Assembly (NCBI GenBank): GCA_043823435.1
Contig: JBDRAV010000002.1
Coordinates: 61,755-125,754, forward strand
DNA: 64,000 bases
Reading direction: 5' to 3'
From: Candidatus Omnitrophota bacterium
Lineage (GTDB): Bacteria > Omnitrophota > Gorgyraeia > Gygaellales > Profunditerraquicolaceae
In this document: in pieces, positions 1-64,000 of the stretch
How positions within the stretch are numbered: position 1 is the stretch's first letter
Layout: every line of letters begins with the position of its first letter
Position numbers and translations under genes: made by a program
The notes under the pieces: generated by a model
What the model saw: the letters and a program-made list of their open reading frames with translations, nothing else
Told to the model about the DNA's origin: nothing
The model's database searches: none

Positions 1-106
1 CGCAGGAGCTGAGGGTACAGCGCAAGAGCCGCAGGCAGACAATAAGAAGGACGAAGATATCATCGATGCGGAGTATAAAGAAGAGGATGGCAAGGATAAG
101 AAGTAA
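1..106 (+). CDS. dnaK: 3' end of molecular chaperone DnaK (partial; C-terminal 34 codons, stop at 104-106)
   Basis: Frame starting at nt 2 reads ...AGAEGTAQEPQADNKKDEDIIDAEYKEEDGKDKK*, the typical acidic/lysine-rich DnaK tail with a DAEY/F-EE motif; dnaJ follows immediately as in the canonical dnaK-dnaJ arrangement. Confidence 0.55.
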   Translation, partial: AGAEGTAQEPQADNKKDEDIIDAEYKEEDGKDKK

Positions 107-208
107 GCTTGTTTATAGGTTATGGTTCACGGTTCATTGTCAATAAATTAAAGAGCAGTCTCTTGCAGCATTTTATTTACCATCAACTATGAACTTTGAA
201 CTAATATA

Positions 209-1321
209 ATGATGGCGACGAAACGCGACTATTACGAGATCCTGGGTGTTAAGAAAGGCGCGGCCCTTGATGAGATAAAGAAATCCTACCGGGAATTGGC
301 CTTGCGCTATCATCCAGATAGGGTGCCTCATGAACAGAAAAAAGAAGCAGAAGAGAAGTTCAAGGAGATCTCTGAGGCATATGCTGTGCTCTCTGATTCC
401 CAGAAGCGTGCACTTTATGACCAGTACGGACACTCCGGAATAGACCAGAAGTATGCCTATGAAGATATCTTTAAGGGGGCAGACTTTAGCAGCGTCTTTA
501 ACGGCATGGGGGATTCTGGCCTAGGAGGAGGAATCTTTGAGGAGATATTTGGTGACCTTGGCTTTGATATCTTCGGCGGAAGAGGAAGGCACGGCGGACG
601 CTCCCGCAGGGGAAGAGACCTTGAGATTACTATAGATATAACCCTGGAAGAGGCAGCGGCCGGTACGGAAAAGACGGTTACCGTACCGCGCTATGAAACA
701 TGTACCACATGTTCGGGCAGCGGAGCAAAGCCGGGGACTAAGAAAGTTACATGCTCTCAGTGTAGAGGTTCTGGTCGCGTAGTGGTTTCCAGCGGTTTCT
801 TTCAGGTTGCCCAAACTTGTCCACGCTGCAGGGGAGAAGGTTCGGTTATACAGAGCCCCTGTTCTGATTGCCGCGGCGAAGGCCGCACAAAAATTATCCG
901 CAAGATTAAAGTAAAAGTACCCACGGGCGTAGCTACCGGTTCGCATTTAAGGGTACGCGGTGAAGGGGAGGCAGGTACTGCAGGCCGCGGTGATTTGTAC
1001 GTGATTATTGAAGTATTGCCGCACAATATTTTCCAGAGGCATAATAATGATATATTGACCGAAATAACCATCAGTTTAACCAAGGCGATACTGGGAGCTG
1101 AGGTAGATGTGCTTACTCTTAACGGTAAGGTAGAAATGAAGATACCCGCAGGGACACAGCCAGGGAGGGTATTCCGTCTTAAAGAGAAGGGTATACCAGA
1201 TGTGCACGGCAGAGGCATAGGAGATGAATTGGTAAGAGTGAATGTGGAGATCCCCAGCCGCCTTACAGCCGAGCAGCGCCGGTTGATCGAAGAGTTTGCC
1301 AGGCTTTCTGGAGAAGGATAA
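209..1321 (+). CDS. dnaJ: Chaperone DnaJ (J domain, G/F-rich linker, four CxxCxGxG zinc-finger repeats)
   Basis: DYYEILGV...[13 protein letters not shown]-domain with HPD; [32 protein letters not shown] repeats. Confidence 0.95.
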
Positions 1322-1426
1322 ATAAAGATAACTTTACGGATAAGATAAAGAAAGCATTTAAATAAAGTTATGAAAGTTAGACTCATAACTCATAACCAGT
1401 AACTCCGAGCGACGAAAGGAGCGAGG

Positions 1427-1702
1427 ATGCCCACGTACGAATATGAATGCAGGCATTGCGGGTATAAATTTGAAGTATCCCAAAAGATCACCGAGAAGCA
1501 TCTGGATAATTGCCCGAAGTGCAACAATAAAATAAACAGGCTTATCGGTTCAGGTTTAGGTATAATCTTTAAGGGTTCAGGTTTCTACGCTACGGATTAC
1601 CGTAAGGGAATCCCTTCCAAAGCGCAGGAGAATGAGAAGACTGCTTGCCCTAAAATTAAAGACGGATGCCAAGGCTGCAATTTAACAGAAAACCCCTCTT
1701 AG
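1427..1702 (+). CDS. FmdB-family zinc-ribbon protein
   Basis: MPTYEYECRHCGYKFEV...CPKCN: classic FmdB/CxxC-x17-CxxC zinc ribbon N-terminus. Confidence 0.7.
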   Translation: MPTYEYECRHCGYKFEVSQKITEKHLDNCPKCNNKINRLIGSGLGIIFKGSGFYATDYRKGIPSKAQENEKTACPKIKDGCQGCNLTENPS

Positions 1703-1705
1703 CGC

Positions 1706-2992
1706 ATGGCAAGAATAGAGCCATTTAGAGCAGTTATATATAATCAGGGAGTGATTGGTGATCTTTCTTCCGTTGCATGCCCGCCTTATGACGTGATCTC
1801 GCCAGCCAAACAGCAATACTACCATGATCTCAGCCCGCATAATTTTATCCGTATACTTCTAGGGAAGGATCTTCCGAAGGAAGATAAGTACCGCAGGGCA
1901 GCGCAACTCTTCAATAATTGGCAGAAAGAAAAGGTGTTCATCCCGGACAGTAGCCCGGCAATCTATTTCTACAGCCAGCAATACAATTTAAAAGGAGAAA
2001 AAAAGACGCGTATGGGTTTTATCGCGCGTTTACGCCTGGAAGACAAGAATTCGGTCATATACACCCACGAACGCACGCGGGTCGAGCCGAAAGAGGACAG
2101 GTTGAAACTTTTGAAAGCGGTAAAGACGAATTTAAGCCCCATATTTGTCGTTTTTTCAGATAAAAAACGCGTCATCCGGTATGTCTACGAAACACAGGCC
2201 AGGGATACCGAACCTTTTATCGATATAGTGGATCAGGACAAGGTTTCCCATAAAATATGGAGGCTGGGAGGGGAGCACATTTTAAATAGAATACAGGCAG
2301 ATATGCAAAAAGAGAATATTTTCATTGCCGACGGCCATCATCGCTATGAGGTAGCCTGCGCATATAGAAGGGAGATGATAAAGAAATTAGGCGCCCCTGA
2401 CGACGGAGCAGGTTTCAATTATATCTTGGCTTATTTTACAAATACAAGCTCCAGCGCCCTAACCATATTGCCGATTCACCGGCTCCTTAAATTATCTCCG
2501 AGGCAGGATACGGGCAAGTTTATGGCGAGCCTGAAAGAGCACTTTGACCTAGAAGAGGTAAAAGATAAGGTGCGTTTCTTTTTTCTTATGGAGAAGGGCG
2601 GGCGTAGCGAACACCTGCTGGGAATGTATTGTGCAAAGAAGTACTGGCTCCTGCGTTTGAAGAATATCAAGATACTGGATAGGATAATCAGCGATAAACC
2701 GCGTGAGTTCAGATCCCTGGATATAGCCATACTCAATTACCTTATATTGAGGAGGACCTTGGGAGTAGACCTGGAAGATAAGGATATCCTTACGTTCAGC
2801 CACGACGCCAAGGAACTTGTCGAGAAAGCCGACAGTGACAGTTCTTACGTCGTCTTTTTTCTTAACCCGGTGAGAATGGAACAGATAATCTCAGTTGCCA
2901 AGACCGGTGAGAATATGCCGTCTAAATCGACTTATTTTTATCCGAAGGTACTCTCGGGATTACTGATAAATAAACACAAAGAGAATAGTTAG
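1706..2992 (+). CDS. DUF1015-family conserved protein
   Basis: N-terminus MARIEPFRAVIYN...PPYDVIS and size (428 aa) match the DUF1015 family; function unknown. Confidence 0.55.
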   Translation: MARIEPFRAVIYNQGVIGDLSSVACPPYDVISPAKQQYYHDLSPHNFIRILLGKDLPKEDKYRRAAQLFNNWQKEKVFIPDSSPAIYFYSQQYNLKGEKKTRMGFIARLRLEDKNSVIYTHERTRVEPKEDRLKLLKAVKTNLSPIFVVFSDKKRVIRYVYETQARDTEPFIDIVDQDKVSHKIWRLGGEHILNRIQADMQKENIFIADGHHRYEVACAYRREMIKKLGAPDDGAGFNYILAYFTNTSSSALTILPIHRLLKLSPRQDTGKFMASLKEHFDLEEVKDKVRFFFLMEKGGRSEHLLGMYCAKKYWLLRLKNIKILDRIISDKPREFRSLDIAILNYLILRRTLGVDLEDKDILTFSHDAKELVEKADSDSSYVVFFLNPVRMEQIISVAKTGENMPSKSTYFYPKVLSGLLINKHKENS

Positions 2993-3111
2993 CTGAATAT
3001 ATTATTGATAAACAAACCTATCCCTCTTTTATGTTTATTAATAAGGAGGGAGGTTAATTCGCGCATATAACTTACTCATACTTTCGTATTCGTAAGTTAT
3101 GCGCTCATTAA

Positions 3112-3951
3112 ATGGCTCTGTTCGGTAAACCAAAATACACAATAGTGAGTTTGAAGAAAAAGGAGATCCCCGAAGGGCTCTGGACAAAATGCGGGGGATG
3201 TTCCGAGGCGCTCTATAACAAAACGCTTGAAGAGAATCTTAAGGTCTGCCCGAAATGCGGTTACCATTTTGTGCTCGGGGCCTATGAGAGGATAGAAACG
3301 TTTCTGGATAAAGATACGTTCAGGGAATACGATAAAGATATGCTCTCGGCAGACCCCCTTGAATTTAAGGGCCCGAAGACTTACGCGGAGAAGATGTCGC
3401 AGGACCAGCTTACCACGGGTTTGAAAGAAGCGGTAGTGACCGGCGAAGGGCTCTTAGATGGTAAAAAGCTGATTATCGGGGTTACGGACTCACGTTTCAT
3501 CATGGGCTCGATGGGTTCGGTAGTGGGAGAGAAGATAACCCGCGCCATAGAGAGCGCGACGAAAGAAAGGCTGCCCCTGGTCATTATCTCTGGCTCCGGG
3601 GGCGGGGCAAGGATGTATGAGGGATTATTCAGCCTGATGCAGATGGCAAAGACATCAGCCGCGCTTTATTACTACCATAAAGCCAGGCTTCCTTATATAT
3701 CCATACTGACTAACCCTACCATGGCGGGCGTGATGGCTTCATTCGCGGGGTTAGGCGATATAATTATCGCTGAACCAAAGGCATTAATCGGTTTTACGGG
3801 ACCCAGGGTCATAGAGCAGACTATAAGGCAGAAACTGCCTTTGGGGTTTCAGCGCTCGGAATTTTTGCTGGAGCACGGCATGATCGATATGGTGGTACTC
3901 AGGAAGAATATGAAAGGCACGGTTGGCCAGATAATTGATTATCTGAGCTGA
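3112..3951 (+). CDS. accD: Acetyl-CoA carboxylase carboxyltransferase beta subunit
   Basis: N-terminal CGGC...CPKCGYHF zinc finger followed by a carboxyltransferase domain (GSMGSVVGEKI, GGARMYEG). Confidence 0.9.
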   Translation: MALFGKPKYTIVSLKKKEIPEGLWTKCGGCSEALYNKTLEENLKVCPKCGYHFVLGAYERIETFLDKDTFREYDKDMLSADPLEFKGPKTYAEKMSQDQLTTGLKEAVVTGEGLLDGKKLIIGVTDSRFIMGSMGSVVGEKITRAIESATKERLPLVIISGSGGGARMYEGLFSLMQMAKTSAALYYYHKARLPYISILTNPTMAGVMASFAGLGDIIIAEPKALIGFTGPRVIEQTIRQKLPLGFQRSEFLLEHGMIDMVVLRKNMKGTVGQIIDYLS

Positions 3952-4013
3952 TCTTTTATAGATAATTGTTATAATAATGCCGCTATTTTTTTAAACGAAC
4001 GGAGCAAAAAAGA

Positions 4014-5117
4014 ATGGCGCAGGTAAGCCTAAAGAATGTTTCAAAAGAATTCTCTAACGGCACCAAGGCGGTCAACAATATTTCATTGGGGGTTGAGAAT
4101 AAGGAATTCATGGTCTTAGTCGGGCCTTCCGGGTGCGGTAAGTCTACGACCTTAAGGATGATTGCCGGTTTAGAAGAGATAACGCAGGGAGATATCTATA
4201 TAGGCGATAAACTGGTTAACGACATACCCGCTAAGGACCGCGATATCGCCATGGTCTTCCAGAATTACGCGATCTATCCGCACTTTACCGTATTTGATAA
4301 TATGGCATTCGGCCTGAAGCTGAGAAATTACCCCAAGCCCGAGATCGTCCGCAGGGTCAATGAAGCAGCCGAGATCTTAAGCATAAGGCATCTTTTGAAC
4401 CGCAAACCCCGCGAGCTCTCCGGCGGCGAGAGGCAGCGCGTTGCCGTAGGCAGGGCGATTGTCAGGAAACCCGCGGTCTTTTTGTTCGATGAGCCATTAA
4501 GCAACCTTGACGCAAAGTTAAGGATCCAGATGCGCACTGAGATACACAAGCTGCATATAAGGCTTCAATCAACGATAATATACGTTACCCACGACCAGGT
4601 TGAAGCTATGACTATGGGCGACAGGATAGCCGTAATGAGAGGCGGAATATTGCAGCAGGTAGATGATCCCATGCAGGTCTATGACCATCCGAAAAATAAA
4701 TTTGTTTCCGGATTTATCGGTTCCCCTCCCATGAGTTTCATGGAAGGCAGGATAATCAATAAAAACGGGAGAATATATTTTGAGGAAGGCAGGGTAGCCG
4801 TAAGGGTCGTTGAAGACATGTATCCGAAAATCACTCCTTATATCGGAAAGGAGATCATCTTCGGTATACGCTCAGAGGATATTTACGATAAATTATTTGT
4901 TTCAGAGGCGCCTCCGGAGAATATTATAAGGGTAAATTGCGAAGTAGTGGAGCCCATGGGTTCTGAGGTATACCTGTATTTAAATACCGGAAAACATACT
5001 TTTGTTGCCCGTGCCGGAGCGCACGACAGGCCGCGCGTAAACCAGAATATGGAAGTGGTTTTCGATATGAGTAAGGTGCACTTTTTCGACAAGAATACCG
5101 AAGAGACGATTGCATAG
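4014..5117 (+). CDS. ABC transporter ATP-binding protein, sugar-import type (MalK/UgpC/MsmX-like) with C-terminal TOBE domain; no permease gene adjacent
   Basis: Walker A GPSGCGKST, Q-loop, LSGGERQRVAVGRA signature, Walker B FLFDEPLSNLD; C-terminal regulatory domain. Confidence 0.9.
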   Translation: MAQVSLKNVSKEFSNGTKAVNNISLGVENKEFMVLVGPSGCGKSTTLRMIAGLEEITQGDIYIGDKLVNDIPAKDRDIAMVFQNYAIYPHFTVFDNMAFGLKLRNYPKPEIVRRVNEAAEILSIRHLLNRKPRELSGGERQRVAVGRAIVRKPAVFLFDEPLSNLDAKLRIQMRTEIHKLHIRLQSTIIYVTHDQVEAMTMGDRIAVMRGGILQQVDDPMQVYDHPKNKFVSGFIGSPPMSFMEGRIINKNGRIYFEEGRVAVRVVEDMYPKITPYIGKEIIFGIRSEDIYDKLFVSEAPPENIIRVNCEVVEPMGSEVYLYLNTGKHTFVARAGAHDRPRVNQNMEVVFDMSKVHFFDKNTEETIA

Positions 5118-5161
5118 ATTATCAGTTTTATTTGGTATAAGACAGGGCTTGTAACAAAGAT

Positions 5162-6445
5162 GTGCGGGATAAAAGGAAAATCCTATCCCCATTCTGCGCG
5201 AATACCGCCTTCGTCAGGCCCGCTTTCTTCATCCCTGCGATGTTCCATATAGATATGCCCCTACCAAGATTATTAGCCGTTTTCCTCCTAGTCAATATAA
5301 TCAGTGTATATTACCTGTTTAACAGGTATTACAGGAAAAAGCGCTCTCTTGCGATAAACAGCCAGGGCCTGGAAGAGAAGATAAATATCCTGAATACCGA
5401 AAACGTCCGGGAAGAAAGAAACAATTCTGCATTGCAGGAAAAGATCAAGCGCTACAGCGGTCTTAAAGAGATCGTCGAAGTGATAGACCAGAAACTGGAC
5501 CTGGAATATATAGGGGAGAGCCTTACATCAATTGCTTTCTCCATGATTGGCGCAAGTAAAGGGACGTGTACGCTATATTTACTGGATAACCGGACTCAGC
5601 GCCTGAGCCTTTTTAAGACAAAAAAAGAGAATGAGGGGCTGATCATTAAGGCGAAAGATGGGGATATCTTTGACCTGTGGGTATTAAGGCATTTCAGCCC
5701 TTTGTTAATAGAAGATACCAAGAGGGACTTCCGTTTCGACCTGGAGAAGATAGGGGTTAAAGATATAAGGCCTATTTCTTCCTTGATCAGTTCGCCGCTG
5801 ATAAGTGAGCATAAGTTTTTGGGGTTGCTAAGGATCGATAATCCATCCCCCGGATTTTATTCCCAGGATGACCTCAGGTTTCTGGCAACCGTATGCGATC
5901 TTGGGGCGGTCGCTATTGAAAACGGGGAGCTCTTCCAACGGACCAGGGATCTGGCTATCCACGATGAATTGACCCGTCTTTATACCAAGGGGTATTTCAT
6001 TGAGCAATTGGGAATAAAATGCAACAGGGGCCTGCGCCAGAATGCGTTCTTTTCGCTGCTCATGTTTGATATCGACTATTTTAAAAATTACAACGATAAA
6101 TTCGGGCATACCAGCGGCGATTTAGTATTAAAGAGCTTGAGCCATACCATAACTGATTCCTTAAAGAAATTCGACCCTCTTGTAAGCCGTTTCGGAGGAG
6201 AGGAATTCTGTGTAATCCTGCCTTCCCAGGACAAGAATGCCGCTTACATTATCGCCGATGAGCTCAGGGCAAAAATAGAGAAAACAAAGATAATCTTACG
6301 TAACGAGGAGACACATATCAGGGTCTCTATAGGTGTAGCTTCTTTCCCGCGGGATGCTATGGATGCGGATGGGCTTATCTTGAGGTCTGACAAGGCGATG
6401 TATGAAGCAAAACAGAACGGGAGAAACCGGGTATGCTTAGCCTGA
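5162..6445 (+). CDS. Membrane-anchored GAF-GGDEF diguanylate cyclase (start uncertain: GTG at 5162, alternative ATG at 5237/5255)
   Basis: N-terminal TM helix, coiled-coil, GAF-like middle region, C-terminal GGDEF domain with GGEEF active-site motif (SRFGGEEFCVIL). Confidence 0.8.
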   Translation: MRDKRKILSPFCANTAFVRPAFFIPAMFHIDMPLPRLLAVFLLVNIISVYYLFNRYYRKKRSLAINSQGLEEKINILNTENVREERNNSALQEKIKRYSGLKEIVEVIDQKLDLEYIGESLTSIAFSMIGASKGTCTLYLLDNRTQRLSLFKTKKENEGLIIKAKDGDIFDLWVLRHFSPLLIEDTKRDFRFDLEKIGVKDIRPISSLISSPLISEHKFLGLLRIDNPSPGFYSQDDLRFLATVCDLGAVAIENGELFQRTRDLAIHDELTRLYTKGYFIEQLGIKCNRGLRQNAFFSLLMFDIDYFKNYNDKFGHTSGDLVLKSLSHTITDSLKKFDPLVSRFGGEEFCVILPSQDKNAAYIIADELRAKIEKTKIILRNEETHIRVSIGVASFPRDAMDADGLILRSDKAMYEAKQNGRNRVCLA

Positions 6446-7431
6446 TCATATTGGTTTTATTCAGCATGTTTCTGCATCTATCCTTGCGTAGTAGGTTAGA
6501 GGGGCGGATAGTCAGCGTGCCTGTTTTTAACCATGCTAAGGGAGAATACGACAGGCTGCTTGCGCATAACGATGAACTTAAGGCCGCTAATCAGGACCTG
6601 CAGGTGATTCTTGAAGGTATCATGGCGCTTTACGATATAACAAAACAGATCTGCAAGACCCTGGAGATAGATAAGGTCTTTGGAAACTTCAAGAGCGAGA
6701 TGAACAAATACATCAGGTCAGGCGATTGCCAATTTCTCAAGGGAGAGGTAGACATATCTTTTTATAAAGATAAAGCTTACGCGATAATCCCGCTAAACAT
6801 AAACGATAAGCTTGTGGGTTATCTGGTAGCTGACGGGATAAGTCGGGAGGACAAGGAAAGGTTCCATATACTATCCCAGCAATTTCTTCTTGGGGTTAAA
6901 AGGGCAATACTTTATCAGGATGTGCAGGGGTTGGCTATTATAGACAGCCTGACCAATATCTTTAACCGCCGCCATTACATGGAGAGGTTCAAGGAGGAGA
7001 TAGAACGCTCAAGGAAGTCCAAATATAAATTCTGCTGTCTGATGGTAGACATAGATTATTTCGAAAGTTTTAATGACCGCTACGGCCATATAGTAGGAGA
7101 TGCCATATTAAGGGAACTCTCTAAGGCCATACAGGAGAATATCAGGCAGATTGACCTGATTTGCAGGTATGGGGGAGAAGAGTTTTCCCTTATCTTGAGC
7201 GAGACGGATAAAGAGGCGGCCAAATTTGCAGCAGAACGTATACGTTTGGCCGTACAGGACAGGCGCATACGCGTATACGACGAAGAATTAAAGGTCACGG
7301 TGAGTATCGGCATTTCTGCTTATCCTGATGACGGCAAAGATATGGTAAAGCTTATCGATGCCGCGGATTCGGCTCTATACCGGGCAAAGCAGGAAGGCAG
7401 AAACAGGGCTTTTATCTATGGAGCCAAGTAA
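6433..7431 (+). CDS. GGDEF-domain diguanylate cyclase (second tandem copy)
   Basis: RYGGEEFSLIL GGDEF motif and a C-terminal KQEGRNR like the upstream paralog; overlaps upstream gene by 13 nt. Confidence 0.8.
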   Translation: MLSLIILVLFSMFLHLSLRSRLEGRIVSVPVFNHAKGEYDRLLAHNDELKAANQDLQVILEGIMALYDITKQICKTLEIDKVFGNFKSEMNKYIRSGDCQFLKGEVDISFYKDKAYAIIPLNINDKLVGYLVADGISREDKERFHILSQQFLLGVKRAILYQDVQGLAIIDSLTNIFNRRHYMERFKEEIERSRKSKYKFCCLMVDIDYFESFNDRYGHIVGDAILRELSKAIQENIRQIDLICRYGGEEFSLILSETDKEAAKFAAERIRLAVQDRRIRVYDEELKVTVSIGISAYPDDGKDMVKLIDAADSALYRAKQEGRNRAFIYGAK

Positions 7432-7434
7432 TAA

Positions 7435-7510
7435 ATAGGGACAGCGACTATTTTTCTTATTCAAAGATAGAAAATAGTCGCTGTCCCTATAATATTGTCC
7501 CTATAATATT
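7435..7510. promoter_or_regulatory. 20-bp perfect inverted repeat (ATAGGGACAGCGACTATTTT / AAAATAGTCGCTGTCCCTAT) with 16-nt loop, followed by tandem GTCCCTATAATATT x2 (two TATAAT boxes); terminator-like hairpin and/or operator upstream of glk
   Basis: Direct reading: 7435-7454 is the exact reverse complement of 7471-7490; the 14-mer GTCCCTATAATATT occurs at 7483-7496 and 7497-7510. Confidence 0.5.
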
Positions 7511-7549
7511 TATTGCAATTGAGGCATCTTTACGATAAAATAAGCGCTT

Positions 7550-8476
7550 ATGGCGAAGAAATTTATCATAGCTATTGATTTAGGCGGGACGAATTTAAAG
7601 ATCGCACTCCTTGATACCCGCTGCCGGATTAAAGACAAGATCATTCTAAGTACGCATCGGTTCAGTAATAAAGAGATGCTTATTTCGGCAATCTCGGATT
7701 CCGTAGATAAGATTATAAAGGATAATAAGTTAAGTAAGCGGGATATCCTTGGTATCGGCGTGGGGTTAGCCGGATTGATAGATTATGAAAAAGGGGTAGT
7801 CCATTTCCTGCCTAATATCCCCGGATGGAAAGAAGTAGCGCTTAAGCGCATTCTTGAAAGAAGGCTTGGGTTGCCGGTATTACTGGATAACGATGTTAAC
7901 TTGATGTCGCTGGCAGAATATAAAATGGGAGCAGCGAAGGGTTCTAAGAATGCAATATGTATTACCCTGGGTACGGGCGTAGGGGCGGGTATTATCATTA
8001 ACGGTAGCCTTTACCGCGGGTCATCTAACGCAGCCGGGGAAATAGGGCATATGCCTATTAATGAAAAAGGGCCCCGTTGTAATTGCGGCGGCAGCGCATG
8101 CCTTGAGGATTATATCGGCAATAGCATAGTCTTAAAAGAGGCAAAGGGCGTCTTCAGGCGGGATATCTCTCTTGAGGAGTTAAGCTGTTTGGCGAAGAGG
8201 GGAGACCGCAGGGCCCGGGCAATATGGCTAAAAGTAGCCGGAAGATTATCGGTTGCGCTTGTGGGCGTAACAAACCTGCTTAATCCCGACCGTATAGTTA
8301 TCGGCGGAGGAGTGGCAGGCGCGGGGAAAATATTATTTAAAAATATAAGAAAGATTATCATGCAGCGGGCAATGAGCGTGCAGGCAGGGAAGGTGAAAGT
8401 CTATAAGGCGAAACTGGGAAATAATGCGGGTTTAATCGGGGCAGCCATACTCGTGAAGCATGAGGCTGGAAGATGA
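7550..8476 (+). CDS. glk: ROK-family glucokinase (no N-terminal HTH, so kinase rather than repressor)
   Basis: [13 protein letters not shown] ATPase N-terminus and the ROK zinc motif CNCGGSAC; length 308 aa. Confidence 0.85.
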
Positions 8477-9117
8477 AGATCTTCATCGATACGGCAAACG
8501 TCAAAGAGATAAGAGAAGCGGAGTCATTAGGGGTAATTGACGGCGTAACGACAAATCCGACTTTGATCGCAAGAGAAAAACGTAAAGCGCATGATCTGAT
8601 AAAAGAGATCTGTTCCCTGGTAGAAGGTCCGGTGAGCGCAGAAGTCATCGGGCTGCAATCAAAGGATATGGTTAAGGAGGCCGTGGAACTTTCAGAGATA
8701 GCAAAAAACGTGGTAATCAAGATACCTTTGATCAAGGAAGGGCTTAAGGCGGTAAGGGTCCTGCACGGTAAGGGGATAAAGACTAATGTTACCTTATGTT
8801 TTTCTGCGTCCCAGGCATTACTGGCAGCCAAGGCAGGAGCAGATTACGTTTCGCCGTTTATCGGCAGGCTTGATGATATAAGCCAAAAGGGGATGGATTT
8901 AATCGCCGATATAAAACAGATCTATGCGAATTATAATTTTAAGACCGAGATCATCGTGGCCTCGGTACGCAGCCCCATGCATGTTGTGGAAGCGGCGAAG
9001 ATCGGGGCTGATATAGCCACCGTTCCCTTCGCAGTAATCGAGCAGCTCATAAGACACCCTTTAACGGATACAGGAATCCAGCGGTTCCTGGAGGATTACA
9101 AGAAGATTCCCGGATAA
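8473..9117 (+). CDS. fsa: Transaldolase / fructose-6-phosphate aldolase (Fsa/TalC subfamily)
   Basis: [16 protein letters not shown]...GVTTNPTLI and catalytic-lysine region NVVIKIP; ~215 aa, typical of Fsa/short transaldolases. Confidence 0.9.
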
Positions 9118-11324
9118 TGAATATCAACCAGTTAAAGAAACCTTTAATTTTACTGATTGCCGGTTTTTGGTTACTGGCTATTATTACTTATGCCCAGGGC
9201 CAAAAGGATGAACCCATTATAATTAACGGGGATACGGTTGAATATCTGACCGAAGGCAAGGAGGTTACCGCTACAGGCAATGTCTCGGTAATCTATAAAG
9301 GCGCAAAGTTAAGCTGCCGTAAACTTACCATCAATACCCAGACCAAGGATGCCGAAGCCGAAGGCGAAGTGAGGCTGGAGGATAAAAAGGGTGTAATCGA
9401 AGGGGAAAAGGCAAAATATAATTTTCAGACCAAGACCGGGGTTATCATCGATGCCGAATTCAGGGCCAACCCTTATTTTGGCTGGTCGGAAGATGTCGAG
9501 AAGGTGAGCGAAAGCGAATTTATCGCCAGGCGCGGATATATGACCACCTGTGATTACGACAGGCCGCATTACCGCATAAAATCAGAGAAGATGGATATCT
9601 TCCCGGATGACAAGGTGCAGACCAAGGACGATGTTTTCTATGTAGGCCGCGTCCCCGTAATGTATATCCCTCAATACAACCAGAGCCTTAAGGACCCGTT
9701 TATGCATGTGCAGTTAGTGCCCGGTAAGAGCAAGGATTGGGGTATATATATGCTCAGCGCCTGGAGATACGATATTACCGACGATGTCAAGGGGAGGATT
9801 TATTTTGATTACCGTTCAAAGAAGGGGGTAGCTGAAGGGTTCGGGACAAACTACTCGACCTCTGAATTCGGCAGGGGGGATTTCAAGTATTATTATACGC
9901 AGGAGAGGGACCATAACCTTGATAAGAGCAATAGGGCTCCCAGGATATTCCAAAGGTATTTCATACGCTGGCGCCATAAAGCCGATATAGACGAACAGAC
10001 GAATTTCGTGGGCGAATATTACAAGATAACTGATTCTAAAATGGCGATTTATGGTTCAGAATACAGTTTCTTAAAAGATTATTTCTTACGCGAATACGAA
10101 AAAGCTGCCCAACCCCCATCTTATCTTTTATTCCACCATAGTTTCGCTTATTCGAGCCTGGACTTTCTTTTAGAGAAGCGCACTAACCGCTGGTATGACC
10201 CCGGATATCTGGAAAGCCTGCCGGAGATAAAATATAGCTTATCTTCTTTTCAACTCGGGGAGAGCCCATTTTACTTCGATAATAATTCTTCTTTTGGAAA
10301 TTACAATAAGAAGAATACCAGTACCATGACTCCCACTTTGAATAATACCAGCACATCAACGACCGATACGCACGTAAACAGGCTTGATACCAGCAATAAA
10401 TTATCATTGCCTATGAGAATAGCTTTTGTCAGCTTTACGCCGTACGTGATGAACCGGGAGACCTTTTATGACAAGAGGGCTTATGGCTCTAGCATGGCCC
10501 CGCGTACTGTTTTTTATAGCGGAGCTGACCTGAGCACTAAATTTTACCGTATATTTAACGTCCATACCAATCTCCTTGGTTTAGACCTGAACGGGTTGAG
10601 GCATATAATTACCCCTACCGTAGGTTACGCATTCAATCATGAGCCCTCTATTTCTAACGGCGAGTTAAGGCAGATAGACGAAGTGGAGCAGATTGCAAGA
10701 AATAACAGTGTTACCCTGGGGGTAACCAACAAACTGCAGACAAAGAGGAATAATCAGAGCGTAGATATCGCTAATCTAGATCTAACCACCAGTTATTCCC
10801 TTAAGCCTAAAAGCGGGACAAAGAGAGGAAGCAGCCTTTCGGACTTTCTTATCAAGCTGGAGCTCCTGCCGTATTCCTGGATGAGCATATATTCCGATGC
10901 TACTTATGTTCATTCCGGGCCGCGCGATAACGTGAATTACAACCGTTTTGCCAATGTGAACTATGGCCTTAATTTTAATTTTGGAGAAGAGCGCTCTTTC
11001 TCCGTCGGGCAGCGTTATCAGTTAAAAGGCGGGAATGAGATAACTTATGATCTGGAATGGCGCCTGAACCCTAAGTGGAAATTATCTGTTTACCAGAGAT
11101 ACAACAGGGGGCATGATCCGACCTTAATGAGGGGGTTGAGGGAGCAGGAGTATACCGTATCCCGGGATCTGCACTGCTGGGTTTGGGATATTACTTATAA
11201 CGTGAAGAGAGGGCACGGAGAAGCAATCTGGTTTATATTCAGGTTAAAGGCTTTCCCTGAAGTGGAATTTGAGTTTAATCAGAGTTACCATGAGCGTAAG
11301 CCGGGCTCTCAGTCCGGTCCATAA
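9117..11324 (+). CDS. lptD: LPS-assembly protein LptD-like (OstA N-terminal domain plus large C-terminal putative beta-barrel)
   Basis: Signal peptide; an OstA/LptA-like N-terminal beta-jellyroll segment (GNVSVIYKGAKLSCRKLTINTQTKDAEAEGEVRLEDKKGVIEGEKAKYNFQTKTGVI); 735 aa and rich in aromatic/Gly beta-strand patterns. Confidence 0.6.
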   Translation: MNINQLKKPLILLIAGFWLLAIITYAQGQKDEPIIINGDTVEYLTEGKEVTATGNVSVIYKGAKLSCRKLTINTQTKDAEAEGEVRLEDKKGVIEGEKAKYNFQTKTGVIIDAEFRANPYFGWSEDVEKVSESEFIARRGYMTTCDYDRPHYRIKSEKMDIFPDDKVQTKDDVFYVGRVPVMYIPQYNQSLKDPFMHVQLVPGKSKDWGIYMLSAWRYDITDDVKGRIYFDYRSKKGVAEGFGTNYSTSEFGRGDFKYYYTQERDHNLDKSNRAPRIFQRYFIRWRHKADIDEQTNFVGEYYKITDSKMAIYGSEYSFLKDYFLREYEKAAQPPSYLLFHHSFAYSSLDFLLEKRTNRWYDPGYLESLPEIKYSLSSFQLGESPFYFDNNSSFGNYNKKNTSTMTPTLNNTSTSTTDTHVNRLDTSNKLSLPMRIAFVSFTPYVMNRETFYDKRAYGSSMAPRTVFYSGADLSTKFYRIFNVHTNLLGLDLNGLRHIITPTVGYAFNHEPSISNGELRQIDEVEQIARNNSVTLGVTNKLQTKRNNQSVDIANLDLTTSYSLKPKSGTKRGSSLSDFLIKLELLPYSWMSIYSDATYVHSGPRDNVNYNRFANVNYGLNFNFGEERSFSVGQRYQLKGGNEITYDLEWRLNPKWKLSVYQRYNRGHDPTLMRGLREQEYTVSRDLHCWVWDITYNVKRGHGEAIWFIFRLKAFPEVEFEFNQSYHERKPGSQSGP

Positions 11325-11351
11325 TTACCGCATTTTAATCCAAGGAGCTAT

Positions 11352-12656
11352 ATGAATATCTCAATAATCGGCACCGGTTATGTAGGCTTGGTAACAGGCG
11401 CCTGCTTTGCGGAATCAGGGAATAGCGTTATCTGCGCCGATAATAATAAGGGCAAGATCGCAGACCTTAAAAAGGGCATTATTCCCATATATGAACCCGG
11501 GTTGGAAGAGATGGTAAGGGTTAATGTCAAAAAGAAGAGACTCTTCTTTACCACCAGCATTAAAGATGCCGTAGATAACTCCGAGGTGATATTTATCGCC
11601 GTAGGGACTCCTTCCATGGATAACGGCGAGGCAGACCTCACCGGAGTTGAGAACGTGGCCCGTAATATAGCGATGAATTTAAGGCGTTACCGCCTTATCG
11701 TCGAGAAATCCACGGTGCCGGTTGAAACCGGGAAATGGGTTAAGCATACCATCTCCACGTACATCAAGCGCAATGTAAAATTTGACATCGCCTCAAATCC
11801 TGAATTCCTGAGAGAGGGGCAGGCGATCAGTGATTTTATGCATCCGGACAGGATTGTCATCGGGGTGGAATCAAAGAAGGCGAGGGATATCCTGGTAAGC
11901 CTGTATAAACCTTTGAACGCCCCGATAGTTATCACCGATATTAAGTCCGCAGAATTGATCAAACACGCTTCTAATTCTTACCTCGCGACCAAGATATCAT
12001 TCATTAACGCCATCTCCCGCGTGTGCGAGAAAGTCGGAGCTGATATAATAGAAGTCGCGCAGGGTATGGGTATGGATAAAAGGATCGGCCCTGCTTTCCT
12101 GAAAGCAGGCGTAGGATACGGCGGTTCCTGTTTCCCTAAAGACGTCGACGCTTTTATCAACATAACGGAAAAATTAGGCTGCAGTTTTGACCTGCTTAAG
12201 GAAGTCAGAAGGATCAATATGCAGCAGAGTGATTTCTTTATAAACAAGATCAAGGACGCGCTGTGGATAATCAAAGATAAGTCCATAGGCATACTGGGGT
12301 TGTCATTTAAGCCTAATACCGACGATATCCGTAATGCCCCTTCCATAGAGATAATCCGGGCGCTGCAATCGGAAGGTGCAAAAGTAAAGGTTTATGATCC
12401 TTCCGCAACAGCAAAGACCCTCCAGGCTATAGGCAAGGTCAGGTTCTGCAAGGACCCTTATGAGGCCTGTAAAGGGAGCGATTGTTTATTGATTGTTACG
12501 GAGTGGAATGAGTTTAAGGAGCTGGATTTCTCCAGGGTCAGGAGATTGCTGAAGAGGCCCCTTATCATAGACGGCCGCAATATTTATGACCCCCAGAGAA
12601 TAAAGAAATTAGGTTTTACTTATATCGGGATAGGCAGAAGGGGCACTCCTAAATGA
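11352..12656 (+). CDS. ugd: UDP-glucose 6-dehydrogenase
   Basis: MNISIIGTGYVGLVTGACFAESG Rossmann N-terminus, catalytic GGSCFPKD, UDP-binding C-terminal domain. Confidence 0.9.
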   Translation: MNISIIGTGYVGLVTGACFAESGNSVICADNNKGKIADLKKGIIPIYEPGLEEMVRVNVKKKRLFFTTSIKDAVDNSEVIFIAVGTPSMDNGEADLTGVENVARNIAMNLRRYRLIVEKSTVPVETGKWVKHTISTYIKRNVKFDIASNPEFLREGQAISDFMHPDRIVIGVESKKARDILVSLYKPLNAPIVITDIKSAELIKHASNSYLATKISFINAISRVCEKVGADIIEVAQGMGMDKRIGPAFLKAGVGYGGSCFPKDVDAFINITEKLGCSFDLLKEVRRINMQQSDFFINKIKDALWIIKDKSIGILGLSFKPNTDDIRNAPSIEIIRALQSEGAKVKVYDPSATAKTLQAIGKVRFCKDPYEACKGSDCLLIVTEWNEFKELDFSRVRRLLKRPLIIDGRNIYDPQRIKKLGFTYIGIGRRGTPK

Positions 12657-13984
12657 CAACAGGGCATAAGACCATGTACAATCATATACGGGATTTTAAA
12701 AAAAGGGTTAACAGAAAAGAAGTCAGGATAGCGGTTGTAGGCCTGGGCTATGTAGGGTTACCGCTGGCTGTTGAGTTTGCCGGGAGCGGCTTTAAAGTCT
12801 TGGGCATAGAGATAGATAAGGACAGGCTAAACTACATTAAAAAGAAGGAGTCTTATATCAATGATGTGCCCACAAAAGATTTGAAGCGGGTATTGCGCTT
12901 GAATAAATTCAGGGCTAGCGCAGACTTCGGTGCCTTAAGATGGGTTGACGTAATTATTATTTGCGTACCTACTCCCTTAAAGAGGAGATACTATCCTGAT
13001 ATCTCATATATAAAACAGGCGGTTAATTCTATAGCCGGCAATATCCGTAAAGGCGCCCTGGTTGTCCTAGAGAGCACTACTTATCCGGGTACGACTGATG
13101 AAGTAATACGCCCGCTTCTGGAGACCGGGGGGTTAAGGTGCGGCAGGGATTTTTATCTTGCGTTCTCTCCCGAGCGCATCGATCCCGGCAACGCAAGGTA
13201 CCCGGTGTGCAAGATCCCTAAAATCATCGGAGGGGTAACCCCGGAGGCGACGGAATTGACTAAGGCCGTGTACGGGAAGATCATCAACAAGGTGGTTCCG
13301 GTATCATCGGCCAGGGTCGCCGAGGCTGCTAAGCTTCTGGAAAATACATTCCGATTGATAAATATAGGCCTTATAGACGAGTTGGCAATGATGGCAGACC
13401 AGATGAAGATAGATATATGGGAAGTGATCAGGGCGGCAAAAACAAAGCCTTTTGGTTTCATGGCTTTTTATCCCGGCCCCGGCGTAGGGGGGCATTGCAT
13501 ACCCAAGGACCCGCTCTATCTCTATTGGAAGGCGAAGCGCCATGGTTTTAATTCCCGTTTTATAAAATTAGCTTCAGATATCATCACCTATATGCCCGGA
13601 TACGTGGCCAAAAGGGTTATCAGGATATTGGAGAAGAAAGGAAAGAAACTGAATGAAATGAAGGTCCTGGTCATAGGCGTTACCTATAAAAAAGACATAA
13701 AGGATTTAAGGAAATCGCCGTCGCTGGATATAATCGATATTTTGCAGAAAAAGAAGGTATCCGTATCCTATTATGACCCGATAATTCCCTTCCTTAAATT
13801 CAATCATACAGACCTTAAGTCCATAAAGATGGATAAGCACCAGTTAAACAAGTTTGATTGCGCGATAATAGCGGTGGACCATTCTGCGCTGGATTACAAG
13901 TTTATACTGGATAACTCCAAAGTTATCTTTGATGCGCGCAATGCCTATAATAATTTTAAGGACGACAGGATAATAAAGCTATGA
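12653..13984 (+). CDS. Nucleotide-sugar dehydrogenase, UDP-N-acetyl-D-mannosamine/glucosamine dehydrogenase type (WecC/WbpA/Cap5O-like)
   Basis: IAVVGLGYVGLPLAVEFA..., catalytic GGHCIPKD, UDPG_MGDP_dh C-terminal domain. Confidence 0.8.
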   Translation: MTTGHKTMYNHIRDFKKRVNRKEVRIAVVGLGYVGLPLAVEFAGSGFKVLGIEIDKDRLNYIKKKESYINDVPTKDLKRVLRLNKFRASADFGALRWVDVIIICVPTPLKRRYYPDISYIKQAVNSIAGNIRKGALVVLESTTYPGTTDEVIRPLLETGGLRCGRDFYLAFSPERIDPGNARYPVCKIPKIIGGVTPEATELTKAVYGKIINKVVPVSSARVAEAAKLLENTFRLINIGLIDELAMMADQMKIDIWEVIRAAKTKPFGFMAFYPGPGVGGHCIPKDPLYLYWKAKRHGFNSRFIKLASDIITYMPGYVAKRVIRILEKKGKKLNEMKVLVIGVTYKKDIKDLRKSPSLDIIDILQKKKVSVSYYDPIIPFLKFNHTDLKSIKMDKHQLNKFDCAIIAVDHSALDYKFILDNSKVIFDARNAYNNFKDDRIIKL

Positions 13985-14913
13985 GTAGATTCCTGGTAAC
14001 CGGAGGCGCCGGTTTTATCGGTTCTCATATTGCCGAGAGATTAGCCAAGAGCAAGCATTTTGTAAGGGTGCTGGATAATTTCTCAAGCGGCAGAATGGAG
14101 AATCTCGGGGGTATAGCGGACAAGATAGAGTTAATCCGGGGGGATATCCGCTCCAAGGCTACCTGTGTCCGCGCTACCCGTGGCGTTGATTTCATCCTGC
14201 ATCAGGCAGCTTTAAGGAGCGTGCCGAAATCTATGAAGAACCCGGGAGAATATAACGAGGTGAATATAGGCGGTACGCTGAATATGTTGGAGGCATCTTT
14301 AAGAAACAAAGCAAGGTGTTTTGTCTTTGCCTCTTCCAGCTCTGTCTACGGGCAGGTAAATAAATTTCCGCAGAAAGAACTCTTTTTGCCCCAACCCATT
14401 TCACCTTATGCATTGACCAAACTGGCAGGCGAGCATTATTGCCGGATGTTCAGCCGTCACTATGGCCTGCCTACGGTGTCCCTGCGTTATTTTAACGTCT
14501 TCGGGCCAAGGCAGTCCCTGGACGACGAATACGCCGTGGTTATCCCGAAATTTATCAACTGTATATTGAATGACAATCCGCCTCCCGTATACGGGAACGG
14601 AAGGCAATCGCGGGATTTTACTTATATCGATAATGTCGTATCGGCAAATATCCTCTCCGCAAGAAGAGCCGGGCCTTGCGCCATGGTCTTTAATGTAGGC
14701 TGCGGAAAAAATTATACCGTCCTTGAATTGGTCAGGGTGCTGAATAAAATAATGCTCAAGGATATAAGGCCGGTTTTCTTGAAGTCGCGGCCGGGGGACG
14801 TATTTAAAACGCTGGCGGATATATCAACGATAAGGAAGAGGCTCGGCTATAAGCCGGGAATAGATTTTATAAAAGGATTGGAATTAACGATAAAATATTT
14901 CAAAGATGCGTAA
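13981..14913 (+). CDS. NAD-dependent nucleotide-sugar 4-epimerase (WbpP/GalE-like short-chain dehydrogenase)
   Basis: [17 protein letters not shown], catalytic YxxxK ([11 protein letters not shown]), typical SDR extended family. Confidence 0.8.
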
Positions 14914-15859
14914 GAAGACCGCTGTGATTACCGGAGGCGCCGGATTTATAGGTTCGCACCTATGCGATAAACTGATCACAGAAGGCTTCAGGGTTATCTG
15001 CCTTGACAATTTTATCACCAGCAGTATCGCTAATGTAAGGCATCTGCTTAAGTGCAAGAATTTCCACTTTATAAAACATGATGTTTCGCGGTATATCAAT
15101 ATAGCCGGAAAAGTTGACTATATCCTGCATTTTGCTTCTCCGGCTTCCCCGCAGGATTACCTTAAATTCCCTATTCAGACGCTGAAGGTGGGTTCCCTCG
15201 GCACGCATAACGCCCTGGGCTTAGCCAAGAAGAAGAGGGCAAGGTTTCTGCTCGCTTCCACATCCGAAGTCTACGGCGATCCCCTGGTGCATCCCCAGCC
15301 TGAATCATACTGGGGCAATGTAAATCCGGTGGGCGTAAGGGGTTGTTATGATGAGGCAAAGCGTTTCTCCGAGGCTATTACTATGGCATACCGCAGGGAG
15401 CACCGGTTAGCTACAAAGATTGTAAGGATCTTTAATACGTACGGGCCCCGTATGAGGCTAAACGACGGCAGGGTTGTCCCCAACTTTATATATCAGGCTA
15501 TAAACAACAAGCCGATAACTGTATACGGAACCGGCAGGCAGACTCGGTCATTCTGTTACGTAAGCGATTTAATAGAAGGTATATATAAACTGGCACTCTC
15601 CGATATTAATGAACCGGTGAATCTGGGGAATACCCACGAATTTAGCGTTATAAAATTAGCCAATATTATATTGAAATTGGCAGGGGTAAGGAGCAGGCTT
15701 GTGTTCAGGCCCCTGCTTGCTGATGATCCTAAACAGAGGCAGCCGGATATCTCGCGGGCAAAAATGATCCTAAGATGGAAGCCCACAATAGAATTGGAGG
15801 AGGGGTTAAAGATAACGATAGACTGGTTTAGAGGCAATTCAGATTCAGTGAAGGCTTGA
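14906..15859 (+). CDS. UDP-glucuronate decarboxylase (UDP-xylose synthase, UXS/ArnA-decarboxylase-like)
   Basis: [33 protein letters not shown]; highly characteristic of the UXS family; follows ugd. Confidence 0.85.
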
Positions 15860-16015
15860 AAAGCGGCGTATATTTTAATCTTATAAATTAATCAGAAAGA
15901 AGCTATCGGCTTGAATCCGAAAAGATAAATTCAGGGTGACCTGGGGGCACAAAGCCGCGCATCCTCGCTTGAGATGAAGGGCGGGCTACCCCCCCGAAGA
16001 TCCTAAGCGTTTAAA

Positions 16016-16043
16016 CCCCAGGTAGAGCTTACCTAGGGTTTTT
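16016..16043 (+). terminator. Rho-independent terminator candidate after the UDP-sugar operon
   Basis: CCCCAGGTA-gagct-TACCTAGGG stem (one C.A mismatch) followed by TTTTT. Confidence 0.5.
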
Positions 16044-16047
16044 GTGC

Positions 16048-16076
16048 TTGACAAATAGAAAGGGGGGTGCTATAAA
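16048..16076 (+). promoter_or_regulatory. Sigma-70-type promoter candidate (TTGACA-17 nt-TATAAA) ahead of the pilin gene, leaving a ~160-nt leader
   Basis: TTGACA at 16048-16053, 17-nt spacer, TATAAA at 16071-16076. Confidence 0.45.
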
Positions 16077-16238
16077 ACTTACGTAGGCAATAAGGTGACA
16101 TGCGCTCTTTCAGGCTTGCTTCAACCGGCGGGAAGCCAGGCAGTTATAATTTTTTAGAGCGTCATAAATAGTGCTAGGAAGCAGGCATAAGGCGTTAAAT
16201 GGTCAGTCATACCTTAGGAGGGGGGGGAAAATAATAAG

Positions 16239-16679
16239 ATGAGAAAGAAAGGTTTTACCATTGTTGAATTCATGATAGTCGTAGCTATAATTGCTCTCTT
16301 AGCAGCATTAGCCATACCTAACCTGATAAAGCAGAGGATAACCGCTAACGAGTCAACAGCAGAGGTGACCTTAAGGACTATTTCTACGGCCTTTGAGAGG
16401 TATGCTGAGGCAAATAACGGACAGTATCCTACGGATGTGGCTGCTCAGTTGATAGATGCAAGTCCGCCATATCTTAATGAAAATTATTTTATTAAATGTG
16501 TTGCTGCTACACCGTGCTCTGGTTATGTATATGTTGTTTCCGGGTCTCTTGCTACTACAGGTTATACAATTACCGCAAAGCCCGTAAACTGCACTACTTC
16601 CGGGACAAAGAGTTATCAGTTAACTACCGGTAGCGTGCTTTCTACTGATGTAAGCTGCACTGCCGCCCCCGGCAGTTAA
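16239..16679 (+). CDS. Type IV pilin / pseudopilin (prepilin-type N-terminal cleavage/methylation domain)
   Basis: MRKKGFTIVEFMIVVAIIALLAALAIPNL: class III signal peptide with G-1 F+1 E+5; RBS AGGAGGGGGG upstream. Confidence 0.8.
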   Translation: MRKKGFTIVEFMIVVAIIALLAALAIPNLIKQRITANESTAEVTLRTISTAFERYAEANNGQYPTDVAAQLIDASPPYLNENYFIKCVAATPCSGYVYVVSGSLATTGYTITAKPVNCTTSGTKSYQLTTGSVLSTDVSCTAAPGS

Positions 16680-16711
16680 TTCTGGTTTAAAGTGATTTTG
16701 TTTTAAGAAAA

Positions 16712-16742
16712 GGGCAAAAGATAAAATCTTTCGCCCTTTTTT
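16712..16742 (+). terminator. Rho-independent terminator after the pilin gene
   Basis: GGGCAAAAGA-taaaa-TCTTTCGCCC hairpin (one mismatch) followed by TTTTTT. Confidence 0.55.
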
Positions 16743-16926
16743 CTTTTAATGAGCACGCGGCTTATGGTATGAAATAAACATAAGCCACAGTGCGAATTAA
16801 TCCCCTGTTATTTTAAAGTGGCGCAGAAAAATCCGTATATGCAATTTACGTCTACTTCCCGCTGACTATAACTCCTATTCAGAGGAGCGGGGCGTTGCGT
16901 AAATTGTGCAGTTAGATCTTTTTTTC

Positions 16927-16955
16927 TTGACTAATCCTTCATACTAACTTACAAT
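16927..16955 (+). promoter_or_regulatory. Sigma-70-type promoter candidate (TTGACT-17-TACAAT) for the DUF2344-rng operon, leaving a ~210-nt leader
   Basis: TTGACT 16927-16932, 17-nt spacer, TACAAT 16950-16955. Confidence 0.35.
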
Positions 16956-17172
16956 ACCACTTATAGATATGAAAAAAGGAGCCAGTTTCTTCATCTTTGA
17001 ACAGTACAGAAGAACAAGTAAAATATCTCAACCCTTTGGCCGGGCTCAGGTTGTCGGAGCTTCGTTATATTAGTAGCAGGGCTGAGTGGGTTCGCGATTG
17101 ATCCCGGGAAAGACGCCGGGGGAACAAAATGAAGAACAATAAATATCTGGCAGTAATCCCCGCTCAAATTTT

Positions 17173-17505
17173 ATGGCTATAAGATTTACTTTTATTTTTT
17201 CCAAGAAGGGCAGAATGAGATTTATATCCCATTTAGACCTGATGCGTTTATTTATGCGCGCGGTGCGAAGGGCAGAGTTGCCGGTGAAGATGACCGAAGG
17301 GTTCAGCCCCCATCCAAAGTTCAGTATTAAAAGGGCCTTAAAGCTGGGTATAGAAAGCGATAACGAGGAAGCAGCGTTTGTTTTAAGGGAGCAGGTTAGT
17401 CTCCCGGATTTTAAGCAGAGATTACAAAAAGAATTGCCCGAAGGAATACATATACGGGAAGTGCATAGTGAGGTAAAAGAGGATGTCCAAAGAAATCTTA
17501 ATTAA
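17173..17505 (+). CDS. DUF2344/TIGR03936-like protein (family usually found upstream of RNase E/G); about half the usual length
   Basis: RMRFISHLDLMRLFMRAVRRAELPV...GFSPHPKFS matches the conserved RFISHLDL core of the family; overlaps rng start by 23 nt. Confidence 0.55.
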   Translation: MAIRFTFIFSKKGRMRFISHLDLMRLFMRAVRRAELPVKMTEGFSPHPKFSIKRALKLGIESDNEEAAFVLREQVSLPDFKQRLQKELPEGIHIREVHSEVKEDVQRNLN

Positions 17506-18925
17506 CATCGAATCACAGGAAAAGCGGTCTGCCATAGTCAATGCCGGACGCCTGGAAGAATTTTATATTGAACGTCCGCAGGATAAGACTATTGTCGGCA
17601 ATATCTATAAGGGCAAGATTGAAGCGGCCCTGCCTTCAATCGGAGCGGCATTCGTAGATATAGGACTGCCTAAAAAGGGTTTCCTTTATTTATCAGAGAT
17701 AGAATATTCTTTTGAGTCCCTGGAGACCCAAAGCCCCAGCAAGATGGATCAGATAAAAAAGGGGCAGGAGGTCCTGGTGCAGGTGGTGAAAGAATCGTTC
17801 GGGACCAAGGGCCCGCGTTTATCCTGTCATATCGGCTTGGCCGGAAGGTATTTAGTGCTTATGCCGCAGGAGAACCAGGTTGGAGTCTCAAGAAGAATAG
17901 AAGACGATGAAGAAAGAAAACGCCTTAGAAGGGTACTTTCAGAGTTGAAATTAGCGAAGGACGTAGGTTTTATCGTGCGCACAGCAGCCTCGGGAAGGTC
18001 AAAACGGGAACTGCAGAGGGATGCTGATTTCTTGACTAAATTGTGGAAGAGGCTGGAGAAGATCGCGCAGAGCAAGAAGGCCCCTGCCCTTGTTTATGAA
18101 GAGTATGATTTGACGCTCAGGGTGATAAGGGACTCCTTTACCGAAGACGTTTCCAAGTTGATAGTGGATTCAAAGACCGAGTATTACAGGATACAGAATT
18201 TTATGAGGACATTCCTGAATTATTTAAGGAATAAGGTAGAATTATACCGGGGCGATAACCTCTTCGAGGATAAGGATATCGAAAGACAGGTTAATAAGAT
18301 CTTTGAGGCCAGGGTCTATTTAAAATCAAAGGGTTACCTTATCATCGAGCCTACCGAAGGTCTGGTAGTTATCGACGTAAACAGCGGGGGTTTCGCTAAG
18401 AAGCTGAATCAGGAGGATACGGCGTTCAAGGTAAATTGCGAAGCGGCTGTGGAGGCTGCCCGTCAACTGATCCTGCGCGATTTAGGGGGCATAATCGTTA
18501 TAGATTTCATAGACATGGAGAGGGAGAATCACCGCAGAGAGGTCCTGAACATATTAAAAAAGTCGTTGAATAACGACAGGGCAAAATTTGATATCCTGGG
18601 CATCTCCAAGTTCGGGCTGGTAGAGATGACGCGTGAGCGTATACATAGGACAGTACACACCATTTCTTACCAGGCATGCCCCTATTGCCAGGGTAAGGGC
18701 AAGGTCAAGTCCCCGGTTACCATGTCTATTTATGCACTTAAAGAGCTGAAAAGATTCTTAAAAGGAAAGTCCTTAAGACAGGTAAATATTACCCTAAACC
18801 CTGCCGTAATCGACGAGCTCCTGAAGGATAGGGATAGCCTGAACATTATTGAACGCAAGTTCAAAACAAGCATTAACTTCATATCCGATCCTTTATCGCA
18901 CGCCGATGAGATAAAGATACATTAA
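17483..18925 (+). CDS. rng: Ribonuclease E/G family (RNase G-like, S1 domain plus catalytic core, no long C-terminal scaffold)
   Basis: N-terminal S1 domain, DNase-I-like catalytic region (VIDVNSGG...), Zn-link CPYCQGKG; 480 aa. Confidence 0.85.
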   Translation: MSKEILINIESQEKRSAIVNAGRLEEFYIERPQDKTIVGNIYKGKIEAALPSIGAAFVDIGLPKKGFLYLSEIEYSFESLETQSPSKMDQIKKGQEVLVQVVKESFGTKGPRLSCHIGLAGRYLVLMPQENQVGVSRRIEDDEERKRLRRVLSELKLAKDVGFIVRTAASGRSKRELQRDADFLTKLWKRLEKIAQSKKAPALVYEEYDLTLRVIRDSFTEDVSKLIVDSKTEYYRIQNFMRTFLNYLRNKVELYRGDNLFEDKDIERQVNKIFEARVYLKSKGYLIIEPTEGLVVIDVNSGGFAKKLNQEDTAFKVNCEAAVEAARQLILRDLGGIIVIDFIDMERENHRREVLNILKKSLNNDRAKFDILGISKFGLVEMTRERIHRTVHTISYQACPYCQGKGKVKSPVTMSIYALKELKRFLKGKSLRQVNITLNPAVIDELLKDRDSLNIIERKFKTSINFISDPLSHADEIKIH

Positions 18926-19015
18926 GGGAACCCACTCCGCCCGCCGTAGCATCCTCTTTTTAAGTAAGGCGCTATTTATCCCGATAAACCGCGTTTATAA
19001 CCGCCTAAATTTGCC

Positions 19016-19044
19016 TTGACTACCCATATTTAATATGTTAAAAT
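19016..19044 (+). promoter_or_regulatory. Sigma-70-type promoter candidate (TTGACT-17-TAAAAT) upstream of rplU
   Basis: TTGACT 19016-19021, 17-nt spacer, TAAAAT 19039-19044; AGGAGAG RBS before rplU. Confidence 0.4.
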
Positions 19045-19089
19045 TATAACTCTATCAAATTAAATAATATAATTAAAGGAGAGCGACAA

Positions 19090-19407
19090 ATGTATGCAAT
19101 AATTGAAGTTGGAGCAAAACAGTACACCGTTAAAAAGGGCGATATCATTGAAGTAGAAAAACTGGCAGCCAAGGATGGGAAGGATATGGCCTTAAGCCAG
19201 GTTCTATTGTTAAGTAAAGATAAAAAGGTCGAGATAGGCACTCCTTATCTAAAAGATGTCAAGGTAGAAGCCGTAGTTTTAAAGCAGGTAAAGGGGGAGA
19301 AAAAGGTTTCTTTCAAGTACCGGCGCCGCAAGGCATCCCATTGGAAAAAAGGGCACCGTCAGCAATTGACCCGTTTAAAGATAAAAGAAATACTATTAAA
19401 AGAGTAG
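19090..19407 (+). CDS. rplU: 50S ribosomal protein L21
   Basis: MYAIIEVGAKQYTVKKGDIIEVEKL; near-universal L21 N-terminus. Confidence 0.95.
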   Translation: MYAIIEVGAKQYTVKKGDIIEVEKLAAKDGKDMALSQVLLLSKDKKVEIGTPYLKDVKVEAVVLKQVKGEKKVSFKYRRRKASHWKKGHRQQLTRLKIKEILLKE

Positions 19408-19481
19408 GTAGTATTTAGTAGATAGGTAATAGGGAAAACCTAGATCCTAGCTACTAATTCCTAATTGCTACTATAATAACG

Positions 19482-20435
19482 ATGTTCATTGATAGCGTAA
19501 AAATAGATATCAGGGGAGGAAACGGCGGTAAGGGCTGCCAGAGCTTCTACCGTGATAAGTACGCCCGCTGGGGCGTCCCCGACGGAGGAAGAGGGGGGAA
19601 GGGTTCGGATATTATTATCAGGGCGGACAGGAACCTGCGCACCCTGATGGATTTCAGGTATAACAAACATTTTTACGGATTAAACGGAGCTCATGGTTCA
19701 GGCAATAACAAGAAAGGCAAAGAGGCCTCTGCCGTAATCATCCACGTGCCCTGCGGCACGGTCATAAAAGATATCAGGACAGATTGTATCCTGCGCGATT
19801 TAGATAAAGACGGGGAAGAAGTAATAGCCGCTTACGGAGGTAAGGGTGGTTCGGGAAATTACCGCGGTAATACCACTACTTCGGGTTCACCCGGCGAGGA
19901 AAAAAAGCTATTATTAGACTTAAAACTGATCGCGGATGCGGGTGTTATAGGTTTTCCTAATGCAGGCAAATCTACTTTAATAAGCGCTATCTCTCATGCC
20001 AGCCCGCAGATCGCCCCTTATCCATTTACCACAAAATCCCCTGTCCTGGGGGTGGTAAACAAGGACGATGTCCCGTTTGTCATAGCCGATATCCCCGGAT
20101 TAATAGAAGGAGCATCTAAAGGCAAAGGTTTGGGCGATAGATTCCTGAGGCATGTTGAGCGCACAAAGATCCTGGTGCATCTTATTGATATGTCTGCTTC
20201 AGAGGGGCGTAATCCCCTGGAAGATTACAGGGTCATAAATAAGGAACTAAAGGATTATAGCAGCGAAGTCTACAGAAAACCGCAGATCATCGCCGCTAAC
20301 AAGATGGATCTGGAGGGTGCGAAATTAAATCTCGCGAGATTCAGGAAAGCGGTAAGAAAAAGAGTGTATCCCATATCGGCATTAAAGAGAGAAGGCCTGG
20401 AGGAACTGATTGAAGCAATCAGAAAGAAATTATAA
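19482..20435 (+). CDS. obg: GTPase Obg (N-terminal Gly-rich Obg fold plus GTPase; no C-terminal extension)
   Basis: MFIDSVKIDIRGGNGGKGC...; G1 GFPNAGKST, G3 DIPGLIEGA, G4 NKMD. Confidence 0.9.
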   Translation: MFIDSVKIDIRGGNGGKGCQSFYRDKYARWGVPDGGRGGKGSDIIIRADRNLRTLMDFRYNKHFYGLNGAHGSGNNKKGKEASAVIIHVPCGTVIKDIRTDCILRDLDKDGEEVIAAYGGKGGSGNYRGNTTTSGSPGEEKKLLLDLKLIADAGVIGFPNAGKSTLISAISHASPQIAPYPFTTKSPVLGVVNKDDVPFVIADIPGLIEGASKGKGLGDRFLRHVERTKILVHLIDMSASEGRNPLEDYRVINKELKDYSSEVYRKPQIIAANKMDLEGAKLNLARFRKAVRKRVYPISALKREGLEELIEAIRKKL

Positions 20436-21474
20436 AAGAATAGTTATAAAGATCGGCAGCAGCCTGTTTTATTCGGGACGCAAGGAACTTGATTTTGGTG
20501 TTTTGAGCAGCGTTGCCGAACAATCGGCGCAGCTGGTTAAAGATAAGAAAGAAGCGGCCATTGTCTCTTCCGGAGCAATAGCCTTGGGGATGCATCTCTT
20601 GGGATTTAAGGAGAGGCCAAAGGAGCTCTGTGAGTTGCAGGCAGCAGCAGCGATAGGCCAGAATGAAGTGGTTAACCACTACCGCAATTCTTTTAAGGAT
20701 AAGGGAGTCCATGCGGCCCAGATCCTTCTGACCCGGGAAGACCTGAATGACCGAAAACGTTACCTGAACGCCAAGAATACGCTGCTTACTTTGATAAGAT
20801 TGCGAAGCCTGCCTATAATTAACGAAAACGATACGGTATCCACGGAAGAAATAAAATTCGGGGATAATGACCTGCTTTCAGCGCTTGTAGCCGCGCTGAT
20901 AAGCGCGGATCTTTTGATTATTCTTTCTGATATAGACGGCCTGCTGGATAGGGATAAAAAGGTTATTCCGGTAGTAGGAGAGATCACCTCCGAGATAAAA
21001 GCGCTTGCCCGTCCGACGGATAAAAAAACATGCGTAGGCGGAATGATCACCAAGATCGAAGCCGCAAAGATATGTATGGATTCGGGGATACCCTGTGTTA
21101 TTGCAAACGGGCGCACGAAAGATATAATTTTATCGGTAATAAAAGAGCCCGAAAAACACGGGACACTATTTTGTCCCAGGAAGAGCCTTGCGGCAAGAGA
21201 ACGCTGGATCGCCTTTGGCACAAGATCAAAGGGCAGGATCATGGTGGATGACGGCGCAAAGAGAGCGCTCTTGAATAATAAGAGCCTGCTTTCGGTGGGC
21301 GTTACGGGCATTGAAGGTAATTTTGATGCAGGCGATATCGTGAGCGTAACAGATAAAGAGAATATTGAGTTTGCCAGGGGTAAGGTGAGTGTTTCTGTAA
21401 AGCAATTAGATAACGTTAAAGGGAGCCGCCACGACAGGGAAGTCATCCATCGCGACGACATAGTTATCTTATAG
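20410..21474 (+). CDS. proB: Glutamate 5-kinase with C-terminal PUA domain
   Basis: IVIKIGSS amino-acid-kinase N-terminus; PUA domain at C-terminus; followed by proA. Confidence 0.9.
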   Translation: MKQSERNYKRIVIKIGSSLFYSGRKELDFGVLSSVAEQSAQLVKDKKEAAIVSSGAIALGMHLLGFKERPKELCELQAAAAIGQNEVVNHYRNSFKDKGVHAAQILLTREDLNDRKRYLNAKNTLLTLIRLRSLPIINENDTVSTEEIKFGDNDLLSALVAALISADLLIILSDIDGLLDRDKKVIPVVGEITSEIKALARPTDKKTCVGGMITKIEAAKICMDSGIPCVIANGRTKDIILSVIKEPEKHGTLFCPRKSLAARERWIAFGTRSKGRIMVDDGAKRALLNNKSLLSVGVTGIEGNFDAGDIVSVTDKENIEFARGKVSVSVKQLDNVKGSRHDREVIHRDDIVIL

Positions 21475-21540
21475 CACCAGGTGCAAATTTAAGATTGTAC
21501 CTGTCCCCATTACAGGATGCAGGTGCCAAGAGGGATATAA

Positions 21541-22797
21541 ATGGATCTGAAAGAGGAATTAACCAGGATAGCCAGAAATGCGCAGGAAGCATCTAGGTAC
21601 ATGCTGGGCGTATCTTCTGCCACTAAGGATAAGGCCTTAAAGGGTATGGCCATGGCTTTAATCCGTAATAAAAGCGTTATCCTGAAAGCAAATAAAAAGG
21701 ATATCCGTAAGGCTATTGCCGCGAAGTCGCCGGGCGCCTTTATAGAGAGGCTTACCCTTACCGGCAAAAGGATAGAGGAGATGTCGGATTCCCTGCTATC
21801 AATAGCCGGATTAGATGACCCTGTAGGAGAGACGATTAAATCCTGGCGCAGGCCCAATGGCCTGCGGATAAATAAGGTGCGCGTGCCTATCGGGGTAATC
21901 GCGATTATCTATGAGTCTCGCCCTAACGTTACCTCTGATTGCATCGGGTTATGCTTTAAATCTGGTAATAGCGTGATCCTTAGAGGCGGAAGTGAAGCAT
22001 TGAATTCCAATCTCGCCATATACAAGATACTTAAAAGGGAGATAAAGAAATACGCGATACCCGAAGGCGTAATTAATATGGTCTCTACATCTGACAGGCG
22101 TGCCGTGGACTTCTTGCTAAAACTGGATAATTACATCGATCTGGTGATGCCCCGCGGAGGGGAGAGCCTAATCAAGCGGGTGGTTAACCTCTCGCGTATA
22201 CCGGTGATAAAACACTACAAAGGCATATGTCATGTCTATGTTGACGATTGGGCTGACCTGAATATGGCAGAGAAGATCTGCTTTAATGCCAAGGTCCAGA
22301 GGCCCGGAGTCTGCAATGCTATGGAGAACATGCTTGTGCATAGGGACGTAGCAACAAGGTTTCTCCCGGGGATGGCCGGGAAATTCAAAGAAGCGGGTGT
22401 CGAGATCCGCGGTTGTGACATTACCCGTAAAATTGTAAAGGGGATAAAGAGGGTAACCGATAAGGATTATTTTACCGAGTATCTCGATCTTATCCTTTCC
22501 GTAAAAGTGGTTGATGGCCTGGATGAAGCCGTAAGGCACATAAATCATTATGGCTCGCGCCATTCGGACAGCATCGTGACCGACAACAAAGAGAATGCCG
22601 GGCGTTTCTTAAGGGATGTGGATTCTGCCTGTGTATATGTTAACGCTTCCACGCGTTTTACCGACGGCTATCAATTCGGGATGGGTGCGGAGATAGGGAT
22701 CTCTACCGATAAACTGCACGCGCGCGGGCCCATGGCTCTCGAAGAATTAACGACATACAAATATATGGTATTCGGTAACGGCCATATCCGTTCCTAA
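21541..22797 (+). CDS. proA: Gamma-glutamyl phosphate reductase
   Basis: Aldehyde dehydrogenase fold with the ProA-typical catalytic Cys region (CNAMENMLVH) and length 418 aa. Confidence 0.9.
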   Translation: MDLKEELTRIARNAQEASRYMLGVSSATKDKALKGMAMALIRNKSVILKANKKDIRKAIAAKSPGAFIERLTLTGKRIEEMSDSLLSIAGLDDPVGETIKSWRRPNGLRINKVRVPIGVIAIIYESRPNVTSDCIGLCFKSGNSVILRGGSEALNSNLAIYKILKREIKKYAIPEGVINMVSTSDRRAVDFLLKLDNYIDLVMPRGGESLIKRVVNLSRIPVIKHYKGICHVYVDDWADLNMAEKICFNAKVQRPGVCNAMENMLVHRDVATRFLPGMAGKFKEAGVEIRGCDITRKIVKGIKRVTDKDYFTEYLDLILSVKVVDGLDEAVRHINHYGSRHSDSIVTDNKENAGRFLRDVDSACVYVNASTRFTDGYQFGMGAEIGISTDKLHARGPMALEELTTYKYMVFGNGHIRS

Positions 22798-22804
22798 AAA
22801 CGAA

Positions 22805-22918
22805 GGACACTTCTCGTCCCAATCGGAGAAGTGTCCCCTAGATACAAATTATTATTAAGGAGGGACACTTCTCCGATTAGCTAAAGAAACGTTCCCCGAT
22901 TGGGTGAAGAAGTGTCCC
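22805..22918. repeat. Cluster of four alternating-orientation copies of a palindromic element (GGGACACTTCTCCGATTGG / CCAATCGGAGAAGTGTCCCC) forming two hairpins between proA and nadD
   Basis: 22805-22815 GGACACTTCTC is the reverse complement of 22826-22836; 22862-22878 is the reverse complement of 22821-22837; a degenerate fourth copy lies at 22894-22918. Confidence 0.6.
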
Positions 22919-22925
22919 TGAGGGT

Positions 22926-23492
22926 ATGAAGATAGGGGTATTGGGCGGTACTTTTAATCCTATACATATCGGCCATCTTATCCTTGCCGAGGAAGTAAGG
23001 GAGAAGCTGAGTCTTGATAAGGTTATACTTGTACCTGCGAACCTCCCGCCGCATAAGGATAATTCCGATATTGCTCCTGCGGGCGCAAGGTTGGACATGA
23101 TAAGGCTGGCTATAAAAGGGAACAGGCATTTTTCATCATCCGAACTGGAGATAAAAAGAGACGGGCGCTCCTATACCATAGATACCATTAATGAATTTAA
23201 GAAGATATACGCCAACGATGAGTTGTATTTTATTATCGGCTCGGACCTCCTCAAATACCTGGCTGAATGGAAGGACCTGCAGGATATCATTAAAATGGTA
23301 AGGTTTGTAGCTGCTACACGCCCTGGTTACCCTTTGGAAAAGATACCTTCCTATATAGCCACGGTTGCGATAAGGGCGGTTGATATCTCCGGTTTTGAGA
23401 TCAGGAAGGCGATAAAGAAAAATAAATCATTCCAGTACCTGGTACCGGAGAGGGTATTTAATTATATTAATAAAAAGGGGCTTTACCGATGA
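22926..23492 (+). CDS. nadD: Nicotinate-nucleotide adenylyltransferase
   Basis: MKIGVLGGTFNPIHIGH (the HxGH nucleotidyltransferase motif), ~190 aa. Confidence 0.9.
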   Translation: MKIGVLGGTFNPIHIGHLILAEEVREKLSLDKVILVPANLPPHKDNSDIAPAGARLDMIRLAIKGNRHFSSSELEIKRDGRSYTIDTINEFKKIYANDELYFIIGSDLLKYLAEWKDLQDIIKMVRFVAATRPGYPLEKIPSYIATVAIRAVDISGFEIRKAIKKNKSFQYLVPERVFNYINKKGLYR

Positions 23493-24133
23493 GGATAAAG
23501 ATAGCGCCTTCCATACTATCGGCGGATTTCAGCCGCCTGGACAGGGAGATAAAGAAAGTCGAGCTGGCGGGGGCAGATATGCTCCATATCGATATTATGG
23601 ATGGCCATTTCGTGCCCAACATTACTATCGGCCCGGCAGTGGTCAAATCTATCCGTCGTATAACCAAACTCCCTTTAGACGTGCACCTGATGATAGAGAA
23701 CCCGCAAGAGTTAGTTGATGATTTTGTGCGGGCAGGAAGCGATATGATCACTTTTCATATAGAGACCATATCGAGCTCAAAGTTCAAAGCTCAAAGTTCA
23801 AAGCTTAGAAAAAAAGGAATAAAGGTGGGTATTTCTTTAAACCCAGCTACGCCGATAACAAGGATTAAACCCGTGTTGAGATTTGTAGATTTCGTCCTGG
23901 TTATGTCGGTTAACCCGGGATTCAGCGGCCAGGCATTTATGCCGGAGGCATTACCGAAGATAAAGGAGTTACGCTCCATCTTCCGCGGGGATATCGCAGT
24001 GGACGGCGGAGTAAACGATAAAGTAGCAGGCAGCATTATTAAGGCGGGCGCGAATATTTTGGCAGCGGGCTCATACGTGTTCGCAGCCAGGAACACAAAA
24101 TCAGCGATAGAAAGGATCAGGAATGCAAAGTGA
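23489..24133 (+). CDS. rpe: Ribulose-phosphate 3-epimerase (contains a short Ser/Lys-rich insertion encoded by a 14-bp tandem duplication)
   Basis: MRIKIAPSILSADFSRL, HIDIMDGHFVPN, VDGG motifs. Confidence 0.9.
   Translation: MRIKIAPSILSADFSRLDREIKKVELAGADMLHIDIMDGHFVPNITIGPAVVKSIRRITKLPLDVHLMIENPQELVDDFVRAGSDMITFHIETISSSKFKAQSSKLRKKGIKVGISLNPATPITRIKPVLRFVDFVLVMSVNPGFSGQAFMPEALPKIKELRSIFRGDIAVDGGVNDKVAGSIIKAGANILAAGSYVFAARNTKSAIERIRNAK
23775..23802 (+). repeat. Perfect 14-bp x2 tandem repeat (GCTCAAAGTTCAAA) inside rpe
   Basis: Direct reading of 23775-23788 and 23789-23802. Confidence 0.7.
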
Positions 24134-25511
24134 GAATAAGATAAGGTTCGGCACCGACGGCTGGAGGGCGGTTATCGGCCAGGATTACACATTCGAAAAC
24201 CTTAAAGTCGTCTCCCAGGCAGTCAGCGATTATTTAGGCCCGGGTAAATCCATAGCAGTCGGATTTGATACCCGTTTTATGTCCGGGCGTTTCGCAGAAG
24301 TAGCTTCGGATATCTTCCGGAATAACGGTATTGAAGTTGTGCTCTCAGACAGGCCTATACCTACACCGGCCTTAAGTTTTACCGTGAAAAACCGCAGCCT
24401 GGATTTAGGGGTTATGATTACCGCTTCTCATAACCCTTCTGAATATAACGGCTTTAAAATCAAGAATTCTTCAGGGGGCGCAGCAGACCCGGAAGTGACC
24501 AGGGAAGTAGAAAGCCTCCTGGGAAAGAACCCCGCGAAAGAAACGGGAACTGCTACGGTAAAGATAAAAAAGGAAGATCTCATAAACGACTATATAAGAT
24601 TTATCCGCACTTATGTTGACCTGAAGAGGATAAGGAAGAAGAGATTCAAGGTCCTGGTTGACGCCATGTACGGCTCAGGGGATAGTTTTATCGCATCAGT
24701 ACTCAAAGGGACTGATATAAGGCTGGAATTTATGCACAATACCATCAACCCTTCATTCGGGGGGACGCGCCCCGAACCGGTTGAGGAGAATCTAAAAGAG
24801 CTGAAAGATAAGGTCAAAAAGGGCAGATTTGACCTGGGAATAGCCCTTGACGGCGACGCAGACAGGATTGCGGCGGTAGCGCCCGGGGGAGTCTTTATCC
24901 ACCCCCAGAAGATATTGGGCCTTTTGGCGCTGCATCTGAATCAGGATAGGGGATGGAGCGGCGGTATCGTGAAGACCATCGCCGGAACGACTATGATCGA
25001 CCATATAGCCGCTTTCTTAAAAGTAAAACTTTACGAAACACCGGTCGGCTTTAAATATATCTCTACCCTCATGGAAACAGAGGATATACTTACCGGAGGA
25101 GAGGAGGCAGGCGGTATGGGCGTAAAAGGATACATACCGGAGCGGGACGGCAGCGTGGCAGGACTCCTCTTGCTTGAAATGATGGCTTACCGGAATAAGG
25201 ATATCTTAAAGATCCTGAATGAGACAGAGAAGAAATTTGGCAGGTATTATTATTTACGCGAGGATCTGCATCTAAAGAAACGCGTTGAACCCAGGAAGGA
25301 GAATCTCCCCAAAGAGCTTCTAGGAGAAAAGGTAGCCCAGGTAAAGGATTTTGACGGGATAAAAGTTATCTGTGATGATGAAAGCTGGCTGATGTTCCGC
25401 GCCTCGGGCACAGAGCCGATCATGCGCATATACTCAGAGGCCAAGTCTTTAAACAGGGCAAGGAAGCTTCTTGAATACGGAAAGGATCTGGTAAGCAGGG
25501 ATGTTTTATAG
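24123..25511 (+). CDS. Phosphoglucomutase/phosphomannomutase family protein
   Basis: Active-site TASHNPSEYNGFK, metal-binding DGDADR, sugar-binding GGEEAGG. Confidence 0.85.
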   Translation: MQSENKIRFGTDGWRAVIGQDYTFENLKVVSQAVSDYLGPGKSIAVGFDTRFMSGRFAEVASDIFRNNGIEVVLSDRPIPTPALSFTVKNRSLDLGVMITASHNPSEYNGFKIKNSSGGAADPEVTREVESLLGKNPAKETGTATVKIKKEDLINDYIRFIRTYVDLKRIRKKRFKVLVDAMYGSGDSFIASVLKGTDIRLEFMHNTINPSFGGTRPEPVEENLKELKDKVKKGRFDLGIALDGDADRIAAVAPGGVFIHPQKILGLLALHLNQDRGWSGGIVKTIAGTTMIDHIAAFLKVKLYETPVGFKYISTLMETEDILTGGEEAGGMGVKGYIPERDGSVAGLLLLEMMAYRNKDILKILNETEKKFGRYYYLREDLHLKKRVEPRKENLPKELLGEKVAQVKDFDGIKVICDDESWLMFRASGTEPIMRIYSEAKSLNRARKLLEYGKDLVSRDVL

Positions 25512-26085
25512 TATCTTAAGGTTTATATCCATGGTGCTACTTAAGACACTGTTGCGTCTTAGGGTGCAGGGATCAGAGAATATACCGGAAAAAGGGGGCT
25601 TTATTCTGGCCTCTAACCATGTCAGCTACATAGATCCTGTAGCTTTGGGGGTTGCTTGTAAACGCAAGTTAAATTACATGACAAAACAGGAGCTATTCCG
25701 CGGAGCGTTACTTTCCAGATTCTTCCGTATGCTGCATTGCTTTCCGGTGAAAAGGGATTCTGCTGATTTGTCGGCTATAAAGGAAGCAATGCACCGTGTA
25801 AGGGAAGGCGGCGGCCTCCTTTTATTCCCCGAAGGGAGCCGCAGGTTTGACGGGGGACCGCAAGAGCCGTACGCCGGGATAGGGTTTTTGACCGCAAGGC
25901 TTAATGTGCCGGTAATCCCGGCTTTAGTGAATGGTACTGACAAGGCACTTCCCGCCGGAGCTAAATTTATCAGGCTAACCGAAATTTCAGTATCATTCGG
26001 CAAACAAATTCCCATAGAAAGGAGGATGCCTTATCAAGATATCGCCAGGCAGGTAATGGATAATATCAGGCATCTTTCATGCTAA
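25501..26085 (+). CDS. plsC: 1-acyl-sn-glycerol-3-phosphate acyltransferase
   Basis: NHVSYIDP (HX4D) and FPEGSR motifs of the GPAT/LPLAT family. Confidence 0.8.
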   Translation: MFYSILRFISMVLLKTLLRLRVQGSENIPEKGGFILASNHVSYIDPVALGVACKRKLNYMTKQELFRGALLSRFFRMLHCFPVKRDSADLSAIKEAMHRVREGGGLLLFPEGSRRFDGGPQEPYAGIGFLTARLNVPVIPALVNGTDKALPAGAKFIRLTEISVSFGKQIPIERRMPYQDIARQVMDNIRHLSC

Positions 26086-26372
26086 GGGTAAGATCAGCTA
26101 AAAATACCGGTTTTCATTCATATCTAAGATATATAGCAGCTCCGGATCAGCGCAGGCCCCCCGCAACATATCAAATACCATTAATTATACGAAACATTAT
26201 TCAACGGTCCCGTACGCCTTTATATTCCTTTTTTTGTACTTGCTGCGCGCGTTACAAAAATTCTCTGGTAAAGGAGGTGTATCCGTATTGAAATCTTCTT
26301 GCGCCCAGGCGGCGCATGAAATTTATTAAACAATAACTCAGATTAACAATTAAGAAAGGGAGGTAAGAGGAA

Positions 26373-27914
26373 ATGTCAACAGATAAGAATACCATGGAGG
26401 AGCTTTATAATCAGAGCATAAAGATGCTGAAGGAGGCCCAGATTGTAAAGGGCAAGATCGTATCCATAAAATCAAAAGAGGTGTTGGTGGACGTGGGCTT
26501 TAAGTCCGAGGGTATCGTTCCTATCACCCAGTTCAGTAAAGAGGACTTGGGGGTCGGTAAAGAACTGGATTTCTTTGTTGATTGCATTGAAGACGATTCC
26601 GGGATGATAGGCCTCTCCCGCGATAAAGCCATACGCATACAAGGGTGGGATAATATCGTGAAGAACGCTAATGACGGTACCCTTGTTGAGGGTAAGCCGG
26701 TGAAGAAGGTGAAGGGAGGTTTCCTGATAGATGTTATGGGTATAGAAGGGTTCCTACCCACATCGCTTTCCTCCTTCAGGGGGCTGTCGGACAAGAGTAT
26801 CCTTTACAACAAGTTTAAATTCAAGATTATCAAAGTGAATAATTTAAGGCACAGCATAATATTATCCCACCGCGATGCCATGCAGAAATCCAGGGAGGAA
26901 GCGAAAGAAAAGTTATGGCAGGATTTAAAGGTAGGAGCTATTCATCCGGGTACGGTCAAGGCCATAACCGACTTCGGGGCATTTGTGGATTTAGGAGGCG
27001 CAGACGGGCTTCTCTATATCACCGATATGTCCTGGTCTAAGATCAGCCATCCTTCCGAGATAGTGGCGCTGGGGGATAAGATCGATGTGGTCATTCTGAA
27101 TATGGACAAGGAATCCGGAAAGGTTTCTCTCGGCTTAAAGCAGAGATTGCCCGACCCATGGCAGGATATCGAGACCAAGTACAGCGTAGCCTCAAAGGTA
27201 AAGGGTAAGGTGGTAAATATCCTGCCTTACGGCGTATTCGTGGAGCTGGAAAAGGGTATTGAAGGCCTGGTCCATGTATCCGAAATATCCTGGACAAAGA
27301 GGGTGAATAATCCGGGAGAGATGTTTGCCATAGGAGATATGCTGGAAGTTCAGGTGTTAAACATTGATAAGCAATCACGCAAGATATCTTTAAGTTTAAA
27401 ACAGCTGGAGCAAAACCCTTGGTTAGACGTTGAATCTAAATACCCGGTAGGCACAAAAATCCAGGGGAAGGTAAGGGGTTTTACCGCTTACGGGGTATTC
27501 GTGGAACTGGATAACAGCCTGGAAGGAATGATCCACGTTTCGGATATCTCTTGGACCAAAAGAGTAGCCCATCCGCAGGATATCTTTAAGAAAGGCCAGA
27601 AGATAGAAGTAGTGGTGCTTTCCGCGGACGCTGCAAACCGGCGCATTTCGCTCGGCTTAAAGCAATTGCATCCTAACCCATGGCCAGAGATAGCGGTCAA
27701 ATATCCGGTGGATACCGAGCTAGAAACGGAAGTAGTGAATGTGAACGATTTTGGGGTATTCGTAAAGATCGAAGAGGATCTGGAAGGCCTGGTCTATAGC
27801 AGCGAGATAGATAATGATGCTCTCGCGCAATTGAAACCGGGCGATAAGTTAAAAGCGAAAGTAATCAAGGTAGATGCGGAGCAGGCAAAGATAGGCCTTA
27901 CCTCCAAAATCTAG
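26373..27914 (+). CDS. rpsA: 30S ribosomal protein S1 (multiple S1 repeats)
   Basis: Six S1-domain repeats with the recurring G.V..I..FGAFV.L..G..GL.H.S motif; strong RBS AAGAAAGGGAGG. Confidence 0.9.
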   Translation: MSTDKNTMEELYNQSIKMLKEAQIVKGKIVSIKSKEVLVDVGFKSEGIVPITQFSKEDLGVGKELDFFVDCIEDDSGMIGLSRDKAIRIQGWDNIVKNANDGTLVEGKPVKKVKGGFLIDVMGIEGFLPTSLSSFRGLSDKSILYNKFKFKIIKVNNLRHSIILSHRDAMQKSREEAKEKLWQDLKVGAIHPGTVKAITDFGAFVDLGGADGLLYITDMSWSKISHPSEIVALGDKIDVVILNMDKESGKVSLGLKQRLPDPWQDIETKYSVASKVKGKVVNILPYGVFVELEKGIEGLVHVSEISWTKRVNNPGEMFAIGDMLEVQVLNIDKQSRKISLSLKQLEQNPWLDVESKYPVGTKIQGKVRGFTAYGVFVELDNSLEGMIHVSDISWTKRVAHPQDIFKKGQKIEVVVLSADAANRRISLGLKQLHPNPWPEIAVKYPVDTELETEVVNVNDFGVFVKIEEDLEGLVYSSEIDNDALAQLKPGDKLKAKVIKVDAEQAKIGLTSKI

Positions 27915-27992
27915 GGATACTTCTTAACCCAATCCCTGCCTGCCGGCAGGCAGGGAGGGACACTTCTTAATCCAATCGGGGAAGTGTCCCCC
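27914..27992. repeat. Second locus of the same palindromic element family plus a perfect 22-bp palindrome (CCCTGCCTGCCGGCAGGCAGGG) immediately upstream of tyrS
   Basis: 27957-27966 GGGACACTTC is the reverse complement of 27982-27991; CCAATCGGGGAAGTGTCCCC (27973-27992) matches 22819-22838 at 19 of 20 positions; the palindrome at 27934-27955 is a perfect 11+11. Confidence 0.6.
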
Positions 27993-28008
27993 TATGCGAG
28001 GTAGCAAG

Positions 28009-29193
28009 ATGGAGAAACCTGATATCGACAAGCAGTTAGAGATTATCAAGCGCGGAGCAGTGGATATAATTTCCGAGAAGGAATTAAAAACCAAGCTGCA
28101 GGAGAGTATAAAGTCAAAGAGGCCGCTCAATATAAAGGCCGGGTTTGACCCTACCACAGCGGATATCCACCTTGGCCATACTGTTCTTTTGAGGAAACTG
28201 CGGCAGTTCCAGGACCTTGGCCACCGTGTCATCTTTTTAATCGGAGATTTTACTGCCCGTATCGGAGACCCGAGCGGACGGCAGGAGGCAAGAAAGCCCT
28301 TGACTAAAGAAGAGGCCATCGGGAACGCGGCTACTTATAAAAACCAGGTATCCAAAATACTCGATACGGATAATATACGCGTAGTATTTAACAGCGAATG
28401 GTTTGACAGTATGTCGGTATTGGAGATATTGAAACTGACTACGCATGCCACGGTCTCTCAAATGTTGGCGAGAAGCGATTTTAAAAAGAGATTATCCAAG
28501 GGCGATGAGGTCTCTCTTTTAGAGTTTATGTATCCGCTGCTGCAGGGTTATGATTCGGTAAAGTTAGAGGCAGATATCGAATTGGGCGGGACAGACCAGA
28601 TATTCAATCTTCTCGTGGGCAGGGATATGCAGAAGGACTTCGGACAACAGCAGCAGGCAGTCATAACCATGCCGCTTCTGGAAGGAACGGACGGCGTGCA
28701 AAAAATGAGCAAGTCTTACGGAAATTACATTGCCATTAACGACAGCCCGAAGGATATGTTCGGGAAGATCATGTCGATTTCCGATGAGATGATGTTGAAA
28801 TATTATACACTGCTTACTGATGAGGACTTGGAGGCCGTGAAGAAAATTCATCCCAAAGAAGCAAAGTCTAACCTCGCGGAGAATATCACCAGACAATACC
28901 ACGGCAGGGAAGCAGCGGAAAAAGCAAGACGGGAGTTTGAGGATGTTTTTAGCAAAGGAGAATTACCTGAAGAGCTGCCTGTTTATAAGTTGAAGAAAGA
29001 GGGTAGTTCTATAATCGATATCCTGCTGGATAGCGGCCTTACTTTATCCAGAAATGAGGCACGCCGCCTGATACAGCAGGGTGGCGTATCTTTAGACGGT
29101 AAACGCCTGGACAAAGAGGATACGTTCATCGATAAAGAAGGAACGTTGAAGGCGGGGAAGAGGCGCTTCCTGAGACTTATTAAAGAAAAATAG
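28009..29193 (+). CDS. tyrS: Tyrosyl-tRNA synthetase (start at the ATG with a GAGGT RBS; the ORF track's upstream ATG at 27994 lacks an RBS and lies in the hairpin)
   Basis: HIGH-class motif HLGH, KMSKS, C-terminal S4-like domain. Confidence 0.9.
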   Translation: MEKPDIDKQLEIIKRGAVDIISEKELKTKLQESIKSKRPLNIKAGFDPTTADIHLGHTVLLRKLRQFQDLGHRVIFLIGDFTARIGDPSGRQEARKPLTKEEAIGNAATYKNQVSKILDTDNIRVVFNSEWFDSMSVLEILKLTTHATVSQMLARSDFKKRLSKGDEVSLLEFMYPLLQGYDSVKLEADIELGGTDQIFNLLVGRDMQKDFGQQQQAVITMPLLEGTDGVQKMSKSYGNYIAINDSPKDMFGKIMSISDEMMLKYYTLLTDEDLEAVKKIHPKEAKSNLAENITRQYHGREAAEKARREFEDVFSKGELPEELPVYKLKKEGSSIIDILLDSGLTLSRNEARRLIQQGGVSLDGKRLDKEDTFIDKEGTLKAGKRRFLRLIKEK

Positions 29194-29221
29194 CTGATTT
29201 CTAGGAGCCAGGCCAGACATA

Positions 29222-30475
29222 ATGATCAGGTATATAAAAAGAATAGATACATTTGGCAGGAACATAATCCTTGTTTTTCTGGGTTCATCATTAGTGAACG
29301 TATTTAATCTTCTTTTTCAGCTTTTGCTAGCCCACCGTATGTCCAGCGTAGATTTTGCCGGCTTTAGCTCCTTGCTTGCCATATTCACGCTTATATCCGC
29401 TCCGCTGATAACCCTGCAGACAGCGGTAACCAAATATACTGCCGAGTTCAGCGCCCAGAAAAATATCAGGAAGATCAGGGCTTTATTATCCAGTCTTCTT
29501 AGAATGATATTACCTCTTGCCCTTGTAACTTTCATCATCTTCTATTTTCTCTCTTTCGGTATCATGGACAGATTAAAGATCCCTTCCGTAATTGCGGGGT
29601 ATATTCTAGCCTTATTGATCACATCTTGCTGGATCACGCCGGTTTTGACAGGCGCATTGCAGGGCCTTGAATTATTCAAATGGCTGATGTTGCAGTCGGT
29701 AATCAGCGGGGCGGCTAAATTGGTATTCGGAGTTATATTTATCGGTATGGGTTTTAATATCGCGGGGGGGCTGGGCGCGTTCCTGGCGGCGATACTGATC
29801 GGGATACTCATTTCAGTTTTCCCCTTAAAAACCATGCTTTCATTCAGGAAGAAAGAGGAATCCGTAAATTTAAAAGAATTCTTTATCTATCTTGCTCCGG
29901 TAGCTACGGGCTCTTTTTGTTTTATCGCCCTGGTAAGTCTCGATATGGTATTGGTAAAATACCTTTTTACGCCGGTTGATGCGGGTTTTTATTCTCTGGC
30001 ACAAATAGTCGGAAAGATCTTTTTATTTTTCCCGGGAGCGATAACCATTGTAATGTTCCCCAGGACCGCAGGGTTAAAGGCAAAAAACATGTCTACCGGA
30101 TCCACCCTGATGAGGTCGCTTCTATACGCCTCTGTCTTATGCGTTATCGCGAATATCGCATATAATCTTTTCCCATCTTTTATCCTGAAGCTCCTTACCG
30201 GAAAAATATACGGGGAATCCGTTGCGCTGGGCAGACTCTTCGGGGTATCGATGAGCTTTTTTGCTCTCTCCTTTATTTTAATAAATTATTTTCTTTCGGT
30301 AAAAGACCTGCGTTTTATGAAATACCTGGTTCTATCCACGTTATTGGAGCCATTAGCTATAGTTTTGTTCCATAGAAATCTTATGTACGTGCAATTGATA
30401 CTCTGCGTGAATTCGGCTTTACTCTTTTTCACCCATTTATTACTGGCTTACAAAAGAGAGGCTGTCCCCGGATAA
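29222..30475 (+). CDS. Polysaccharide biosynthesis protein / lipid-linked oligosaccharide flippase (Wzx-like, MOP superfamily)
   Basis: About 12 predicted TM helices, 417 aa, Wzx-like hydrophobicity pattern; first gene of the glycan locus. Confidence 0.65.
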   Translation: MIRYIKRIDTFGRNIILVFLGSSLVNVFNLLFQLLLAHRMSSVDFAGFSSLLAIFTLISAPLITLQTAVTKYTAEFSAQKNIRKIRALLSSLLRMILPLALVTFIIFYFLSFGIMDRLKIPSVIAGYILALLITSCWITPVLTGALQGLELFKWLMLQSVISGAAKLVFGVIFIGMGFNIAGGLGAFLAAILIGILISVFPLKTMLSFRKKEESVNLKEFFIYLAPVATGSFCFIALVSLDMVLVKYLFTPVDAGFYSLAQIVGKIFLFFPGAITIVMFPRTAGLKAKNMSTGSTLMRSLLYASVLCVIANIAYNLFPSFILKLLTGKIYGESVALGRLFGVSMSFFALSFILINYFLSVKDLRFMKYLVLSTLLEPLAIVLFHRNLMYVQLILCVNSALLFFTHLLLAYKREAVPG

Positions 30476-30487
30476 AAGGTATAGGAC

Positions 30488-31270
30488 ATGAAAGAAAAGA
30501 TATCTATAGTTATGCCGGCATACAACGAGGGGGGACATATTATATCCAGCATAGAGGAGACGGTAGGAGCATTTAACGGTTTCGGTTATCCCTGGGAGCT
30601 CGTCGTGATGGATGACGGGTCAACGGACGATACTTATGAAAAAGCGAACTCCCTGGCCTCAAAGTATCCTCAGCTTGTAGTCAAAAGGAACCCCGTGAAT
30701 ACCGGTAAAGGCAGAGCGATCAAGAAAGCCCTGCATTATATCACCGGAGATTATACCCTCTTTTTAGATGCGGATATGGACCTGCATCCTGTCCAGGTCC
30801 AGACTCTCTTTGATATCATGGGCCTGGATAAAGCGGATATAGTCATTGGTTCCAAGCTGCATCCGAATTCTAGGGTGAATTATCCCCTACAGCGTAAGGT
30901 AATTAGTTTCTTGTATTATTTACTGGTAAAGATCCTCTTTAACCTGCCGTGTCACGATACGCAGACAGGACTAAAGTTATTTAAGACCGAAGTATTAAGG
31001 AATGTGTTGCCCCGGGTCTTGGTAAAAAAGTTCGCCTTTGATTTAGAAGTTTTGGTAAACGCGCATCATTTAGGATACAAGATTGTGGAAGCGCCTATAA
31101 TCCTGAAGCCTCAGAGGTCTTACGGCCGTATCGGGCCTACAGCGCTTATCGCTACGGGGTGGGACACCCTGGCAATATTTTACAGGATGCATATAGCGAA
31201 ATATTATGACCGTATCGATTATCATCGCCGTAAAAACCTGGCAAAAGAATTTAGAAGAGTGCGTCGCTAA
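30488..31270 (+). CDS. Family 2 glycosyltransferase, polyprenyl-phosphate sugar synthase-like (Dpm1/GtrB/ArnC-type)
   Basis: SIVMPAYNEGGHI, VVMDDGSTDDT, DAD motif (LDADMDLHP); 260 aa. Confidence 0.75.
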   Translation: MKEKISIVMPAYNEGGHIISSIEETVGAFNGFGYPWELVVMDDGSTDDTYEKANSLASKYPQLVVKRNPVNTGKGRAIKKALHYITGDYTLFLDADMDLHPVQVQTLFDIMGLDKADIVIGSKLHPNSRVNYPLQRKVISFLYYLLVKILFNLPCHDTQTGLKLFKTEVLRNVLPRVLVKKFAFDLEVLVNAHHLGYKIVEAPIILKPQRSYGRIGPTALIATGWDTLAIFYRMHIAKYYDRIDYHRRKNLAKEFRRVRR

Positions 31271-32198
31271 ATGCCGGGAACTGGATTATCCTGATTTTGA
31301 GATCATCGTCTTACCGGATACCGAAAAGGGACTGTCCCCGCAGATGCTGAACCAATTAGAAGCCAAGGGGACTGTCCCTATAAAGGTTATCGCCACTGGT
31401 CCAGTAAGCCCGGCGAAAAAGAGGGATATGGCCGTTAGTTATGCCAAAGGGGAGATACTCGCGTTTATCGATGATGATGCTTATCCCGGGGAGGACTGGC
31501 TTAAAAACGCAATCGTTAATTTCAACGACCCGGAAACGGCGGTTGTGGGCGGCCCTGCGATAACGCCGGTAAGCGACAGCCTGAGGCAGAAAGCCAGCGG
31601 TATGGTCTATTCATCAATTCTGGTCAGCGGGGAATACGTTTATAGATATATACCCGGAAGGAGAAAGGAAGTGGACGATTACCCCAGCTCTAATTTCTTG
31701 GTCCGTAAGTCAACGATGCAGCAATTGGGGGGTTTTAACACAAATTTCTGGCCGGGAGAGGACACAAAATTATGCCTTGAGATAACCAGGGAACTGGGCA
31801 AGAAGATAATTTACGACCCGCAGGCCGTCGTTTACCACCACCGCCGGCCTTTATTCCTGGCACACGCAAGGCAGATAGCCAGCTACGCGCTTCACCGCGG
31901 ATATTTTGTCAAACGCTACCCCGGGACCTCCCTGAGACCGGCTTATTTTATCCCGACATTATTTTTATTCGGCATATTCCTGGGAGCGGCTTTATCGGTA
32001 TTCTTTGCTCCTTTCAGGATAGACTATATCCTGGGATTGATTTTATATCTTTCCCTTGTTTTGCTATCCAGTATCCCCAGAGGCTTACGTTTCATCCCGT
32101 ACGTATTCTGCGGAATAGTTTTGACCCATATCACTTACGGTCTATATTTCTTAAAAGGATTGATCTCGGGTAAACTCAAAGAAGAGGAAAGGGCATGA
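31206..32198 (+). CDS. Family 2 glycosyltransferase with C-terminal transmembrane helices (true start may be downstream of the 65-nt overlap)
   Basis: IIIAVKT..., DDD (FIDDDAY), C-terminal multi-TM region. Confidence 0.7.
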   Translation: MTVSIIIAVKTWQKNLEECVAKCRELDYPDFEIIVLPDTEKGLSPQMLNQLEAKGTVPIKVIATGPVSPAKKRDMAVSYAKGEILAFIDDDAYPGEDWLKNAIVNFNDPETAVVGGPAITPVSDSLRQKASGMVYSSILVSGEYVYRYIPGRRKEVDDYPSSNFLVRKSTMQQLGGFNTNFWPGEDTKLCLEITRELGKKIIYDPQAVVYHHRRPLFLAHARQIASYALHRGYFVKRYPGTSLRPAYFIPTLFLFGIFLGAALSVFFAPFRIDYILGLILYLSLVLLSSIPRGLRFIPYVFCGIVLTHITYGLYFLKGLISGKLKEEERA

Positions 32199-33769
32199 AG
32201 GTAATTATCTCTTATCCGCCTTTAAACAGCAGCGACGGCTATCCTACCCTGGGGCAGAACCGCCAGTTCCAATTCTTTAAAGAGCCGACCTACATATATC
32301 CGGTCATCCCCGCAACCGCGGCCACTCTCCTTGAGGGCGCAGGGCATCAGGTTATCTGGAATGATTGTATCGCGCAGGGATGGGATTACGGGCAGTTCCT
32401 TGAATTTATAAAAACAGAGAAACCGGAGTTGATCGCTTTTGAAACAAAGACTCCGGTAGTCAAGCAGCACTGGAAAATAATTAATGATATAAAGGGACTG
32501 TTCCCCACAGGAGGTGGAGTACCAAACCATCAGATAGGTTTGGGTGCCTACGCAGAAACCAAAGGGACTCTTCCTGTGGTTGTCCTCTTCGGCGACCACG
32601 TGACCGCCCTACCCGAGGAATCATTTCAGAACAGCCTGGTTGATTTTGTGCTTACCGGCGGCGATTACGATTTTCTTTTATTGAATTTATGTAACTTTCT
32701 TGCTATGAAGGGTCTGTCCCCGAAGGGGACTGACCCTGAAGTTAGAACCAAGAGGACTGTCCCTGTAGATATTGAACTCGAACCGGGAATCTATTACCGC
32801 GAGAACGGCCAGATTAAAAATACGGGCGTTTTCCAACTTGGCCATGACCTGGATTCTCTGCCGTTTATCGACCGTAACCTTACAGACTGGCAATCTTACG
32901 CCTACAAAAACGGAAACTACAAACGGACTCCAGGCACATATATTATGAGCGGCAGGGATTGCTGGTGGGGGAGTTGTACTTTCTGTTCCTGGCCGCAGTT
33001 GTATCCACGGTTTAGAAGGCGCAACACAGAAAATGTCCTGGAGGAGATCGGGCGGCTGATCCAGGAATGCGGAGTTCGCGAGATAATGGATGACACGGGT
33101 ACGTTTCCCGCGGGCGAATGGTTAAGGGATTTCTGCTGCGGGATGATTAAGCGCGGTTATAATAAGAAAATATTTTTTGACTGCAATATGCGTTTCGGCG
33201 CATTATCCGCAGAAGACTTCTCTTTGATGAAAAAGGCAAATTTCCGTTTACTCCTCTTTGGCCTTGAATCAGCTAATCAAAATACTCTCGATAGGCTCAA
33301 AAAAAACCTGAAAGCGGAGAAGATCGTAGAAGACTGTCGTCTGGCTACTAAAGCAGGATTATACCCGCATATTACAATTATGTTCGGCTACCCTTGGGAA
33401 ACCTATGATGATGCGCTGAAGACGGTCAAGCTGGGTAGGTGGTTGTTGAGGAAGGGGTATGCCTATACCATGCAGGCGACAGTAGCCATACCATACCCGG
33501 GCACCCAGCTTTTTGATGAGTGTAGGCGTGAGGGGCTGCTCAATACCCTGGATTGGGATGACTATGATATGAAATTACCGGTGATGAAGACACGGATCGG
33601 GGATGATAAGATCATGGATCTGGTCCAGAGCATGTACAGGGCATCTTTTCATCCGGAATTTATATTGAGAAAGATCTTGTCCTTAAGAGATATAGATGAC
33701 CTGAAATATTATTTGCGCGCAGCAAAAAAAGTGGCCGGCCATATCTTTGACTTTAAACATAAAACTTAG
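32195..33769 (+). CDS. B12-binding-domain radical SAM protein
   Basis: N-terminal cobalamin-binding-like domain; Cys cluster CWWGSCTFC; radical SAM core; 524 aa. Confidence 0.75.
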   Translation: MKVIISYPPLNSSDGYPTLGQNRQFQFFKEPTYIYPVIPATAATLLEGAGHQVIWNDCIAQGWDYGQFLEFIKTEKPELIAFETKTPVVKQHWKIINDIKGLFPTGGGVPNHQIGLGAYAETKGTLPVVVLFGDHVTALPEESFQNSLVDFVLTGGDYDFLLLNLCNFLAMKGLSPKGTDPEVRTKRTVPVDIELEPGIYYRENGQIKNTGVFQLGHDLDSLPFIDRNLTDWQSYAYKNGNYKRTPGTYIMSGRDCWWGSCTFCSWPQLYPRFRRRNTENVLEEIGRLIQECGVREIMDDTGTFPAGEWLRDFCCGMIKRGYNKKIFFDCNMRFGALSAEDFSLMKKANFRLLLFGLESANQNTLDRLKKNLKAEKIVEDCRLATKAGLYPHITIMFGYPWETYDDALKTVKLGRWLLRKGYAYTMQATVAIPYPGTQLFDECRREGLLNTLDWDDYDMKLPVMKTRIGDDKIMDLVQSMYRASFHPEFILRKILSLRDIDDLKYYLRAAKKVAGHIFDFKHKT

Positions 33770-34030
33770 ATGTCCTGGAGAATAATCGGATTAGCGGCGG
33801 CTACATTAACCATGTTTTCATTTATCCCGCAGATAGTGAAAGTCTCAAAGAACAAGTCTGCCAGGGACGTGAGTCTGGTTACGCTGCTTCAGTTATCTCT
33901 GGGGGTGTCGCTCTGGATCATCTACGGAGTGTACCTGAAAGATACGATTATCATCGGAGCCAATACCATAACACTGTTGAGCCTTATTGTATTATTATAC
34001 CTTTATTTTAATTACAGAACGAAAGAATAA
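33770..34030 (+). CDS. SemiSWEET / PQ-loop (MtN3-like) 3-TM membrane protein
   Basis: 86 aa, three hydrophobic helices, conserved PQ motif (FSFIPQIVKV); starts 1 nt after the rSAM stop. Confidence 0.65.
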   Translation: MSWRIIGLAAATLTMFSFIPQIVKVSKNKSARDVSLVTLLQLSLGVSLWIIYGVYLKDTIIIGANTITLLSLIVLLYLYFNYRTKE

Positions 34031-34035
34031 TTTAT

Positions 34036-35025
34036 ATGGCGCTACCCGCTATAAGCATTATCATACCAACCTTAAACTCGGAACGCACGCTTCGGGAGTG
34101 CCTCAACAGCATAAGAGAACAGGCTTATCCTCAAGGAGAGCTTGAGATAATCATTATTGACGGCGGTTCCCTGGACTCTACTTTGGAGATCGCGCAAAGT
34201 CTCGGGGCTACGGTTATAAAGGAGCCCGGCAGGAAGGATAACCCCGAGGCAAGAAAGGCTATAGGTTTAAGTAAGGCATCTAATAAGTTCGTGGCTTTTA
34301 TTGACTCTGACAATATCCTTCCGCATAAAGATTGGCTGAAGGCGATGGTTGAGCCGCTGGTAAATAACGACAGGATCGTTGGCAGTCAGCCATTGCGTTA
34401 CCAGTATGATAAAAAAATGACCCTCCTGAATAGATATTTTGCGCTTTTCGGAGTAAATGACCCAATCGCTTATTATTTCAATAAACGCGACAGGCTCTCC
34501 TGGGCGGAGGATGGCTGGCGCATGATGGGGGAAGCCAGGGATAGGGGCGGTTATTATTCAGTAAGATTCACCAAAGATATGTTGCCGACCCTGGGGGCTA
34601 ATGGTTTTCTGGCGAGAAAAGATATTCTGCTTAAGGCCAAGGTGGCACCGGATGAATTTTTCCACATAGACGTGAATTACGACCTGGTAAGCCAGGGTTA
34701 TGACGAATACGCCATAATCAAAGACACCATAATTCATCTTAGCGCAGATAACTTCTTCAGCTTTCTCAAGAAAAGGATGGAGTTCATGCGGCGTTACCAC
34801 CAGCGTGATTACGGCTTACGGCGTTACAGGCTCTATGAGCCGAAGGATAAATATAAACTCATTGTTTTTATTTTATTCAGCCTGACTTTTGTAAAACCCC
34901 TATATGACAGCGTAAGGGGGTTTATAAAGATACCGGATATCGCCTGGTTTCTGCACCCGATTATGTGTTTTTCCATAGTTGCGGTCTACGGCTGGGCGAT
35001 AATAAAGGGGCTTATAATAAGATGA
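34036..35025 (+). CDS. Family 2 glycosyltransferase with C-terminal membrane anchor
   Basis: ISIIIPTLNSERTL, IIIDGGSLDST, FIDSDN; C-terminal TM helices. Confidence 0.75.
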   Translation: MALPAISIIIPTLNSERTLRECLNSIREQAYPQGELEIIIIDGGSLDSTLEIAQSLGATVIKEPGRKDNPEARKAIGLSKASNKFVAFIDSDNILPHKDWLKAMVEPLVNNDRIVGSQPLRYQYDKKMTLLNRYFALFGVNDPIAYYFNKRDRLSWAEDGWRMMGEARDRGGYYSVRFTKDMLPTLGANGFLARKDILLKAKVAPDEFFHIDVNYDLVSQGYDEYAIIKDTIIHLSADNFFSFLKKRMEFMRRYHQRDYGLRRYRLYEPKDKYKLIVFILFSLTFVKPLYDSVRGFIKIPDIAWFLHPIMCFSIVAVYGWAIIKGLIIR

Positions 35026-36155
35026 GATCCGTGCTGATCATCACACCGTCTTTTCTCCCCGAGATCGGAGGCGTTGAGACGCGTTTCAACGATATATGCA
35101 ATGAACTGGATAAGAGGGGGTATATCGTTACTGTCTTGACCTACCAGCCCCTTATAACGTCTGCAAAAGGTTTGCCGATAGAAAAGAAGGGCAACATTAC
35201 CATATACAGGACTCCATGGATAGGATTTGATCTATTCCATAAATTAAAGCCTTATCCTATCCTGCAGGCGCTTTATCTATGTCCTGCGTTACTATTAAGG
35301 TCCCTGATATTCATGATAAAGAAACGCACCGCGATAAATGTCATACATACGGCGGGATTCAGTTCCGCATTGATCGGAAGGGTGCTTAAGGGAGTTTTTA
35401 AAAAGCGTTGGATAGTGAGCACCCATGCCATATATGATTTAAAACCCGGTTTTACCAGCAGGATGATCCGGTGGATATTGTCCGGGGCGGATGTCATCCT
35501 GACACTTTCAGAGCCTTCCAGGCAGGAGTTAATCAGGATAGGGATATCCTCCGATAAACTGATAAACCAGATAACCTGGGTCAACCAGGACCTCTTTAAA
35601 CCTTTGGATAAGGAGACATGTAAAAGAATGGTGCCGCACAAAAACAACTTTATAGTTTTGTTTGTAGGGCGCCTCTTCGAGATAAAGGGGATCAGGGATT
35701 TAGTCAGCATAGCAAGAGATACGCCATCTATTGATTATCTTTTTATAGGAGACGGCCCGTTAGCCGCCTTTTTAAAAAAAGAAGAGGGGATAGCAAAGAA
35801 CATATATTTTCTTTCCCGCGTGGAGAATGAGGAGCTTCCATTATATTATAATGCCGCTGATGCCGTAGTGATGCCTTCCCAGTATAAAGAAGGTTTGGGC
35901 AGGGTAGTGGTGGAAGCGTTATATTGCGGTACTCCGGTTATCGCCTCTAATTTAGGAGGTCTGGCATATCTTTTGGATAGCAGCGTATCAATAATGATAG
36001 AACCGGACCGGGAGAATATAAAATCGGCGATCACGGACTTATATGAACACCCTAAGAAATTGTCCCGGTTGCGCGATAATTGTCGGGAATTCGCCCTGAG
36101 GAAATTCGGATTACAGAACTTTGAAGTAATAGCCAATGCCTATAATTTAAACTGA
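35022..36155 (+). CDS. Family 4 (GT-B) glycosyltransferase
   Basis: Start ATG overlaps the upstream stop (ATGA); C-terminal E..EGLGRVVVEALYCGTPVIAS GT4 motif. Confidence 0.8.
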   Translation: MRSVLIITPSFLPEIGGVETRFNDICNELDKRGYIVTVLTYQPLITSAKGLPIEKKGNITIYRTPWIGFDLFHKLKPYPILQALYLCPALLLRSLIFMIKKRTAINVIHTAGFSSALIGRVLKGVFKKRWIVSTHAIYDLKPGFTSRMIRWILSGADVILTLSEPSRQELIRIGISSDKLINQITWVNQDLFKPLDKETCKRMVPHKNNFIVLFVGRLFEIKGIRDLVSIARDTPSIDYLFIGDGPLAAFLKKEEGIAKNIYFLSRVENEELPLYYNAADAVVMPSQYKEGLGRVVVEALYCGTPVIASNLGGLAYLLDSSVSIMIEPDRENIKSAITDLYEHPKKLSRLRDNCREFALRKFGLQNFEVIANAYNLN

Positions 36156-36156
36156 T

Positions 36157-37941
36157 ATGTGCGGTATAGCTGGGATTGTCTGCAAAAAAGAGAAGTTCGA
36201 TTTAGAAACCCAAATTAAGGAGATGGCCTCTATCCTTAAGAACCGCGGCCCGGATGGAGAAGGCTTTCTGTTGGATAAAAGCGAAGGCGTTTACCTCGGT
36301 CACCGGCGCCTGAGCATTATCGATCTTTCCGAAAGGGCTAACCAGCCGTTATTTAACGAGGATAAGAGCCTGGCACTTGTTTTTAACGGTGAGATATACA
36401 ACTATATAGAGCTGCGCGATGAGTTGATTGCCGGGGGGCATAAATTTATTTCTTCAACCGACTCCGAAGTATTATTGCATGGCTGGGAGGAGTGGGGCTT
36501 ATCACTTTTTGAGAAGATTAACGGGATGTTCGCTTTCTGTATTTACGACCGCGTAAAAAAGGAGATGATCCTGGCGCGGGATAATATCGGCATAAAGCCC
36601 CTGTATTACTTGGATTCCCCGGGCATATTCGCATTTGCTTCGGAATCAAGGGCGTTTTATCCTTTGCGGGGGAGATTCTGGAAGCCCGGGATAAACGACA
36701 ATATCCTCCGTCAGATGCTCTTATTCCAGTATGTGATAGATAAGGAGGAGACGTTGTATGCCCAAGTGAAAAAACTGCCTGCCGGGCACTACTTGTATTA
36801 TAAAGAAGATGCGGCTGAAGTTAAGCCGTATTGGACGGTCAGGGTGAACCCCGGTTATTCAAGGCTTAAATTTGAAGAGGCGGTTAGGGAGTGCGACGAG
36901 CAGTTTAACCGAAGCATAAAATGGCAGTTAAGATCCGATGTACCCGTAGGTATCTTATTATCCGGAGGGCTGGATTCTTCCCTGGTTACTGCAGTAGCCA
37001 CCAGGCACGCCCGGCAGGTTAATACCTTTACCGCTACCTTTGACCACAAGCTGGATGAACGCAGTTATGCCAAGAGGTGCTCTGAATACCTCGGCACAAA
37101 CCACGCGGAATTTAATATCGACCCTTTAAGCATCAATAACCGTATTGAAGAGATCATCAAATATTATGATGATCTTTCTTCGTTTGACGGTGGCGTTTTC
37201 ACTATATACCTTATGGCGGAGAAGATCAGGGAGTTCAACATAAAAGTCTTACTTGTAGGCGAAGGCTCGGATGAGTTATTCGGAGGGTATTCGTGGTTCG
37301 GTCTCTCCCAGGCGCCTTTCAGGTATATGCCGGGCATATTAAGGAGCGCGGCTTACCATTATGCGGTATCACGGCAATTCTCGGGGTGGAAGAATATAAA
37401 ACACAGCCTGTATATGCATAAGATAATTTCCGCTTTCCGTGAAAAGGATATCTTCAGGCAGGTGTCGCGTTTTGAAATTGAGCACCAGTTGCCGAACCAT
37501 TTCTTGATGAAGGTTGACCACGGGACTATGGCGCATTCTCTGGAAGCAAGGGTTCCGTATCTGGATAAAGAACTGGTAGGGCTAGCCTTCAGCCTGCCGG
37601 GAGAATTTAAATTAAAAGGAAGTTTTTTTAATTTTAATAAGAATAACGAAAAGTTTATCTTAAGGGAGGTAGCAAGAAAATACCTGCCGCCGGATATATA
37701 TGGGAGAAAAAAGAGAGGATTTTCCATCCCGATAGAGCTGGTGTTAAAGAGTAACCGGGATAAGGTGAGAGATTATCTGATTTCTTCCGGCAGCATCGCG
37801 CGCACTTTCTATTCACATAAGGAAATCGATGGCCTATTTACTTTTAAAAATAGACTGTATTCTCCGGTGCATAAGCAGAAGGAATTTATTCTATGGCGAT
37901 TATTTCTGCTGGATGTCTGGAAGCGTAACTATTTAAATTAA
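36157..37941 (+). CDS. Asparagine synthase (glutamine-hydrolysing) family amidotransferase (WbpS/AsnB-like)
   Basis: MCGIAGIV N-terminal nucleophile Cys2; SGGLDSS PP-loop. Confidence 0.85.
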   Translation: MCGIAGIVCKKEKFDLETQIKEMASILKNRGPDGEGFLLDKSEGVYLGHRRLSIIDLSERANQPLFNEDKSLALVFNGEIYNYIELRDELIAGGHKFISSTDSEVLLHGWEEWGLSLFEKINGMFAFCIYDRVKKEMILARDNIGIKPLYYLDSPGIFAFASESRAFYPLRGRFWKPGINDNILRQMLLFQYVIDKEETLYAQVKKLPAGHYLYYKEDAAEVKPYWTVRVNPGYSRLKFEEAVRECDEQFNRSIKWQLRSDVPVGILLSGGLDSSLVTAVATRHARQVNTFTATFDHKLDERSYAKRCSEYLGTNHAEFNIDPLSINNRIEEIIKYYDDLSSFDGGVFTIYLMAEKIREFNIKVLLVGEGSDELFGGYSWFGLSQAPFRYMPGILRSAAYHYAVSRQFSGWKNIKHSLYMHKIISAFREKDIFRQVSRFEIEHQLPNHFLMKVDHGTMAHSLEARVPYLDKELVGLAFSLPGEFKLKGSFFNFNKNNEKFILREVARKYLPPDIYGRKKRGFSIPIELVLKSNRDKVRDYLISSGSIARTFYSHKEIDGLFTFKNRLYSPVHKQKEFILWRLFLLDVWKRNYLN

Positions 37942-37943
37942 TC

Positions 37944-39104
37944 ATGATAGGAAAAATTATAAAAAAAATATTCTTTATCTTTTTTGCCCTTTTGCTTTCG
38001 GTGATTTTGCTGGATATCGGATTAAGGATTATAGCGGGATTACGGGAAAGGATAGATAAAGAGAATGAAGTAATCGACCCGAAGATCCTGCTTTCTTCAT
38101 TTAAGGATGTAGATTGGGCCGAGAAGTATTTCCAGGAAAATAAAGCGAGCGGTCAGGAGGATTTTTTTCCTTTTTATGAATGGAGGACAAAAGAATTCCA
38201 CGGAGAATTTATCAACGTAGATGATCAAGGCAGAAGAAAGACATGGAACCTCGAAGACCGCGATATAAAACAGAACAAGAAAATATTTTGTTTTGGCGGT
38301 TCAACAATGTGGGGGCACGGAGTACGCGACGACTTTACTATCCCGTCGCTTCTATCCAGGAGGTTCGCTGAGGACCGGCGTAGCGACCTTTATTTTGTAA
38401 ATTATGGAGAGAATGCCTATACATTTACCCAGGAGTTAATTTATCTGATTTTATTGTTGAAGAAAGGAATAGTGCCTGATTACGTGATTTTTTACGACGG
38501 CGTAAACGAATGCCTTTCGGCTGCGCAGAATAAGAAAGCGGGCTTGACCATTAATCTAAACGATATGCGGGAGAAGCTACATTATAAGAAGCCTTCGTAT
38601 ATCCAGATGTTCCTTAAGGGTTTAAGCGGGATAATCGAACGTGACAGCCAGTTAATTAAATTAGTCAAAGGCCTCAGGGATAAATACGGAAAGAATAATA
38701 TAGGTAAGGATGATATTGATCCGATCGTGTCTAATGAGGAGGTGGAGTCTCTCGCGATGGACGTGGTGTCGGATTACAAGAGTAATGTTGATTTGCTTGA
38801 GCGCCTTTCTTCAAGCTATGGGTTTAAATATTTCTTATTCTGGCAGCCGGCAGTATTCCTGACGGACCCACTCACCGAAGAAGAAAAAAGTTTTGATTTA
38901 TGGCAGGACCGCTTCCTAGTTGAATTATACAAACAGACTTATAATAGGATCCGGCAGGAAGCAGGGTTGCTGAATTCTTTTGACCTGTCCCCTCTTCTGG
39001 ATAATAAAAATAAATCTCTGTATATTGATTTCTGTCATCTTAATGAAGAAGGAAACGCAATTATTGCCGAGCAGGTATATACTGTTTTAAAGGATAAATT
39101 ATAA
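37944..39104 (+). CDS. Membrane-anchored hypothetical protein, possible SGNH/GDSL-like hydrolase or acyltransferase
   Basis: N-terminal TM helix; IFCFGGSTMWGHG resembles the GDS(L) block I of SGNH hydrolases; weak. Confidence 0.35.
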   Translation: MIGKIIKKIFFIFFALLLSVILLDIGLRIIAGLRERIDKENEVIDPKILLSSFKDVDWAEKYFQENKASGQEDFFPFYEWRTKEFHGEFINVDDQGRRKTWNLEDRDIKQNKKIFCFGGSTMWGHGVRDDFTIPSLLSRRFAEDRRSDLYFVNYGENAYTFTQELIYLILLLKKGIVPDYVIFYDGVNECLSAAQNKKAGLTINLNDMREKLHYKKPSYIQMFLKGLSGIIERDSQLIKLVKGLRDKYGKNNIGKDDIDPIVSNEEVESLAMDVVSDYKSNVDLLERLSSSYGFKYFLFWQPAVFLTDPLTEEEKSFDLWQDRFLVELYKQTYNRIRQEAGLLNSFDLSPLLDNKNKSLYIDFCHLNEEGNAIIAEQVYTVLKDKL

Positions 39105-39106
39105 GC

Positions 39107-40120
39107 ATGGTGAATGAGGTTATATATAATACGGTTTTATATAATTATAAGGTCAAGAGAGTGGCCGGGTTCCTGTTAAGGAGCCGTTTCCTGACGGGAA
39201 ATCCCATATACCGTTTTTTATACGGCCGGGCCACGAGAAGAAAAATGCGGGCCTTTGAGAAGGTGCCTTTCAGGGTAATGCTGGAGAACACGAATCTTTG
39301 CGAGGCATACTGCGCTTTTTGCCCCCATAAAGATATGAAGAGGCAGGCAGGCGTTATGGATTTCGGCTTAACCAGGAAAATTATTGATGAGTGCAGGGAT
39401 TTATCCATAGACCACGTCACTATATACGGCTTTGGCGAGCCTCTGTTAGACAGAGATTTCTTTCGGCGCGTAGAATATGCCAAGAGAAAAGGCATTAAAA
39501 GAGTCACCACTAATACAAATGCAGCTTTCCTGGACGAAGGGAAGAACGGGTCGCTTATTGCTTCAGGGATCAATGAGGTATACATAAGCTTTGACGCCTT
39601 TACGGAGGGGACCTATAAGAAGATAAGGCCGAATCTTGACTTTGATAAAGTGAAACAGAATATATTGGATCTGATAGATAGAAGGAATAAAAACGAAAAA
39701 AACAGTCCTTTAATAGTCTTGAGTTTTGTCGAAAACGATATAAACAAGAATGAGGTACAAAGCTACATTAATTATTGGAAAGGTAAAGCGGATTATGTAT
39801 CCGTGTCTTTAGCACATAACTGGACAGGGGATATGCCCGGTTGTCCGGTTGCTGATGGTTCTTTCAGGGACCCCTGCCGTCTCCTTTGGACGGATATGTT
39901 TATACTGTATAATGGGGATGTGGCGTTATGCTGCAATGATTTTGACGGCCGCATCATAATCGGAAACGTAAAAGAGCGTTCTATCCGGGATATCTGGTCA
40001 GGGGAGAGGCTGGGCGGAATACGGCGTGAGCATATTAGACGCAATTTCGGCGCGGTCAACGTTTGTAAGGATTGCAATTATAATTACCACTATAAATCAA
40101 ATTGGTGGGTATCGAAATGA
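39107..40120 (+). CDS. Radical SAM protein with C-terminal SPASM/twitch Cys-rich domain
   Basis: CEAYCAFCPH CxxxCxxC motif; C-terminal CRLLW...CCNDF...CKDC cysteine cluster. Confidence 0.75.
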   Translation: MVNEVIYNTVLYNYKVKRVAGFLLRSRFLTGNPIYRFLYGRATRRKMRAFEKVPFRVMLENTNLCEAYCAFCPHKDMKRQAGVMDFGLTRKIIDECRDLSIDHVTIYGFGEPLLDRDFFRRVEYAKRKGIKRVTTNTNAAFLDEGKNGSLIASGINEVYISFDAFTEGTYKKIRPNLDFDKVKQNILDLIDRRNKNEKNSPLIVLSFVENDINKNEVQSYINYWKGKADYVSVSLAHNWTGDMPGCPVADGSFRDPCRLLWTDMFILYNGDVALCCNDFDGRIIIGNVKERSIRDIWSGERLGGIRREHIRRNFGAVNVCKDCNYNYHYKSNWWVSK

Positions 40121-40139
40121 AAATGAAACGGAGGCTATT

Positions 40140-41192
40140 ATGAAGCGGGCTTTGATTACGGGCATAACCGGCCAGGACGGGGCCTATCTGGCAAAATTCT
40201 TACTGGAGAAGGGATATGAAGTATTCGGTACATACAGGAGGCTCTCTACCCCTAATTTCTGGAGGCTGCAATACCTGGATGTATTTGACAGGGTAAGCCT
40301 GATCCCGGCAGACCTCATCGATGCCGCATCGATAGGGGAGGCGCTTGAGATATCCCGGCCGCAGGAGATATACCATCTGGCGGCGCAGAGCTTTGTCGGG
40401 ACCTCCTTTGAGCAGCCTATAGGATCGGGCGAAATCACCGCACTTGGCGTAACGCGCATCCTTGAAGAGGTCAGGCAATTCGATCCAAAAATAAAATTTT
40501 ACCAGGCGTCTACTTCGGAATTGTACGGCAACGGCCATAAGAAGCCGCAGGATGAAGATACCTGTTTCAATCCTTCAAGCCCCTATGCGGCATCGAAGCT
40601 ATACGGTTACTGGATTACAAAGATTTACCGGGAAGGATACGGGATATTCGCATCTAACGGTATCCTCTTTAACCATGAATCGCCATTAAGGGGGCTTGAG
40701 TTTGTTACGAGGAAGATATCAAATGCGGTAGCAAAGATCAAGCTGGGCCTGGAGAAGGAATTAAGGATTGGCAATCTAAACGCCAAAAGGGACTGGGGGT
40801 ATGCCCCGGAGTATGTAGAAAGCATGTGGTTGATACTGCAGCAGGACAGGCCTGACGATTTTGTTATCGCTACTGGGGAAACGCACTCGGTGAAAGAATT
40901 CATCGTAGAGGCGTTCAGCAGGGCCGGCCTGAAATGGGAGAAATACGTGAAAACCGATAAGGCATTGCTAAGGCCCCTGGATGTGGATACCCTTTGCGGG
41001 GATTATTCCAAGGCGAAAAAGGTACTACGCTGGCAGCCCAGGATCAAATTCAAAGAATTGGCCCGGATAATGGTAGATGAGGATATCAACAGATGGCGTA
41101 GGTATTTAAAGGGGGAGCATTTCCCCTGGGACGCAGCAACATACCCTCATGAAAACAAGATACTTTCAAGAGAATATAAAAGGGATAGATAA
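40140..41192 (+). CDS. gmd: GDP-mannose 4,6-dehydratase
   Basis: MKRALITGITGQDGAYLAKFLLEKGYEVFG, STSELYG, YAASKLYGYW: canonical Gmd motifs; start chosen at the ATG with GGAGG RBS. Confidence 0.85.
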   Translation: MKRALITGITGQDGAYLAKFLLEKGYEVFGTYRRLSTPNFWRLQYLDVFDRVSLIPADLIDAASIGEALEISRPQEIYHLAAQSFVGTSFEQPIGSGEITALGVTRILEEVRQFDPKIKFYQASTSELYGNGHKKPQDEDTCFNPSSPYAASKLYGYWITKIYREGYGIFASNGILFNHESPLRGLEFVTRKISNAVAKIKLGLEKELRIGNLNAKRDWGYAPEYVESMWLILQQDRPDDFVIATGETHSVKEFIVEAFSRAGLKWEKYVKTDKALLRPLDVDTLCGDYSKAKKVLRWQPRIKFKELARIMVDEDINRWRRYLKGEHFPWDAATYPHENKILSREYKRDR

Positions 41193-41201
41193 GGATAGAT
41201 A

Positions 41202-42425
41202 ATGCATTGCCGTATCTGCAAAAGTGAAAGATTAAGGCGTTTCCTAGACCTGGGCTCTACTCCCGCGGCCGATGATTTTCTTACTCCCCAGCGCCTTAAG
41301 GAGCCGGAGGCCAGTTATCCGCTTGAGGCCTATATTTGTGGAGAATGTTCTCTGGTACAGCTTGGATACGTAGTGCCGCCAGAAGTGCTTTTTCAGAAGG
41401 ATTACCCGTATGAGTCTTCCATGACAGAGACCGGCGTAAAACATTTCCATTCTTTTGCCAAAGAGGTGGCCGGCGAATTTAAATTAACGGCTGGTGATCT
41501 GGCCGTTGATATCGGCTCTAACGTAGGGGTATTGCTGGAGGGGTTCAAGAAACTCGGTATCGGCGTCTTAGGAGTTGAACCTGCGCCGAATATATGCAAG
41601 ATAGCAAGCCAGCGCGGGATAGAGACCCTGAATACTTTTTTTAATGAGGATACCGTATCCAGGATAATAGATGTAAAAGGGAAAGCAAAGATCATAACCG
41701 GAACTAACGTAGTTGCCCATATAGATGATCTGCACGCATTATTGAATAATATAGACCGTCTGTTGACAGAGGAGGGGGTCTTTATATTTGAAGCGCCTTA
41801 TCTGGTCAATCTGATCGAGAACAGGGAGTATGACACTATATACCATGAGCATTTATCTTATCTTTCGGTTAAGCCGCTGGTCAGGCTCTTTAACATGTTT
41901 GATATGGAGATCTTTGATATAAATAAACAGTCCATCCACGGCGGATCATTGCGTTATTTCGCTTCCAGAAAGAACGACTATAATATCTCCGGGCGCGTGG
42001 GAGAGCTGCTTGCCTTGGAGGAAGAGCGCAGGATATATGATATAAAAGTGCTGGAGGCATTTGCGCAGGATATCAGGGATAACAAAACAGAATTGACGCG
42101 CCTCCTGCAATCTTTAAAGAAGAGCGGCAAGAGGATAGCCGGTGTGGGGGCGCCGGCCAAGGGGATGACGTTATTGAATTATTGCGGGATCGGCACGGGA
42201 ATGTTGGATTTTATTACCGAGAAGTCAAAGCTTAAAATCGGGAAATATACTCCGGGAACGCATATCCCGGTCCTCCCGGATTCGGAATTATTGAAAGAGC
42301 GCCCCGATTTCGCGTTATTATTATCCTGGAACTTCGCGGATGAGATCATGGCGAATTTAAAAGATTATGCAGCGACCGGGGGAAAATTCATTATTCCGAT
42401 ACCCAGGCCCCATATCGCCGATTAG
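41202..42425 (+). CDS. Nucleotide-sugar C-methyltransferase (N-terminal Zn-ribbon, class I SAM MTase, C-methyltransferase C-terminal domain; TylC3/NovU-like)
   Basis: CRICKS...C..C N-terminal zinc-binding domain, SAM-binding VDIGSNVG, 407 aa. Confidence 0.7.
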   Translation: MHCRICKSERLRRFLDLGSTPAADDFLTPQRLKEPEASYPLEAYICGECSLVQLGYVVPPEVLFQKDYPYESSMTETGVKHFHSFAKEVAGEFKLTAGDLAVDIGSNVGVLLEGFKKLGIGVLGVEPAPNICKIASQRGIETLNTFFNEDTVSRIIDVKGKAKIITGTNVVAHIDDLHALLNNIDRLLTEEGVFIFEAPYLVNLIENREYDTIYHEHLSYLSVKPLVRLFNMFDMEIFDINKQSIHGGSLRYFASRKNDYNISGRVGELLALEEERRIYDIKVLEAFAQDIRDNKTELTRLLQSLKKSGKRIAGVGAPAKGMTLLNYCGIGTGMLDFITEKSKLKIGKYTPGTHIPVLPDSELLKERPDFALLLSWNFADEIMANLKDYAATGGKFIIPIPRPHIAD

Positions 42426-42440
42426 AGAGGGAAAGCCAAG

Positions 42441-42815
42441 ATGAAGATAAAAAGGATAAAAGTTTCATTTGCGGACAAAAGAGGAAGGATAAAGGATATC
42501 ATTGAAGGAGAGCGCATCGAATCTGTCACCCTTATTTCTTCCAAAAAAGGCTCCGCCCGGGGGAACCATTACCATAAGAAGTCGGTTCAATATAACTACA
42601 TAATCAGAGGGAAGATGAAACTTTTTAGCCGGATGCCCGGAGGAAAAACAAAGGTAACTCTTCTTAAGCCGGGGGATCTGGCCTGCAATCCCGAGGGTGA
42701 GCAGCACGCATTAGTCGCTCTGGAGGATTCGGAGTTCATGGTTTTTACGAGGGGCCCGCGGGGAGGCTCTAATTACGAAAAGGATACCTTTAGGTTAAAG
42801 GATAGGTTGGACTGA
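42441..42815 (+). CDS. Cupin-fold sugar-nucleotide 3,4-ketoisomerase-like (FdtA/QdtA/WxcM C-terminal domain-like)
   Basis: 124 aa cupin with RGNHYH...HALVALEDSEFMVFT pattern typical of the FdtA family. Confidence 0.5.
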   Translation: MKIKRIKVSFADKRGRIKDIIEGERIESVTLISSKKGSARGNHYHKKSVQYNYIIRGKMKLFSRMPGGKTKVTLLKPGDLACNPEGEQHALVALEDSEFMVFTRGPRGGSNYEKDTFRLKDRLD

Positions 42816-42816
42816 T

Positions 42817-43944
42817 ATGAAAATGCATATACCTGTTTCCGGACCGTTAATCAGCGGCAGGGCGATACGAAATGTAATATCCGCATTGGAAGAAAGATCC
42901 ATTTCAGGGTTATGTGGGCGCTATCTTAATGAGTTTGAAGGCGCTTTTGCACGCTACTGCGGGAGTAAGTTCGGCGTCGCGACCAATAGCGGCACGACAG
43001 CCCTGCATATAGCCTGCGCGGCGCTCGGCATTAAAAAAGGCGATGAGGTGCTGGTATCGACGTTTACGAATATGGCCACTATTTTTTCCATTTTATATCA
43101 GGGTGCCAGGCCCGTAGCAGTTGATATTGAGCCGGATACCTGGAATATGGACCCTGGTTTACTGGAGAAGAAGGTTACCAGCAGGACAAAAGCCATATTG
43201 GCAGTACATATATACGGCCACCCCGCAGATATGTCTCCTATATTGAGTGTCGCCAGGAGGCACGGGCTTTACGTAATAGAGGATGCTGCTGAAGCGCACG
43301 GCGCACTCTATAACGGCAGAAAGGTGGGTTCTTTCGGGGATGCCGGGTGTTTTAGCTTTTACGCCAATAAGATCATTACCACCGGAGAAGGCGGTATGCT
43401 GGTTACTCAAAGCAGGAGGTTGGCAGATAAGGCGCGCTCATTGAAGAGCCTGGCATTCGGGGATAAAAATAAATTTATGCATCAGGATATAGGATTTGGA
43501 TACAGGATGACGAATATCCAGGCAGCCATAGGATGCGCGCAGCTGGAAGATATCGACAAGATAATCTCGCGTAAACGTCAAATAGCTAAATATTATAATG
43601 AAGGCCTGGCTGACGTCAAGGGCCTGCAGCTTCCGGTAGAGAAGGGCTATGCGAGGTGCGTTTATTGGATGTACCACGTAGTCGTGCATAAAAAATTCGG
43701 TATTTCAAGGGATCTGTTGATGAAAAGGCTCGCAGCTTGCGGTATAGAGACGCGGGAGTCTTTCGTACCCTATAATATGCAGCGTATTTTCATCAGGCGG
43801 GGGTGGGTTAAACCCGCAGAGTGCCCCGTGGCAAATTATGCCGCCAGGAACGGCCTTTATCTTCCCAGCGGACCGGGCTTGAAAGAGAAAGAATTGAATT
43901 ATATCGTAGATAAAATAACAAGTATTCAAAGGAAGTCCAGGTGA
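42817..43944 (+). CDS. DegT/DnrJ/EryC1/StrS family PLP-dependent nucleotide-sugar aminotransferase
   Basis: TNSGTTALHIA; catalytic Lys context FSFYANKIITTGEGG; 375 aa. Confidence 0.85.
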   Translation: MKMHIPVSGPLISGRAIRNVISALEERSISGLCGRYLNEFEGAFARYCGSKFGVATNSGTTALHIACAALGIKKGDEVLVSTFTNMATIFSILYQGARPVAVDIEPDTWNMDPGLLEKKVTSRTKAILAVHIYGHPADMSPILSVARRHGLYVIEDAAEAHGALYNGRKVGSFGDAGCFSFYANKIITTGEGGMLVTQSRRLADKARSLKSLAFGDKNKFMHQDIGFGYRMTNIQAAIGCAQLEDIDKIISRKRQIAKYYNEGLADVKGLQLPVEKGYARCVYWMYHVVVHKKFGISRDLLMKRLAACGIETRESFVPYNMQRIFIRRGWVKPAECPVANYAARNGLYLPSGPGLKEKELNYIVDKITSIQRKSR

Positions 43945-44705
43945 GCAACAACTTTAAAAAATACGCCGGGTATTATGACCTGATCTATAAGGATAAAGAT
44001 TACGGGAAGGAGTGCGAATTCATAGAGCGGATATTTAGAAAGTACGCCGCGCGCAAGCCCCGTTCTATCATGGACCTGGCCTGCGGGACAGGCAGCCATG
44101 CCATATCTCTGGCAGAAAGAGGATACAAGGTATATGGATCCGATATCTCTGCTGCGATGGTCGCGATAGCCAGGAGAAAGTCAAAAGAGAGGGGCCTGGA
44201 TACGGAGTTCCGTAAAGGCAGGATGCAGCATTCTGCTACCAGCAAGAAGTTTGACGCAGCGCTCATATTGTTCGCCTCCATAGATTATCTGACTAAGACA
44301 AAAGATATCAGGGGTACTTTTATCAACGTATCAGAGCACCTGAAAAAGAACGGGCTCTTCATCTTTGATTTCTGGAATGGTGATGCGGTGACCAGGAAGC
44401 TCATACCTAAAAGCACAAAGATAGTTTCCGATAAGGATATGCGGATAAAGAGGTCATGCGTAAAGCGCCTGGACATGGCAGCGCATTTATGCGAAGTGAA
44501 GTTCGATTTTTCGGTATATAAGAAGGGCAAGCTGGCGGATTCATTCCGCGAGAAGCACCTGATCCGTTATTTCTTCCCGGAAGAAATCAGAAGGCGCCTG
44601 GCGCTTTCCGGGTTTGAAATCTTAAAGATCTGCCCGTTTTTGAAATTAGGCAGGAGCATAAACGAAGACGACTGGGATATCACGGTTATAGCCAGGAGAT
44701 CTTAA
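43941..44705 (+). CDS. Class I SAM-dependent methyltransferase
   Basis: Motif I DLACGTGSHAISLA, post-I acidic residue GSDIS. Confidence 0.7.
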   Translation: MSNNFKKYAGYYDLIYKDKDYGKECEFIERIFRKYAARKPRSIMDLACGTGSHAISLAERGYKVYGSDISAAMVAIARRKSKERGLDTEFRKGRMQHSATSKKFDAALILFASIDYLTKTKDIRGTFINVSEHLKKNGLFIFDFWNGDAVTRKLIPKSTKIVSDKDMRIKRSCVKRLDMAAHLCEVKFDFSVYKKGKLADSFREKHLIRYFFPEEIRRRLALSGFEILKICPFLKLGRSINEDDWDITVIARRS

Positions 44706-46226
44706 ATGAAGATTTTGCTTATTAACCCCCCCATAACCAGGCATGAGAGCGACCCTCTGGCAGGAGAAGCGGGGAATCTGCCTCTGGGCCTTTGTTATAT
44801 AGCGGCTTATTTAAAGAAAAATAATTATGAAGTCAGGGTCCTGGATGCTATGGCTGAAGGGGTGGGGAATATTGAAAAGAGGGGGCAATTCGTAAGGACG
44901 GGCCTAAGCGAAGAGAAAATAGAGGAGGCGATCCGCGAATTCAATCCGCAGGTGGTGGGGATAACTACCATGTTTACTTCTTATGCGCAGGATTCACATG
45001 ACATCGCAAAATTGGTTAAGAGGATAGATAATAATATCCTGGTTGTTCTCGGGGGCGTGCATGCTACGGCCTGTTATGATATGGTCTTCTCGGATAAGAA
45101 CGTGGATATTGTAGTGAAAGGTGAGGGGGAGATCACTATCGTGGAATTGATGCGCGCGCTTGAAAAGAAAGAAGCGATTACCGGTATACCGGGAACGATA
45201 GTCAGGTCGGGTGGTGAGCTCTTAAATAACGCGGACAGGCCCTTTATCGAGGACCTGGATAGATTGCCGTTTCCGCAGAGGGAATTCCTTCCCGTAGATG
45301 TATATTTGCGGGGCGCGAGGCTCTCTTATTGTATGCGCCAGCCGGTGATGGGTATGGTGACCAGCCGCGGATGCCCCTGTCGTTGTTCTTATTGCGGCAT
45401 CCACGCCGTCTGGAAGCATACATGGCGGGCCAGGAGCGCGGCTAATGTCGCAGATGAAATAGAATATTTGATCCGCCTATATGGCGCAAAGGAGTTCCAC
45501 TTCTTAGATGACAGCATATCCGCAGATAAACAGCGTATGCATGAAATATGCGATGAGATAATCAAGCGCAAGCTGGATATACGCTGGACTACCCCTAACG
45601 GCATAGCAATATGGACGCTGGACGAGCTGTTGTTAAAGAAGATGCGTAAGAGCGGTTGTTACCGTCTTACTTTCGGGATCGAGTCAGGGAATGAGCCCAC
45701 GCAGAGATTTATCGGAAAAATAATCAAATTCGAGCACGCGAACAGGATAATCAAGGCTGCCAATAGCCTGGGGATGTGGACCCTGGCTACTTTTATCATC
45801 GGTTTCCCCTATGAAACCAGGGAAGAGATCTTTGAAACAATAGAATTTTCCAAGAAATTGGATATTGATATTGCATTTTATAACGTGTTAATGCCTTTTC
45901 CTACTACCAGGGTTTACGAAATATTCCATAAAGAAGGGCTGTTGCCGGTAAACAGGTCTCTGGAATTTTTTAATGCCTTTACCGGAAAAGGCGGCGGGTG
46001 CGATACGAAATTATTCAAGAAGGAAGAATTGGCAGAATTCAGCGATATAGCGCATCGGGAATTCTACCGCAGCAGGATAAAGAAATTCATGAATCCGTTC
46101 AGGATCATGAATAAAATAAGAAGTTGGGAATCCGCAGGTTATGTTTTTACATTGCTCAAAGGAGTCATTTCTTATTCTACGGGAGAGTTTGAAACTAAGT
46201 CGAACCCGGAAAAGGCAAGGACCTGA
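44706..46226 (+). CDS. B12-binding-domain radical SAM protein (class B rSAM, putative methyltransferase)
   Basis: N-terminal cobalamin-binding-like domain; CPCRCSYCG contains the CX3CX2C cluster. Confidence 0.8.
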   Translation: MKILLINPPITRHESDPLAGEAGNLPLGLCYIAAYLKKNNYEVRVLDAMAEGVGNIEKRGQFVRTGLSEEKIEEAIREFNPQVVGITTMFTSYAQDSHDIAKLVKRIDNNILVVLGGVHATACYDMVFSDKNVDIVVKGEGEITIVELMRALEKKEAITGIPGTIVRSGGELLNNADRPFIEDLDRLPFPQREFLPVDVYLRGARLSYCMRQPVMGMVTSRGCPCRCSYCGIHAVWKHTWRARSAANVADEIEYLIRLYGAKEFHFLDDSISADKQRMHEICDEIIKRKLDIRWTTPNGIAIWTLDELLLKKMRKSGCYRLTFGIESGNEPTQRFIGKIIKFEHANRIIKAANSLGMWTLATFIIGFPYETREEIFETIEFSKKLDIDIAFYNVLMPFPTTRVYEIFHKEGLLPVNRSLEFFNAFTGKGGGCDTKLFKKEELAEFSDIAHREFYRSRIKKFMNPFRIMNKIRSWESAGYVFTLLKGVISYSTGEFETKSNPEKART

Positions 46227-46231
46227 TCTTT

Positions 46232-47404
46232 ATGGAGATAATTGTTTTGGCAAATACGGTATTGGTAAAAGGAGGGATAAGCGGAGGGGATATAGTCCTT
46301 CCTTATATCAACAAATACTGGGGAGGAAGGTTCAAGATAAAAGTAATGACCACTACCCAGGGCAGAAGGGTATGGGAGAGCATAGGCTCAAACGCGGAAT
46401 TTATTCTCCTGCCCCATATGAAATATGAGGAGCGCGAATTAAAGTTTACCTTCCTTTTCACGTATATCATACGGACCATATTCGCTGCTTTAAAATTAAG
46501 CAAAATGTTGCATGGCCGGAAAGAGGGCAATATCGTTCTGAGCGCAAGCGATTTCTTTCCGGATGTTTTGCCTGCCTGCCTCCTTAAGGGCAAAGGCAAT
46601 TTCTGGGTTGCGCGCGTATACCACCTTATAAAATCCCCTTCCGAAAGAAAGGGCAACCCCTTGTTGAATATATTATCTTTTTTACTGCAAAGGGCGAGCC
46701 TTGCGATGATAAGGGCTAAGGCAGACCTTATCCTGACCCCTATAGGCACATACAAGGAATTATGCGCCCTGGGTTTTGATAAGGAGCGGATATTTATAAA
46801 TAACCCTGGGGTGGACCTGCAGAAGATAGATTCGGTAAGGCCGTCAGACAGGCATTACGACGCCATCTTCATAGGCGCCCTTTTACATAATAAAGGGTCA
46901 TATGATATCGTAAATATCTGGAACGAGGTTACAAAGAAGATAAGAGATGCGAAGCTGGTTGTGATCGGAGGCGGGCCCAAAAAAGAGGTAGAGGATTTTA
47001 AGAAGATGATAGAAGAGAGGGGCCTGGGTTCACATATCGAGTACCTGGGATTCGTCAGGGATATCGAAGATGTATACACCCGCCTTAAAAGCAGCAGGGT
47101 ATTGATTTTAACCGGCCATGAAAACGGATGGAGTATCCCCGTTTCAGAAGCATTCGCTTGCGGGATACCGGTAGTCGCGTATAACCTTAAGATGTTCGGT
47201 ACGGCATTCAAACGCGGCTTTATAAGCGTGCCTTTATACGATACCGGTAAGTTCGCAGAAGAGATCATAAATCTTTTAGAAGATGATAAACTAAGGGCAG
47301 AGTTATCCAAAGAGGCATACAGCGAAGGCCGCGGCCTGGGCTGGGATAAGGTATCGCAAGGTTTAGGCATTCGCTTGGAAGCATATTCTATCGAGAGGGG
47401 TTAA
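46232..47404 (+). CDS. Family 4 (GT-B) glycosyltransferase
   Basis: GT-B fold pattern; C-terminal EAFACGIPVVAYN GT4 motif. Confidence 0.75.
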   Translation: MEIIVLANTVLVKGGISGGDIVLPYINKYWGGRFKIKVMTTTQGRRVWESIGSNAEFILLPHMKYEERELKFTFLFTYIIRTIFAALKLSKMLHGRKEGNIVLSASDFFPDVLPACLLKGKGNFWVARVYHLIKSPSERKGNPLLNILSFLLQRASLAMIRAKADLILTPIGTYKELCALGFDKERIFINNPGVDLQKIDSVRPSDRHYDAIFIGALLHNKGSYDIVNIWNEVTKKIRDAKLVVIGGGPKKEVEDFKKMIEERGLGSHIEYLGFVRDIEDVYTRLKSSRVLILTGHENGWSIPVSEAFACGIPVVAYNLKMFGTAFKRGFISVPLYDTGKFAEEIINLLEDDKLRAELSKEAYSEGRGLGWDKVSQGLGIRLEAYSIERG

Positions 47405-48994
47405 GTGGCCATAGACAAGAAGAAAAAGATATTAATCATCGGGCTGGATGGGGTTGACCCGGACCTGCTGGATAAGTTTATCAGCGAAGGGATATTGCCG
47501 AATTTTAAGAGGCTGATCGCCAACGGTGCCTACGGGAAGATAAAATCTTCCATACCAATTATAACGACGGTCACCTGGAATTCTTTTATAACCGGGAAGA
47601 ATCCCGGCAAACACGGCATATTCGGCTTCGTCAATTTTAAGAAAGGCTCTTATGAATTGAAGATATTGAATTCAGCCGACCGGAAGGCCGATGGGATATG
47701 GGGATTATTGAACCGTTTCGGGAAGACAGTCGGTATCTTTAATCTTCCGTCATTGTACCCGGCAGAGAAGATAGATAGGTTCATGGTCTGCGGGATGCTC
47801 ACCCCTAATAAAAATAGCCGTTTTATTTATCCTCACGGGCTTCAGGAAGAATTCCTTCGCGAAATAAAAGATTACGAAATAGATGTAGGGGTGGTAAAGG
47901 CGGCCTACGACAGCAAGGATATCCTGCTTAAGAATATGTATTTTTTAACTGACAAGAGGTTCGAGGCGAGCGCGTATTTATTAAATAAGTACCCCTGCGA
48001 CCTGTTTGTAACCATAATCACGGAAACAGACAGGGTCCAGCATTATTTCTTAGATGACGCTGTGGCCTTGCGTGAATATTTCAAATACCTGGATAAAAAG
48101 ACAGGAGAGCTGCTGGCGCAGGCAGGAGATGACGCCACGGTATTTATAGTCTCCGACCATGGCATGGGCGCCTTCAGCAAGTACATCTATATAAACAGGT
48201 TCCTTATGGACGGCGGGTTCTTAAAGATCAACAAGCGCTCGACAAATTACGTAAAGCATTCTTTTACTAAAAAGATAATTCAAGTTCTAAGCACATTTCT
48301 TATGCGGATGAAATTCGATGTGGAACGGCTCAAGAAGATGCTGCCGCAGGGGCTTGTAAACAGCCTTACCTACCTTTATTGTTACTACGGCGGTATTGAC
48401 TGGGGTAAGAGCAGCGCTTATTTTTGTTCGGGCACCGGCGAAGGAATAACCATCAACACAAAGAAGCGTTTCCCCGCGGGGATAGTAGAAGAGCGGGATT
48501 ATGAAGCCCTTAGGGATAATATTATAAAAGGGCTGCTTGGTATCAAGGATCCGGATACGGGAGAGAGGGTCATTGAGGCTGCCTATAAAAGGGAAGAGTT
48601 GCTGAACGGTGATCATACTCAGGAGGCCCCTGACATAATCCTGAGATTACGTGACGGTTATGCTACCAATGAATCCGTAGAAACAGAAGTTGTATTGGGA
48701 GAGCGGCCTTTGCAAGAAATGCTTCTTGCGGAACACCGTTTGGAAGGTATAATTATTGCTTATGGAAAGGACATCAGGCAGGGCGTAAGAATAGAGGGAA
48801 GCAGCATTCTGGATATCGCTCCTACGCTACTGCGCATCTTCGGGATACCCGTGCCGCAGGATTTTGACGGCAAACCGCTGGAGGAGATATTCAAGCCAGG
48901 GGTGTTGAGCTTATCAAAAACCAGACCTCTCGGCGAAGCCGAGGCGTTACAGAAAAGGATCAGAGAATTGAAATCATCCGGCAGGATAAAATAG
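47405..48994 (+). CDS. Alkaline-phosphatase-superfamily protein, type I phosphodiesterase/nucleotide pyrophosphatase (NPP) family
   Basis: ILIIGLDGVDPDLL and PIITTVTWNSFITGKNPGKHGIF match the NPP-family metal site and Thr nucleophile block. Confidence 0.7.
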   Translation: MAIDKKKKILIIGLDGVDPDLLDKFISEGILPNFKRLIANGAYGKIKSSIPIITTVTWNSFITGKNPGKHGIFGFVNFKKGSYELKILNSADRKADGIWGLLNRFGKTVGIFNLPSLYPAEKIDRFMVCGMLTPNKNSRFIYPHGLQEEFLREIKDYEIDVGVVKAAYDSKDILLKNMYFLTDKRFEASAYLLNKYPCDLFVTIITETDRVQHYFLDDAVALREYFKYLDKKTGELLAQAGDDATVFIVSDHGMGAFSKYIYINRFLMDGGFLKINKRSTNYVKHSFTKKIIQVLSTFLMRMKFDVERLKKMLPQGLVNSLTYLYCYYGGIDWGKSSAYFCSGTGEGITINTKKRFPAGIVEERDYEALRDNIIKGLLGIKDPDTGERVIEAAYKREELLNGDHTQEAPDIILRLRDGYATNESVETEVVLGERPLQEMLLAEHRLEGIIIAYGKDIRQGVRIEGSSILDIAPTLLRIFGIPVPQDFDGKPLEEIFKPGVLSLSKTRPLGEAEALQKRIRELKSSGRIK

Positions 48995-49017
48995 AAAATT
49001 AAGACATTAAGAGATTA

Positions 49018-49494
49018 TTGATGAGAAGGCTTAAGAACTTTATCGGACTTAAATTGATGAGCTTCTTTATAAGGCTTAATTTCCGCCTTATTACAATGTG
49101 CAACGAGAGGATATTTGAGTATCCATGGGTTTTGACGCGCTGCAAGGCCGTGCGAGGGGACAAAATAGGAGACTTTGGCTGCAAGGGTAGCATGCTGGTG
49201 CCTTATTTGTCTTCTTTGGGCTTCCAGGTCTATGGCGTAGATCTTGCCGAGGGGTTGGATTTTTCCTCGCATTTTCTGGATAACTACAAAGATTTCAAAT
49301 TCGTCAAGAGCGATATAAGAAAAATGCCTTTCCCGGATAGTTTTTTTGACGTTTCATTTTCCATATCCACCCTGGAACATATATTCTCCGATGACAATTC
49401 CTGTGAAGATAATATAGCGCTTCAGGAGATTGTCAGAGTGACTAAGTCAGGTGGCCGGATACTTCTGAGTTTTCGTACGGAAGCGGCAATGTAA
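49018..49494 (+). CDS. Class I SAM-dependent methyltransferase fragment (Methyltransf_11-like); probably frameshifted
   Basis: VYGVDLAEG..., SISTLEHI..., GGRILLSF MTase motifs, but only 158 aa; a stop-free, start-less ~70-codon frame continues to ~49700. Confidence 0.5.
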   Translation: MMRRLKNFIGLKLMSFFIRLNFRLITMCNERIFEYPWVLTRCKAVRGDKIGDFGCKGSMLVPYLSSLGFQVYGVDLAEGLDFSSHFLDNYKDFKFVKSDIRKMPFPDSFFDVSFSISTLEHIFSDDNSCEDNIALQEIVRVTKSGGRILLSFRTEAAM

Positions 49495-49700
49495 GTAAGG
49501 GGCATATAGGGTATCCCTATAAGATATATAATGAAAAATCATTAAAAGAATTTTTGGATATCCCCGGATTAATATTAGAGGATATAGATTATTTTATAAA
49601 AAAAGCGCCAGTTTGGATTAAAGCAAAAAGAGAGGATATTGAAGGCCTGGATAATACAATGGAAACCCGCGGAACGGTTTGCCTGAGTCTCAAAAAAACA
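49018..49700 (+). pseudogene. Putative frameshift-disrupted methyltransferase gene (N-terminal ORF plus out-of-frame C-terminal remainder)
   Basis: After ...GGRILLSFRTEAAM* the +2 frame reads 70 codons with no stop and no start (NVSKGHIGYPYKIYNEKSLKEFLD...CLSLKKT*), the expected missing length of a ~230-aa MTase. Confidence 0.35.
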
Positions 49701-49714
49701 TAAGGAGATAATAA

Positions 49715-49942
49715 ATGGATAATCAGTCTAACGAATATGTGCAGATCCCGATACCAGGTATAATTGTCGAAAAGATAAAGAAGCGCATCAAGGATACGGA
49801 GTTCTCTACGGTATCCGAATATGTAATGTTTATCCTGAAAGAGGTACTGGGCGAGGAAGATAAAAAGGATATGCTTACCGAAGAAGAGGAGAAAGAGGTA
49901 AAAGAAACCCTTAAGAAACTCGGGTATTTGAAAGATGAATAA
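49715..49942 (+). CDS. Small ribbon-helix-helix (CopG/Arc/MetJ-like) protein with a Lys/Glu-rich tail; overlaps the next gene start by 8 nt
   Basis: YVQIPIPGIIVEKIKKRI...TVSEYVMFILKEVL fits a beta-alpha-alpha RHH pattern; GGAG RBS (AAGGAGAT); 75 aa. Confidence 0.45.
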   Translation: MDNQSNEYVQIPIPGIIVEKIKKRIKDTEFSTVSEYVMFILKEVLGEEDKKDMLTEEEEKEVKETLKKLGYLKDE

Positions 49943-51047
49943 GCCGAATGTGATAGTTCTGACCGTAGATATGGTGCGTAATGACATGCTGGGCAAATTC
50001 CCGGCTTTTAGAAAGCTAAAAGAAAAAGGCGTGCTCTTTTCTCATATGATCACCTACGCCCCATATACGATAGCTTCGCTGCACGCCATCTTTACCGGTA
50101 TGTACGGAAGGGATACGAATGTCGATGCCTATTTCAAGCCGGTAAAATTTGACAAGGACCACTGTTATACCCTTACGCAGTACTTGAAGAAGGACGGCTA
50201 TTATACCGAGGCCGACGTGATGGCGGAGTTGACCATACCGCGCTACGGCTTCGATAAATTTACCGTTCATGACGAGCATAAGGATAACCTCCTGGAGCGG
50301 CACGAGGGGGTTATCGAAAGGGCTATGCGGCAGCAGGAGAGGTTCTTTCTTTACCTGCATTACAGCAATATACATACCGAGATAGTGAAGAACGTAATCA
50401 GGAGATATACCGATTTTGACGCAGGATATTTCGGAAAGATCGATGAGAACCGCGCACAATACGAGACTTATGTGCAAAAGGCATGCGATTACGTGGAAGG
50501 GGTCATTGAGCTTTTCGACAGGCATAATTTATGGGAGAACACCTTATTTATTGTGCTCTCTGACCATGGCTGCGGTATCGGCGAGAAACCGGGGGAAAAG
50601 GCATATGGGGTATATACCTATGATTATTCTATCAAGGTATTCTCTTTCTTCATATACCCGAAGTTTTTACCGCAGAACAAGGAGGTCGGTATCCAGGTAA
50701 GAAGCGTAGATATAATGCCTACGGTACTGGATATCCTGGGTATAGAACCCGATAATGCATATAAACAGATGAGAGGCGCATCATTGATGGAGATGATACG
50801 GGATAGAGATAGTACTGACAGGATCGCTTTCGCGGAAACCGGCGGACTCGAAGGCCCGTATCCGTCCCCCTATCAACCGAACGTAAAGTGCATACGTTCC
50901 AGGAAATGGAAGCTTATCTATAATAGCACAACCGGAGCAAAAGAGCTCTACGATCTGGAGAATGACCCTGGTGAGAAGGATAATTGCATAGATAAATATC
51001 CGGAGCCGGCGTCTGAGCTCTGGAGCGAACTTTCAAAGAATATATAA
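49935..51047 (+). CDS. Sulfatase-fold (PF00884-like) enzyme with Thr in place of the Cys/Ser-FGly nucleophile; predicted phospho- or sulfo-group transferase/hydrolase
   Basis: PNVIVLTVDMVRNDMLG and SDHGCGIGE blocks of the sulfatase fold; the nucleophile segment reads APYTIASLHAIFTG with no C/S-x-P-x-R. Confidence 0.65.
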   Translation: MNKPNVIVLTVDMVRNDMLGKFPAFRKLKEKGVLFSHMITYAPYTIASLHAIFTGMYGRDTNVDAYFKPVKFDKDHCYTLTQYLKKDGYYTEADVMAELTIPRYGFDKFTVHDEHKDNLLERHEGVIERAMRQQERFFLYLHYSNIHTEIVKNVIRRYTDFDAGYFGKIDENRAQYETYVQKACDYVEGVIELFDRHNLWENTLFIVLSDHGCGIGEKPGEKAYGVYTYDYSIKVFSFFIYPKFLPQNKEVGIQVRSVDIMPTVLDILGIEPDNAYKQMRGASLMEMIRDRDSTDRIAFAETGGLEGPYPSPYQPNVKCIRSRKWKLIYNSTTGAKELYDLENDPGEKDNCIDKYPEPASELWSELSKNI

Positions 51048-51051
51048 AATA

Positions 51052-52197
51052 ATGATACAGGCACACGGCGGAAAGCTGGTTAACAGGGTTTTATCCAAAG
51101 AGGATGTATCGCAGATAATCTCACGTTCCAGGTATCTTATGCATTTGAGGGTTGACCATGACACCCTGTTGGATTTAGAGAATATTGCGCTAGGTGTATA
51201 CAGCCCCTTAAAAGGATTTATGGCTGAGGATGAATTCAAGAGCGTGGTATTAAGAAGACGCCTGTCGGATGGGCTGCCTTGGACTATACCCATTGTATTG
51301 CCTGTTAGCAAGGCAGAAGCTAAGAAGCTTTCGCGTTCCGAGATATTGCTCTGTGACCAGGGTGGCCTCCCGATAGGCATTATCAAGCCAGGGGCCCCTT
51401 ACACCATACATAGGGCCAGGGCGGTAAAGCACATATTCGGAACAACCAGCATGAAACACCCCGGGGTGCATAAATTCTATCAGGGATCTGATATATTCCT
51501 GGGTGGCGAGATCTCGCTGATCCGCAAAAATAAATATCCTTTTTATGATTTTAACCTGGAGCCCGCCAAAACCAGGGAGTTGATCCGTAAGAAGAAGTGG
51601 AAGACGATAGCGGGGTTTCAGACCCGTAATATCCCGCACCGGGCGCATGAATTCCTGCAAAAGATAGGCCTCTCGGTGGTAGACGGTATCCTTATCCATC
51701 CTATTATCGGATGGAAGAAAAAAGGGGATTTTAACCCGGAGGTGATCATAAAGGCGTACCAGATACTCATCGAACACTACTATCCGCGTGACCGAGTGAT
51801 ATTCTCAGGGCTTGCTACGGCGATGAGGTATGCAGGCCCGCTGGAAGCGGTCTTCCACGCCATTATACGCAAGAATTTTGGATGTACCCACTTTATTGTA
51901 GGCAGGGACCACGCAGGGGTGGGAGGGTTTTACGATAAATATGCCGCGCACCGCATATTTGATAAGTTTCCCGATTTAGGGATAGTCCCCATGCTCTTAA
52001 ACGGCCCTTATTATTGCAAAAAGTGCCTGAGCGTGGTAAGCGACAAGATATGCCCGCATCGCGATACGCACAATATCGAGATAAGCGGTACGCTCATCCG
52101 CCGCATGATCTCCCGGGGAGAACGCATACCGGATGAATATCTGCGCGAAGAGGTCGGAGAGTTTATCTATAAGCATAAAGACAGGTGTTTTATCTGA
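51052..52197 (+). CDS. sat: Sulfate adenylyltransferase (ATP sulfurylase, homo-oligomeric type)
   Basis: QTRNIPHRAHEF and VGRDHAGVG signature motifs plus N-terminal PUA-like domain; 381 aa. Confidence 0.9.
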   Translation: MIQAHGGKLVNRVLSKEDVSQIISRSRYLMHLRVDHDTLLDLENIALGVYSPLKGFMAEDEFKSVVLRRRLSDGLPWTIPIVLPVSKAEAKKLSRSEILLCDQGGLPIGIIKPGAPYTIHRARAVKHIFGTTSMKHPGVHKFYQGSDIFLGGEISLIRKNKYPFYDFNLEPAKTRELIRKKKWKTIAGFQTRNIPHRAHEFLQKIGLSVVDGILIHPIIGWKKKGDFNPEVIIKAYQILIEHYYPRDRVIFSGLATAMRYAGPLEAVFHAIIRKNFGCTHFIVGRDHAGVGGFYDKYAAHRIFDKFPDLGIVPMLLNGPYYCKKCLSVVSDKICPHRDTHNIEISGTLIRRMISRGERIPDEYLREEVGEFIYKHKDRCFI

Positions 52198-52210
52198 AAG
52201 GAGAAGAGTA

Positions 52211-53671
52211 ATGGTAAAAATAATCTCCACAATAAGCCCGAAGACAGGTAGGCTTAAAGGGATAGACGTCGGAAGGATAAATTGCGCATTCGGCCCAAAA
52301 GAAGAGATCGCGCAGCTTGCCGGAAAGATAAAAGGCCCCTGGGGCTATCAATTACTACTGGACCTGCCGATCAACAGGAAGAAGATACGTACAAATGAAC
52401 TCTCTGCCGAAGAACTCATCGCCCTTGCCATACGCATAAAACCACAATATGTGGCTTTATCTTACGTAAAGTCCCACCGCGATATCGAAAGCTTCCGCAA
52501 GCACTTCGAGAAGACGGGGATACAAATAGTTTCTAAGATCGAGGCTGCCGAGGCGATGGAAGACCTGGACAGGATAATCCTTTTTTCGGACGCGGTAATG
52601 ATAGACAGGGGCGACCTTGCCGTTTCCATAGGTATAGAGAAACTGCACCAGGCGCAGAAGAGGATAGTGCGTAAATGCAATGAGCTCGGCAGGCAGGTCA
52701 TCGTAGCCACGGAGTTCCTCTTATCCATGGTTGACAATAATCAACCCACCAAGTCCGAGGTCGTGGATATAGCTAATGCCATCTCTGACGGCGCTGATTT
52801 CATAATGCTTTCCGAAGAGACCGCTATCGGTAATTTCTCGCAGCATTCTGTGGACGTGATCAAGAAGATCATCGCAGAGCTGGAGGACAAATATAAGGTA
52901 ATACTCCTTTCCGCCGGGGCTTCCATAGGGATGGGGGCGCTTACCGCACAACGCCATACCTGCCTTGTAGATATAGGCAATACGACTATCCTAGAGACGC
53001 AGCTGGCGGCTTGCAGGTATTGCAATATCAACGACGAAGATATCGTGATAGCCACGGGGAAAGGGGATTCGGCCATACGCGACTTCGTGCACCACAAACT
53101 TAAGAAAACAGATATAGAATTTGTTTATAACCCCTGGTATGAGAATTCCAATATGCTGGTTACGATATGGCTGGCGCGTGAATTTATCCGTAAGGGCTTT
53201 ATCGTGATTTACGGGGATGTTATTTTTGACCCCGAGATCTTAAAGCGAATCATCAAAAACCAGGACGACATCGTCCTGGGGGTGGAGAAGAAGAGGTGCG
53301 ACGAAGAGGATGAAAAGATCTGTATCAAAGACGGTATAATGACCCTGTCCAAGGAATACGCCAGCCTGCCGTTTCCCAGGCACAAGTGCATACCCGTCAA
53401 TGAAGCTTACGGAGAATTCATTGGTATCGCGAAGTTCAACCGATGGGGCGCTAATATACTTATAAATGAAATGGATAAGATCGTAAGAGAGAGCGACCTG
53501 AAGATCTATCTTATGGAGGCCTTTGAGCACCTTGCGGCAAAAGGGTATAGACTGAATATCGAAGATATCACCGGCCTTCCCTGGAATGACAATGATACCA
53601 TATATGACCTGAATTTAACGCGCGATAAGGTATTGCCAGATATGCGCAAAAGGCATAACCGCATTTTTTGA
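52211..53671 (+). CDS. Fusion protein: N-terminal pyruvate-kinase-like barrel domain (no PK C-terminal regulatory domain) plus C-terminal LicC/CTP:phosphocholine-cytidylyltransferase-like nucleotidyltransferase domain
   Basis: PK motifs KIISTISPKT, GRINCAFG, MIDRGDLAVSIGIEKL, VATEFLLSM, MLSEETAIG; then ILLSAGASIGMG...LVDIGNTTILETQL NT-domain G-loop and a ~230-aa NTP_transferase-like region; RBS AAGGAGAAGAG; start 14 nt after the sat stop. Confidence 0.7.
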   Translation: MVKIISTISPKTGRLKGIDVGRINCAFGPKEEIAQLAGKIKGPWGYQLLLDLPINRKKIRTNELSAEELIALAIRIKPQYVALSYVKSHRDIESFRKHFEKTGIQIVSKIEAAEAMEDLDRIILFSDAVMIDRGDLAVSIGIEKLHQAQKRIVRKCNELGRQVIVATEFLLSMVDNNQPTKSEVVDIANAISDGADFIMLSEETAIGNFSQHSVDVIKKIIAELEDKYKVILLSAGASIGMGALTAQRHTCLVDIGNTTILETQLAACRYCNINDEDIVIATGKGDSAIRDFVHHKLKKTDIEFVYNPWYENSNMLVTIWLAREFIRKGFIVIYGDVIFDPEILKRIIKNQDDIVLGVEKKRCDEEDEKICIKDGIMTLSKEYASLPFPRHKCIPVNEAYGEFIGIAKFNRWGANILINEMDKIVRESDLKIYLMEAFEHLAAKGYRLNIEDITGLPWNDNDTIYDLNLTRDKVLPDMRKRHNRIF

Positions 53672-53672
53672 T

Positions 53673-55433
53673 ATGCTTAAACCCGGTAAGAATATACTTA
53701 TAATACTGCTGTTTTTCATTATCGCCTCGATATTTACTTATCCGCTGGCCCTGAAGATGGATAAGGCGATACCGGGTTTTGGCAGTACGGACGAACCTTT
53801 TGCAGTAATATCTAATATGTGGTTAGTAAAATATAGCTCCCAGCGCGGGATAGACCTGAAGAATAATGACTATATAGCTTATCCTTTCGGAGTAGACCTG
53901 ACCGCTTACTGGGGGAGCTCATACCTTTGGGAATACCTAAAGAATACCCTGTCTTTTATCACAAGCCATATCGTTGCCTTTAATATCCTGATATTCATGA
54001 GTTTTATCCTTTCGGGGTGGTTCACTTACCTGTTGGTTTACCGCCTCACTGGTTCCGCTGTGGCAGGGATATTCTCCGGGGCGATATTCTCACTGTGCCC
54101 GTATCATTTTGCCCGTGTCTGGCAGCACCTGGCGCTTTCCCAGATCCAATGGATGCCGTTATATCTGTTAAGCCTGCTATCTTTCAAGGATAAGCCCGTT
54201 CCTAGAAATATATTTTTTGTCGCGGTATCTTTATTTTTAGTGGTTTCTTTTAATTTTTATTACGCCTATTTTATGGCGGTGGCGAGCGCCCTCTTCGTCG
54301 TTTTTATTATTAAGGAGAACGGTATTAGAAGGGCGGCGTTTAATTATATATCGAAACTTTTTCTTGCCTACTTGATAGTCTTGGTCATGATAGCACCTAA
54401 CCTGTGGGAGGTTTATAAGTATAAGAATTCATCCAGGCGCGATATCCCGCTTGAACATAATATTGCGCAGCGCCCCTTCGATGATTTATTTTCGCAATCC
54501 GCAAGGCCGTTAAGTTATATTTTACCTTCCAGCGAACACCCTCTTTTCGGGGGGATTGCCCGGATCTTCCTGGGCAGTAAATTATACGGCGAAAGCCTTA
54601 CGGAACATGCGCTTTATCTGGGGTGGATACCGCTTATTCTCGCTTTTATGGTTTATCGTAAGTGCAGGAAAGACGCGCATAAACTAAAATATAAGAAGGA
54701 TGTTTTCTGCCTCGATTTCTTTGTATGGCTTGCCGTTATCAGCTGGTTATTTTCGCAGCCCCCATGGTGGCAGATAGGTCCGTTTAGGGTATATATGCCG
54801 TCTTTTTTTATGTATAAAGCCCTGCCGATGTTCAGGGCATATTGCAGGTTCGGCGTAGTCCTGATGTTGGCAGTCGCGGTGCTGGCGGGTTTTGGCCTGA
54901 GGTACCTTTTGGAGCGTTATAATAATAAGGCGTTAAAAGGGGTACTGGTTACGGTCGTATTTGGCATGCTTTTCTTTGAGTTCCTGAACTTTCCGCCCCT
55001 CAAGGTCATAGAATTAGATAATTCCCCAGCGGTATACGAGTGGTTAAGCAAACAGAAGGGTGATTTTGCGGTAGCAGAATACCCGCTTGATTACCAGAGC
55101 CAAAACGTGTATTATTTATTCTATCAGACCGTGCACCGTAAAAAGATTATAAATGCTAGTAATCCCGGGACTTACGCCAGCAGTGTCGCGAAGCTTATCC
55201 GTACACTCTCCGATCCCGATACCGTTAAAATCCTGAATTGGATGGGGGTAAAGTATGTGATAGTCCATCGCGACGATTATATAAATACAGGGTTGATCGA
55301 TGAGATAGATGAGGCAAAGAAGATATCCTTTAACCCTCTGTTGAAATTTGTACGGAGTTTTCCTGATACGGATTTATACGCGATAAATACCCGCGAGAAA
55401 TTGGATCCGGAGACGTTGTTGCGTTCTCCATAA
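53673..55433 (+). CDS. Large polytopic membrane protein, putative GT-C-fold glycosyltransferase (YfhO/ArnT/PMT-like)
   Basis: About 12-14 TM helices, 586 aa, N-terminal FTYPLALKMDKAIPGFGSTDEP region resembling GT-C/YfhO proteins; no soluble-domain motifs found. Confidence 0.45.
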   Translation: MLKPGKNILIILLFFIIASIFTYPLALKMDKAIPGFGSTDEPFAVISNMWLVKYSSQRGIDLKNNDYIAYPFGVDLTAYWGSSYLWEYLKNTLSFITSHIVAFNILIFMSFILSGWFTYLLVYRLTGSAVAGIFSGAIFSLCPYHFARVWQHLALSQIQWMPLYLLSLLSFKDKPVPRNIFFVAVSLFLVVSFNFYYAYFMAVASALFVVFIIKENGIRRAAFNYISKLFLAYLIVLVMIAPNLWEVYKYKNSSRRDIPLEHNIAQRPFDDLFSQSARPLSYILPSSEHPLFGGIARIFLGSKLYGESLTEHALYLGWIPLILAFMVYRKCRKDAHKLKYKKDVFCLDFFVWLAVISWLFSQPPWWQIGPFRVYMPSFFMYKALPMFRAYCRFGVVLMLAVAVLAGFGLRYLLERYNNKALKGVLVTVVFGMLFFEFLNFPPLKVIELDNSPAVYEWLSKQKGDFAVAEYPLDYQSQNVYYLFYQTVHRKKIINASNPGTYASSVAKLIRTLSDPDTVKILNWMGVKYVIVHRDDYINTGLIDEIDEAKKISFNPLLKFVRSFPDTDLYAINTREKLDPETLLRSP

Positions 55434-55451
55434 CCATTAATAAGTACGGAT

Positions 55452-56186
55452 ATGCGTAGAAACAAGGTTACCGATATACAGACAGTTATATTATGCGGCG
55501 GAAAAGGTGCACGCATGGGGTTTCAGGATATCCCCAAGCCGATGTTCGGCATAGGAGAGAGGCCGATACTCTGGCATATCATGAATATATATGCGCATTA
55601 CGGTTTCAATGATTTTATCCTTTCGCTGGGTTATAAGAAAGAAATAATCAAGGAGTATTTCAGGGATTACCATGAATGGCATATCTGTTTTGCGGATACG
55701 GGGCTGGATACGAATACCGGAGGTAGGATCAAGAAGGTCGAACGCTTCATAAAGGGTGATACCTTCTTCGTAACTTACGGTGACGGGTTAAGCAATATAA
55801 ACCTGAATGCCCTGTTAGATTTTCATAAACGCCATAAAAAGATCGCAACTCTGGCTTCCGTACGGCCGTATTCACAGTTTGGCGTCATGAGTATTGATGC
55901 GCATACTGGAGTTGTCACAAATTTCCAGGAGAAGCCGGTATTAGATCACTGGATAAACGGTGGATTCTTTGTATTTAACCGCGAGGTATTCAGATACCTT
56001 AAGGTTACAGATATCCTGGAGAGCGATACCTTTTCAAGATTAGTAAAGGATAAAAACCTGGTTGCGTATAAGCATGCCGGGTTCTGGGAATGCATGGATA
56101 CCTATAAGGATAACTTACGTTTAAACCAGCTCTGGAAAGCAGGGAATGCGCCGTGGGCGGTATGGCGCAAAGGAAAGGGAAGATGA
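55452..56186 (+). CDS. rfbF: Glucose-1-phosphate cytidylyltransferase
   Basis: ILCGGKGARMGFQDIPKPMFGIGERPILWHIM is near-identical in pattern to RfbF/DdhA N-terminus; 244 aa. Confidence 0.85.
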   Translation: MRRNKVTDIQTVILCGGKGARMGFQDIPKPMFGIGERPILWHIMNIYAHYGFNDFILSLGYKKEIIKEYFRDYHEWHICFADTGLDTNTGGRIKKVERFIKGDTFFVTYGDGLSNINLNALLDFHKRHKKIATLASVRPYSQFGVMSIDAHTGVVTNFQEKPVLDHWINGGFFVFNREVFRYLKVTDILESDTFSRLVKDKNLVAYKHAGFWECMDTYKDNLRLNQLWKAGNAPWAVWRKGKGR

Positions 56187-57190
56187 AAGAAAATTTCTGG
56201 AAAAACAAGAGAGTTATCGTGACCGGAGCGAACGGATTTTTAGCCTCGCATTTAACGGTTTCTTTGCTGGATAGAGAAGCGATGGTCGTGGGCCTGGTCA
56301 AAGAGGCCATACCCGGTTCTCTTTTAGAAGCTAGGACAAAACGGCATAAGTATAAAGACTTGAAAATAATTAAAGGCGACATCGTTGACCGCGCATTTGT
56401 GAGGAAATGCTTTAAGGCGTATAAACCGCATTTTTGTTTTCATGTGGCAGCCCAGGCGATAGTCGGGAAGGCCAATAGGTCGCCCCTGTCTACCTTAAAG
56501 ACGAATATAGAGGGCACATGGAATATACTTGAAGCGGTAAGAGAATTATCCCCGGATACTAATATAATTGTAGCCTCAAGCGATAAGGCGTACGGAGAGC
56601 ATAAAATACTGCCCTATACAGAGTCAGCGGCTTTACAGGCGATGCACCCTTATGACGCGTCCAAGGCCTGCGCTGATATACTGACGCGTACTTACGCTCA
56701 TACCTATGGCCTCGCGGCAGCGGTGACCCGGTGCGCGAACATATACGGTCCGGGAGATTTGAATTTTTCGCGCATCATTCCGGATACCGTAAGGTCCGTA
56801 TTCCTGAAGAGGGATCCCGTGATACGCAGCGATGGGACGCCGCTTAGAGATTACATATTTGTCGATGATGTGGTTGATGCCTATCTGGTGCTGGCCAGGA
56901 GCCTCTATTTTTACAAGGATAAGGTCGCGGGAGAGGCTTTTAATTTCGGCAGCGGCAAGCCAGTAAGCGTTTTGGATCTCGTAAAATTAATCATAAGATT
57001 ATCCGGTTCCATGAACCTTAAGCCCCGTATCCTGAGTAAGCGCAAAATCAAGGGAGAGATAGATAGGCAGTATCTTTCAAGCAGCAAAGCGCATAAGGTA
57101 TTGAACTGGAGCCCGGAATATGGCTTAAGAGAGGGTTTAAGCAGGACTATGGCATGGTACCGTGATTATTTAAGAATAAAGCAGGATTGA
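56183..57190 (+). CDS. rfbG: CDP-glucose 4,6-dehydratase
   Basis: FWKNKRVIVTGANGFLASHL, catalytic YDASKACADIL (YxxxK); start overlaps the rfbF stop (ATGA). Confidence 0.8.
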   Translation: MKENFWKNKRVIVTGANGFLASHLTVSLLDREAMVVGLVKEAIPGSLLEARTKRHKYKDLKIIKGDIVDRAFVRKCFKAYKPHFCFHVAAQAIVGKANRSPLSTLKTNIEGTWNILEAVRELSPDTNIIVASSDKAYGEHKILPYTESAALQAMHPYDASKACADILTRTYAHTYGLAAAVTRCANIYGPGDLNFSRIIPDTVRSVFLKRDPVIRSDGTPLRDYIFVDDVVDAYLVLARSLYFYKDKVAGEAFNFGSGKPVSVLDLVKLIIRLSGSMNLKPRILSKRKIKGEIDRQYLSSSKAHKVLNWSPEYGLREGLSRTMAWYRDYLRIKQD

Positions 57191-57200
57191 CCGGATATAA

Positions 57201-59018
57201 ATGAATATTTTAGGCATATCTTCTTTTTATCATGATAGCGCGGCGTGCCTGGTAAGGGATGGCGACATCGTTGCCGCGGCGCAGGAGGAGCGGTTTACCC
57301 GCAAGAAACATGATTTTAATTTCCCTCTCAATTCCATAAACTGGTGCCTTGAGGCCGCAGGAATCATACCGCAGGAACTTGATTATGTCATCTTCTATGA
57401 TAAGCCTTTTATTAAATTCGAAAGAATCCTGGAAACTGCCCTTACTTATGCCCCTTCGGGCGTGCGGCAATTTATCCAGGCGATGCCGCTATGGTTGAAA
57501 CAAAAGCTCTGGATCCCCGAGTTGATAAGAAAGGACCTGCATTATAAGGGCAGGATATTATTCTGCGGCCATCACGAATCACACGCTGCCAGTGCATTTT
57601 ATCCTTCGCCTTTCAAGAGTGCTGCATTTCTGACTATGGACGGCGTGGGGGAGTGGGATACAGCCAGCTTCGGGATAGGAGAGGGAAACGACATTGAAAT
57701 TCTACAGACTTTGAGGTTTCCACATTCTCTGGGCCTTTTGTATTCCACTTTTACGTATTACACTGGCTTTAAAGTAAATTCCGGGGAGTATAAATTAATG
57801 GGCCTGGCCCCGTACGGTGAGCCGAAATACGCAGGGCCGATTCTTGATGAATTAATAGATCTTAAGGAAGACGGTTCATTTAAATTAAATATGAAATTTT
57901 TCGGTTACTGTGACGGACTTAAGATGACTAACCGCAGATTTGAAAAGTTATTCGGCGGTCCGGCCAGGAAGCCGGAAACAAAAATAACAAAAAAGGATAT
58001 GGATATTGCGGCCTCGATACAGAAGGTAGCCGAAGAGGTCATACTGCGTATGGTAAGGCATGTGCATAAAGTTACAGGTAAGAGCAGCCTTTGCCTTGCG
58101 GGCGGAGTAGCTTTGAACTGCGTGGGTAACGGCCGTATTTTACGGGAAGGCCCGTTTAAAAATATATGGATCCAGCCGGCCAGCGGCGATGCAGGGGCGG
58201 CATTGGGTGCTGCGCTTCTGGTCTGGTATAGGTATTTAGGGAATAGGCGTTATAGCGACGATAAGAAAGATAGCCAGAAAGCATCTCTACTGGGGCCCGC
58301 GTACACAGACGCAGATATAGAGGATTTTCTGGTAAAAGAAAAAGTCCCTTATAAGAAGCTTGAGTATTCAGATATCCCTGAAAGAGTGGCGGAGCTGATC
58401 GCTCAGGGCAATGTAATCGGGTGGTTTCAGGGGCGCCTTGAGTTTGGCCCGAGGGCGCTGGGGGCAAGGAGCATAATCGCAGATGCCAGAAGCCCCCAAA
58501 TGCAGTCCAGGATGAACCTGAAAATAAAATACCGGGAGTCTTTCCGGCCCTTTGCCCCTACGGTCTTAAGCGAAAAGGCTTCGGAGTGGTTTGAAATAAC
58601 ACCGGAAAGCCCCTATATGCTTCTGGTTGCTGCGGTAAGAGAAGATAAAAGAGCGGATCCCGGGGTAGGGGAAAGCGGATTATCGGGATTTGACAAACTG
58701 AAAGTAATACGTTCGCAAATACCGGCAGTAACTCACGTCGATAATTCAGCCAGGATACAGACGATTAAAAGAGAAGACAATCCTTTATATTATGATATGA
58801 TAAGTGCGTTTTACAAGAAAACGGCTTGTCCGGTTATAATAAATACATCTTTTAACGTAAGAGGGGAACCTCTTGTATGTAGCCCCGAGGACGCATTCAA
58901 GTGTTTTATAAGGACAGGAATGGATTATCTGATCATGGGCCCTTTTCTGCTGGATAAGAAAGGGCAAAAGCCGCTTGAGAAAGACATAAAATGGCAGGAG
59001 GTTTTTGAGTTGGATTAA
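57201..59018 (+). CDS. NodU/CmcH-family O-carbamoyltransferase
   Basis: MNILGISSFYHDSAACLVRDGDIVAAAQEERFTRKKHD is the YrdC/Kae1-like NodU N-terminus; 605 aa. Confidence 0.9.
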   Translation: MNILGISSFYHDSAACLVRDGDIVAAAQEERFTRKKHDFNFPLNSINWCLEAAGIIPQELDYVIFYDKPFIKFERILETALTYAPSGVRQFIQAMPLWLKQKLWIPELIRKDLHYKGRILFCGHHESHAASAFYPSPFKSAAFLTMDGVGEWDTASFGIGEGNDIEILQTLRFPHSLGLLYSTFTYYTGFKVNSGEYKLMGLAPYGEPKYAGPILDELIDLKEDGSFKLNMKFFGYCDGLKMTNRRFEKLFGGPARKPETKITKKDMDIAASIQKVAEEVILRMVRHVHKVTGKSSLCLAGGVALNCVGNGRILREGPFKNIWIQPASGDAGAALGAALLVWYRYLGNRRYSDDKKDSQKASLLGPAYTDADIEDFLVKEKVPYKKLEYSDIPERVAELIAQGNVIGWFQGRLEFGPRALGARSIIADARSPQMQSRMNLKIKYRESFRPFAPTVLSEKASEWFEITPESPYMLLVAAVREDKRADPGVGESGLSGFDKLKVIRSQIPAVTHVDNSARIQTIKREDNPLYYDMISAFYKKTACPVIINTSFNVRGEPLVCSPEDAFKCFIRTGMDYLIMGPFLLDKKGQKPLEKDIKWQEVFELD

Positions 59019-59061
59019 AGTTCAGTAGTTAGTAGGTAGTAGATAGTAGATAGGGGTTAGG

Positions 59062-59463
59062 GTGGAAAAACTAAAATTAGATAAAGATAATCTAAGGAAA
59101 TTCGGAATCATTATGGGTATTGCGTTTATGGTGATAACCGTGATTATACTTATCAGGCACAAGCATAATCTAATACCTACGGCTATAGTTTCAGCAATAT
59201 TCTTGATATCGGCTTTTACCGCGCCGCTATTATTGAAACCAGTTTATTTAGGATGGATGAGATTTGCGTTTATATTGAGTTGGATTAATACAAGGGTAAT
59301 CTTGTTTATTATGTTTTATTTAATTTTTGCACCCGTAGGCATTATAATGCGTATTTTAAGGATAGATCTTTTGAGAAGGAAGATAGATAAAGATAAAGAT
59401 TCTTACTGGCAGGATGCCGATAAGAAGCCTTTTAACAGGGCGGATTACGACAGGCAGTTTTAG
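59062..59463 (+). CDS. SxtJ-like small membrane protein (commonly encoded after NodU/CmcH carbamoyltransferases)
   Basis: 133 aa, 3-4 TM helices, position directly after the carbamoyltransferase and before a DUF5989-like ORF. Confidence 0.5.
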   Translation: MEKLKLDKDNLRKFGIIMGIAFMVITVIILIRHKHNLIPTAIVSAIFLISAFTAPLLLKPVYLGWMRFAFILSWINTRVILFIMFYLIFAPVGIIMRILRIDLLRRKIDKDKDSYWQDADKKPFNRADYDRQF

Positions 59464-59476
59464 AGGAGGGGACGCG

Positions 59477-59635
59477 ATGAGCAAATTTACGATTATAAGG
59501 GAATTCTGGGATTTCTTGAAGGTAAGGAAAAAATGGTGGCTGGCCCCTATAGTCATCATGCTTTTATTATTAGGGATGCTTATTTTTTTCACACAGTCAT
59601 CCGCGGTTGCACCTTTTATTTACACCCTTTTTTAG
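59477..59635 (+). CDS. DUF5989 (SxtK-like) 52-aa single-TM protein
   Basis: MSKFTIIREFWDFLKVRKKWWLAPIVIMLLLLGMLIFFTQSSAVAPFIYTLF matches the conserved DUF5989 pattern; RBS GAGGAGGGG. Confidence 0.55.
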   Translation: MSKFTIIREFWDFLKVRKKWWLAPIVIMLLLLGMLIFFTQSSAVAPFIYTLF

Positions 59636-59662
59636 AAAATTCTGAAAGGATGGTAAAGCGAG

Positions 59663-60445
59663 ATGAGAAAGAGAAGGGTCTTCCCGGTTTTCTTATTCCT
59701 TTTGTTTATTGTCGTTATATTTGCCGTTAAGCAGATAAATGATAATAATCCGCTGGTTATCATCAGGCATAATGGCCTGGGAGATAAATTATCAAACGAC
59801 GGTAATGACCTTACTTTTTTGGTAAGTTATATGGGATTGATTCCTGCAGGTGAGGCGAGATTGGAGAATAGGGGTGAGGAGCTCTACCAGGGTAAACAGG
59901 TATACCATTTATCCGCGCAGGCCTACCTTTCGGGATTCTACTCCAAGTTTTTTGACCTCCGGGCACAGATAGACTCTTATCTAGACAAAAAGGGATTGTA
60001 TTCTTTGAAATTTACGCAGAGACTTATTGTCCCCAATAAGCCGGATGATGAAAAGGAAGTCCTATATGACCAGGCGCAGAATTTTATGGAATTAAGAGGG
60101 GTAAAAAGGAAGATACTCCCCGCAACGCAGGATCCGCTTTCGGCAATATTTTATATCCGGAATCAGGATCTAAAAATAGGGAAAATATTCGATATAAATA
60201 TAAACACAAACCAGAAAAACTATCAGTTTTACGCCGAAGTTATCGCAAGGCAAGAATACACGCTGGCATCCGGAAAGATAGGCGTATGGATATTGAAGGG
60301 GAGCGTGCACAGGCGAGATAAGAATATTTACCATAAGACCGCGCTGAAATTATGGCTTTTGGATAATCCTTCTAAGATACCGGTCCTGGTGAAGGCCATG
60401 ACCAACGGGGGGCAGATCACCTCCAGGCTTAGTGCCACTGAATGA
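59663..60445 (+). CDS. Secreted/periplasmic hypothetical protein (DUF3108-like)
   Basis: N-terminal signal-anchor RKRRVFPVFLFLLFIVVIFA; no catalytic motifs; weak resemblance to DUF3108. Confidence 0.35.
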   Translation: MRKRRVFPVFLFLLFIVVIFAVKQINDNNPLVIIRHNGLGDKLSNDGNDLTFLVSYMGLIPAGEARLENRGEELYQGKQVYHLSAQAYLSGFYSKFFDLRAQIDSYLDKKGLYSLKFTQRLIVPNKPDDEKEVLYDQAQNFMELRGVKRKILPATQDPLSAIFYIRNQDLKIGKIFDININTNQKNYQFYAEVIARQEYTLASGKIGVWILKGSVHRRDKNIYHKTALKLWLLDNPSKIPVLVKAMTNGGQITSRLSATE

Positions 60446-60569
60446 GCTGATACGTTCGGCGGCGTCCAAACTCCGCCCTTTAGGGCGGAGTAAGTATGCG
60501 CCGCTCTCAGTATCACCCTAAAGCAGACCCCGGACTTTAGGCCGGGGAAGCAGGAGGGTTGATTTAAAG

Positions 60570-61292
60570 ATGATAAATATAGCCGATACAGGAGAAAGGA
60601 TACTCCCCGAGAAAGAATCTCCGTTGATGACGGCGAGGCACTTGTGCGCCTACAAATTCGCCAGGGACCTCCTCGCAGGTAAAGGGGTATTGGATATAGG
60701 TTGCGGCGAAGGTTACGGCAGCTATTATTTAAGCGGGTCTTCCAAAGAGGTAACGGCCATAGACTACAACCAGGAAATAATAGATCACGCGAAGAATAAA
60801 TATATTGCGAACAACCTGGAATTTTACAGTTTAGATATAAAAGATCTATGTTCCCTGAAAGGCAAATTCGATGCAATATGTTCTTTTCAGGTCATAGAGC
60901 ACCTGCAAGATACGCAGGGGTTCCTGAAGAATATAAAGCTTCTTTTGAATCCCGCAGGCATTTTTATCTGTTCAACCCCGAACATGCTGGATGCCTCACA
61001 AAACAGCGTTAGGCCCCTGAACAGGTTTCATGTCAGGGAGTATCTGTTTGATGAATTCAGGCAATTGCTAGGAGTACATTTTAAGAGAATAGAAATATCG
61101 GGTTTAAAAAAAGGGGCCAGGCTTAATGTGTACAGGATGCTTAAGAAGTCGGGGCTCTTTAATTTTTTGCCTGACCCGATAAACCCCGTAAAGAAATTCT
61201 ACCAGAAGATAGATTGCGGTAATTTCATCATTGTTAAAAAAGGCCTGGATACGGCCCTGGATTTTATCGCAGTATGCAGCGACCCGGTTTAA
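60570..61292 (+). CDS. Class I SAM-dependent methyltransferase
   Basis: Motif I VLDIGCGEGYGSYYLS, motif II ICSFQVIEHL. Confidence 0.7.
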   Translation: MINIADTGERILPEKESPLMTARHLCAYKFARDLLAGKGVLDIGCGEGYGSYYLSGSSKEVTAIDYNQEIIDHAKNKYIANNLEFYSLDIKDLCSLKGKFDAICSFQVIEHLQDTQGFLKNIKLLLNPAGIFICSTPNMLDASQNSVRPLNRFHVREYLFDEFRQLLGVHFKRIEISGLKKGARLNVYRMLKKSGLFNFLPDPINPVKKFYQKIDCGNFIIVKKGLDTALDFIAVCSDPV

Positions 61293-61293
61293 T

Positions 61294-63348
61294 ATGGATA
61301 TAATCGTTTTCTTATTCATGAATTGCATTGTAGCTGCCAGTTCATTTATCTTTGTCTATAAGCTGTTTAAGGTATCCGATTTCACCGATTCACTGATCTG
61401 CTGGTTTATTATTTATTTTGCCCAGATCGTATCCACGGAACTCTTACTCGGTGCCTTCGGAGTACTCTATTTAAAAAACATCATTCTGCTGAATTTAAGC
61501 ATACTGTTGGCTATCTGGTACGGGACCAGAAAGTATCCCTCGGCCTTTGATTTAAGCCCGGCTAGAAGTATCATATCGGGGATACTCAACAGCAGAATAA
61601 TGCTTTTTATCGCATGCGTAATCCTCTCCTTCGCGGCAGTGAAGGTCTTTATTAATCTCGTTAATCCGCCTTTCGGATGGGACAGCCTGAATTATCATTT
61701 TACGTTTCCCGTAGAATGGATGAAGCACGCGAACCTCAATAATCCCATTGTAATATCCGATGACCCTTCGCCGACTTATTATCCGATAGGCGGGAGCCTC
61801 TTTTATCTCTGGCTGATTTTTCCTCTTAAGAGCGTCTTCCTGGCGGATATAGGCCAGATACCGTTTTTTATCCTGGCCTTTCTCTCTGTTTATAGCATAT
61901 CCCTCAAGCTCGATTTAAGCGAAAGGTATTCTTTTTATGCCGCGGCCCTCTTTTGTATCATCCCCAATTTCTTCAAACAATTGCAGATCGCCTATCTTGA
62001 TGTCATGGTTGCGGCGTTGTTCCTCTCTTCTTTAAACTCTCTTTTCTTGTTAAGCCGGGAATTTTCATTCCGGAATATACTCTTTTTCAGCTTCAGCCTC
62101 GGTCTCTTCTTAAGCCTGAAGACAGTAGCTTTACCTTATTCAATTTTATTGTTTCTACCTTTTGTATTGGTCGCTCTTAAAAATTACCGCAGATTCTATT
62201 TATTCATAATCGCTGTTTTTGTAGTAATTGCTTTGGGCGGGTTTTCTTATATAAGGAATTTTATAGAGGCAGGGAATCCAATGTATCCTTTGAGTATGGT
62301 CCTGTTCGGAAATCCAGTTTTTAAAGGGGTTATAGATAGCAGTGTTTACAGGGTGCATTTTAAAACAGAAGATTACCGGATCGCAAAATTATTGTTTCAT
62401 GAAGGCATGGGCCTTCAGTCTCTTTTGTTTATCCTGCCCTCGGCATTCCTCGCCCTGCCGGTTGCCGTAGCAAAGAAGATAAAGAGGCTCACGCCATTAA
62501 CGGCATATTGCATGATTTTGCCCATCCTGATATACCTTATTTATCGCTACGTCATCCCGCTGCCAAATACCAGGTACCTGTATCCCCTTTTAGGCGTGGG
62601 GATGATTTCCGGGTTTTATCTCGCACGGGCCATGAATATCCCCGGAAAGATCGTAAATATCGCGGTCATTATATGCACTCTAAGTTCCATGGCAGAGCTT
62701 GCCAAGCGGCAGGAGCTGGTCGTTTCCATATTGTTGACCTTCATCTTGTTCCTTGTCTTTATTCTATTAATAAGGCGCAGGATATCCATAAGGATCCCTT
62801 TGGCGGCAGCGGCCCTTTCGGCCTGCCTGGTCATTTTGTTAGTATGCCTTAATAACGATTATATAAAGAATGAATACCCAAGATATACCAAGATGGTAAA
62901 ATATTCCGGTTTCTGGCCGGATGCTACCTATGCGTGGAATTGGTTGAACAGGAATACGCAAGGCGATAATATTGCTTATGTGGGAAGGCCGGTGCCTTTT
63001 CCGCTATACGGAACTAATTTCAAGAATAATGTTTATTATGTCTCCGTAAACAGTACGGAACCGGTGAAATTGCATTATTTCCCCGGTAGCAGCTATAGCT
63101 GGGGATACGATTTCTTGAGCCTGCACCGTAACCTCAGGGCAAATGGTAACTACCGCGGAAATGTAGATTATTCTCTCTGGCTGAATAACCTTATTCAACG
63201 CGATACCGATTACCTGTTTGTTTACAGCCTGCATCAGACAAAAGACCTGGTATTCCCTGTTGAAGATAAATGGGCAAGGGCTGACCCCCTTAAATTCAGC
63301 CCTGTCTTTACAAATCAGAGTATACATATCTATAAGATAATCAGATGA
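61294..63348 (+). CDS. Large polytopic membrane protein, putative GT-C-fold glycosyltransferase (ArnT/PMT-like); start at the ATG 1 nt after the upstream stop
   Basis: 684 aa, >12 TM helices, periplasmic-loop region NPPFGWDSLNYHFTFPVEWMKH reminiscent of GT-C enzymes; paired with a Dpm1/GtrB-like GT2 downstream. Confidence 0.45.
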   Translation: MDIIVFLFMNCIVAASSFIFVYKLFKVSDFTDSLICWFIIYFAQIVSTELLLGAFGVLYLKNIILLNLSILLAIWYGTRKYPSAFDLSPARSIISGILNSRIMLFIACVILSFAAVKVFINLVNPPFGWDSLNYHFTFPVEWMKHANLNNPIVISDDPSPTYYPIGGSLFYLWLIFPLKSVFLADIGQIPFFILAFLSVYSISLKLDLSERYSFYAAALFCIIPNFFKQLQIAYLDVMVAALFLSSLNSLFLLSREFSFRNILFFSFSLGLFLSLKTVALPYSILLFLPFVLVALKNYRRFYLFIIAVFVVIALGGFSYIRNFIEAGNPMYPLSMVLFGNPVFKGVIDSSVYRVHFKTEDYRIAKLLFHEGMGLQSLLFILPSAFLALPVAVAKKIKRLTPLTAYCMILPILIYLIYRYVIPLPNTRYLYPLLGVGMISGFYLARAMNIPGKIVNIAVIICTLSSMAELAKRQELVVSILLTFILFLVFILLIRRRISIRIPLAAAALSACLVILLVCLNNDYIKNEYPRYTKMVKYSGFWPDATYAWNWLNRNTQGDNIAYVGRPVPFPLYGTNFKNNVYYVSVNSTEPVKLHYFPGSSYSWGYDFLSLHRNLRANGNYRGNVDYSLWLNNLIQRDTDYLFVYSLHQTKDLVFPVEDKWARADPLKFSPVFTNQSIHIYKIIR

Positions 63349-64000
63349 AGCTCACCATTCTCATACCCGCGCACAACGAACAGGATAATATAACGGACGT
63401 GATAAATAAAATAGAGGCTTCACTGGATATCCCGCATGAGTTAATAGTGGTTAACGACCACTCTACGGATGGTACGCCGGCATTAATCGACGAGGCCGCC
63501 CGCCGCTATTCCAATATCAGGCGGGTAGAGAATACCGGCGAAATAGGTTTTGCCAATGCCATCAAGACAGGTTTCGCCAATAATAATTCGGATGCGGTTG
63601 TCCCGGTAATGGCTGACCTTTGCGATGACCTGCTTACGATCAAGGATATGTTCAGGAAGATAAACGAAGGCTATGACGTTGTCTGCGGGGCAAGATATAT
63701 CAAGGGTGGTTCCCGTATAGGAGGCTCCAGGATAAAAGGGTTCTTCTCATGTTTTGTCGGTTGGACTATGCATTATCTGTCGGGGATCCCGGTGCATGAT
63801 GTAGCTAATGCCTTTAAGATGTACAGGAAGAGCGCTCTGGACAATATAGATATCCGGTCTAAGGGATTTGAAATATCCATGGAGTTGCCCCTTAAAGCCT
63901 ATTACCTGGGCCTTAAGATTGGTGAAGTCCCTACGGTGTGGAGAGAGAGGACTAAAGGAAAATCAAATTTCAACATGTTTAAATTGCTCCCCGGATACTT
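63345..64000 (+). CDS. Family 2 glycosyltransferase, polyprenyl-phosphate sugar synthase type (Dpm1/GtrB/ArnC-like), 3' end outside window
   Basis: MKLTILIPAHNEQDNI, LIVVNDHSTDGT, ADLCDD; start overlaps the upstream stop (ATGA). Confidence 0.75.
   Translation, partial: MKLTILIPAHNEQDNITDVINKIEASLDIPHELIVVNDHSTDGTPALIDEAARRYSNIRRVENTGEIGFANAIKTGFANNNSDAVVPVMADLCDDLLTIKDMFRKINEGYDVVCGARYIKGGSRIGGSRIKGFFSCFVGWTMHYLSGIPVHDVANAFKMYRKSALDNIDIRSKGFEISMELPLKAYYLGLKIGEVPTVWRERTKGKSNFNMFKLLPGY

Follow-up and report, generated by a model that had tools for sequence, protein, structure and literature searches.

A RAYT-associated family of REP/REPIN-type palindromic repeats probably accounts for two intercistronic hairpin clusters in a Candidatus Omnitrophota genome

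Hairpin repeats in the proA–nadD and rpsA–tyrS gaps

The window, by which we mean the whole 64-kb stretch of DNA analysed here, comes from a member of Candidatus Omnitrophota, an uncultured phylum of the PVC group with small and dense genomes. NCBIfam models identify proA (21541–22797), nadD (22926–23492), rpsA (26373–27914) and tyrS (27994–29193) within it, along with rpe, a glmM-like gene and a plsC-like gene. The gaps between proA and nadD (gap 1, 128 nt) and between rpsA and tyrS (gap 2, 79 nt) have the sizes given in a preliminary description of this DNA, and the hairpin repeats reported from both are present with the sequence described. Their motifs occur in the window far more often than expected. 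The 20-mer CCAATCGGRGAAGTGTCCCC, allowing up to three mismatches, has three matches against 0.01 expected, and the 11-mer GGGACACTTCT, allowing one mismatch, has seven against 0.58. All seven lie within 22804–22918 and 27914–27990, that is, in the two gaps, and the six occurrences of the 8-mer GACACTTC are likewise confined to them. When the 64-kb window was searched with an nhmmer profile built from 103 family members, no copies besides those in the two gaps were detected, giving two loci in the 64 kb of this genome that was covered.

The 20-mer singled out in the preliminary description is indeed repeated, but the actual unit is richer, having a head, a TTCT, a loop and an inverted cap. Each unit of about 23 nt has the form AGGGACGKTTCT-N4-CCAATCGG, or in detail (A)GGGAC-NN-TTCT, some 4 nt and CCAATCGG, and one to three such units in direct orientation are followed by an inverted cap, AGAAGTGTCCCC, that pairs with the unit head. 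The basic building block is thus a stem-loop of about 35 nt, with (A)GGGAC-NN-TTCT as 5' arm, CCAATCGG in the loop and AGAAGTGTCCCC as 3' arm. Its stem of 11 bp and loop of 10–14 nt are those of the short (20–40 nt) imperfect, stem-loop-forming palindrome by which REP elements are recognised. Elements grow by stacking additional 5'-arm-plus-loop units in tandem before one cap, and in many copies the cap is followed by a spacer and a mirror half, giving a REPIN-like doublet of 74–94 nt.

Gap 1 holds such a doublet (22803–22919, + strand). Its left half (22803–22838, + strand; nhmmer E 1.9e-11) is a single unit, aAGGACACTTCT-CGTC-CCAATCGG, closed by the cap AGAAGTGTCCCC at 22827–22838, and its local hairpin is GGACACTTCTC/GAGAAGTGTCC. 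Next comes an AT-rich spacer of 23 nt (22839–22861, + strand), the apical loop of the composite, which aligns with the spacers of loci L228, L117, L116 and L137 and occupies the position at which a transposase gene sits in the RAYT-bearing loci described below. The right half (22862–22919, annotated on the + strand, with nhmmer matches on the minus strand at E 3.8e-12 and 1.1e-06) mirrors the left and comprises the reversed cap GGGACACTTCT and two reverse-complement units, CCGATTAG-CTAA-AGAAACGTTCCC and CGATTGG-GTGA-AGAAGTGTCCCT; a copy found in L061, L128 and L183 matches it at 91% identity. Where two consecutive hairpins had been proposed, the repeat copies are in place but the predicted fold is one long nested hairpin, with an outer stem of 22805–22816/22906–22917 and an inner stem of 22818–22838/22861–22880. 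Its predicted folding energy is −52.3 kcal/mol as RNA (z −6.0) and −28 kcal/mol as DNA (z −6.5), and the nadD Shine-Dalgarno sequence GAGGG (22920–22924) and ATG (22926) are left unpaired in this predicted structure.

Gap 2 is organised differently. The 5' end of the element (tAGGGA) takes in the rpsA stop codon TAG (27912–27914), and the first unit (27912–27934, + strand; nhmmer E 0.11) reads tAGGGATACTTCT-TAAC-CCAATC and has an orthologous unit in L193 and L240. At the junction of the first and second units a GC-rich perfect palindrome of 24 nt, TCCCTGCCTGCC|GGCAGGCAGGGA (27933–27956, no strand), has been inserted. This palindrome had been noticed in the preliminary description and is real; the orthologous elements in L193 and L240 lack it, and its 20-mer is also present in L141 and L212. 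The second unit and its cap, GAGGGACACTTCT-TAAT-CCAATCGG-GGAAGTGTCCCCC, make up the basic REP hairpin (27955–27992, + strand; nhmmer E 8.9e-12). The element ends 5 nt before the Shine-Dalgarno sequence GAGGT (27998–28002). The window shares the motif GCGAGGTAAnAAGATG with L193 and L240, and the conserved start of tyrS is probably the ATG at 28009, with GAGGT before it; the last arm of gap 2 consequently lies 16 nt from the start codon. As RNA, gap 2 is predicted to form two adjacent hairpins (−46.3 kcal/mol, z −3.7), with the tyrS Shine-Dalgarno sequence and AUG unpaired, so that the folding suggested earlier as a check yields stable predicted hairpins in both intergenic regions.

A dispersed family and the transposase gene between its halves

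Copies of the repeat are found well beyond the window. A metagenome scan with the 19-mer CYAATCGGRGAAGTGTCCC matched at least 120 contigs, and clustering by flank homology resolves the matches listed into about 83 independent sites, most of them between ORFs. In this lineage the repeat is accordingly dispersed and mostly extragenic, as REP sequences are, with a modest unbiased density in related contigs of roughly 0.012–0.025 sites per kb. The consensus of the copies is AGGGACGTTTCTTnAGCCAATCGGAGAAGTGTCCCC, with nnTAGGGAC at the 5' end. Only one match was found in 2.9 million viral contigs, which argues that the family is not phage-borne. A hairpin-pattern scan of GTDB genomes was noisy, with many matches to unrelated hairpins that share the 10-bp stem, some of them perhaps by chance, and does not serve as a copy count; the useful loci among the matches listed were L061, L082 (Omnitrophota), L088 (Omnitrophica) and L023. 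The first of these is a near-identical copy of the right half of gap 1 lying between two other genes.

Among the matches listed, 25 of the 83 sites also carry the mirror half, giving a ratio of singlets to doublets of 58:25. Doublets fall into discrete size classes of 74–77, 86 and 94 nt (31 doublets), and the gap-1 composite aligns over its entire length, spacer included, with doublets at unrelated loci. The usual 5' arm is GGGACGTTTCT or GGGACGGTTCT, neither of which is a perfect complement of the cap: of 103 copies, 91 have G·U at stem position 6 and 53 have U·G at position 7. Across the same copies, 88% of the stem cells are paired. Because the stems carry G·U on the strand as written, the local hairpin is better on that strand. 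Within a doublet, pairing is perfect between the two outer arms and likewise between the two caps. Covariation in our alignment A2 was discarded as evidence, since the search pattern had dictated its 3' arm and only the L180 row varies, which renders it essentially uninformative.

The halves of the element repeatedly enclose a gene. At L223, inverted halves 550 nt apart flank an ORF of 156 codons whose product scores 63 bits against Pfam Y1_Tnp (cutoff 23), 74.9 bits against the NCBIfam model REP_Tyr_transpos, “REP-associated tyrosine transposase” (NF047646; cutoff 80), and 16.5 bits against the NCBIfam IS200 model (cutoff 55). Homologs of this RAYT lie beside elements in L182, L203, L176, L201, L198, L170, L175, L125, L233, L181 and L219, and tblastn finds others in L082 (GTDB, Omnitrophota), L023 and L032. 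In all, a Y1/HUH transposase of about 160 residues is flanked by the two halves in at least 12 contigs, and the arrangement of such a gene within inverted repeats, typical of REP systems, is seen in L223, L203, L201, L082, L198, L170, L125, L233 and others. The gene is present in 12 of the 120 metagenome loci listed, or 12 times in 689 kb, where a single-copy gene would be expected about 0.3 times. Its surroundings follow a constant order, in which units plus cap are followed after about 60 nt by the RAYT gene in the same direction and, 30–70 nt further on, by the reversed cap and reverse units. Given this constant order, the doublets can be understood as the flanks of a RAYT gene in which the gene has been replaced by a short spacer. 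The family assignment is also consistent, with scores of 74–81 bits on NF047646 against 16–23 bits on IS200. Although a PDB search with the single L223 sequence returned no match, a profile of 14 RAYTs has E. coli TnpA_REP (4ER8) as its best PDB match, with E 1.7e-6; for IS200/ISDra2 the E value is about 0.1.

These observations bear directly on whether the elements could instead be MITEs, that is, derivatives of a DDE-type insertion sequence with terminal inverted repeats AGGGAC...GTCCCT that are moved by a classical transposase. The inverted termini and discrete 74–94 nt sizes of the doublets would fit such an origin, and the direct subterminal units do look like multiple transposase-binding sites. 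However, target-site duplications of 3 nt or more accompany none of the 31 doublets, a result on which we rejected this reading, and the only gene repeatedly enclosed by the halves is the Y1/HUH RAYT, with no DDE transposase seen between them. A MITE origin is therefore highly improbable in our estimation. Of the “REP/BIME- or MITE-like” character first proposed for the repeats, it is the REP/REPIN-like part that survives, in keeping with the roughly 83 independent sites among the matches listed, the inverted doublets and the RAYT flanked in at least 12 contigs.

The genome that carries the window appears to possess its own transposase. No RAYT is encoded inside the 64-kb window. The NadD of the window is, however, identical to MFH1888540.1 of a Candidatus Omnitrophota bacterium, encoded on a contig of 133,574 bp, and the RAYT MFH1888481.1 (P0204) comes from the same submission and from a contig of identical length, its accession preceding that of NadD by 59. 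This places P0204 on the contig of the window but outside the window itself, and the genome carrying the repeats thus also carries a RAYT. P0204 reaches 80.1 bits on NF047646 (cutoff 80) and retains the HUH motif (PNHIHLI) and a Tyr-bearing NYIEYNPVR stretch. Its AlphaFold (AF2) model (pLDDT 88.8) has 4ER8_A as best fold match, with E 3.9e-9 and a TM score of 0.72 over the full length; the next matches, to the IS608 and ISDra2 transposases, have TM scores of about 0.55. P0204 also shares 83% identity with the RAYT of L082, which is flanked by hairpins with perfect ACAC/ACAC arms like those of the window copies. Taken together, the data make it very probable that both clusters are copies of a non-autonomous, RAYT-associated palindromic repeat family of the REP/REPIN type in Candidatus Omnitrophota.

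Orthologous junctions and orientation of the copies

Relatives that share the gene order (NadD 77–81% identical, coding DNA about 70–73%) differ in what they carry at the two junctions. Between rpsA and tyrS, L193 and L240 have two units and a cap, as does the window with its extra GC palindrome; L180 has a single unit with compensated stems, GGGACACCCT/AGGGTGTCCC; L236 has a full doublet with the same stem variant as L180; and in L238 the site is empty (12 nt). Between proA and nadD, the doublet of the window has its counterpart in a different family (GGGACTGTCCCCrAAGGGGACTGTCCC) in L240 and L236 and in AT-rich inverted repeats in L238. Judging from sequence comparison, this junction polymorphism is what would be left by a mobile or turnover-prone REP population and not by a gene-specific regulatory site.

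The idea that nadD and tyrS share a regulator site, raised in the preliminary description, therefore finds no footing here: the element adjoins many unrelated genes, and orthologous junctions are empty or otherwise filled. In its broader form this idea would make the repeats a gene-specific operator of nadD and tyrS, or else an intrinsic terminator or promoter cassette, and it draws on the presence of palindromic sequence near the start codons. Set against it are the roughly 83 unrelated sites among the matches listed and the orthologous junctions that lack the element or hold a replacement. In addition, neither gap contains a terminator-like site (a GC hairpin with a T-tract) on the + strand or a sigma-70-like promoter (−35/−10 hexamers), and the numbers of such sites are the same as in shuffled sequence; the terminator and promoter readings were rejected on these counts. 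Rfam likewise has no family matching the repeats. At the gathering threshold, the sole match in the whole window is a c-di-GMP-I riboswitch elsewhere, and an E-value scan of gap 1 gave only generic miRNA-hairpin matches of at most 27 bits, against thresholds of 70–100. We consider gene-specific control by these sequences to be barely credible.

A more serious alternative is that the sense half-elements are selected as intercistronic mRNA hairpins, a form of “operon punctuation”. The hairpins would set the stability or translation of neighbouring cistrons, or the CCAATCGG loop would bind an RNA-binding protein, and the RAYT would be no more than their historical source. The position of the elements invites this interpretation. 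They usually span the distance from the upstream stop codon to just before the downstream Shine-Dalgarno sequence, and the stop is often adjacent to, or provided by, the element's 5' end: the upstream stop is TAG in 13 of 24 co-directional gaps, and in about nine of the 13 it is the element's own 5' TAG. Orientation points the same way. Singlets in co-directional gaps, among the matches listed, are sense in 24 cases and antisense in four (p 1.8e-4), whereas doublets show no bias (6:7), and the two classes differ (Fisher p 0.019). These counts come from short contigs and combine replication-strand with transcription-strand bias. The G·U wobbles also lie on the sense strand only. Sense bias and G·U pattern fit selection acting on the transcript, and such selection has been proposed for REPs generally by Di Nocera et al. 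(PMC3733652). Finally, the rpsA–tyrS site is occupied in five of six diverged genomes although the flanks are only about 70% identical, and in L180 and L236 the stems are compensated while the loop is conserved.

Several points weigh against selection for such hairpins as the main explanation. L238 has no element between rpsA and tyrS, and the elements at orthologous sites vary in architecture. The compensated stems are a property of an entire subfamily (all arms in L236), which is to be expected of co-evolution between REP and RAYT and not of selection at a single site. The functions of the neighbouring genes are unrelated, and part of the orientation bias could stem from strand-specific insertion into single-stranded DNA combined with gene-strand bias. 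We regard RNA-level selection as a possible but unlikely alternative to a REP/REPIN family spread by its RAYT. Even so, the persistence at rpsA–tyrS and the sense bias could mean that some copies are kept for a host function rather than as mere passengers. In a tentative and rather doubtful extension, half-elements would have been co-opted across the lineage as intercistronic mRNA hairpins that begin at, or themselves provide, the upstream stop and finish shortly before the next Shine-Dalgarno sequence. Their CCAATCGG loop and G·U stem would form a recognition site, perhaps for an RNA-binding or processing factor, and the RAYT would seed and homogenise the copies.

Proposed mechanism and relation to known systems

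On the REP/REPIN reading, the RAYT of the genome most likely recognises the repeats in the form of single-stranded DNA hairpins, and this Y1/HUH enzyme of the TnpA_REP type would cut and join the elements in trans. Catalysis is inferred here by analogy with TnpA_REP and REP of E. coli (4ER8) and with the REPIN–RAYT system of Pseudomonas. Copies would survive where they are harmless, which in a compact genome may mean the short stretch separating a stop codon from the Shine-Dalgarno sequence that follows. Because the small, domesticated-type RAYT of the contig most likely spreads the repeat, the two clusters would be genomic parasites or passengers of a familiar kind, here in a lineage new for them, and not a regulator specific to nadD or tyrS. 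Elements within operons would be co-transcribed with their neighbours, and sense copies would then give very stable mRNA hairpins that leave the Shine-Dalgarno sequence free. As is known for REPs, such hairpins may stabilise the upstream cistron (proA or rpsA) by halting 3'→5' exonucleases. Since the hairpin begins 0–7 nt past the stop codon, it may also delay termination or uncouple translation. In E. coli, REPs located no more than 15 nt from a stop codon reportedly lower expression of the upstream gene (Liang, Rudd & Deutscher 2015). An effect on mRNA stability or translation is plausible in light of the 24:4 bias, the G·U pairs and the unpaired Shine-Dalgarno sequences, and any RNA effect of the elements is an extrapolation from features of this kind.

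The likeness to previously described systems is extensive. Correia elements of Neisseria are small inverted repeats that are co-transcribed with neighbouring genes, and their RNA hairpins can alter mRNA processing; they have TA duplications, promoters and IHF sites. These and other MITEs resemble the Omnitrophota repeat in being small inverted-repeat elements inserted next to genes, but the latter is without target-site duplication or promoter consensus and has a Y1 transposase as partner. A 2012 study by Ton-Hoang reportedly dealt with REP/BIME and TnpA_REP in E. coli. The REP/BIME sequences of that organism (4ER8; Messing 2012, PMC3479197) are likewise short imperfect palindromes in intergenic and intercistronic DNA that occur in mosaic clusters of alternating orientation, carry G·T or G·U mismatches in their stems, and have a RAYT gene between inverted repeats; it is to the E. 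coli enzyme 4ER8 that the RAYT of the Omnitrophota lineage is closest in both profile and fold. Apart from its host phylum, the Omnitrophota repeat differs in having TAGGGAC at its 5' end in place of a GTAG tag, a conserved 8-mer loop (CCAATCGG), tandem direct 5'-arm-plus-loop units that share a single 3' arm, and a density that seems lower, at about one site per 30–85 kb.

The REPIN–RAYT system of Pseudomonas (PMC3116915, PMC5581495) offers a parallel in its long-hairpin doublets, made of two inverted REPs and a spacer and equivalent to the flanks of a RAYT gene minus the gene, in its singlets beside doublets, in the persistence of copies at orthologous sites over diverged genomes, and in arm variants that appear to co-vary with the RAYT clade. 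The arm variants in the Omnitrophota family are ACAC, GT, GG and CCCT. The Omnitrophota family departs from it in that singlets outnumber doublets by 58:25 and are strongly sense-biased, and in that a 19-mer is identical across genomes only about 70–73% identical in coding DNA.

According to Di Nocera 2013 (PMC3733652), REPs carry at one end a conserved tag, GTAG or CGTC, that stays unpaired. Among our 103 copies, GTAGGGAC occurs in a handful only, and CGTC is found solely within the reverse-complement arm AGAAACGTCCC. The same paper also describes TIRtrons, in which a Y1 gene (TIRYT) lies in non-GTAG inverted repeats sharing GGGGWSAS. The Omnitrophota system has much in common with them as described there: RAYT-like genes in non-GTAG inverted repeats, moderately abundant dimers and clusters, and gene-proximal arms (GGGGACAC(TTCT) on the 3' side, its complement on the 5' side) in which GGGGACAC fits GGGGWSAS, a match to the published consensus only. 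Omnitrophota lies outside the scope of that paper (PMC3733652), and on sequence features our system resembles the TIRtron/TIRYT class of its scheme. The tandem units sharing one cap and the conserved 8-nt loop are unusual details.

These results account for two odd intergenic hairpin clusters without recourse to gene-specific regulation, and they document a REP/REPIN–RAYT system in Omnitrophota. We found none described there in a literature search by sequence strings, which returned unrelated primers only and no relevant paper. The family offers a clean series from a gene between two halves, through the doublet, to the singlet, and conservation of its arm and loop motifs is unusually high for genomes whose nucleotide identity has fallen to about 70%. 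The sense-strand bias of the singlets bears on whether REPs are kept for functions at the RNA level, and we consider this bias and the cross-genus conservation of the motifs the aspects most worth pursuing. On a practical level, the family should be masked in annotation, being a source of spurious ORF ends and of false hairpin or miRNA-like matches. Among the matches listed, other phyla also have multi-copy hairpin families with the GGGACACTTC stem, and it is possible that a single RAYT clade, represented in Omnitrophota, Desulfobacterota, Nitrospirota and CPR bacteria, recognises the same GGGGACAC hairpin foot.

A hairpin stem shared across distant phyla, and transposase homologs

Among the matches listed from GTDB genome contigs (L001-L115), the 10-bp stem of the REP family, GGGACACTTC/GAAGTGTCCC, also forms the base of multi-copy hairpins in several distant phyla, although the loops of these hairpin families are quite unlike. 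These include Desulfuromonas BM302 (for example L018, L033, L037, L049 and L066), Magasanikiibacteria (for example L036, L045, L067, L073 and L078) and Bacillota Bin_20 (for example L015, L031, L047, L051 and L091), and many Syntrophaceae and Nitrospirae loci among the matches listed carry the stem as well. In the Deltaproteobacteria SM23_61 contig L023, a homolog of the REP-associated tyrosine transposase (RAYT) with 44% identity adjoins one such hairpin. These data suggest a clade of RAYTs with a conserved hairpin foot (GGGGWSAS), but chance may account for part of the cross-phylum recurrence.

The metagenome contig L125 encodes a second RAYT-like ORF (8459-8905, plus strand) with 38-39% identity to the RAYT of L223, where the gene is flanked by inverted halves of the REP family. 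Since this ORF has EEYYQL in place of the HUH motif, its product is probably inactive.

REP-family elements and their neighbors

At several metagenome sites (L207, L131, L183 and others), the upstream ORF, as crudely called, enters the first ~23-nt repeat unit of the element and terminates within that unit, at TAG or TGA. Some REP-family elements may thus share sequence with the upstream gene at its 3' end and provide its stop codon. At another locus (L232), a tRNA gene is directly followed by an element.

The element in the rpsA-tyrS gap contains a GC-rich palindrome, CCTGCCTGCCGGCAGGCAGG (window 27933-27956), that recurs in two other metagenome contigs (L141 858-881 and L212 4912-4931), in one of them with a single mismatch. 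This palindrome may represent another small repeat, distinct from the REP family and nesting into it.

The locus in GTDB record CAZJFL010000001.1 (L061), a MAG labeled 'uncultured Planctomycetales', is the same as that in metagenome contigs L128 and L183 and bears an Omnitrophota-type element, and the label or purity of this bin may therefore be questionable.

Other repeats and a riboswitch

Window positions 7435-7510, immediately 3' of the stop codon of the ORF at 6433-7431, comprise an inverted repeat whose perfectly matched 20-bp arms, ATAGGGACAGCGACTATTTT/AAAATAGTCGCTGTCCCTAT, enclose a loop of 16 nt, and a partial copy of the repeat's end, GTCCCTATAATAT, that comes after it. The repeat has the TAGGGAC...GTCCCTA termini of the REP family but differs from it elsewhere, and its relatives among the fetched loci are weak ones only.

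In syntenic relatives, the orthologous proA-nadD gap is filled by a palindromic family, GGGACTGTCCCCrAAGGGGACTGTCCC, that has GGGAC/GTCCC ends in common with the REP family and further copies at other places (L236 5940-5966, L240 5916-5992, L130 12409-12435, L217 11441-11467 and L114 1107-1134 across both kinds of site). The same gap holds AT-rich inverted TTGAGTT repeats in the relative L238 (5893-6001), and three tandem ~75-nt repeats occupy a syntenic gap upstream of rplU in L240 (1667-2150).

The window also carries a c-di-GMP-I riboswitch aptamer (RF01051; 15914-15993, plus strand), whose score of 38 bits lies just above the gathering score of 35.

Follow-up and report, generated by a model that had tools for sequence, protein, structure and literature searches.

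What is one short palindromic DNA word doing, several times over, inside two adjacent genes for a glycosyltransferase and a radical SAM (rSAM) enzyme? We analyzed a 64-kb window, meaning the whole stretch of DNA available to us from this Candidatus Omnitrophota genome, in which the first-pass annotation had reported recurrence of the 11-mer GGGACTGTCCC. The recurrence is real. The 11-mer occurs exactly at 31328–31338 and 31368–31378 (n = 2) and in none of 100 shuffles, and the pattern GGGACNGTCCC, allowing at most one mismatch, gave seven matches across the 64 kb against 1.27 ± 0.99 expected, a count reached by no shuffle. Six of these seven matches lie within 31328–32763, with an extra two-mismatch copy at 32564. 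The first-pass annotation had placed both exact copies correctly, while its near-copies were off by 2–4 nt: 32496, 32567, 32708, 32722, and 32750 should read 32494, 32564, 32710, 32726, and 32753. All seven arm copies of the 31328–32763 region are intragenic and fall within 1.45 kb. Across the 62.5 kb outside the cluster, we found no exact copy and a single one-mismatch match (51979). As this is chance level, the excess of the word is local and not window-wide.

The host genes belong to a flippase-GT2-GT2-radical SAM cluster (GT2, family-2 glycosyltransferase), and the coordinates of all features are collected in Table 1. The copies are arms of two types of unit. The first is a 51-nt doublet, GGGACTGTCCCC-27 nt-GGGGACTGTCCC, and the second is a 27-nt hairpin, GGGTCTGTCCCC-GAA-GGGGACTGACCC, whose stem has 12 positions with a T.T mismatch in the middle. 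The arm consensus is palindromic (6-1-6), and both unit lengths (27 and 51 nt) are divisible by 3.

Table 1. Host genes and palindromic repeat elements, with positions counted along the 64-kb window.
Feature	Positions	Strand	Details
Family-2 glycosyltransferase gene (330 aa), host of element A	31206..32198	+	ORF; Pfam Glycos_transf_2, E = 4.8e-18; orthologues in L001, L002, and L004
Element A, intact 51-nt unit	31328..31378	+	Encodes GLSPQMLNQLEAKGTVP, residues about 42-58
Element A, left arm GGGACTGTCCCC	31328-31339	+	
Element A, 27-nt loop	31340-31366	+	
Element A, right arm GGGGACTGTCCC	31367-31378	+	
B12-binding-type radical SAM gene (524 aa), host of elements B and C and the orphan arm	32195..33769	+	ORF; Pfam Radical_SAM
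Element B, decayed 51-nt-type unit in loop 1	32494..32574	+	Left arm GGGACTGTTCCC 32494-32505; right arm AGGGACTCTTCC 32563-32574
Element C, intact 27-nt hairpin GGGTCTGTCCCC-GAA-GGGGACTGACCC	32710..32736	+	Encodes GLSPKGTDP; identical copies in relatives
Orphan right arm GAGGACTGTCCC	32752..32763	+	Encodes RTVP
Possible decayed arm GAGAGGCTGTCCC, 3' end of flippase gene (tentative)	30456..30468	+	Three-mismatch match; orthologous L001 position 7971-8023 has three arms

Both intact units fold strongly. Element A reaches −25.8 kcal/mol as RNA (z = −4.5; DNA z = −3.8) and element C −22.6 kcal/mol (z = −5.0; DNA z = −6.2). The loop of element A resembles that of the rSAM copy at the related locus L002. 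In element B, the arms no longer pair with each other in the RNA fold, and codon alignment places ~30 extra nt (10 codons), unique to the window, in its loop, including a small hairpin, ACCAAACC/GGTTTGG (32521–32546). The orphan arm is the remnant of an outer 51-nt-type unit that lost its left arm and has element C nested in its loop; the orthologous stretches L001 10504–10593 and L004 10498–10575 keep a left arm, a nested hairpin, and a right arm. The arms are unevenly spaced (16, 27, 40, 70 nt, among other distances), and the 5' flanks of the window arms read AAAG, CAAG, TAAA, TGAA, and CGAA. We also considered a CRISPR array, which we rejected given the irregular spacings, the position of copies inside intact ORFs, and the arrangement of arms as inverted partners, and an intrinsic terminator, which we rejected as no T-run follows the hairpin.

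Within the window, left arms begin at codon position 3 (K-GLSP, K-GLFP) and right arms at codon position 1 (GTVP, GTLP, GTDP, RTVP), so that the two exact copies do lie in different reading frames, as had been proposed. The accompanying claim, that the conserved entity is the nucleotide string and not the peptide, also holds: relatives use three codon phases (GLSP, GTVP, DCP) and place further copies in intergenic spacers and C-terminal tails, and same-codon identity between species is 82–95% in arms versus 26–50% in the rest of the gene. The arms are thus constant at synonymous sites, while loops and host genes diverge.

These properties bear on two readings that we regard as extremely improbable, an uptake-signal-like word spread through the genome and a peptide repeat, KG[LT]xP, that was duplicated and is selected at the protein level. 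The first-pass annotation noted a type IV pilin elsewhere in the window, and KGLSP and KGTVP peptides do recur in homologues. Like HIP1 of cyanobacteria and DNA uptake sequences, the word is short, palindromic or fixed, and found in coding DNA regardless of phase. Those words, however, occur genome-wide at ~1 per kb, whereas this one has no further copies in the 62 kb outside the cluster or in the flanks of relatives (~17 kb around the L001 cluster), and the suggested uptake role falls with that result. A single-frame peptide repeat is contradicted by copies in three phases, in both orientations, and between genes, with synonymous sites fixed.

Next, we compared the locus with its relatives. 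Syntenic loci of related Candidatus Omnitrophota carry 6–25 copies in the same glycosyltransferase/radical-SAM cluster, and GGGACTGTCCC is by far their commonest 11-mer (17, 6, and 8 exact copies in ~20 kb each). These copies are both intragenic and intergenic and lie within ~4 kb; at L001, all 23 are inside 4 kb and none is in the ~17 kb flanking the cluster. The L001 clustering also fits a local function or purely local duplication. The 51-nt copies in three different genes have their arms and ~70% of the loop in common, and the 27-nt loop is kept in length, and partly in sequence, in at least 10 copies. Identical 27-nt hairpins were found at at least seven non-homologous sites in four genomes (L001 10525; L004 9941, 10522, 11603, 11692, and 15040; L018; and the window), in L001 and L004 also nested in the loop of a 51-nt unit. 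At the site of element A, the L002 GT2 orthologue has no arm-bearing unit and a loop ~18 residues shorter, and the L001 orthologue has a larger insert. Among 80 metagenome loci with an rSAM orthologue, the word lies within or abutting the rSAM gene in only five, all from closer relatives; six others have isolated flanking matches only, and more than 70 distant loci are without the units. We found no target-site duplication and no clean pair of empty and filled sites with defined ends. To the left of the units the flank is A-rich, to the right it reads T(A/G), with no consistent duplication, and the arms act as inverted ends. Collectively, these data show that in one Candidatus Omnitrophota lineage the units have colonized the flippase-GT2-GT2-radical SAM cluster, where they are found in coding loops, at C-terminal tails, and in the spacers between genes, with some units nested in others and close strains differing in copy number.

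With 0–9 arms each, the host ORFs of the window and of L001, L002, and L004 are all intact. For copies inside genes, GLSP...KGTV is the one open phase; copies at gene ends and between genes contain stop codons, and in L004 the rSAM stop codon is supplied by a hairpin. The rSAM homologues, all Candidatus Omnitrophota proteins of 482–571 aa, differ in length exactly at the arm-bearing loops; loop 1 has 4–7 residues in distant orthologues versus 25–35 in the clade of the window. Residues 102–127 and 175–199 of the rSAM protein are predicted coil, and in an AlphaFold2 model of moderate quality (mean pLDDT 62.7) the insert residues are flanked by a helix and a strand, and most of them (106–124 and 175–190) have a pLDDT below 50. 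The gene-borne copies are accordingly predicted to fall in disordered loops. An exact look-up of the GT2 protein returned nothing on record.

We consider it probable that the seven strings belong, as arms, to small repeat units of REP/REPIN type, GC-rich and palindromic, which sit in frame inside genes as Rickettsia palindromic elements (RPEs) do, and that these are non-autonomous hairpins likely mobilized by a RAYT (REP-associated tyrosine transposase). As in REP/REPIN-RAYT systems, the units are short, GC-rich imperfect palindromes; the 27-nt hairpin is a stem-loop with an internal mismatch, the 51-nt unit is an inverted doublet folding into a larger hairpin, and the units are clustered in the manner of BIMEs. 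They differ from classical REPs, which are dispersed and extragenic, in that the window copies are all intragenic and in one gene cluster, and their 27 and 51 nt compare with ~100 nt for typical REPINs. The window copies are also without an unpaired 5' GTAG/CGTC tag, an observation that speaks against the REP reading.

The coding placement has its own precedent. Di Nocera et al. (2013, PMC3733652) documented in-frame REP dimers that lie inside genes and encode 20–30 aa, with the greatest abundance in Opitutus terrae, a PVC bacterium, and in Rickettsia conorii. Like RPEs and the GTAG/CGTC REPs of O. terrae (PMC3733652), the units are in-frame inserts in unrelated housekeeping or enzyme genes, add ~10–30 residues, and occur as singles, dimers, or multiple inserts per ORF, also at ORF ends, in host proteins that presumably function. 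As with RPEs, the frame is kept in protein-coding genes, and the insert is missing from orthologues and lies in loops predicted to be structurally permissive. No sequence similarity to RPEs was established, and RPE-1 is a 100–150 bp element of Rickettsiales, so the window units are an analogue and not a member. Unlike RPEs and the O. terrae REPs, which are scattered through genomes, the window copies are gathered in a single operon, within the limits of a 64-kb view. In-frame MITEs, such as the QMITEs of Coxiella burnetii (PMC5896051), are likewise small non-autonomous repeats with inverted ends that lie within ORFs and add peptide segments. Here, however, the combined signature of terminal inverted repeats and target-site duplication was not found, and the unit is essentially one hairpin.

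Under the REP-like reading, non-autonomous units would spread as single-stranded hairpins, most likely mobilized by an HUH Y1 transposase of RAYT type whose gene lies elsewhere in the genome. Units would be gained and lost through local recombination among copies, and selection would retain only insertions that preserve the frame in disordered surface loops. Effects on mRNA or on protein loops would be secondary.

A HMM search detected no Y1 transposase encoded in the 64-kb window, and none was linked to the palindrome in any Omnitrophota sequence examined. Other genomes supply such links. In a Eubacterium MAG (L086), a RAYT-like gene is flanked on both sides by GGGGACNGTCCCC repeats and matches Pfam Y1_Tnp and NCBIfam REP_Tyr_transpos (79.6 bits, just below the 80-bit cut-off), and in a Kiritimatiellae sequence (L029), a partial Y1_Tnp ORF lies ~170 nt from a seven-unit array. 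GTAG-tagged copies of the same palindrome, a further likeness to REP/REPIN-RAYT systems, are intergenic in other Omnitrophota and a Planctomycetales MAG; the loci with GTAG on intergenic copies are L013, L018, L054, L058, L073, and L036. The other Planctomycetota RAYT homologues compared with it for a shared REP are flanked by different palindromes, and no single RAYT clade goes with this one. The flank words of other Omnitrophota, CACGACAAGATAAG and TTGCCAGTAGGG, are at chance level in the window.

Among the matches listed, the 13-mer turns up across many phyla, in some cases as tandem arrays with a period of 20–28, and doublets were seen in Omnitrophota, Planctomycetota, Kiritimatiellota, Actinomycetota, Acidobacteriota, Bacillota, Bacteroidota, and Pseudomonadota. 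On viral contigs, doublets gave six matches versus 0, 0, and 1 for three composition-matched palindromes, and the exact 27-nt hairpin was absent. A broader proposal, which we think quite unlikely, is that GGGGAC(T)GTCCCC is the core of a repeat class crossing phyla, a core that either an HUH enzyme spreading horizontally or some other conserved factor reads. In this lineage, it would be preferentially directed to one glycan-biosynthesis operon, remodeling enzyme loops and intercistronic RNA by targeted and not random colonization.

The same breadth of phyla, the tandem periods, the viral doublets, and the 6-1-6 symmetry of each consensus arm would fit binding of the 11–13-mer palindromes by a protein dimer, whether as operators, as nucleoid-protein sites, or as a centromere-like array. 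This is very improbable. The arms of the frequent variant GGGTCTGTCCCC/GGGGACTGACCC are no longer self-palindromic yet still pair with each other, which favors an inter-arm hairpin over an operator and leaves the binding-site role suggested in the first-pass annotation unsupported. The sites also entered genes as insertions and not by codon drift, most orthologous clusters are without them, and no regulator gene is associated. In the cross-genome scan, an A-T to T-A swap at stem pair 4 was compensated in 9 of 10 independent matches among those listed, while arm changes in L126 (GGGACTCTCCCC) break pairing. The arms vary so little that covariation has low statistical power. The arm units may further be akin to the window's intergenic GGGACAC...GTGTCCC hairpins, with GGGAC/GTCCC stem ends and an AGCTAAA-type loop word in common. 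The proposed kinship is plausible from these shared strings.

Could the units instead be functional cis-acting RNA hairpins, read by an RNA-binding factor or RNase and tuning expression of the flippase, GT2, and rSAM genes through processing, stability, or translation pausing? The folds are strong as RNA, the sense strand carries the T centre in ~94% of copies, synonymous sites of the arms are constant, and copies concentrate in one operon, in relatives also between cistrons and at stop codons. In other Omnitrophota, every GTAG-tagged copy sits in the gap between two genes of the same orientation and is followed downstream by a conserved ACGACAAGATAAG word and a Shine-Dalgarno sequence. RNA roles have also been put forward for REPs in the literature, which remarks on G:T pairing (PMC3733652). 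We nevertheless judge this explanation unlikely. Most orthologous clusters, at more than 70 loci, do without the units, their number and position vary between close strains, and nested and decayed copies resemble insertion debris. Changes compatible with G:U on the sense strand are not in excess: G:T and A:C mismatches number 16 versus 15, a comparison in which nearest-partner pairing mis-registers overlapping arms and which indicates neither strand, neither RNA nor DNA. The strand bias is inseparable from replication direction, as every gene of the window is encoded on the + strand and the GC skew stays positive from end to end. No credible Rfam family matched L001 7800–12200 (E-values up to 1) or seven loci at gathering score, where only an unrelated c-di-GMP riboswitch and tRNAs appeared.

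Structural polymorphism marked by the repeats is evident, as the first-pass annotation anticipated in suggesting hotspots for recombination or phase variation. The near-identical strains L004 and L005 encode the same rSAM protein, yet they are set apart by an 89-nt block with a hairpin copy at either end, and arm number differs at the same loops among homologues. In a polysaccharide-biosynthesis locus, a class that is often variable, the repeats might be kept as variation generators, with recombination or slippage adding or removing peptide segments or blocks in surface-glycan enzymes (a contingency locus for phase or antigenic variation). We find this improbable, since the 89-nt indel lies after the stop codon and alters no protein, the intragenic variants are all in frame with no on/off switching seen, and any repeat family is expected to give rise to indels between its copies as a side effect. 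Nothing points to gene conversion between paralogous glycosyltransferase genes or to adaptive phase variation.

In-frame palindromic repeats are documented mainly in Rickettsia and, among PVC bacteria, in Opitutus. We found no description of REPs in the phylum Omnitrophota in the literature, and a full-text search with motif strings and peptide words returned unrelated primers only. On sequence grounds, the REP-like units would be a known kind of selfish DNA, in a phylum new for in-frame palindromic repeats. Their anatomy is unusually clean, with two unit sizes that are multiples of three, nesting, a single open phase, and a stop codon supplied by a hairpin. In practical terms, the units inflate and fragment gene calls, produce low-complexity segments of the KGLSP/KGTVP type in predicted proteins, and are likely break points in metagenome assemblies. 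If the recurrence of the 13-mer in many phyla, twice beside Y1 transposase genes, holds up, it would merit a dedicated survey. In general, in-frame palindromic repeats illustrate how enzymes can be lengthened and reshaped, yet not destroyed, by selfish hairpin DNA.

The first-pass annotation had described a cluster of recurring palindromic strings in two adjacent genes, GT2 and rSAM, and pattern searches of the window bore this out. Exact copies of GGGACTGTCCC lie at 31328 and 31368, and the shuffles yielded zero matches in every case. With up to one mismatch, GGGACNGTCCC occurred seven times against 1.27 ± 0.99 expected, and six of these seven matches fall within 31328-32763; a seventh local copy, at 32564, carries two mismatches. 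The single one-mismatch match in the rest of the window, at 51979, is at chance level. Left and right arms pair to form two kinds of unit, of 51 and 27 nt.

Host genes and palindromic units in the window
Feature	Coordinates	Composition or state
GT2 (family-2 glycosyltransferase), host gene	31206-32198	
rSAM (B12-type radical SAM enzyme), host gene	32195-33769	
51-nt unit, intact copy (element A)	31328-31378	GGGACTGTCCCC, 27 nt, GGGGACTGTCCC
51-nt-type unit, decayed	32494-32574	both arms mutated
27-nt hairpin, intact copy	32710-32736	GGGTCTGTCCCC-GAA-GGGGACTGACCC
Orphan right arm of an outer unit	32752-32763	

The stem comprises 12 positions with a T·T (U·U) mismatch at its center. Folded as RNA, the 51-nt unit reached -25.8 kcal/mol (z = -4.5) and the 27-nt hairpin -22.6 kcal/mol (z = -5.0); DNA folding gave z = -3.8 and z = -6.2, respectively. 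The loop of the decayed unit is larger by ~30 nt found in the window alone. These ten extra codons of rSAM loop 1 hold a small hairpin of their own, ACCAAACC...GGTTTGG (32521-32546), and farther out CACAGGA pairs with TCCTGTG across the decayed element (32506-32578); a further small palindrome may thus have inserted here, within the older one.

Relative to the start codons, the first base of a left arm falls at codon position 3 (AAG GGA CTG TCC CCN, K G L S P) and that of a right arm at codon position 1 (GGG ACT GTC CCT, G T V P). The window therefore uses two phases, and the copies do sit in different reading frames, as first proposed. The accompanying claim was also right: what is conserved is the DNA string rather than the peptide. 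Copies in relatives occupy three codon phases (GLSP, GTVP, and DCP), intergenic spacers, and C-terminal extensions. Among columns where the amino acid is identical and at least four-fold degenerate, the same codon was used in 82-95% of those in the arms and in 26-50% of the others, a contrast that held in each of six pairwise comparisons. In orthologous 51-nt units, the arms are invariant and the loops have diverged.

In a common variant the left arm has T for A and the right arm A for T, and this compensation was matched in 9 of 10 hits bearing the variant right arm, from unrelated taxa. Because the variant arms lose their self-symmetry yet still pair together, an inter-arm hairpin is favored over two independent sites for a dimeric DNA-binding protein, a role suggested in the first-pass annotation and now disfavored. 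Locus L126 has arm changes that break pairing. Across arm mismatches, G:T and A:C are equally common (16 versus 15), covariation beyond the common variant being underpowered, and neither RNA nor DNA, nor either strand, is singled out. An RNA-level role for the operon might coexist with the repeat-element reading. The central base is T on the sense strand in ~94% of copies. All long gene-like ORFs of the window lie on the + strand, and each of the 32 two-kb bins has a positive GC skew; the entire window is co-oriented, probably with replication as well, and the directions of transcription and replication are confounded in this strand bias.

Homologues of rSAM are Candidatus Omnitrophota proteins of 482-571 aa, 65-78% identical, whose length differences fall in two loops and the C-terminus of the alignment. 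About half of those aligned carry KGLSP...KGTVP-type segments, or the reverse-strand readings GQSP/GDSP, in these regions. Syntenic DNA loci retrieved via these proteins contained 23 (L001), 6 (L002/L003), and 25 (L004/L005) arms, and the arm word is the most frequent 11-mer in each. Nearly all of these arms lie inside a ~4-kb flippase-GT2-GT2-rSAM-hypothetical block; the flanks of the block held zero arms in L001 and one match, at chance level, in L002, while L004 has three arms ~3 kb downstream (one hairpin and a decayed left arm). Among 80 metagenome rSAM orthologue loci, the word lies within or abuts the rSAM gene in only five, all from closer relatives, and six more have isolated flanking matches only.

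The insertions are lineage-specific. The GT2 ORF is 401 aa in L001 versus 330 aa in the window owing to three in-frame inserts, including an 82-nt composite present twice. At the element A site, the L002 gene is without the arm-bearing unit, has a loop ~18 residues shorter, and carries an unrelated short GC-rich hairpin instead. Loop 1 of rSAM spans 4-7 residues in distant orthologues versus 25-35 in the window's clade. In loop 2, L001 and L004 have a 27-nt hairpin nested inside the loop of a 51-nt unit, of which the hairpin and outer right arm alone remain in the window. L004 and L005 encode an identical rSAM protein and differ by an 89-nt block with two hairpin copies at its borders. One homologue, P0089, has a ~50-residue insert at the same loop 1 (..IPAQAGIQRGYDRMDARFHGHDK..., alignment columns about 150-202), which may be a different repeat family at the same permissive site.

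Both unit lengths, 51 and 27 nt, are multiples of three. Intragenic 51-nt copies have GLSP...KGTV as their only open phase, stops being usual in the other sense phases; in gene-end and between-gene copies, even this phase is interrupted by stops. Read in phase 0, the hairpin gives ...GGG GAC TGA and supplies the stop codon of rSAM in L004. An AlphaFold2 model of the window rSAM, of moderate quality with a mean pLDDT of 62.7, shows coil at residues 102-127 and 175-199, with pLDDT <50 across residues 106-124 and 175-190; each coil stretch links a helix to the strand that follows it in the N-terminal Rossmann-like domain.

Scanning one genome per species for CTGTCCCC-N3-33-GGGGACTGWCCC returned at least 119 stretches, part of which could be chance or independent hairpins given a uniform-composition expectation of ~67 hits over the whole collection. 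The left arm was complete (GGGA/GGGT ahead of CTG) in nearly all matches listed, though those bases were left unspecified. Among the matches listed, going by record titles, about 18 stretches are from Omnitrophota and about 16 from Planctomycetota, alongside Kiritimatiellia, Actinomycetota, Acidobacteriota, Bacillota, Prevotella, and Pseudomonadota. Viral contigs contained the doublet six times, versus 0, 0, and 1 for three composition-matched palindromes. Some scan matches are tandem arrays of period 20-28. Such arrays of the 13-mer GGGGACTGTCCCC, most with a period (20-28 nt) that is not a multiple of 3, were seen in L007, L023, L026, L033, L037, L068, and L072, from Paratractidigestivibacter, Conexibacter, an Acidobacteriota MAG, Candidatus Kuenenia, and Solirubrobacteraceae, Lachnospiraceae, and Thermoleophilia MAGs.

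The hairpin is intergenic in several Omnitrophota and in one Planctomycetales MAG, where co-oriented housekeeping genes flank it; GTAG precedes it as a 5' tag, and a conserved word, ACGACAAGATAAG, follows on the 3' side. The module ..GTTGCCA-GTAG-GGACTGTCCCC..loop..GGGGACTGTCCC-ACGACAAGATAAGCGTTG..GGGAG..ATG is kept in L013, L018, L054, L058, and L073, upstream of rplA, argG, argH, plsX, and a ymdB-like gene (assigned by eye from N-terminal translations); it may be a REP whose flanks are conserved, a processing site, or a promoter context.

An HMM built from RAYT (Y1, HUH transposase) homologues was run on every ORF of the window and of all the loci, and gave no hit among the window ORFs. L086, a Eubacterium MAG, has a gene with matches to Pfam Y1_Tnp and to NCBIfam REP_Tyr_transpos (79.6 bits; cut-off 80); extended GGGGACNGTCCCC-containing repeats lie on both sides of it, the classical arrangement for a RAYT gene with its own REPs. 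A seven-unit array in Kiritimatiellae (L029) lies ~170 nt from a partial Y1_Tnp ORF. In a Planctomycetota MAG (L036, record partly masked), RAYT-like Y1 transposase sequence sits inside fabZ (1058-2258), between the FabZ N-terminal and C-terminal parts; GTAG-tagged dimers are 1.1 kb away, and the immediate flanks are another repeat. Other Planctomycetota RAYT genes have different palindromes on their flanks.

Other repeats and neighbors were also observed. A second, intergenic hairpin family, GGGACACTTCT-(loop AATCCAATCGG)-GAAGTGTCCC, occurs at 22805-22919, upstream of the gene at 22926, and at 27957-27990, where it separates the S1 gene from that of tyrosyl-tRNA synthetase. This S1-tyrS hairpin is conserved in three relatives (L001 5432-5520, L002 5778-5842, and L004 5499-5604); several stem positions change yet pair, many through sense-strand G:T/G:U, and the loop is nearly invariant. 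From its sequence, the family has the look of a conserved RNA structure, either a leader or an intercistronic element. Inserted beside the S1-tyrS hairpin, and absent from the three relatives, is a perfect 22-nt palindrome, CCCTGCCTGCCGGCAGGCAGGG (27934-27955), whose arm resembles the GGCAGGC...GCCTGCC REPs flanking RAYT genes in Planctomycetota L205 and L206. One ORF ends at 7431, and directly past its stop (7435-7550 region) is a 20-bp perfect inverted repeat, ATAGGGACAGCGACTATTTT / AAAATAGTCGCTGTCCCTAT, followed by promoter-like TTGCAA-17 nt-TAAAAT and, just ahead of the next ATG, by ACGATAAAATAAGCG, which resembles ACGACAAGATAAGCG, the word after GTAG-tagged hairpins in other Omnitrophota. 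The epimerase/GDP-mannose dehydratase gene encodes 668 aa in L002 (12898-14904) and L003 (3829-5835) versus ~327 aa in L001 and L004; a faint LAGLIDADG_3 match mid-protein suggests an intein.

GTAG-/CGTC-tagged REPs are known from eight phyla, the PVC group included; G:T pairing is frequent in their stems, they prefer sites between co-oriented ORFs, and in-frame intragenic singles and dimers encode 20-30 residues (Di Nocera et al. 2013, PMC3733652). The highest numbers of these intragenic REPs occur in Opitutus terrae and Rickettsia conorii, and correspond there to RPE-4 and RPE-6 (PMC3733652). The present elements behave like the REPs of Di Nocera et al., and they belong to the REP/RAYT class only in part: they share its hairpin and doublet form, but the GTAG tag is absent from the window copies. 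They are analogues, not members, of the RPE families. A literature text search found no description of such repeats in Omnitrophota. The copies concentrate in one gene cluster. Spread would proceed, we infer, through single-strand hairpin transposition by an HUH enzyme, together with local recombination. The window strings belong to a family of small palindromic repeats, carried in frame and of an already known sort.

Follow-up and report, generated by a model that had tools for sequence, protein, structure and literature searches.

A conserved pairing of ATP sulfurylase with a pyruvate kinase-nucleotidyltransferase fusion in Omnitrophota and Planctomycetota, with a probable role in glycan decoration

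The genes for an ATP sulfurylase (Sat) and for a protein that joins a pyruvate kinase (PK)-like domain to a nucleotidyltransferase (NT)-like domain form a real gene module, which usually includes a sulfatase-fold protein of the Thr type (SulfT) and an NPP-type protein and usually lies among glycan and envelope genes. The cassette probably puts sulfate or a similar charged group on cell-surface sugars. Within it, the PK::NT fusion would probably process APS, possibly as a PEP-dependent 3'-kinase.

The window, a 64-kb stretch of DNA from a Candidatus Omnitrophota MAG, carries four closely spaced genes for soluble proteins on the + strand: a small CopG-named protein (49715-49942, 75 aa), SulfT (49935-51047, 370 aa), Sat (51052-52197), and the PK::NT fusion (52211-53671, 486 aa). 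An ORF check bore out the strand and coordinates that an earlier note on this DNA had given for this packed group. The small ORF overlaps SulfT by 8 nt and is translationally coupled to it, while SulfT and sat are separated by 4 nt and sat and the fusion by 13 nt, the last distance being measured to the likely true start, an ATG at 52211 preceded by an AGGAG box as ribosome-binding site; the longest ORF of the fusion begins at 52133, within sat. A polytopic membrane protein of no assigned family (53673-55433, + strand; 586 aa, eight hydrophobic segments) begins 1 nt after the fusion ends. Upstream on the same strand are a B12-binding radical SAM enzyme (44706-46226; PF02310 and PF04055), the NPP-type gene (47405-48994), and, between the latter and the module, a class I SAM methyltransferase (49018-49494; 158 aa, PF08241 at 7.9e-16).

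Sat adjoins PK::NT in all 21 informative loci, which come from Omnitrophota and Planctomycetota and include Kuenenia, and the proposal that these genes act as one module therefore holds across two phyla. The order differs by lineage, being SulfT-Sat-PKNT in one and PKNT-Sat-SulfT in the other, and the stop and start codons of module genes often overlap in the related loci. A search for co-occurrence of sat, the fusion, and the Thr-type gene showed that the module usually comes with a Thr-type protein: SulfT orthologues of 45-54% identity adjoin Sat/PK::NT in L003, L005, L010, L011, L090, and L094 (orthologues overall occur in only 7 of the 21 loci), and distant membrane-anchored Thr-type relatives are found in five further loci. 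Homologues of the NPP-type protein are present in L001, L003, L005, L007, L011, and L090, and those of the radical SAM enzyme, recurrent in Omnitrophota-type loci, in L001, L007, and L090. The glycan-locus setting described for the window also recurs, with flippases, glycosyltransferases, YfhO, PAP2, TagF-like, and CDP-alcohol transferase-like genes as neighbors.

Two close neighbors do not share this conservation. The small protein, which had been taken for a ribbon-helix-helix (RHH) regulator belonging to the module, has no significant Pfam or NCBIfam match and no homologue in the 21 related loci; the RHH call goes back solely to its NCBI name, "CopG family transcriptional regulator," and the gene lies outside the conserved core. 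The 586-aa membrane protein likewise has no Pfam or NCBIfam match and no homologue among the related loci, and it is possibly a glycan-handling membrane enzyme.

By its sequence, Sat is a canonical ATP sulfurylase of the homo-oligomer type, with a PUA-like domain (PUA_2, PF14306) and a catalytic domain (PF01747, 6.9e-85). It scores 473 bits against NF003166, for which the cutoff is 387, and matches the structurally characterized Methanothermococcus enzyme 8a8d at 3e-117, with complete FQTRN.PH..HE and GRDHAGVG motifs; its predicted activity in the cassette is APS formation. The conventional partners of such an enzyme were not found. Escherichia coli CysC, CysH, and CysQ queries gave no tblastn matches in the 64-kb window, and no homologues of the three were detected in the neighborhoods of the 21 related loci. 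Sulfotransferases, APS kinases, and reductases were absent from the Pfam matches of the window ORFs (for ORFs in 1-26 kb, among the best 25 families listed), and no Sulfotransfer-family match occurred in the annotated neighborhoods. An assimilatory role for the cassette Sat is unlikely, as had been argued from the window, because cysC, cysH, and cysQ are not near any of these loci.

The fusion is a pyruvate kinase relative that has been extensively remodeled. Domain searches upheld the calls of a sulfatase, an ATP sulfurylase, a PK, and a LicC/PntC-like NT domain, the PK call with the limit that PF00224 (1.2e-42) covers profile positions 180-328 only and that the fusion scores below every NCBIfam pyruvate kinase cutoff; PF12804 was also matched in this protein. 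The description "bona fide" for its barrel is thus too strong: residues 1 to ~235 in the window's fusion correspond to the A-domain barrel without the B and C domains. Related fusions are of a short type, which lacks the B domain, and a long type, which has a shortened one of ~85 aa with its KG.N motif retained; the C domain is never present. Along the barrel half, identity to real PKs reaches 50%. In an alignment of 28 fusions the PK residues R22, N24, D51, K109, E111, and D135 are invariant, as is the family-specific D132, and the motif xxDRGD is found in 105/105 fusions versus xxARGD in 9/9 canonical PKs.

The NT fold (residues ~236-486) has PntC and LicC as its nearest solved relatives, its family profile matching 6pd1 at 3.9e-31 and 1jyk at 8.9e-28. 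The catalytic-type residues of the fold (YGD, DEEDEK, GEFIG, WNDND) are strongly conserved in the 28 aligned fusions. The NTP-binding signature, however, is degenerate: its Arg is retained in only 4 of 94 fusions versus 107 of 109 free relatives, and short-type fusions lack the Lys as well. Because the Arg is lost in 90/94 fusions, this half is unlikely to be an ordinary cytidylyltransferase working with CTP, which tells against the suggestion that it makes CDP- or CMP-activated donors. The AF2 model of the fusion (pLDDT 90.6) has PK as its nearest fold; with a pTM of 0.61, how the domains pack is uncertain. The NT domain begins three residues past the last barrel helix, at an end that in the PK fold faces away from the active site, and cooperation of the two halves within one chain is doubtful for that reason. 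We found no description of a PK::NT fusion in the literature searched, in keeping with the view that a PK-like domain in such a role has not been described.

SulfT matches the Sulfatase family (PF00884, 4e-25), and in a phmmer alignment its "PyTIASlhaifTG" lies over "PiCAASRaslwTG" of the sulfatase 6hr5, placing Thr45 at the formylglycine-forming Cys/Ser position, as first noticed from the window. T45, D12, D210, and H211 are invariant across 36 homologues, and the Thr is invariant throughout a broad family. SulfT, for all its sulfatase shape, cannot be a sulfatase; it is a candidate group transferase, and it has no hydrophobic segments. A comparison with LtaS and EptA had been drawn on the strength of the Thr. 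The fold does not follow it, since the AF2 model (pLDDT 92) lies nearest to true S1 sulfatases (TM 0.72-0.78) and not to LtaS or EptA. The transferase role gains independent support from the company that the family keeps elsewhere, beside LicC/Cj1416-type nucleotidyltransferases in phosphoramidate clusters of the Campylobacter type and in phosphonate clusters. SulfT directly follows GlnK-GATase-NT genes (Cj1418/1417/1416-like) in 15/15 extended loci and is present in about 12 PEP-mutase phosphonate loci of the type Ppm-Ppd-NT-rSAM-NUDIX-NT. In Campylobacter jejuni, Cj1415-1418 produce CDP-phosphoramidate 3'-phosphate (PMC11800397). APS kinase-like (CysC-like) and CysQ-like genes accompany SulfT in cassettes L122, L145, and L170; most phosphoramidate-type SulfT cassettes have no kinase within 5-10 kb, and SulfT may therefore not require a 3'-phosphorylated donor. 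Methyltransferases adjoin SulfT homologues in L172, L173, and L107-type loci.

The NPP-type protein noted upstream (529 aa, soluble; PF01663 at 9e-40) belongs to the alkaline phosphatase superfamily. Among PDB sequences it matches phosphonoacetate hydrolase 3szy best, and its Thr nucleophile aligns to the nucleophile-bearing region of PhnA, within which we assume the position of the nucleophile. It would be either a second transferase or a hydrolase of the nucleotide by-product.

These observations lead us to a model in which Sat would form APS from ATP and sulfate and the fusion would then take up APS. The NT-like half would bind a nucleotide anhydride, since it has lost the pyrophosphate-handling Arg and kept the nucleotide- and Mg-binding residues, and the PK-like half, with its PEP/Mg residues kept, its ADP lid lost, and an Asp gained as a possible base, would move phosphate from PEP. 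On grounds of analogy and elimination, a 3'-phosphorylated donor resembling PAPS is the likeliest product, in which case the fusion would play the part taken by CysC and, in the Campylobacter phosphoramidate pathway, by Cj1415; PEP-dependent conversion of APS to PAPS, raised speculatively from the sequence, appears to be the single best-fitting specific function. SulfT would act in the cytoplasm, moving the sulfuryl group to a glycan by way of a covalent intermediate on its Thr, a transfer perhaps shared by NPP-type or membrane-anchored Thr-type relatives, and, most speculatively, NPP-type, PHP, or Metallophos neighbors might clear the nucleotide by-product.

In favor of this reading we count the strict Sat/PK::NT pairing, the canonical Sat without its conventional partners, the remodeled fusion, the soluble S1-type fold of SulfT with its invariant Thr, the link of SulfT to nucleotide-anhydride pathways, sister cassettes with 3'-kinase-type genes, and the envelope context. 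Counted against it are the scarcity of SulfT orthologues, the kinase-less phosphoramidate-type cassettes, and the doubtful intrachain cooperation. A sulfo-Thr intermediate is also chemically awkward, and Thr-type members of the superfamily normally transfer phosphoryl groups. Finally, in L001, L007, L088, L089, and L091 the fusion has TagF-like or CDP-alcohol phosphotransferase-like genes next to it, which suggests an NDP-alcohol product instead.

Such a product is central to a Kennedy-type scheme, unlikely in our estimation, in which the PK half would phosphorylate a small alcohol or hydroxy acid with PEP (the LicA role) and the NT half would convert it to NDP-X (the LicC/PntC role), phospho-X then being moved to the glycan by SulfT, NPP-type, TagF-like, CDP-alcohol transferase-like, or PAP2 enzymes. 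Sat would serve a separate sulfation or supply APS as nucleotidyl donor to an NT that has given up pyrophosphate handling. A kinase followed by an NT is the usual logic of LicC/PntC/Cj1416-type enzymes, to which the closest solved structures belong; the fusion directly adjoins a CDP-alcohol phosphotransferase-like gene in L007 and L091, another such gene lies upstream in L088, L001 and L089 carry TagF-like genes and nine loci PAP2_3 proteins, and the free NT relatives P0166 and P0172 are fused to TagF-like domains. The new invariant Asp would suit an alcohol acceptor, and loss of the Arg a leaving group other than pyrophosphate. However, this scheme does not account for Sat being the sole invariable neighbor; APS in place of ATP as adenylyl donor brings no net energetic gain, the residues for NTP use are missing (the Arg, and in the short type the Lys), and no conserved gene is a candidate for synthesis of X. 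It is rather improbable that the PK half instead uses PEP to turn ADP, or some other NDP, into its triphosphate, driving the unfavorable Sat reaction or an adjacent nucleotidyltransferase, with the NT-like half as a regulatory or docking domain. The retained PEP/Mg residues, the long-type B domain with KG.N, the identity to real PKs of up to 50%, the NT-like domain sitting where the allosteric C domain would, and a Lys at the rabbit Glu117 position, which we take to mark K+-independent PKs, agree with it, but short-type fusions without the nucleotide lid keep the same partners, Sat does not release ADP, and the NT motifs are conserved beyond the needs of docking.

More improbable still is a phosphorus donor, with Sat adenylylating a sulfate-sized dianion such as phosphoramidate, made by the PK half from PEP and ammonia, and SulfT installing a phosphoramidate-type group for subsequent methylation. 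ATP sulfurylase takes fluorophosphate, and PK acts on small nucleophiles as a side activity. The occurrence of SulfT homologues alongside methyltransferases in phosphoramidate-type and phosphonate cassettes, and the methyltransferase just upstream of the module in the window, fit this idea, but we know of no precedent for ammonia phosphorylation by a PK, the anion-binding motifs of Sat are those of sulfate-using enzymes (3e-117 to a bona fide ATP sulfurylase), and the NT half would have no role. EC 2.7.7.51, APS-to-phosphoramidate chemistry that would favor such a donor, is mentioned in PMC6429109. We strongly disfavor, as very improbable, the view that an assimilatory sat and a pyruvate kinase paralogue were placed by chance in a polysaccharide locus with no common pathway. 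Public names ("pyruvate kinase," "sulfate adenylyltransferase," "sulfatase-like hydrolase/transferase") suggest as much, but adjacency persists in two phyla despite inverted order and differing surroundings, the fusion stays below all PK equivalog cutoffs, its B and C domains are missing, and reductive assimilation genes were not found nearby.

Sulfate transfer by way of APS thus remains our preferred reading. In cassettes of this group, a small tetrahedral anion would be converted to a nucleotide mixed anhydride, and the soluble Thr-nucleophile SulfT would pass its terminal group to an envelope glycan. With confidence that falls slightly short of even, we propose that glycan-tailoring cassettes with nucleotide-anhydride donors form a broader, mostly uncharacterized group, of which the module described here may be the sulfate member.

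The cassette comprises four + strand genes, encoding a 75-aa protein (49715..49942), the soluble 370-aa sulfatase-fold protein SulfT (49935..51047), the ATP sulfurylase Sat (51052..52197), and the 486-aa fusion PK::NT (52211..53671), in which a pyruvate-kinase (PK) barrel is joined to a LicC/PntC-like nucleotidyltransferase (NT) domain. Each cassette protein belongs to a known superfamily yet misses a defining feature of its characterised family, though Sat agreed with its family in both tests applied to it. The earlier note had called these genes tightly packed, and the measured spacing confirms it: the small open reading frame and the SulfT gene overlap by 8 nt, gaps of 4 nt and 13 nt separate SulfT from Sat and Sat from the fusion, and 1 nt separates the fusion, whose start ATG at 52211 is preceded by an AGGAG box, from the gene for a 586-aa membrane protein. 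The four cassette proteins and the NPP-type protein encoded upstream (47405..48994, + strand) are predicted to be cytoplasmic because none of them contains a hydrophobic segment.

Housekeeping genes occupy 0-26 kb of the window, and a single long polysaccharide locus at ~29-59 kb encloses the cassette, with a flippase, GT2 and GT4 glycosyltransferases, radical SAM enzymes, sugar dehydratases, aminotransferases, an asparagine-synthase-like gene, and a carbamoyltransferase. Within it, the intervals 36157-44705 and 57201-59018 encode several uncommon tailoring enzymes: an asparagine-synthase-like amidotransferase, a GDSL-like protein, a radical SAM-SPASM enzyme, a sugar C-methyltransferase (Methyltransf_13/14), a DegT aminotransferase, and a NodU/CmcH-type carbamoyltransferase; the sugar product of the surrounding locus is probably heavily modified. 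Two large polytopic membrane proteins, one of 586 aa with 8 hydrophobic segments (53673-55433, its gene translationally coupled to the fusion) and one of 705 aa with ~14 (61231-63348), had no Pfam or NCBIfam match. The window shows an unusually uniform strand bias: every real-looking open reading frame of at least 150 aa is on the + strand, and all 2-kb bins from 1 to 64000 have positive GC skew. Promoter and terminator scanning gave counts at chance level and did not delimit the operon.

The small protein matched no RHH family at E<=1 in Pfam or E<=0.01 in NCBIfam, and CopG is its NCBI name alone. Its C terminus, LKKLGYLKDE (49900-49942), carries an L-x-x-LGYL ending that also closes the sulfatase-fold proteins of two related loci, L003 (ELKKLGYLP, ~5710-5762) and L001 (LQGLGYLQ, ~5480-5520), and this may be a C-terminal motif common to them. 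In the NPP-type protein (PF01663, 9.1e-40), a stretch with a putative Thr nucleophile near the N terminus, ipiiTtvtwnSfiTG..HGI, aligns with the nucleophile-holding region of PhnA (3szy).

By sequence, Sat is an ordinary ATP sulfurylase. It contains both a PUA-like domain (PF14306, 2.1e-42) and PF01747 (6.9e-85), scores above curated NCBIfam cutoffs (NF003166, 473 bits versus 387; TIGR00339, 350 versus 323), and matches the Methanothermococcus thermolithotrophicus ATP sulfurylase 8a8d at 3e-117. The active-site motifs QTRN, HxxH, and GRDHAG are unchanged, and both 8a8d and 1v47 have identical residues at FQTRNIPHRAHE and VGRDHAGVG.

The N-terminal half of the fusion is a true PK barrel (PF00224, 1.2e-42) with up to ~50% identity to canonical pyruvate kinase over 150 residues, and pyruvate kinases were the only folds returned in a search with the whole fusion. 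Like canonical pyruvate kinase, it keeps the catalytic Arg/Asn/Asp, Lys-x-Glu, RGD, and Thr/Ser residues: 28 aligned fusions show no variation at R22, N24, D51, K109, E111, or D135 and conserve T/S167. Unlike canonical pyruvate kinase, the window fusion has no match to the PK C domain (PF02887) and no B (lid) domain insertion, and the NCBIfam PK models, whose cutoffs are 306-686 bits, score it at 189 bits at most. The fusions fall into a short type of ~480 aa, mostly from Omnitrophota, in which the B domain is gone, and a long type of ~580 aa, mostly from Planctomycetota, in which it is shortened. All 105 fusions read xxDRGD where 9/9 canonical PK matches read xxARGD, an Ala-to-Asp change beside the metal-binding Asp. 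The Lys at the rabbit Glu117 position we take to mark K+-independent pyruvate kinases. A second apparent change, Gly to Glu in LSEET, was rejected as fusion specific since it is common to the canonical PKs P0112, P0117, and P0118.

The nearest solved relatives of the NT half, by NT-domain profile, are PntC (6pd1, 3.9e-31) and LicC (1jyk, 8.9e-28), and PF12804 matches at 28 bits against a cutoff of 27. The Arg of the signature G-x-G-x-R is present in only 4/94 fusions versus 107/109 free relatives, that is, NT relatives not fused to PK. The Lys after this Arg is present in all 58 long-type fusions and in 0/36 of the short type, the window protein among them, while the Mg- and substrate-side motifs YGD, DEEDEK, GEFIG, and WNDND are still conserved. 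We take the signature Arg to handle the pyrophosphate leaving group, and assume the usual roles for the Arg and Lys of nucleotidyltransferases and for the PK residues. The description of this protein as a PK-like::cytidylyltransferase-like fusion stands, with corrections: the PF00224 barrel and the LicC/PntC-like profile match uphold it, but the PK C and B domains are missing, the PK cutoffs are not reached, and the NT signature Arg is gone. The NT domain starts three residues past the last barrel helix, at an end of the barrel that we take, from the PK fold, to face away from the PK active site; with an AF2 pTM of 0.61, any cooperation between the domains would have to be between subunits.

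Neither a PK::NT fusion nor its association with Sat came up in full-text literature searches, which also yielded nothing relevant to the cysC status of the carrier phyla. The closest known architecture is the fusion of PEP mutase (Ppm) to PntC; about 60% of PEP mutases carry NT fusions (PMC6697681). As in Ppm-PntC and Fom1, a PEP-binding TIM barrel is joined to a PF12804 LicC-like NT in a cell-surface tailoring locus with B12-radical SAM genes near; unlike them, the barrel is that of PK and not of the ICL/PEP-mutase family, and the NT signature Arg is lost. That the barrel might be a PEP mutase was ruled out, as it has no PF13714 match and no EDKxxxxxNS motif, and no phosphonopyruvate decarboxylase accompanies it.

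Related loci were collected by exact-protein matches and two profile scans of genome and metagenome contigs and compared by blastp and by tblastn with defined queries. The full-length fusion alignment, whose pattern MLSEETA is also present in canonical PKs, recovered mostly ordinary pyruvate kinases and added five true fusion loci; the NT-domain alignment did better. Sat immediately adjoins the fusion in 21/21 loci with enough sequence, and four more end at the fusion. Short-type loci are arranged SulfT-Sat-PKNT and long-type loci PKNT-Sat-SulfT, and stop and start codons often overlap. The carriers include a 2.26-Mb contig from a planctomycete (L005) and a Candidatus Kuenenia stuttgartiensis metagenome-assembled genome (L010). 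A SulfT orthologue (45-54% identity) is present in 7 loci. Five further loci encode larger sulfatase-fold proteins with N-terminal hydrophobic regions, and all three of those read by inspection have Thr at the nucleophile position.

NPP-type proteins occur in 7 loci, the window included; PAP2_3 membrane proteins in 9, in planctomycetes usually divergent from PKNT and beside a PTS EIIA-like gene; CDP-alcohol phosphotransferase-like genes in L007, L088, and L091; TagF-like genes in L001 and L089; a PHP-like gene in L007; and Metallophos genes in L088 and L091. Closely related planctomycete loci may have their common neighbors by descent rather than function. L005 (4239-9736), L006, L009, L011, L012, L098, and L102 conserve, just upstream of and divergent from PKNT-Sat, genes for a PTS EIIA(Fru/Ntr)-like protein of ~150 aa and for a PAP2/PAP2_3 membrane protein of 610-650 aa; that a PEP-linked phosphocarrier lies beside a fusion that binds PEP could be significant or could simply reflect inherited synteny. 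In the glycan cluster of the short-type locus L088 (6855-8559), the genes directly upstream of Sat-PKNT encode a GAPDH homologue and an additional IspD-like NT, a hint that the substituent of this variant is a C3 acid or alcohol. The HAD phosphatase of L001 was considered as a 3'-phosphatase and rejected; it was left uncounted because it scores as GmhB (heptose bisphosphate phosphatase).

The earlier note had seen no APS kinase or reductase genes near sat, and this holds more widely: tblastn with E. coli queries found no CysC, CysH, or CysQ homologues in the window or the 21 related loci. Of these queries, CysC was validated by its matches in three other loci. No Sulfotransfer family (Pfam) was found in the annotated neighborhoods of the window and related loci, and tblastn with the homologues of the glutamine kinase Cj1418 and the gamma-glutamyl-CDP-amidate hydrolase Cj1417 from L107, a locus with a free NT, gave no match in either the window or the 21 loci with fusions. 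The cassette resembles the Sat/CysC route to PAPS in placing a canonical ATP sulfurylase directly beside its presumed APS consumer, as sat and cysC usually are, and nearby phosphoesterases could clear nucleotide by-products as in Sat/CysC/CysQ systems. It differs in that its loci lack a P-loop APS kinase, a Sulfotransfer fold, and CysQ, and have instead the PK-barrel::NT fusion and a Thr-type sulfatase-fold protein.

SulfT combines PF00884 with SGSH_C. Its AF2 model (pLDDT 92) has S1 carbohydrate or choline sulfatases as its nearest solved folds, and the best 50 Foldseek matches are all sulfatases (TM 0.72-0.78). The formylglycine motif C/S-x-P/A-x-R is T-I-A-S-L in SulfT, bearing out the claim that Thr replaces the formylglycine-forming Cys/Ser. 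This Thr (T45) is invariant in 36 homologues, as are D12, the N-terminal Asp, and D210 and H211, the Asp-His metal ligands; in place of the motif Arg, the window protein has Leu and the other four aligned orthologues have Leu, Val, or Ile. Judged from these residues, SulfT cannot form formylglycine. A hydroxyl nucleophile in place of formylglycine, the conserved Asp and Asp-His ligands, and a putative role in envelope-glycan decoration are shared with LtaS, EptA/MCR-1, OpgB, and BcsG, and N-terminal membrane domains like those of such enzymes are present in the larger relatives from L001, L006, and L088. Unlike them, SulfT is S1-sulfatase-like, is soluble and predicted to be cytoplasmic, lacks the N-terminal membrane domain typical of the LtaS/EptA type, gives marginal matches only to LtaS and EptA models, and is partnered by nucleotide-activating enzymes rather than phospholipid donors.

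The SulfT family comprises at least 691 proteins below 1e-20, in Omnitrophota, Planctomycetota, Hydrogenedentota, Thermodesulfobacteriota, Methylomirabilales, and DPANN archaea. The NT-domain metagenome scan yielded 67 loci with free NT relatives, in two classes. In class N (~20 loci), an 812-aa PPDK_N/PEP-utilizer protein (NF004508, 851 bits) is followed by a class I amidotransferase, whose best NCBIfam match is gamma-glutamyl-CDP-amidate hydrolase (4e-34, below cutoff), and then by the free NT; by homology this is the gene set of the Campylobacter O-methyl phosphoramidate (MeOPN) pathway. All 15 class N loci that extend further have a SulfT homologue after the NT or close beside it, often accompanied by a conserved 412-aa protein, a methyltransferase, and a second sulfatase-fold protein. 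The widespread environmental cassette at L107 (1495-10148), seen also in L111, L116, L123, L133, L140, L143-L145, L151, L153, L157, L164, and L165, consists of a Cj1418-like kinase (812 aa), a Cj1417-like amidohydrolase, a Cj1416-like NT, a SulfT homologue, the 412-aa protein (no Pfam match), a methyltransferase, and a second sulfatase-fold protein of ~450 aa, and looks like a non-Campylobacter MeOPN pathway with other downstream enzymes.

Class P consists of clusters with PEP mutase and phosphonopyruvate decarboxylase, including a subclass of ~12 loci arranged Ppm-Ppd-NT-B12 radical SAM-(Metallophos)-NUDIX-NT-SulfT-TauD. The phosphonate cluster L122 (1883-16558) encodes PEP mutase, a split TPP decarboxylase, two LicC-like NTs, a 701-aa B12 radical SAM protein, NUDIX and Metallophos proteins, a TauD-like dioxygenase, and two sulfatase-fold proteins; L114, L128, L130, L139, L148, L158, and L159 resemble it. 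An APS-kinase-like gene adjoins a CysQ-like gene in L122, L145, and L170, which for the phosphonate cluster L122 suggests 3'-phosphorylated CMP-phosphonate donors. One nanoarchaeal and one thermodesulfobacterial genome carry a triad of sulfatase-fold protein, SulfT, and methyltransferase within glycan loci. Across these cassettes, then, SulfT is found together with enzymes that join small tetrahedral groups to nucleotides as mixed anhydrides, whether CMP-phosphonates, CDP-amidate, or, here, APS. Among the free NT relatives, P0166 (1276 aa) and P0172 (848 aa) are fused, judged by eye, to TagF-like glycerophosphotransferase and GT2 domains and look like single-chain activate-and-transfer enzymes; the nearest free relative, P0124, is on a contig of only 2 kb.

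In Campylobacter, Cj1415-Cj1418 make CDP-phosphoramidate 3'-phosphate and Cj1421/22 are required for transfer (PMC11800397; the pathway is also outlined in PMC6429109). The window cassette would resemble that system in activating an anion as a nucleotide anhydride, maturing the donor, and passing it to a glycan, and the NT half of the fusion is in the same broad LicC/Cj1416-like family. It differs in that activation would be by Sat, the kinase candidate has the PK fold rather than the CysC fold, and no glutamine kinase or amidohydrolase homologue is present in the window or related loci; the C. jejuni MeOPN cluster is not known to have a sulfatase-fold gene. The Haloferax sulfation factor Agl7 was set aside as a comparison, its protein family not being stated in the source consulted.

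Beyond these identities, folds, active-site changes, and synteny, we infer the following mechanism. Since nucleotide-anhydride makers are the common denominator of its neighborhoods, SulfT would be the best candidate for moving the terminal group from a nucleotide-anhydride donor to the glycan via a covalent Thr intermediate. Sat is the only canonical activating enzyme in the cassette, so the donor should derive from APS, and the fusion, an obligatory partner of Sat as CysC is elsewhere, should act on APS. On the model of sister cassettes, in which the 3'-kinase is of CysC type and the phosphatase of CysQ type (Cj1415 in Campylobacter; the genes in L122, L145, and L170), PK::NT is proposed as the APS kinase: its NT fold would keep nucleotide and Mg binding minus the pyrophosphate-handling residue, its PK fold would keep PEP chemistry while dispensing with the ADP lid, and the gained Asp could be a base for a hydroxyl acceptor. 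NPP, PHP, or Metallophos neighbors would clear the nucleotide by-product. We put an APS-centered glycan-decoration cassette, most likely for sulfate, at slightly under an even chance. That PK::NT is a PEP-dependent kinase turning APS into a PAPS-like donor, the best specific proposal and one made by analogy, is tentative and rather doubtful. So, taken whole, is a sulfation route that dispenses with CysC and a conventional sulfotransferase, in which PK-derived maturation of APS with PEP is followed by a Thr-type sulfatase-fold sulfotransferase whose family would also be the missing installer of phosphonate and phosphoramidate on microbial surface glycans; we consider it unlikely in this full form. 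Counting against the preferred, APS-centered model are the position of the NT domain away from the PK active site, the unusual chemistry that a sulfo-Thr intermediate would be, and the majority of class N cassettes, which have no kinase in the DNA examined.

Several phospho-alcohol transferase types surround the fusion (CDP-alcohol transferase-like, TagF-like, and PAP2_3), as would suit a Kennedy-type scheme in which the PK half uses PEP to phosphorylate a small alcohol or acid and the NT half makes NDP-X; this scheme leaves the invariable Sat neighbor unexplained, and we think it a minority prospect. The kept PK catalytic residues could serve ATP regeneration alone, but the short type, having lost its B domain, is at odds with that role, which we regard as improbable. 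A phosphorus-based donor made via Sat, for which we rely on a presumed substrate range of ATP sulfurylases, conflicts with the unchanged sulfate pocket and is very improbable, and the synteny makes a coincidental adjacency of Sat and the fusion scarcely credible.

The kind of system is known, as nucleotide-activated anions decorate glycans in both sulfation and MeOPN modification, but here at least two steps would use unexpected folds. If the preferred model is true, what is new is a PK barrel recruited outside glycolysis to partner ATP sulfurylase, a nucleotidyltransferase fold re-used minus its pyrophosphate-handling residue, and a sulfatase fold made into a transferase by a formylglycine-to-Thr swap. 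The tie of SulfT to three different activation cassettes is a useful generalization: the transfer step of phosphonate surface tailoring has been called enigmatic (PMC6697681), and the SulfT family is a concrete candidate for it and for the corresponding step in environmental phosphoramidate-type clusters. Public databases currently label the fusion "pyruvate kinase" and SulfT "sulfatase-like hydrolase," so that glycolysis and sulfatases are overcounted in Planctomycetota, anammox bacteria, and Omnitrophota. In these same groups, sulfated or other anionic surface glycans bear on aggregation, granule formation, and host attachment.
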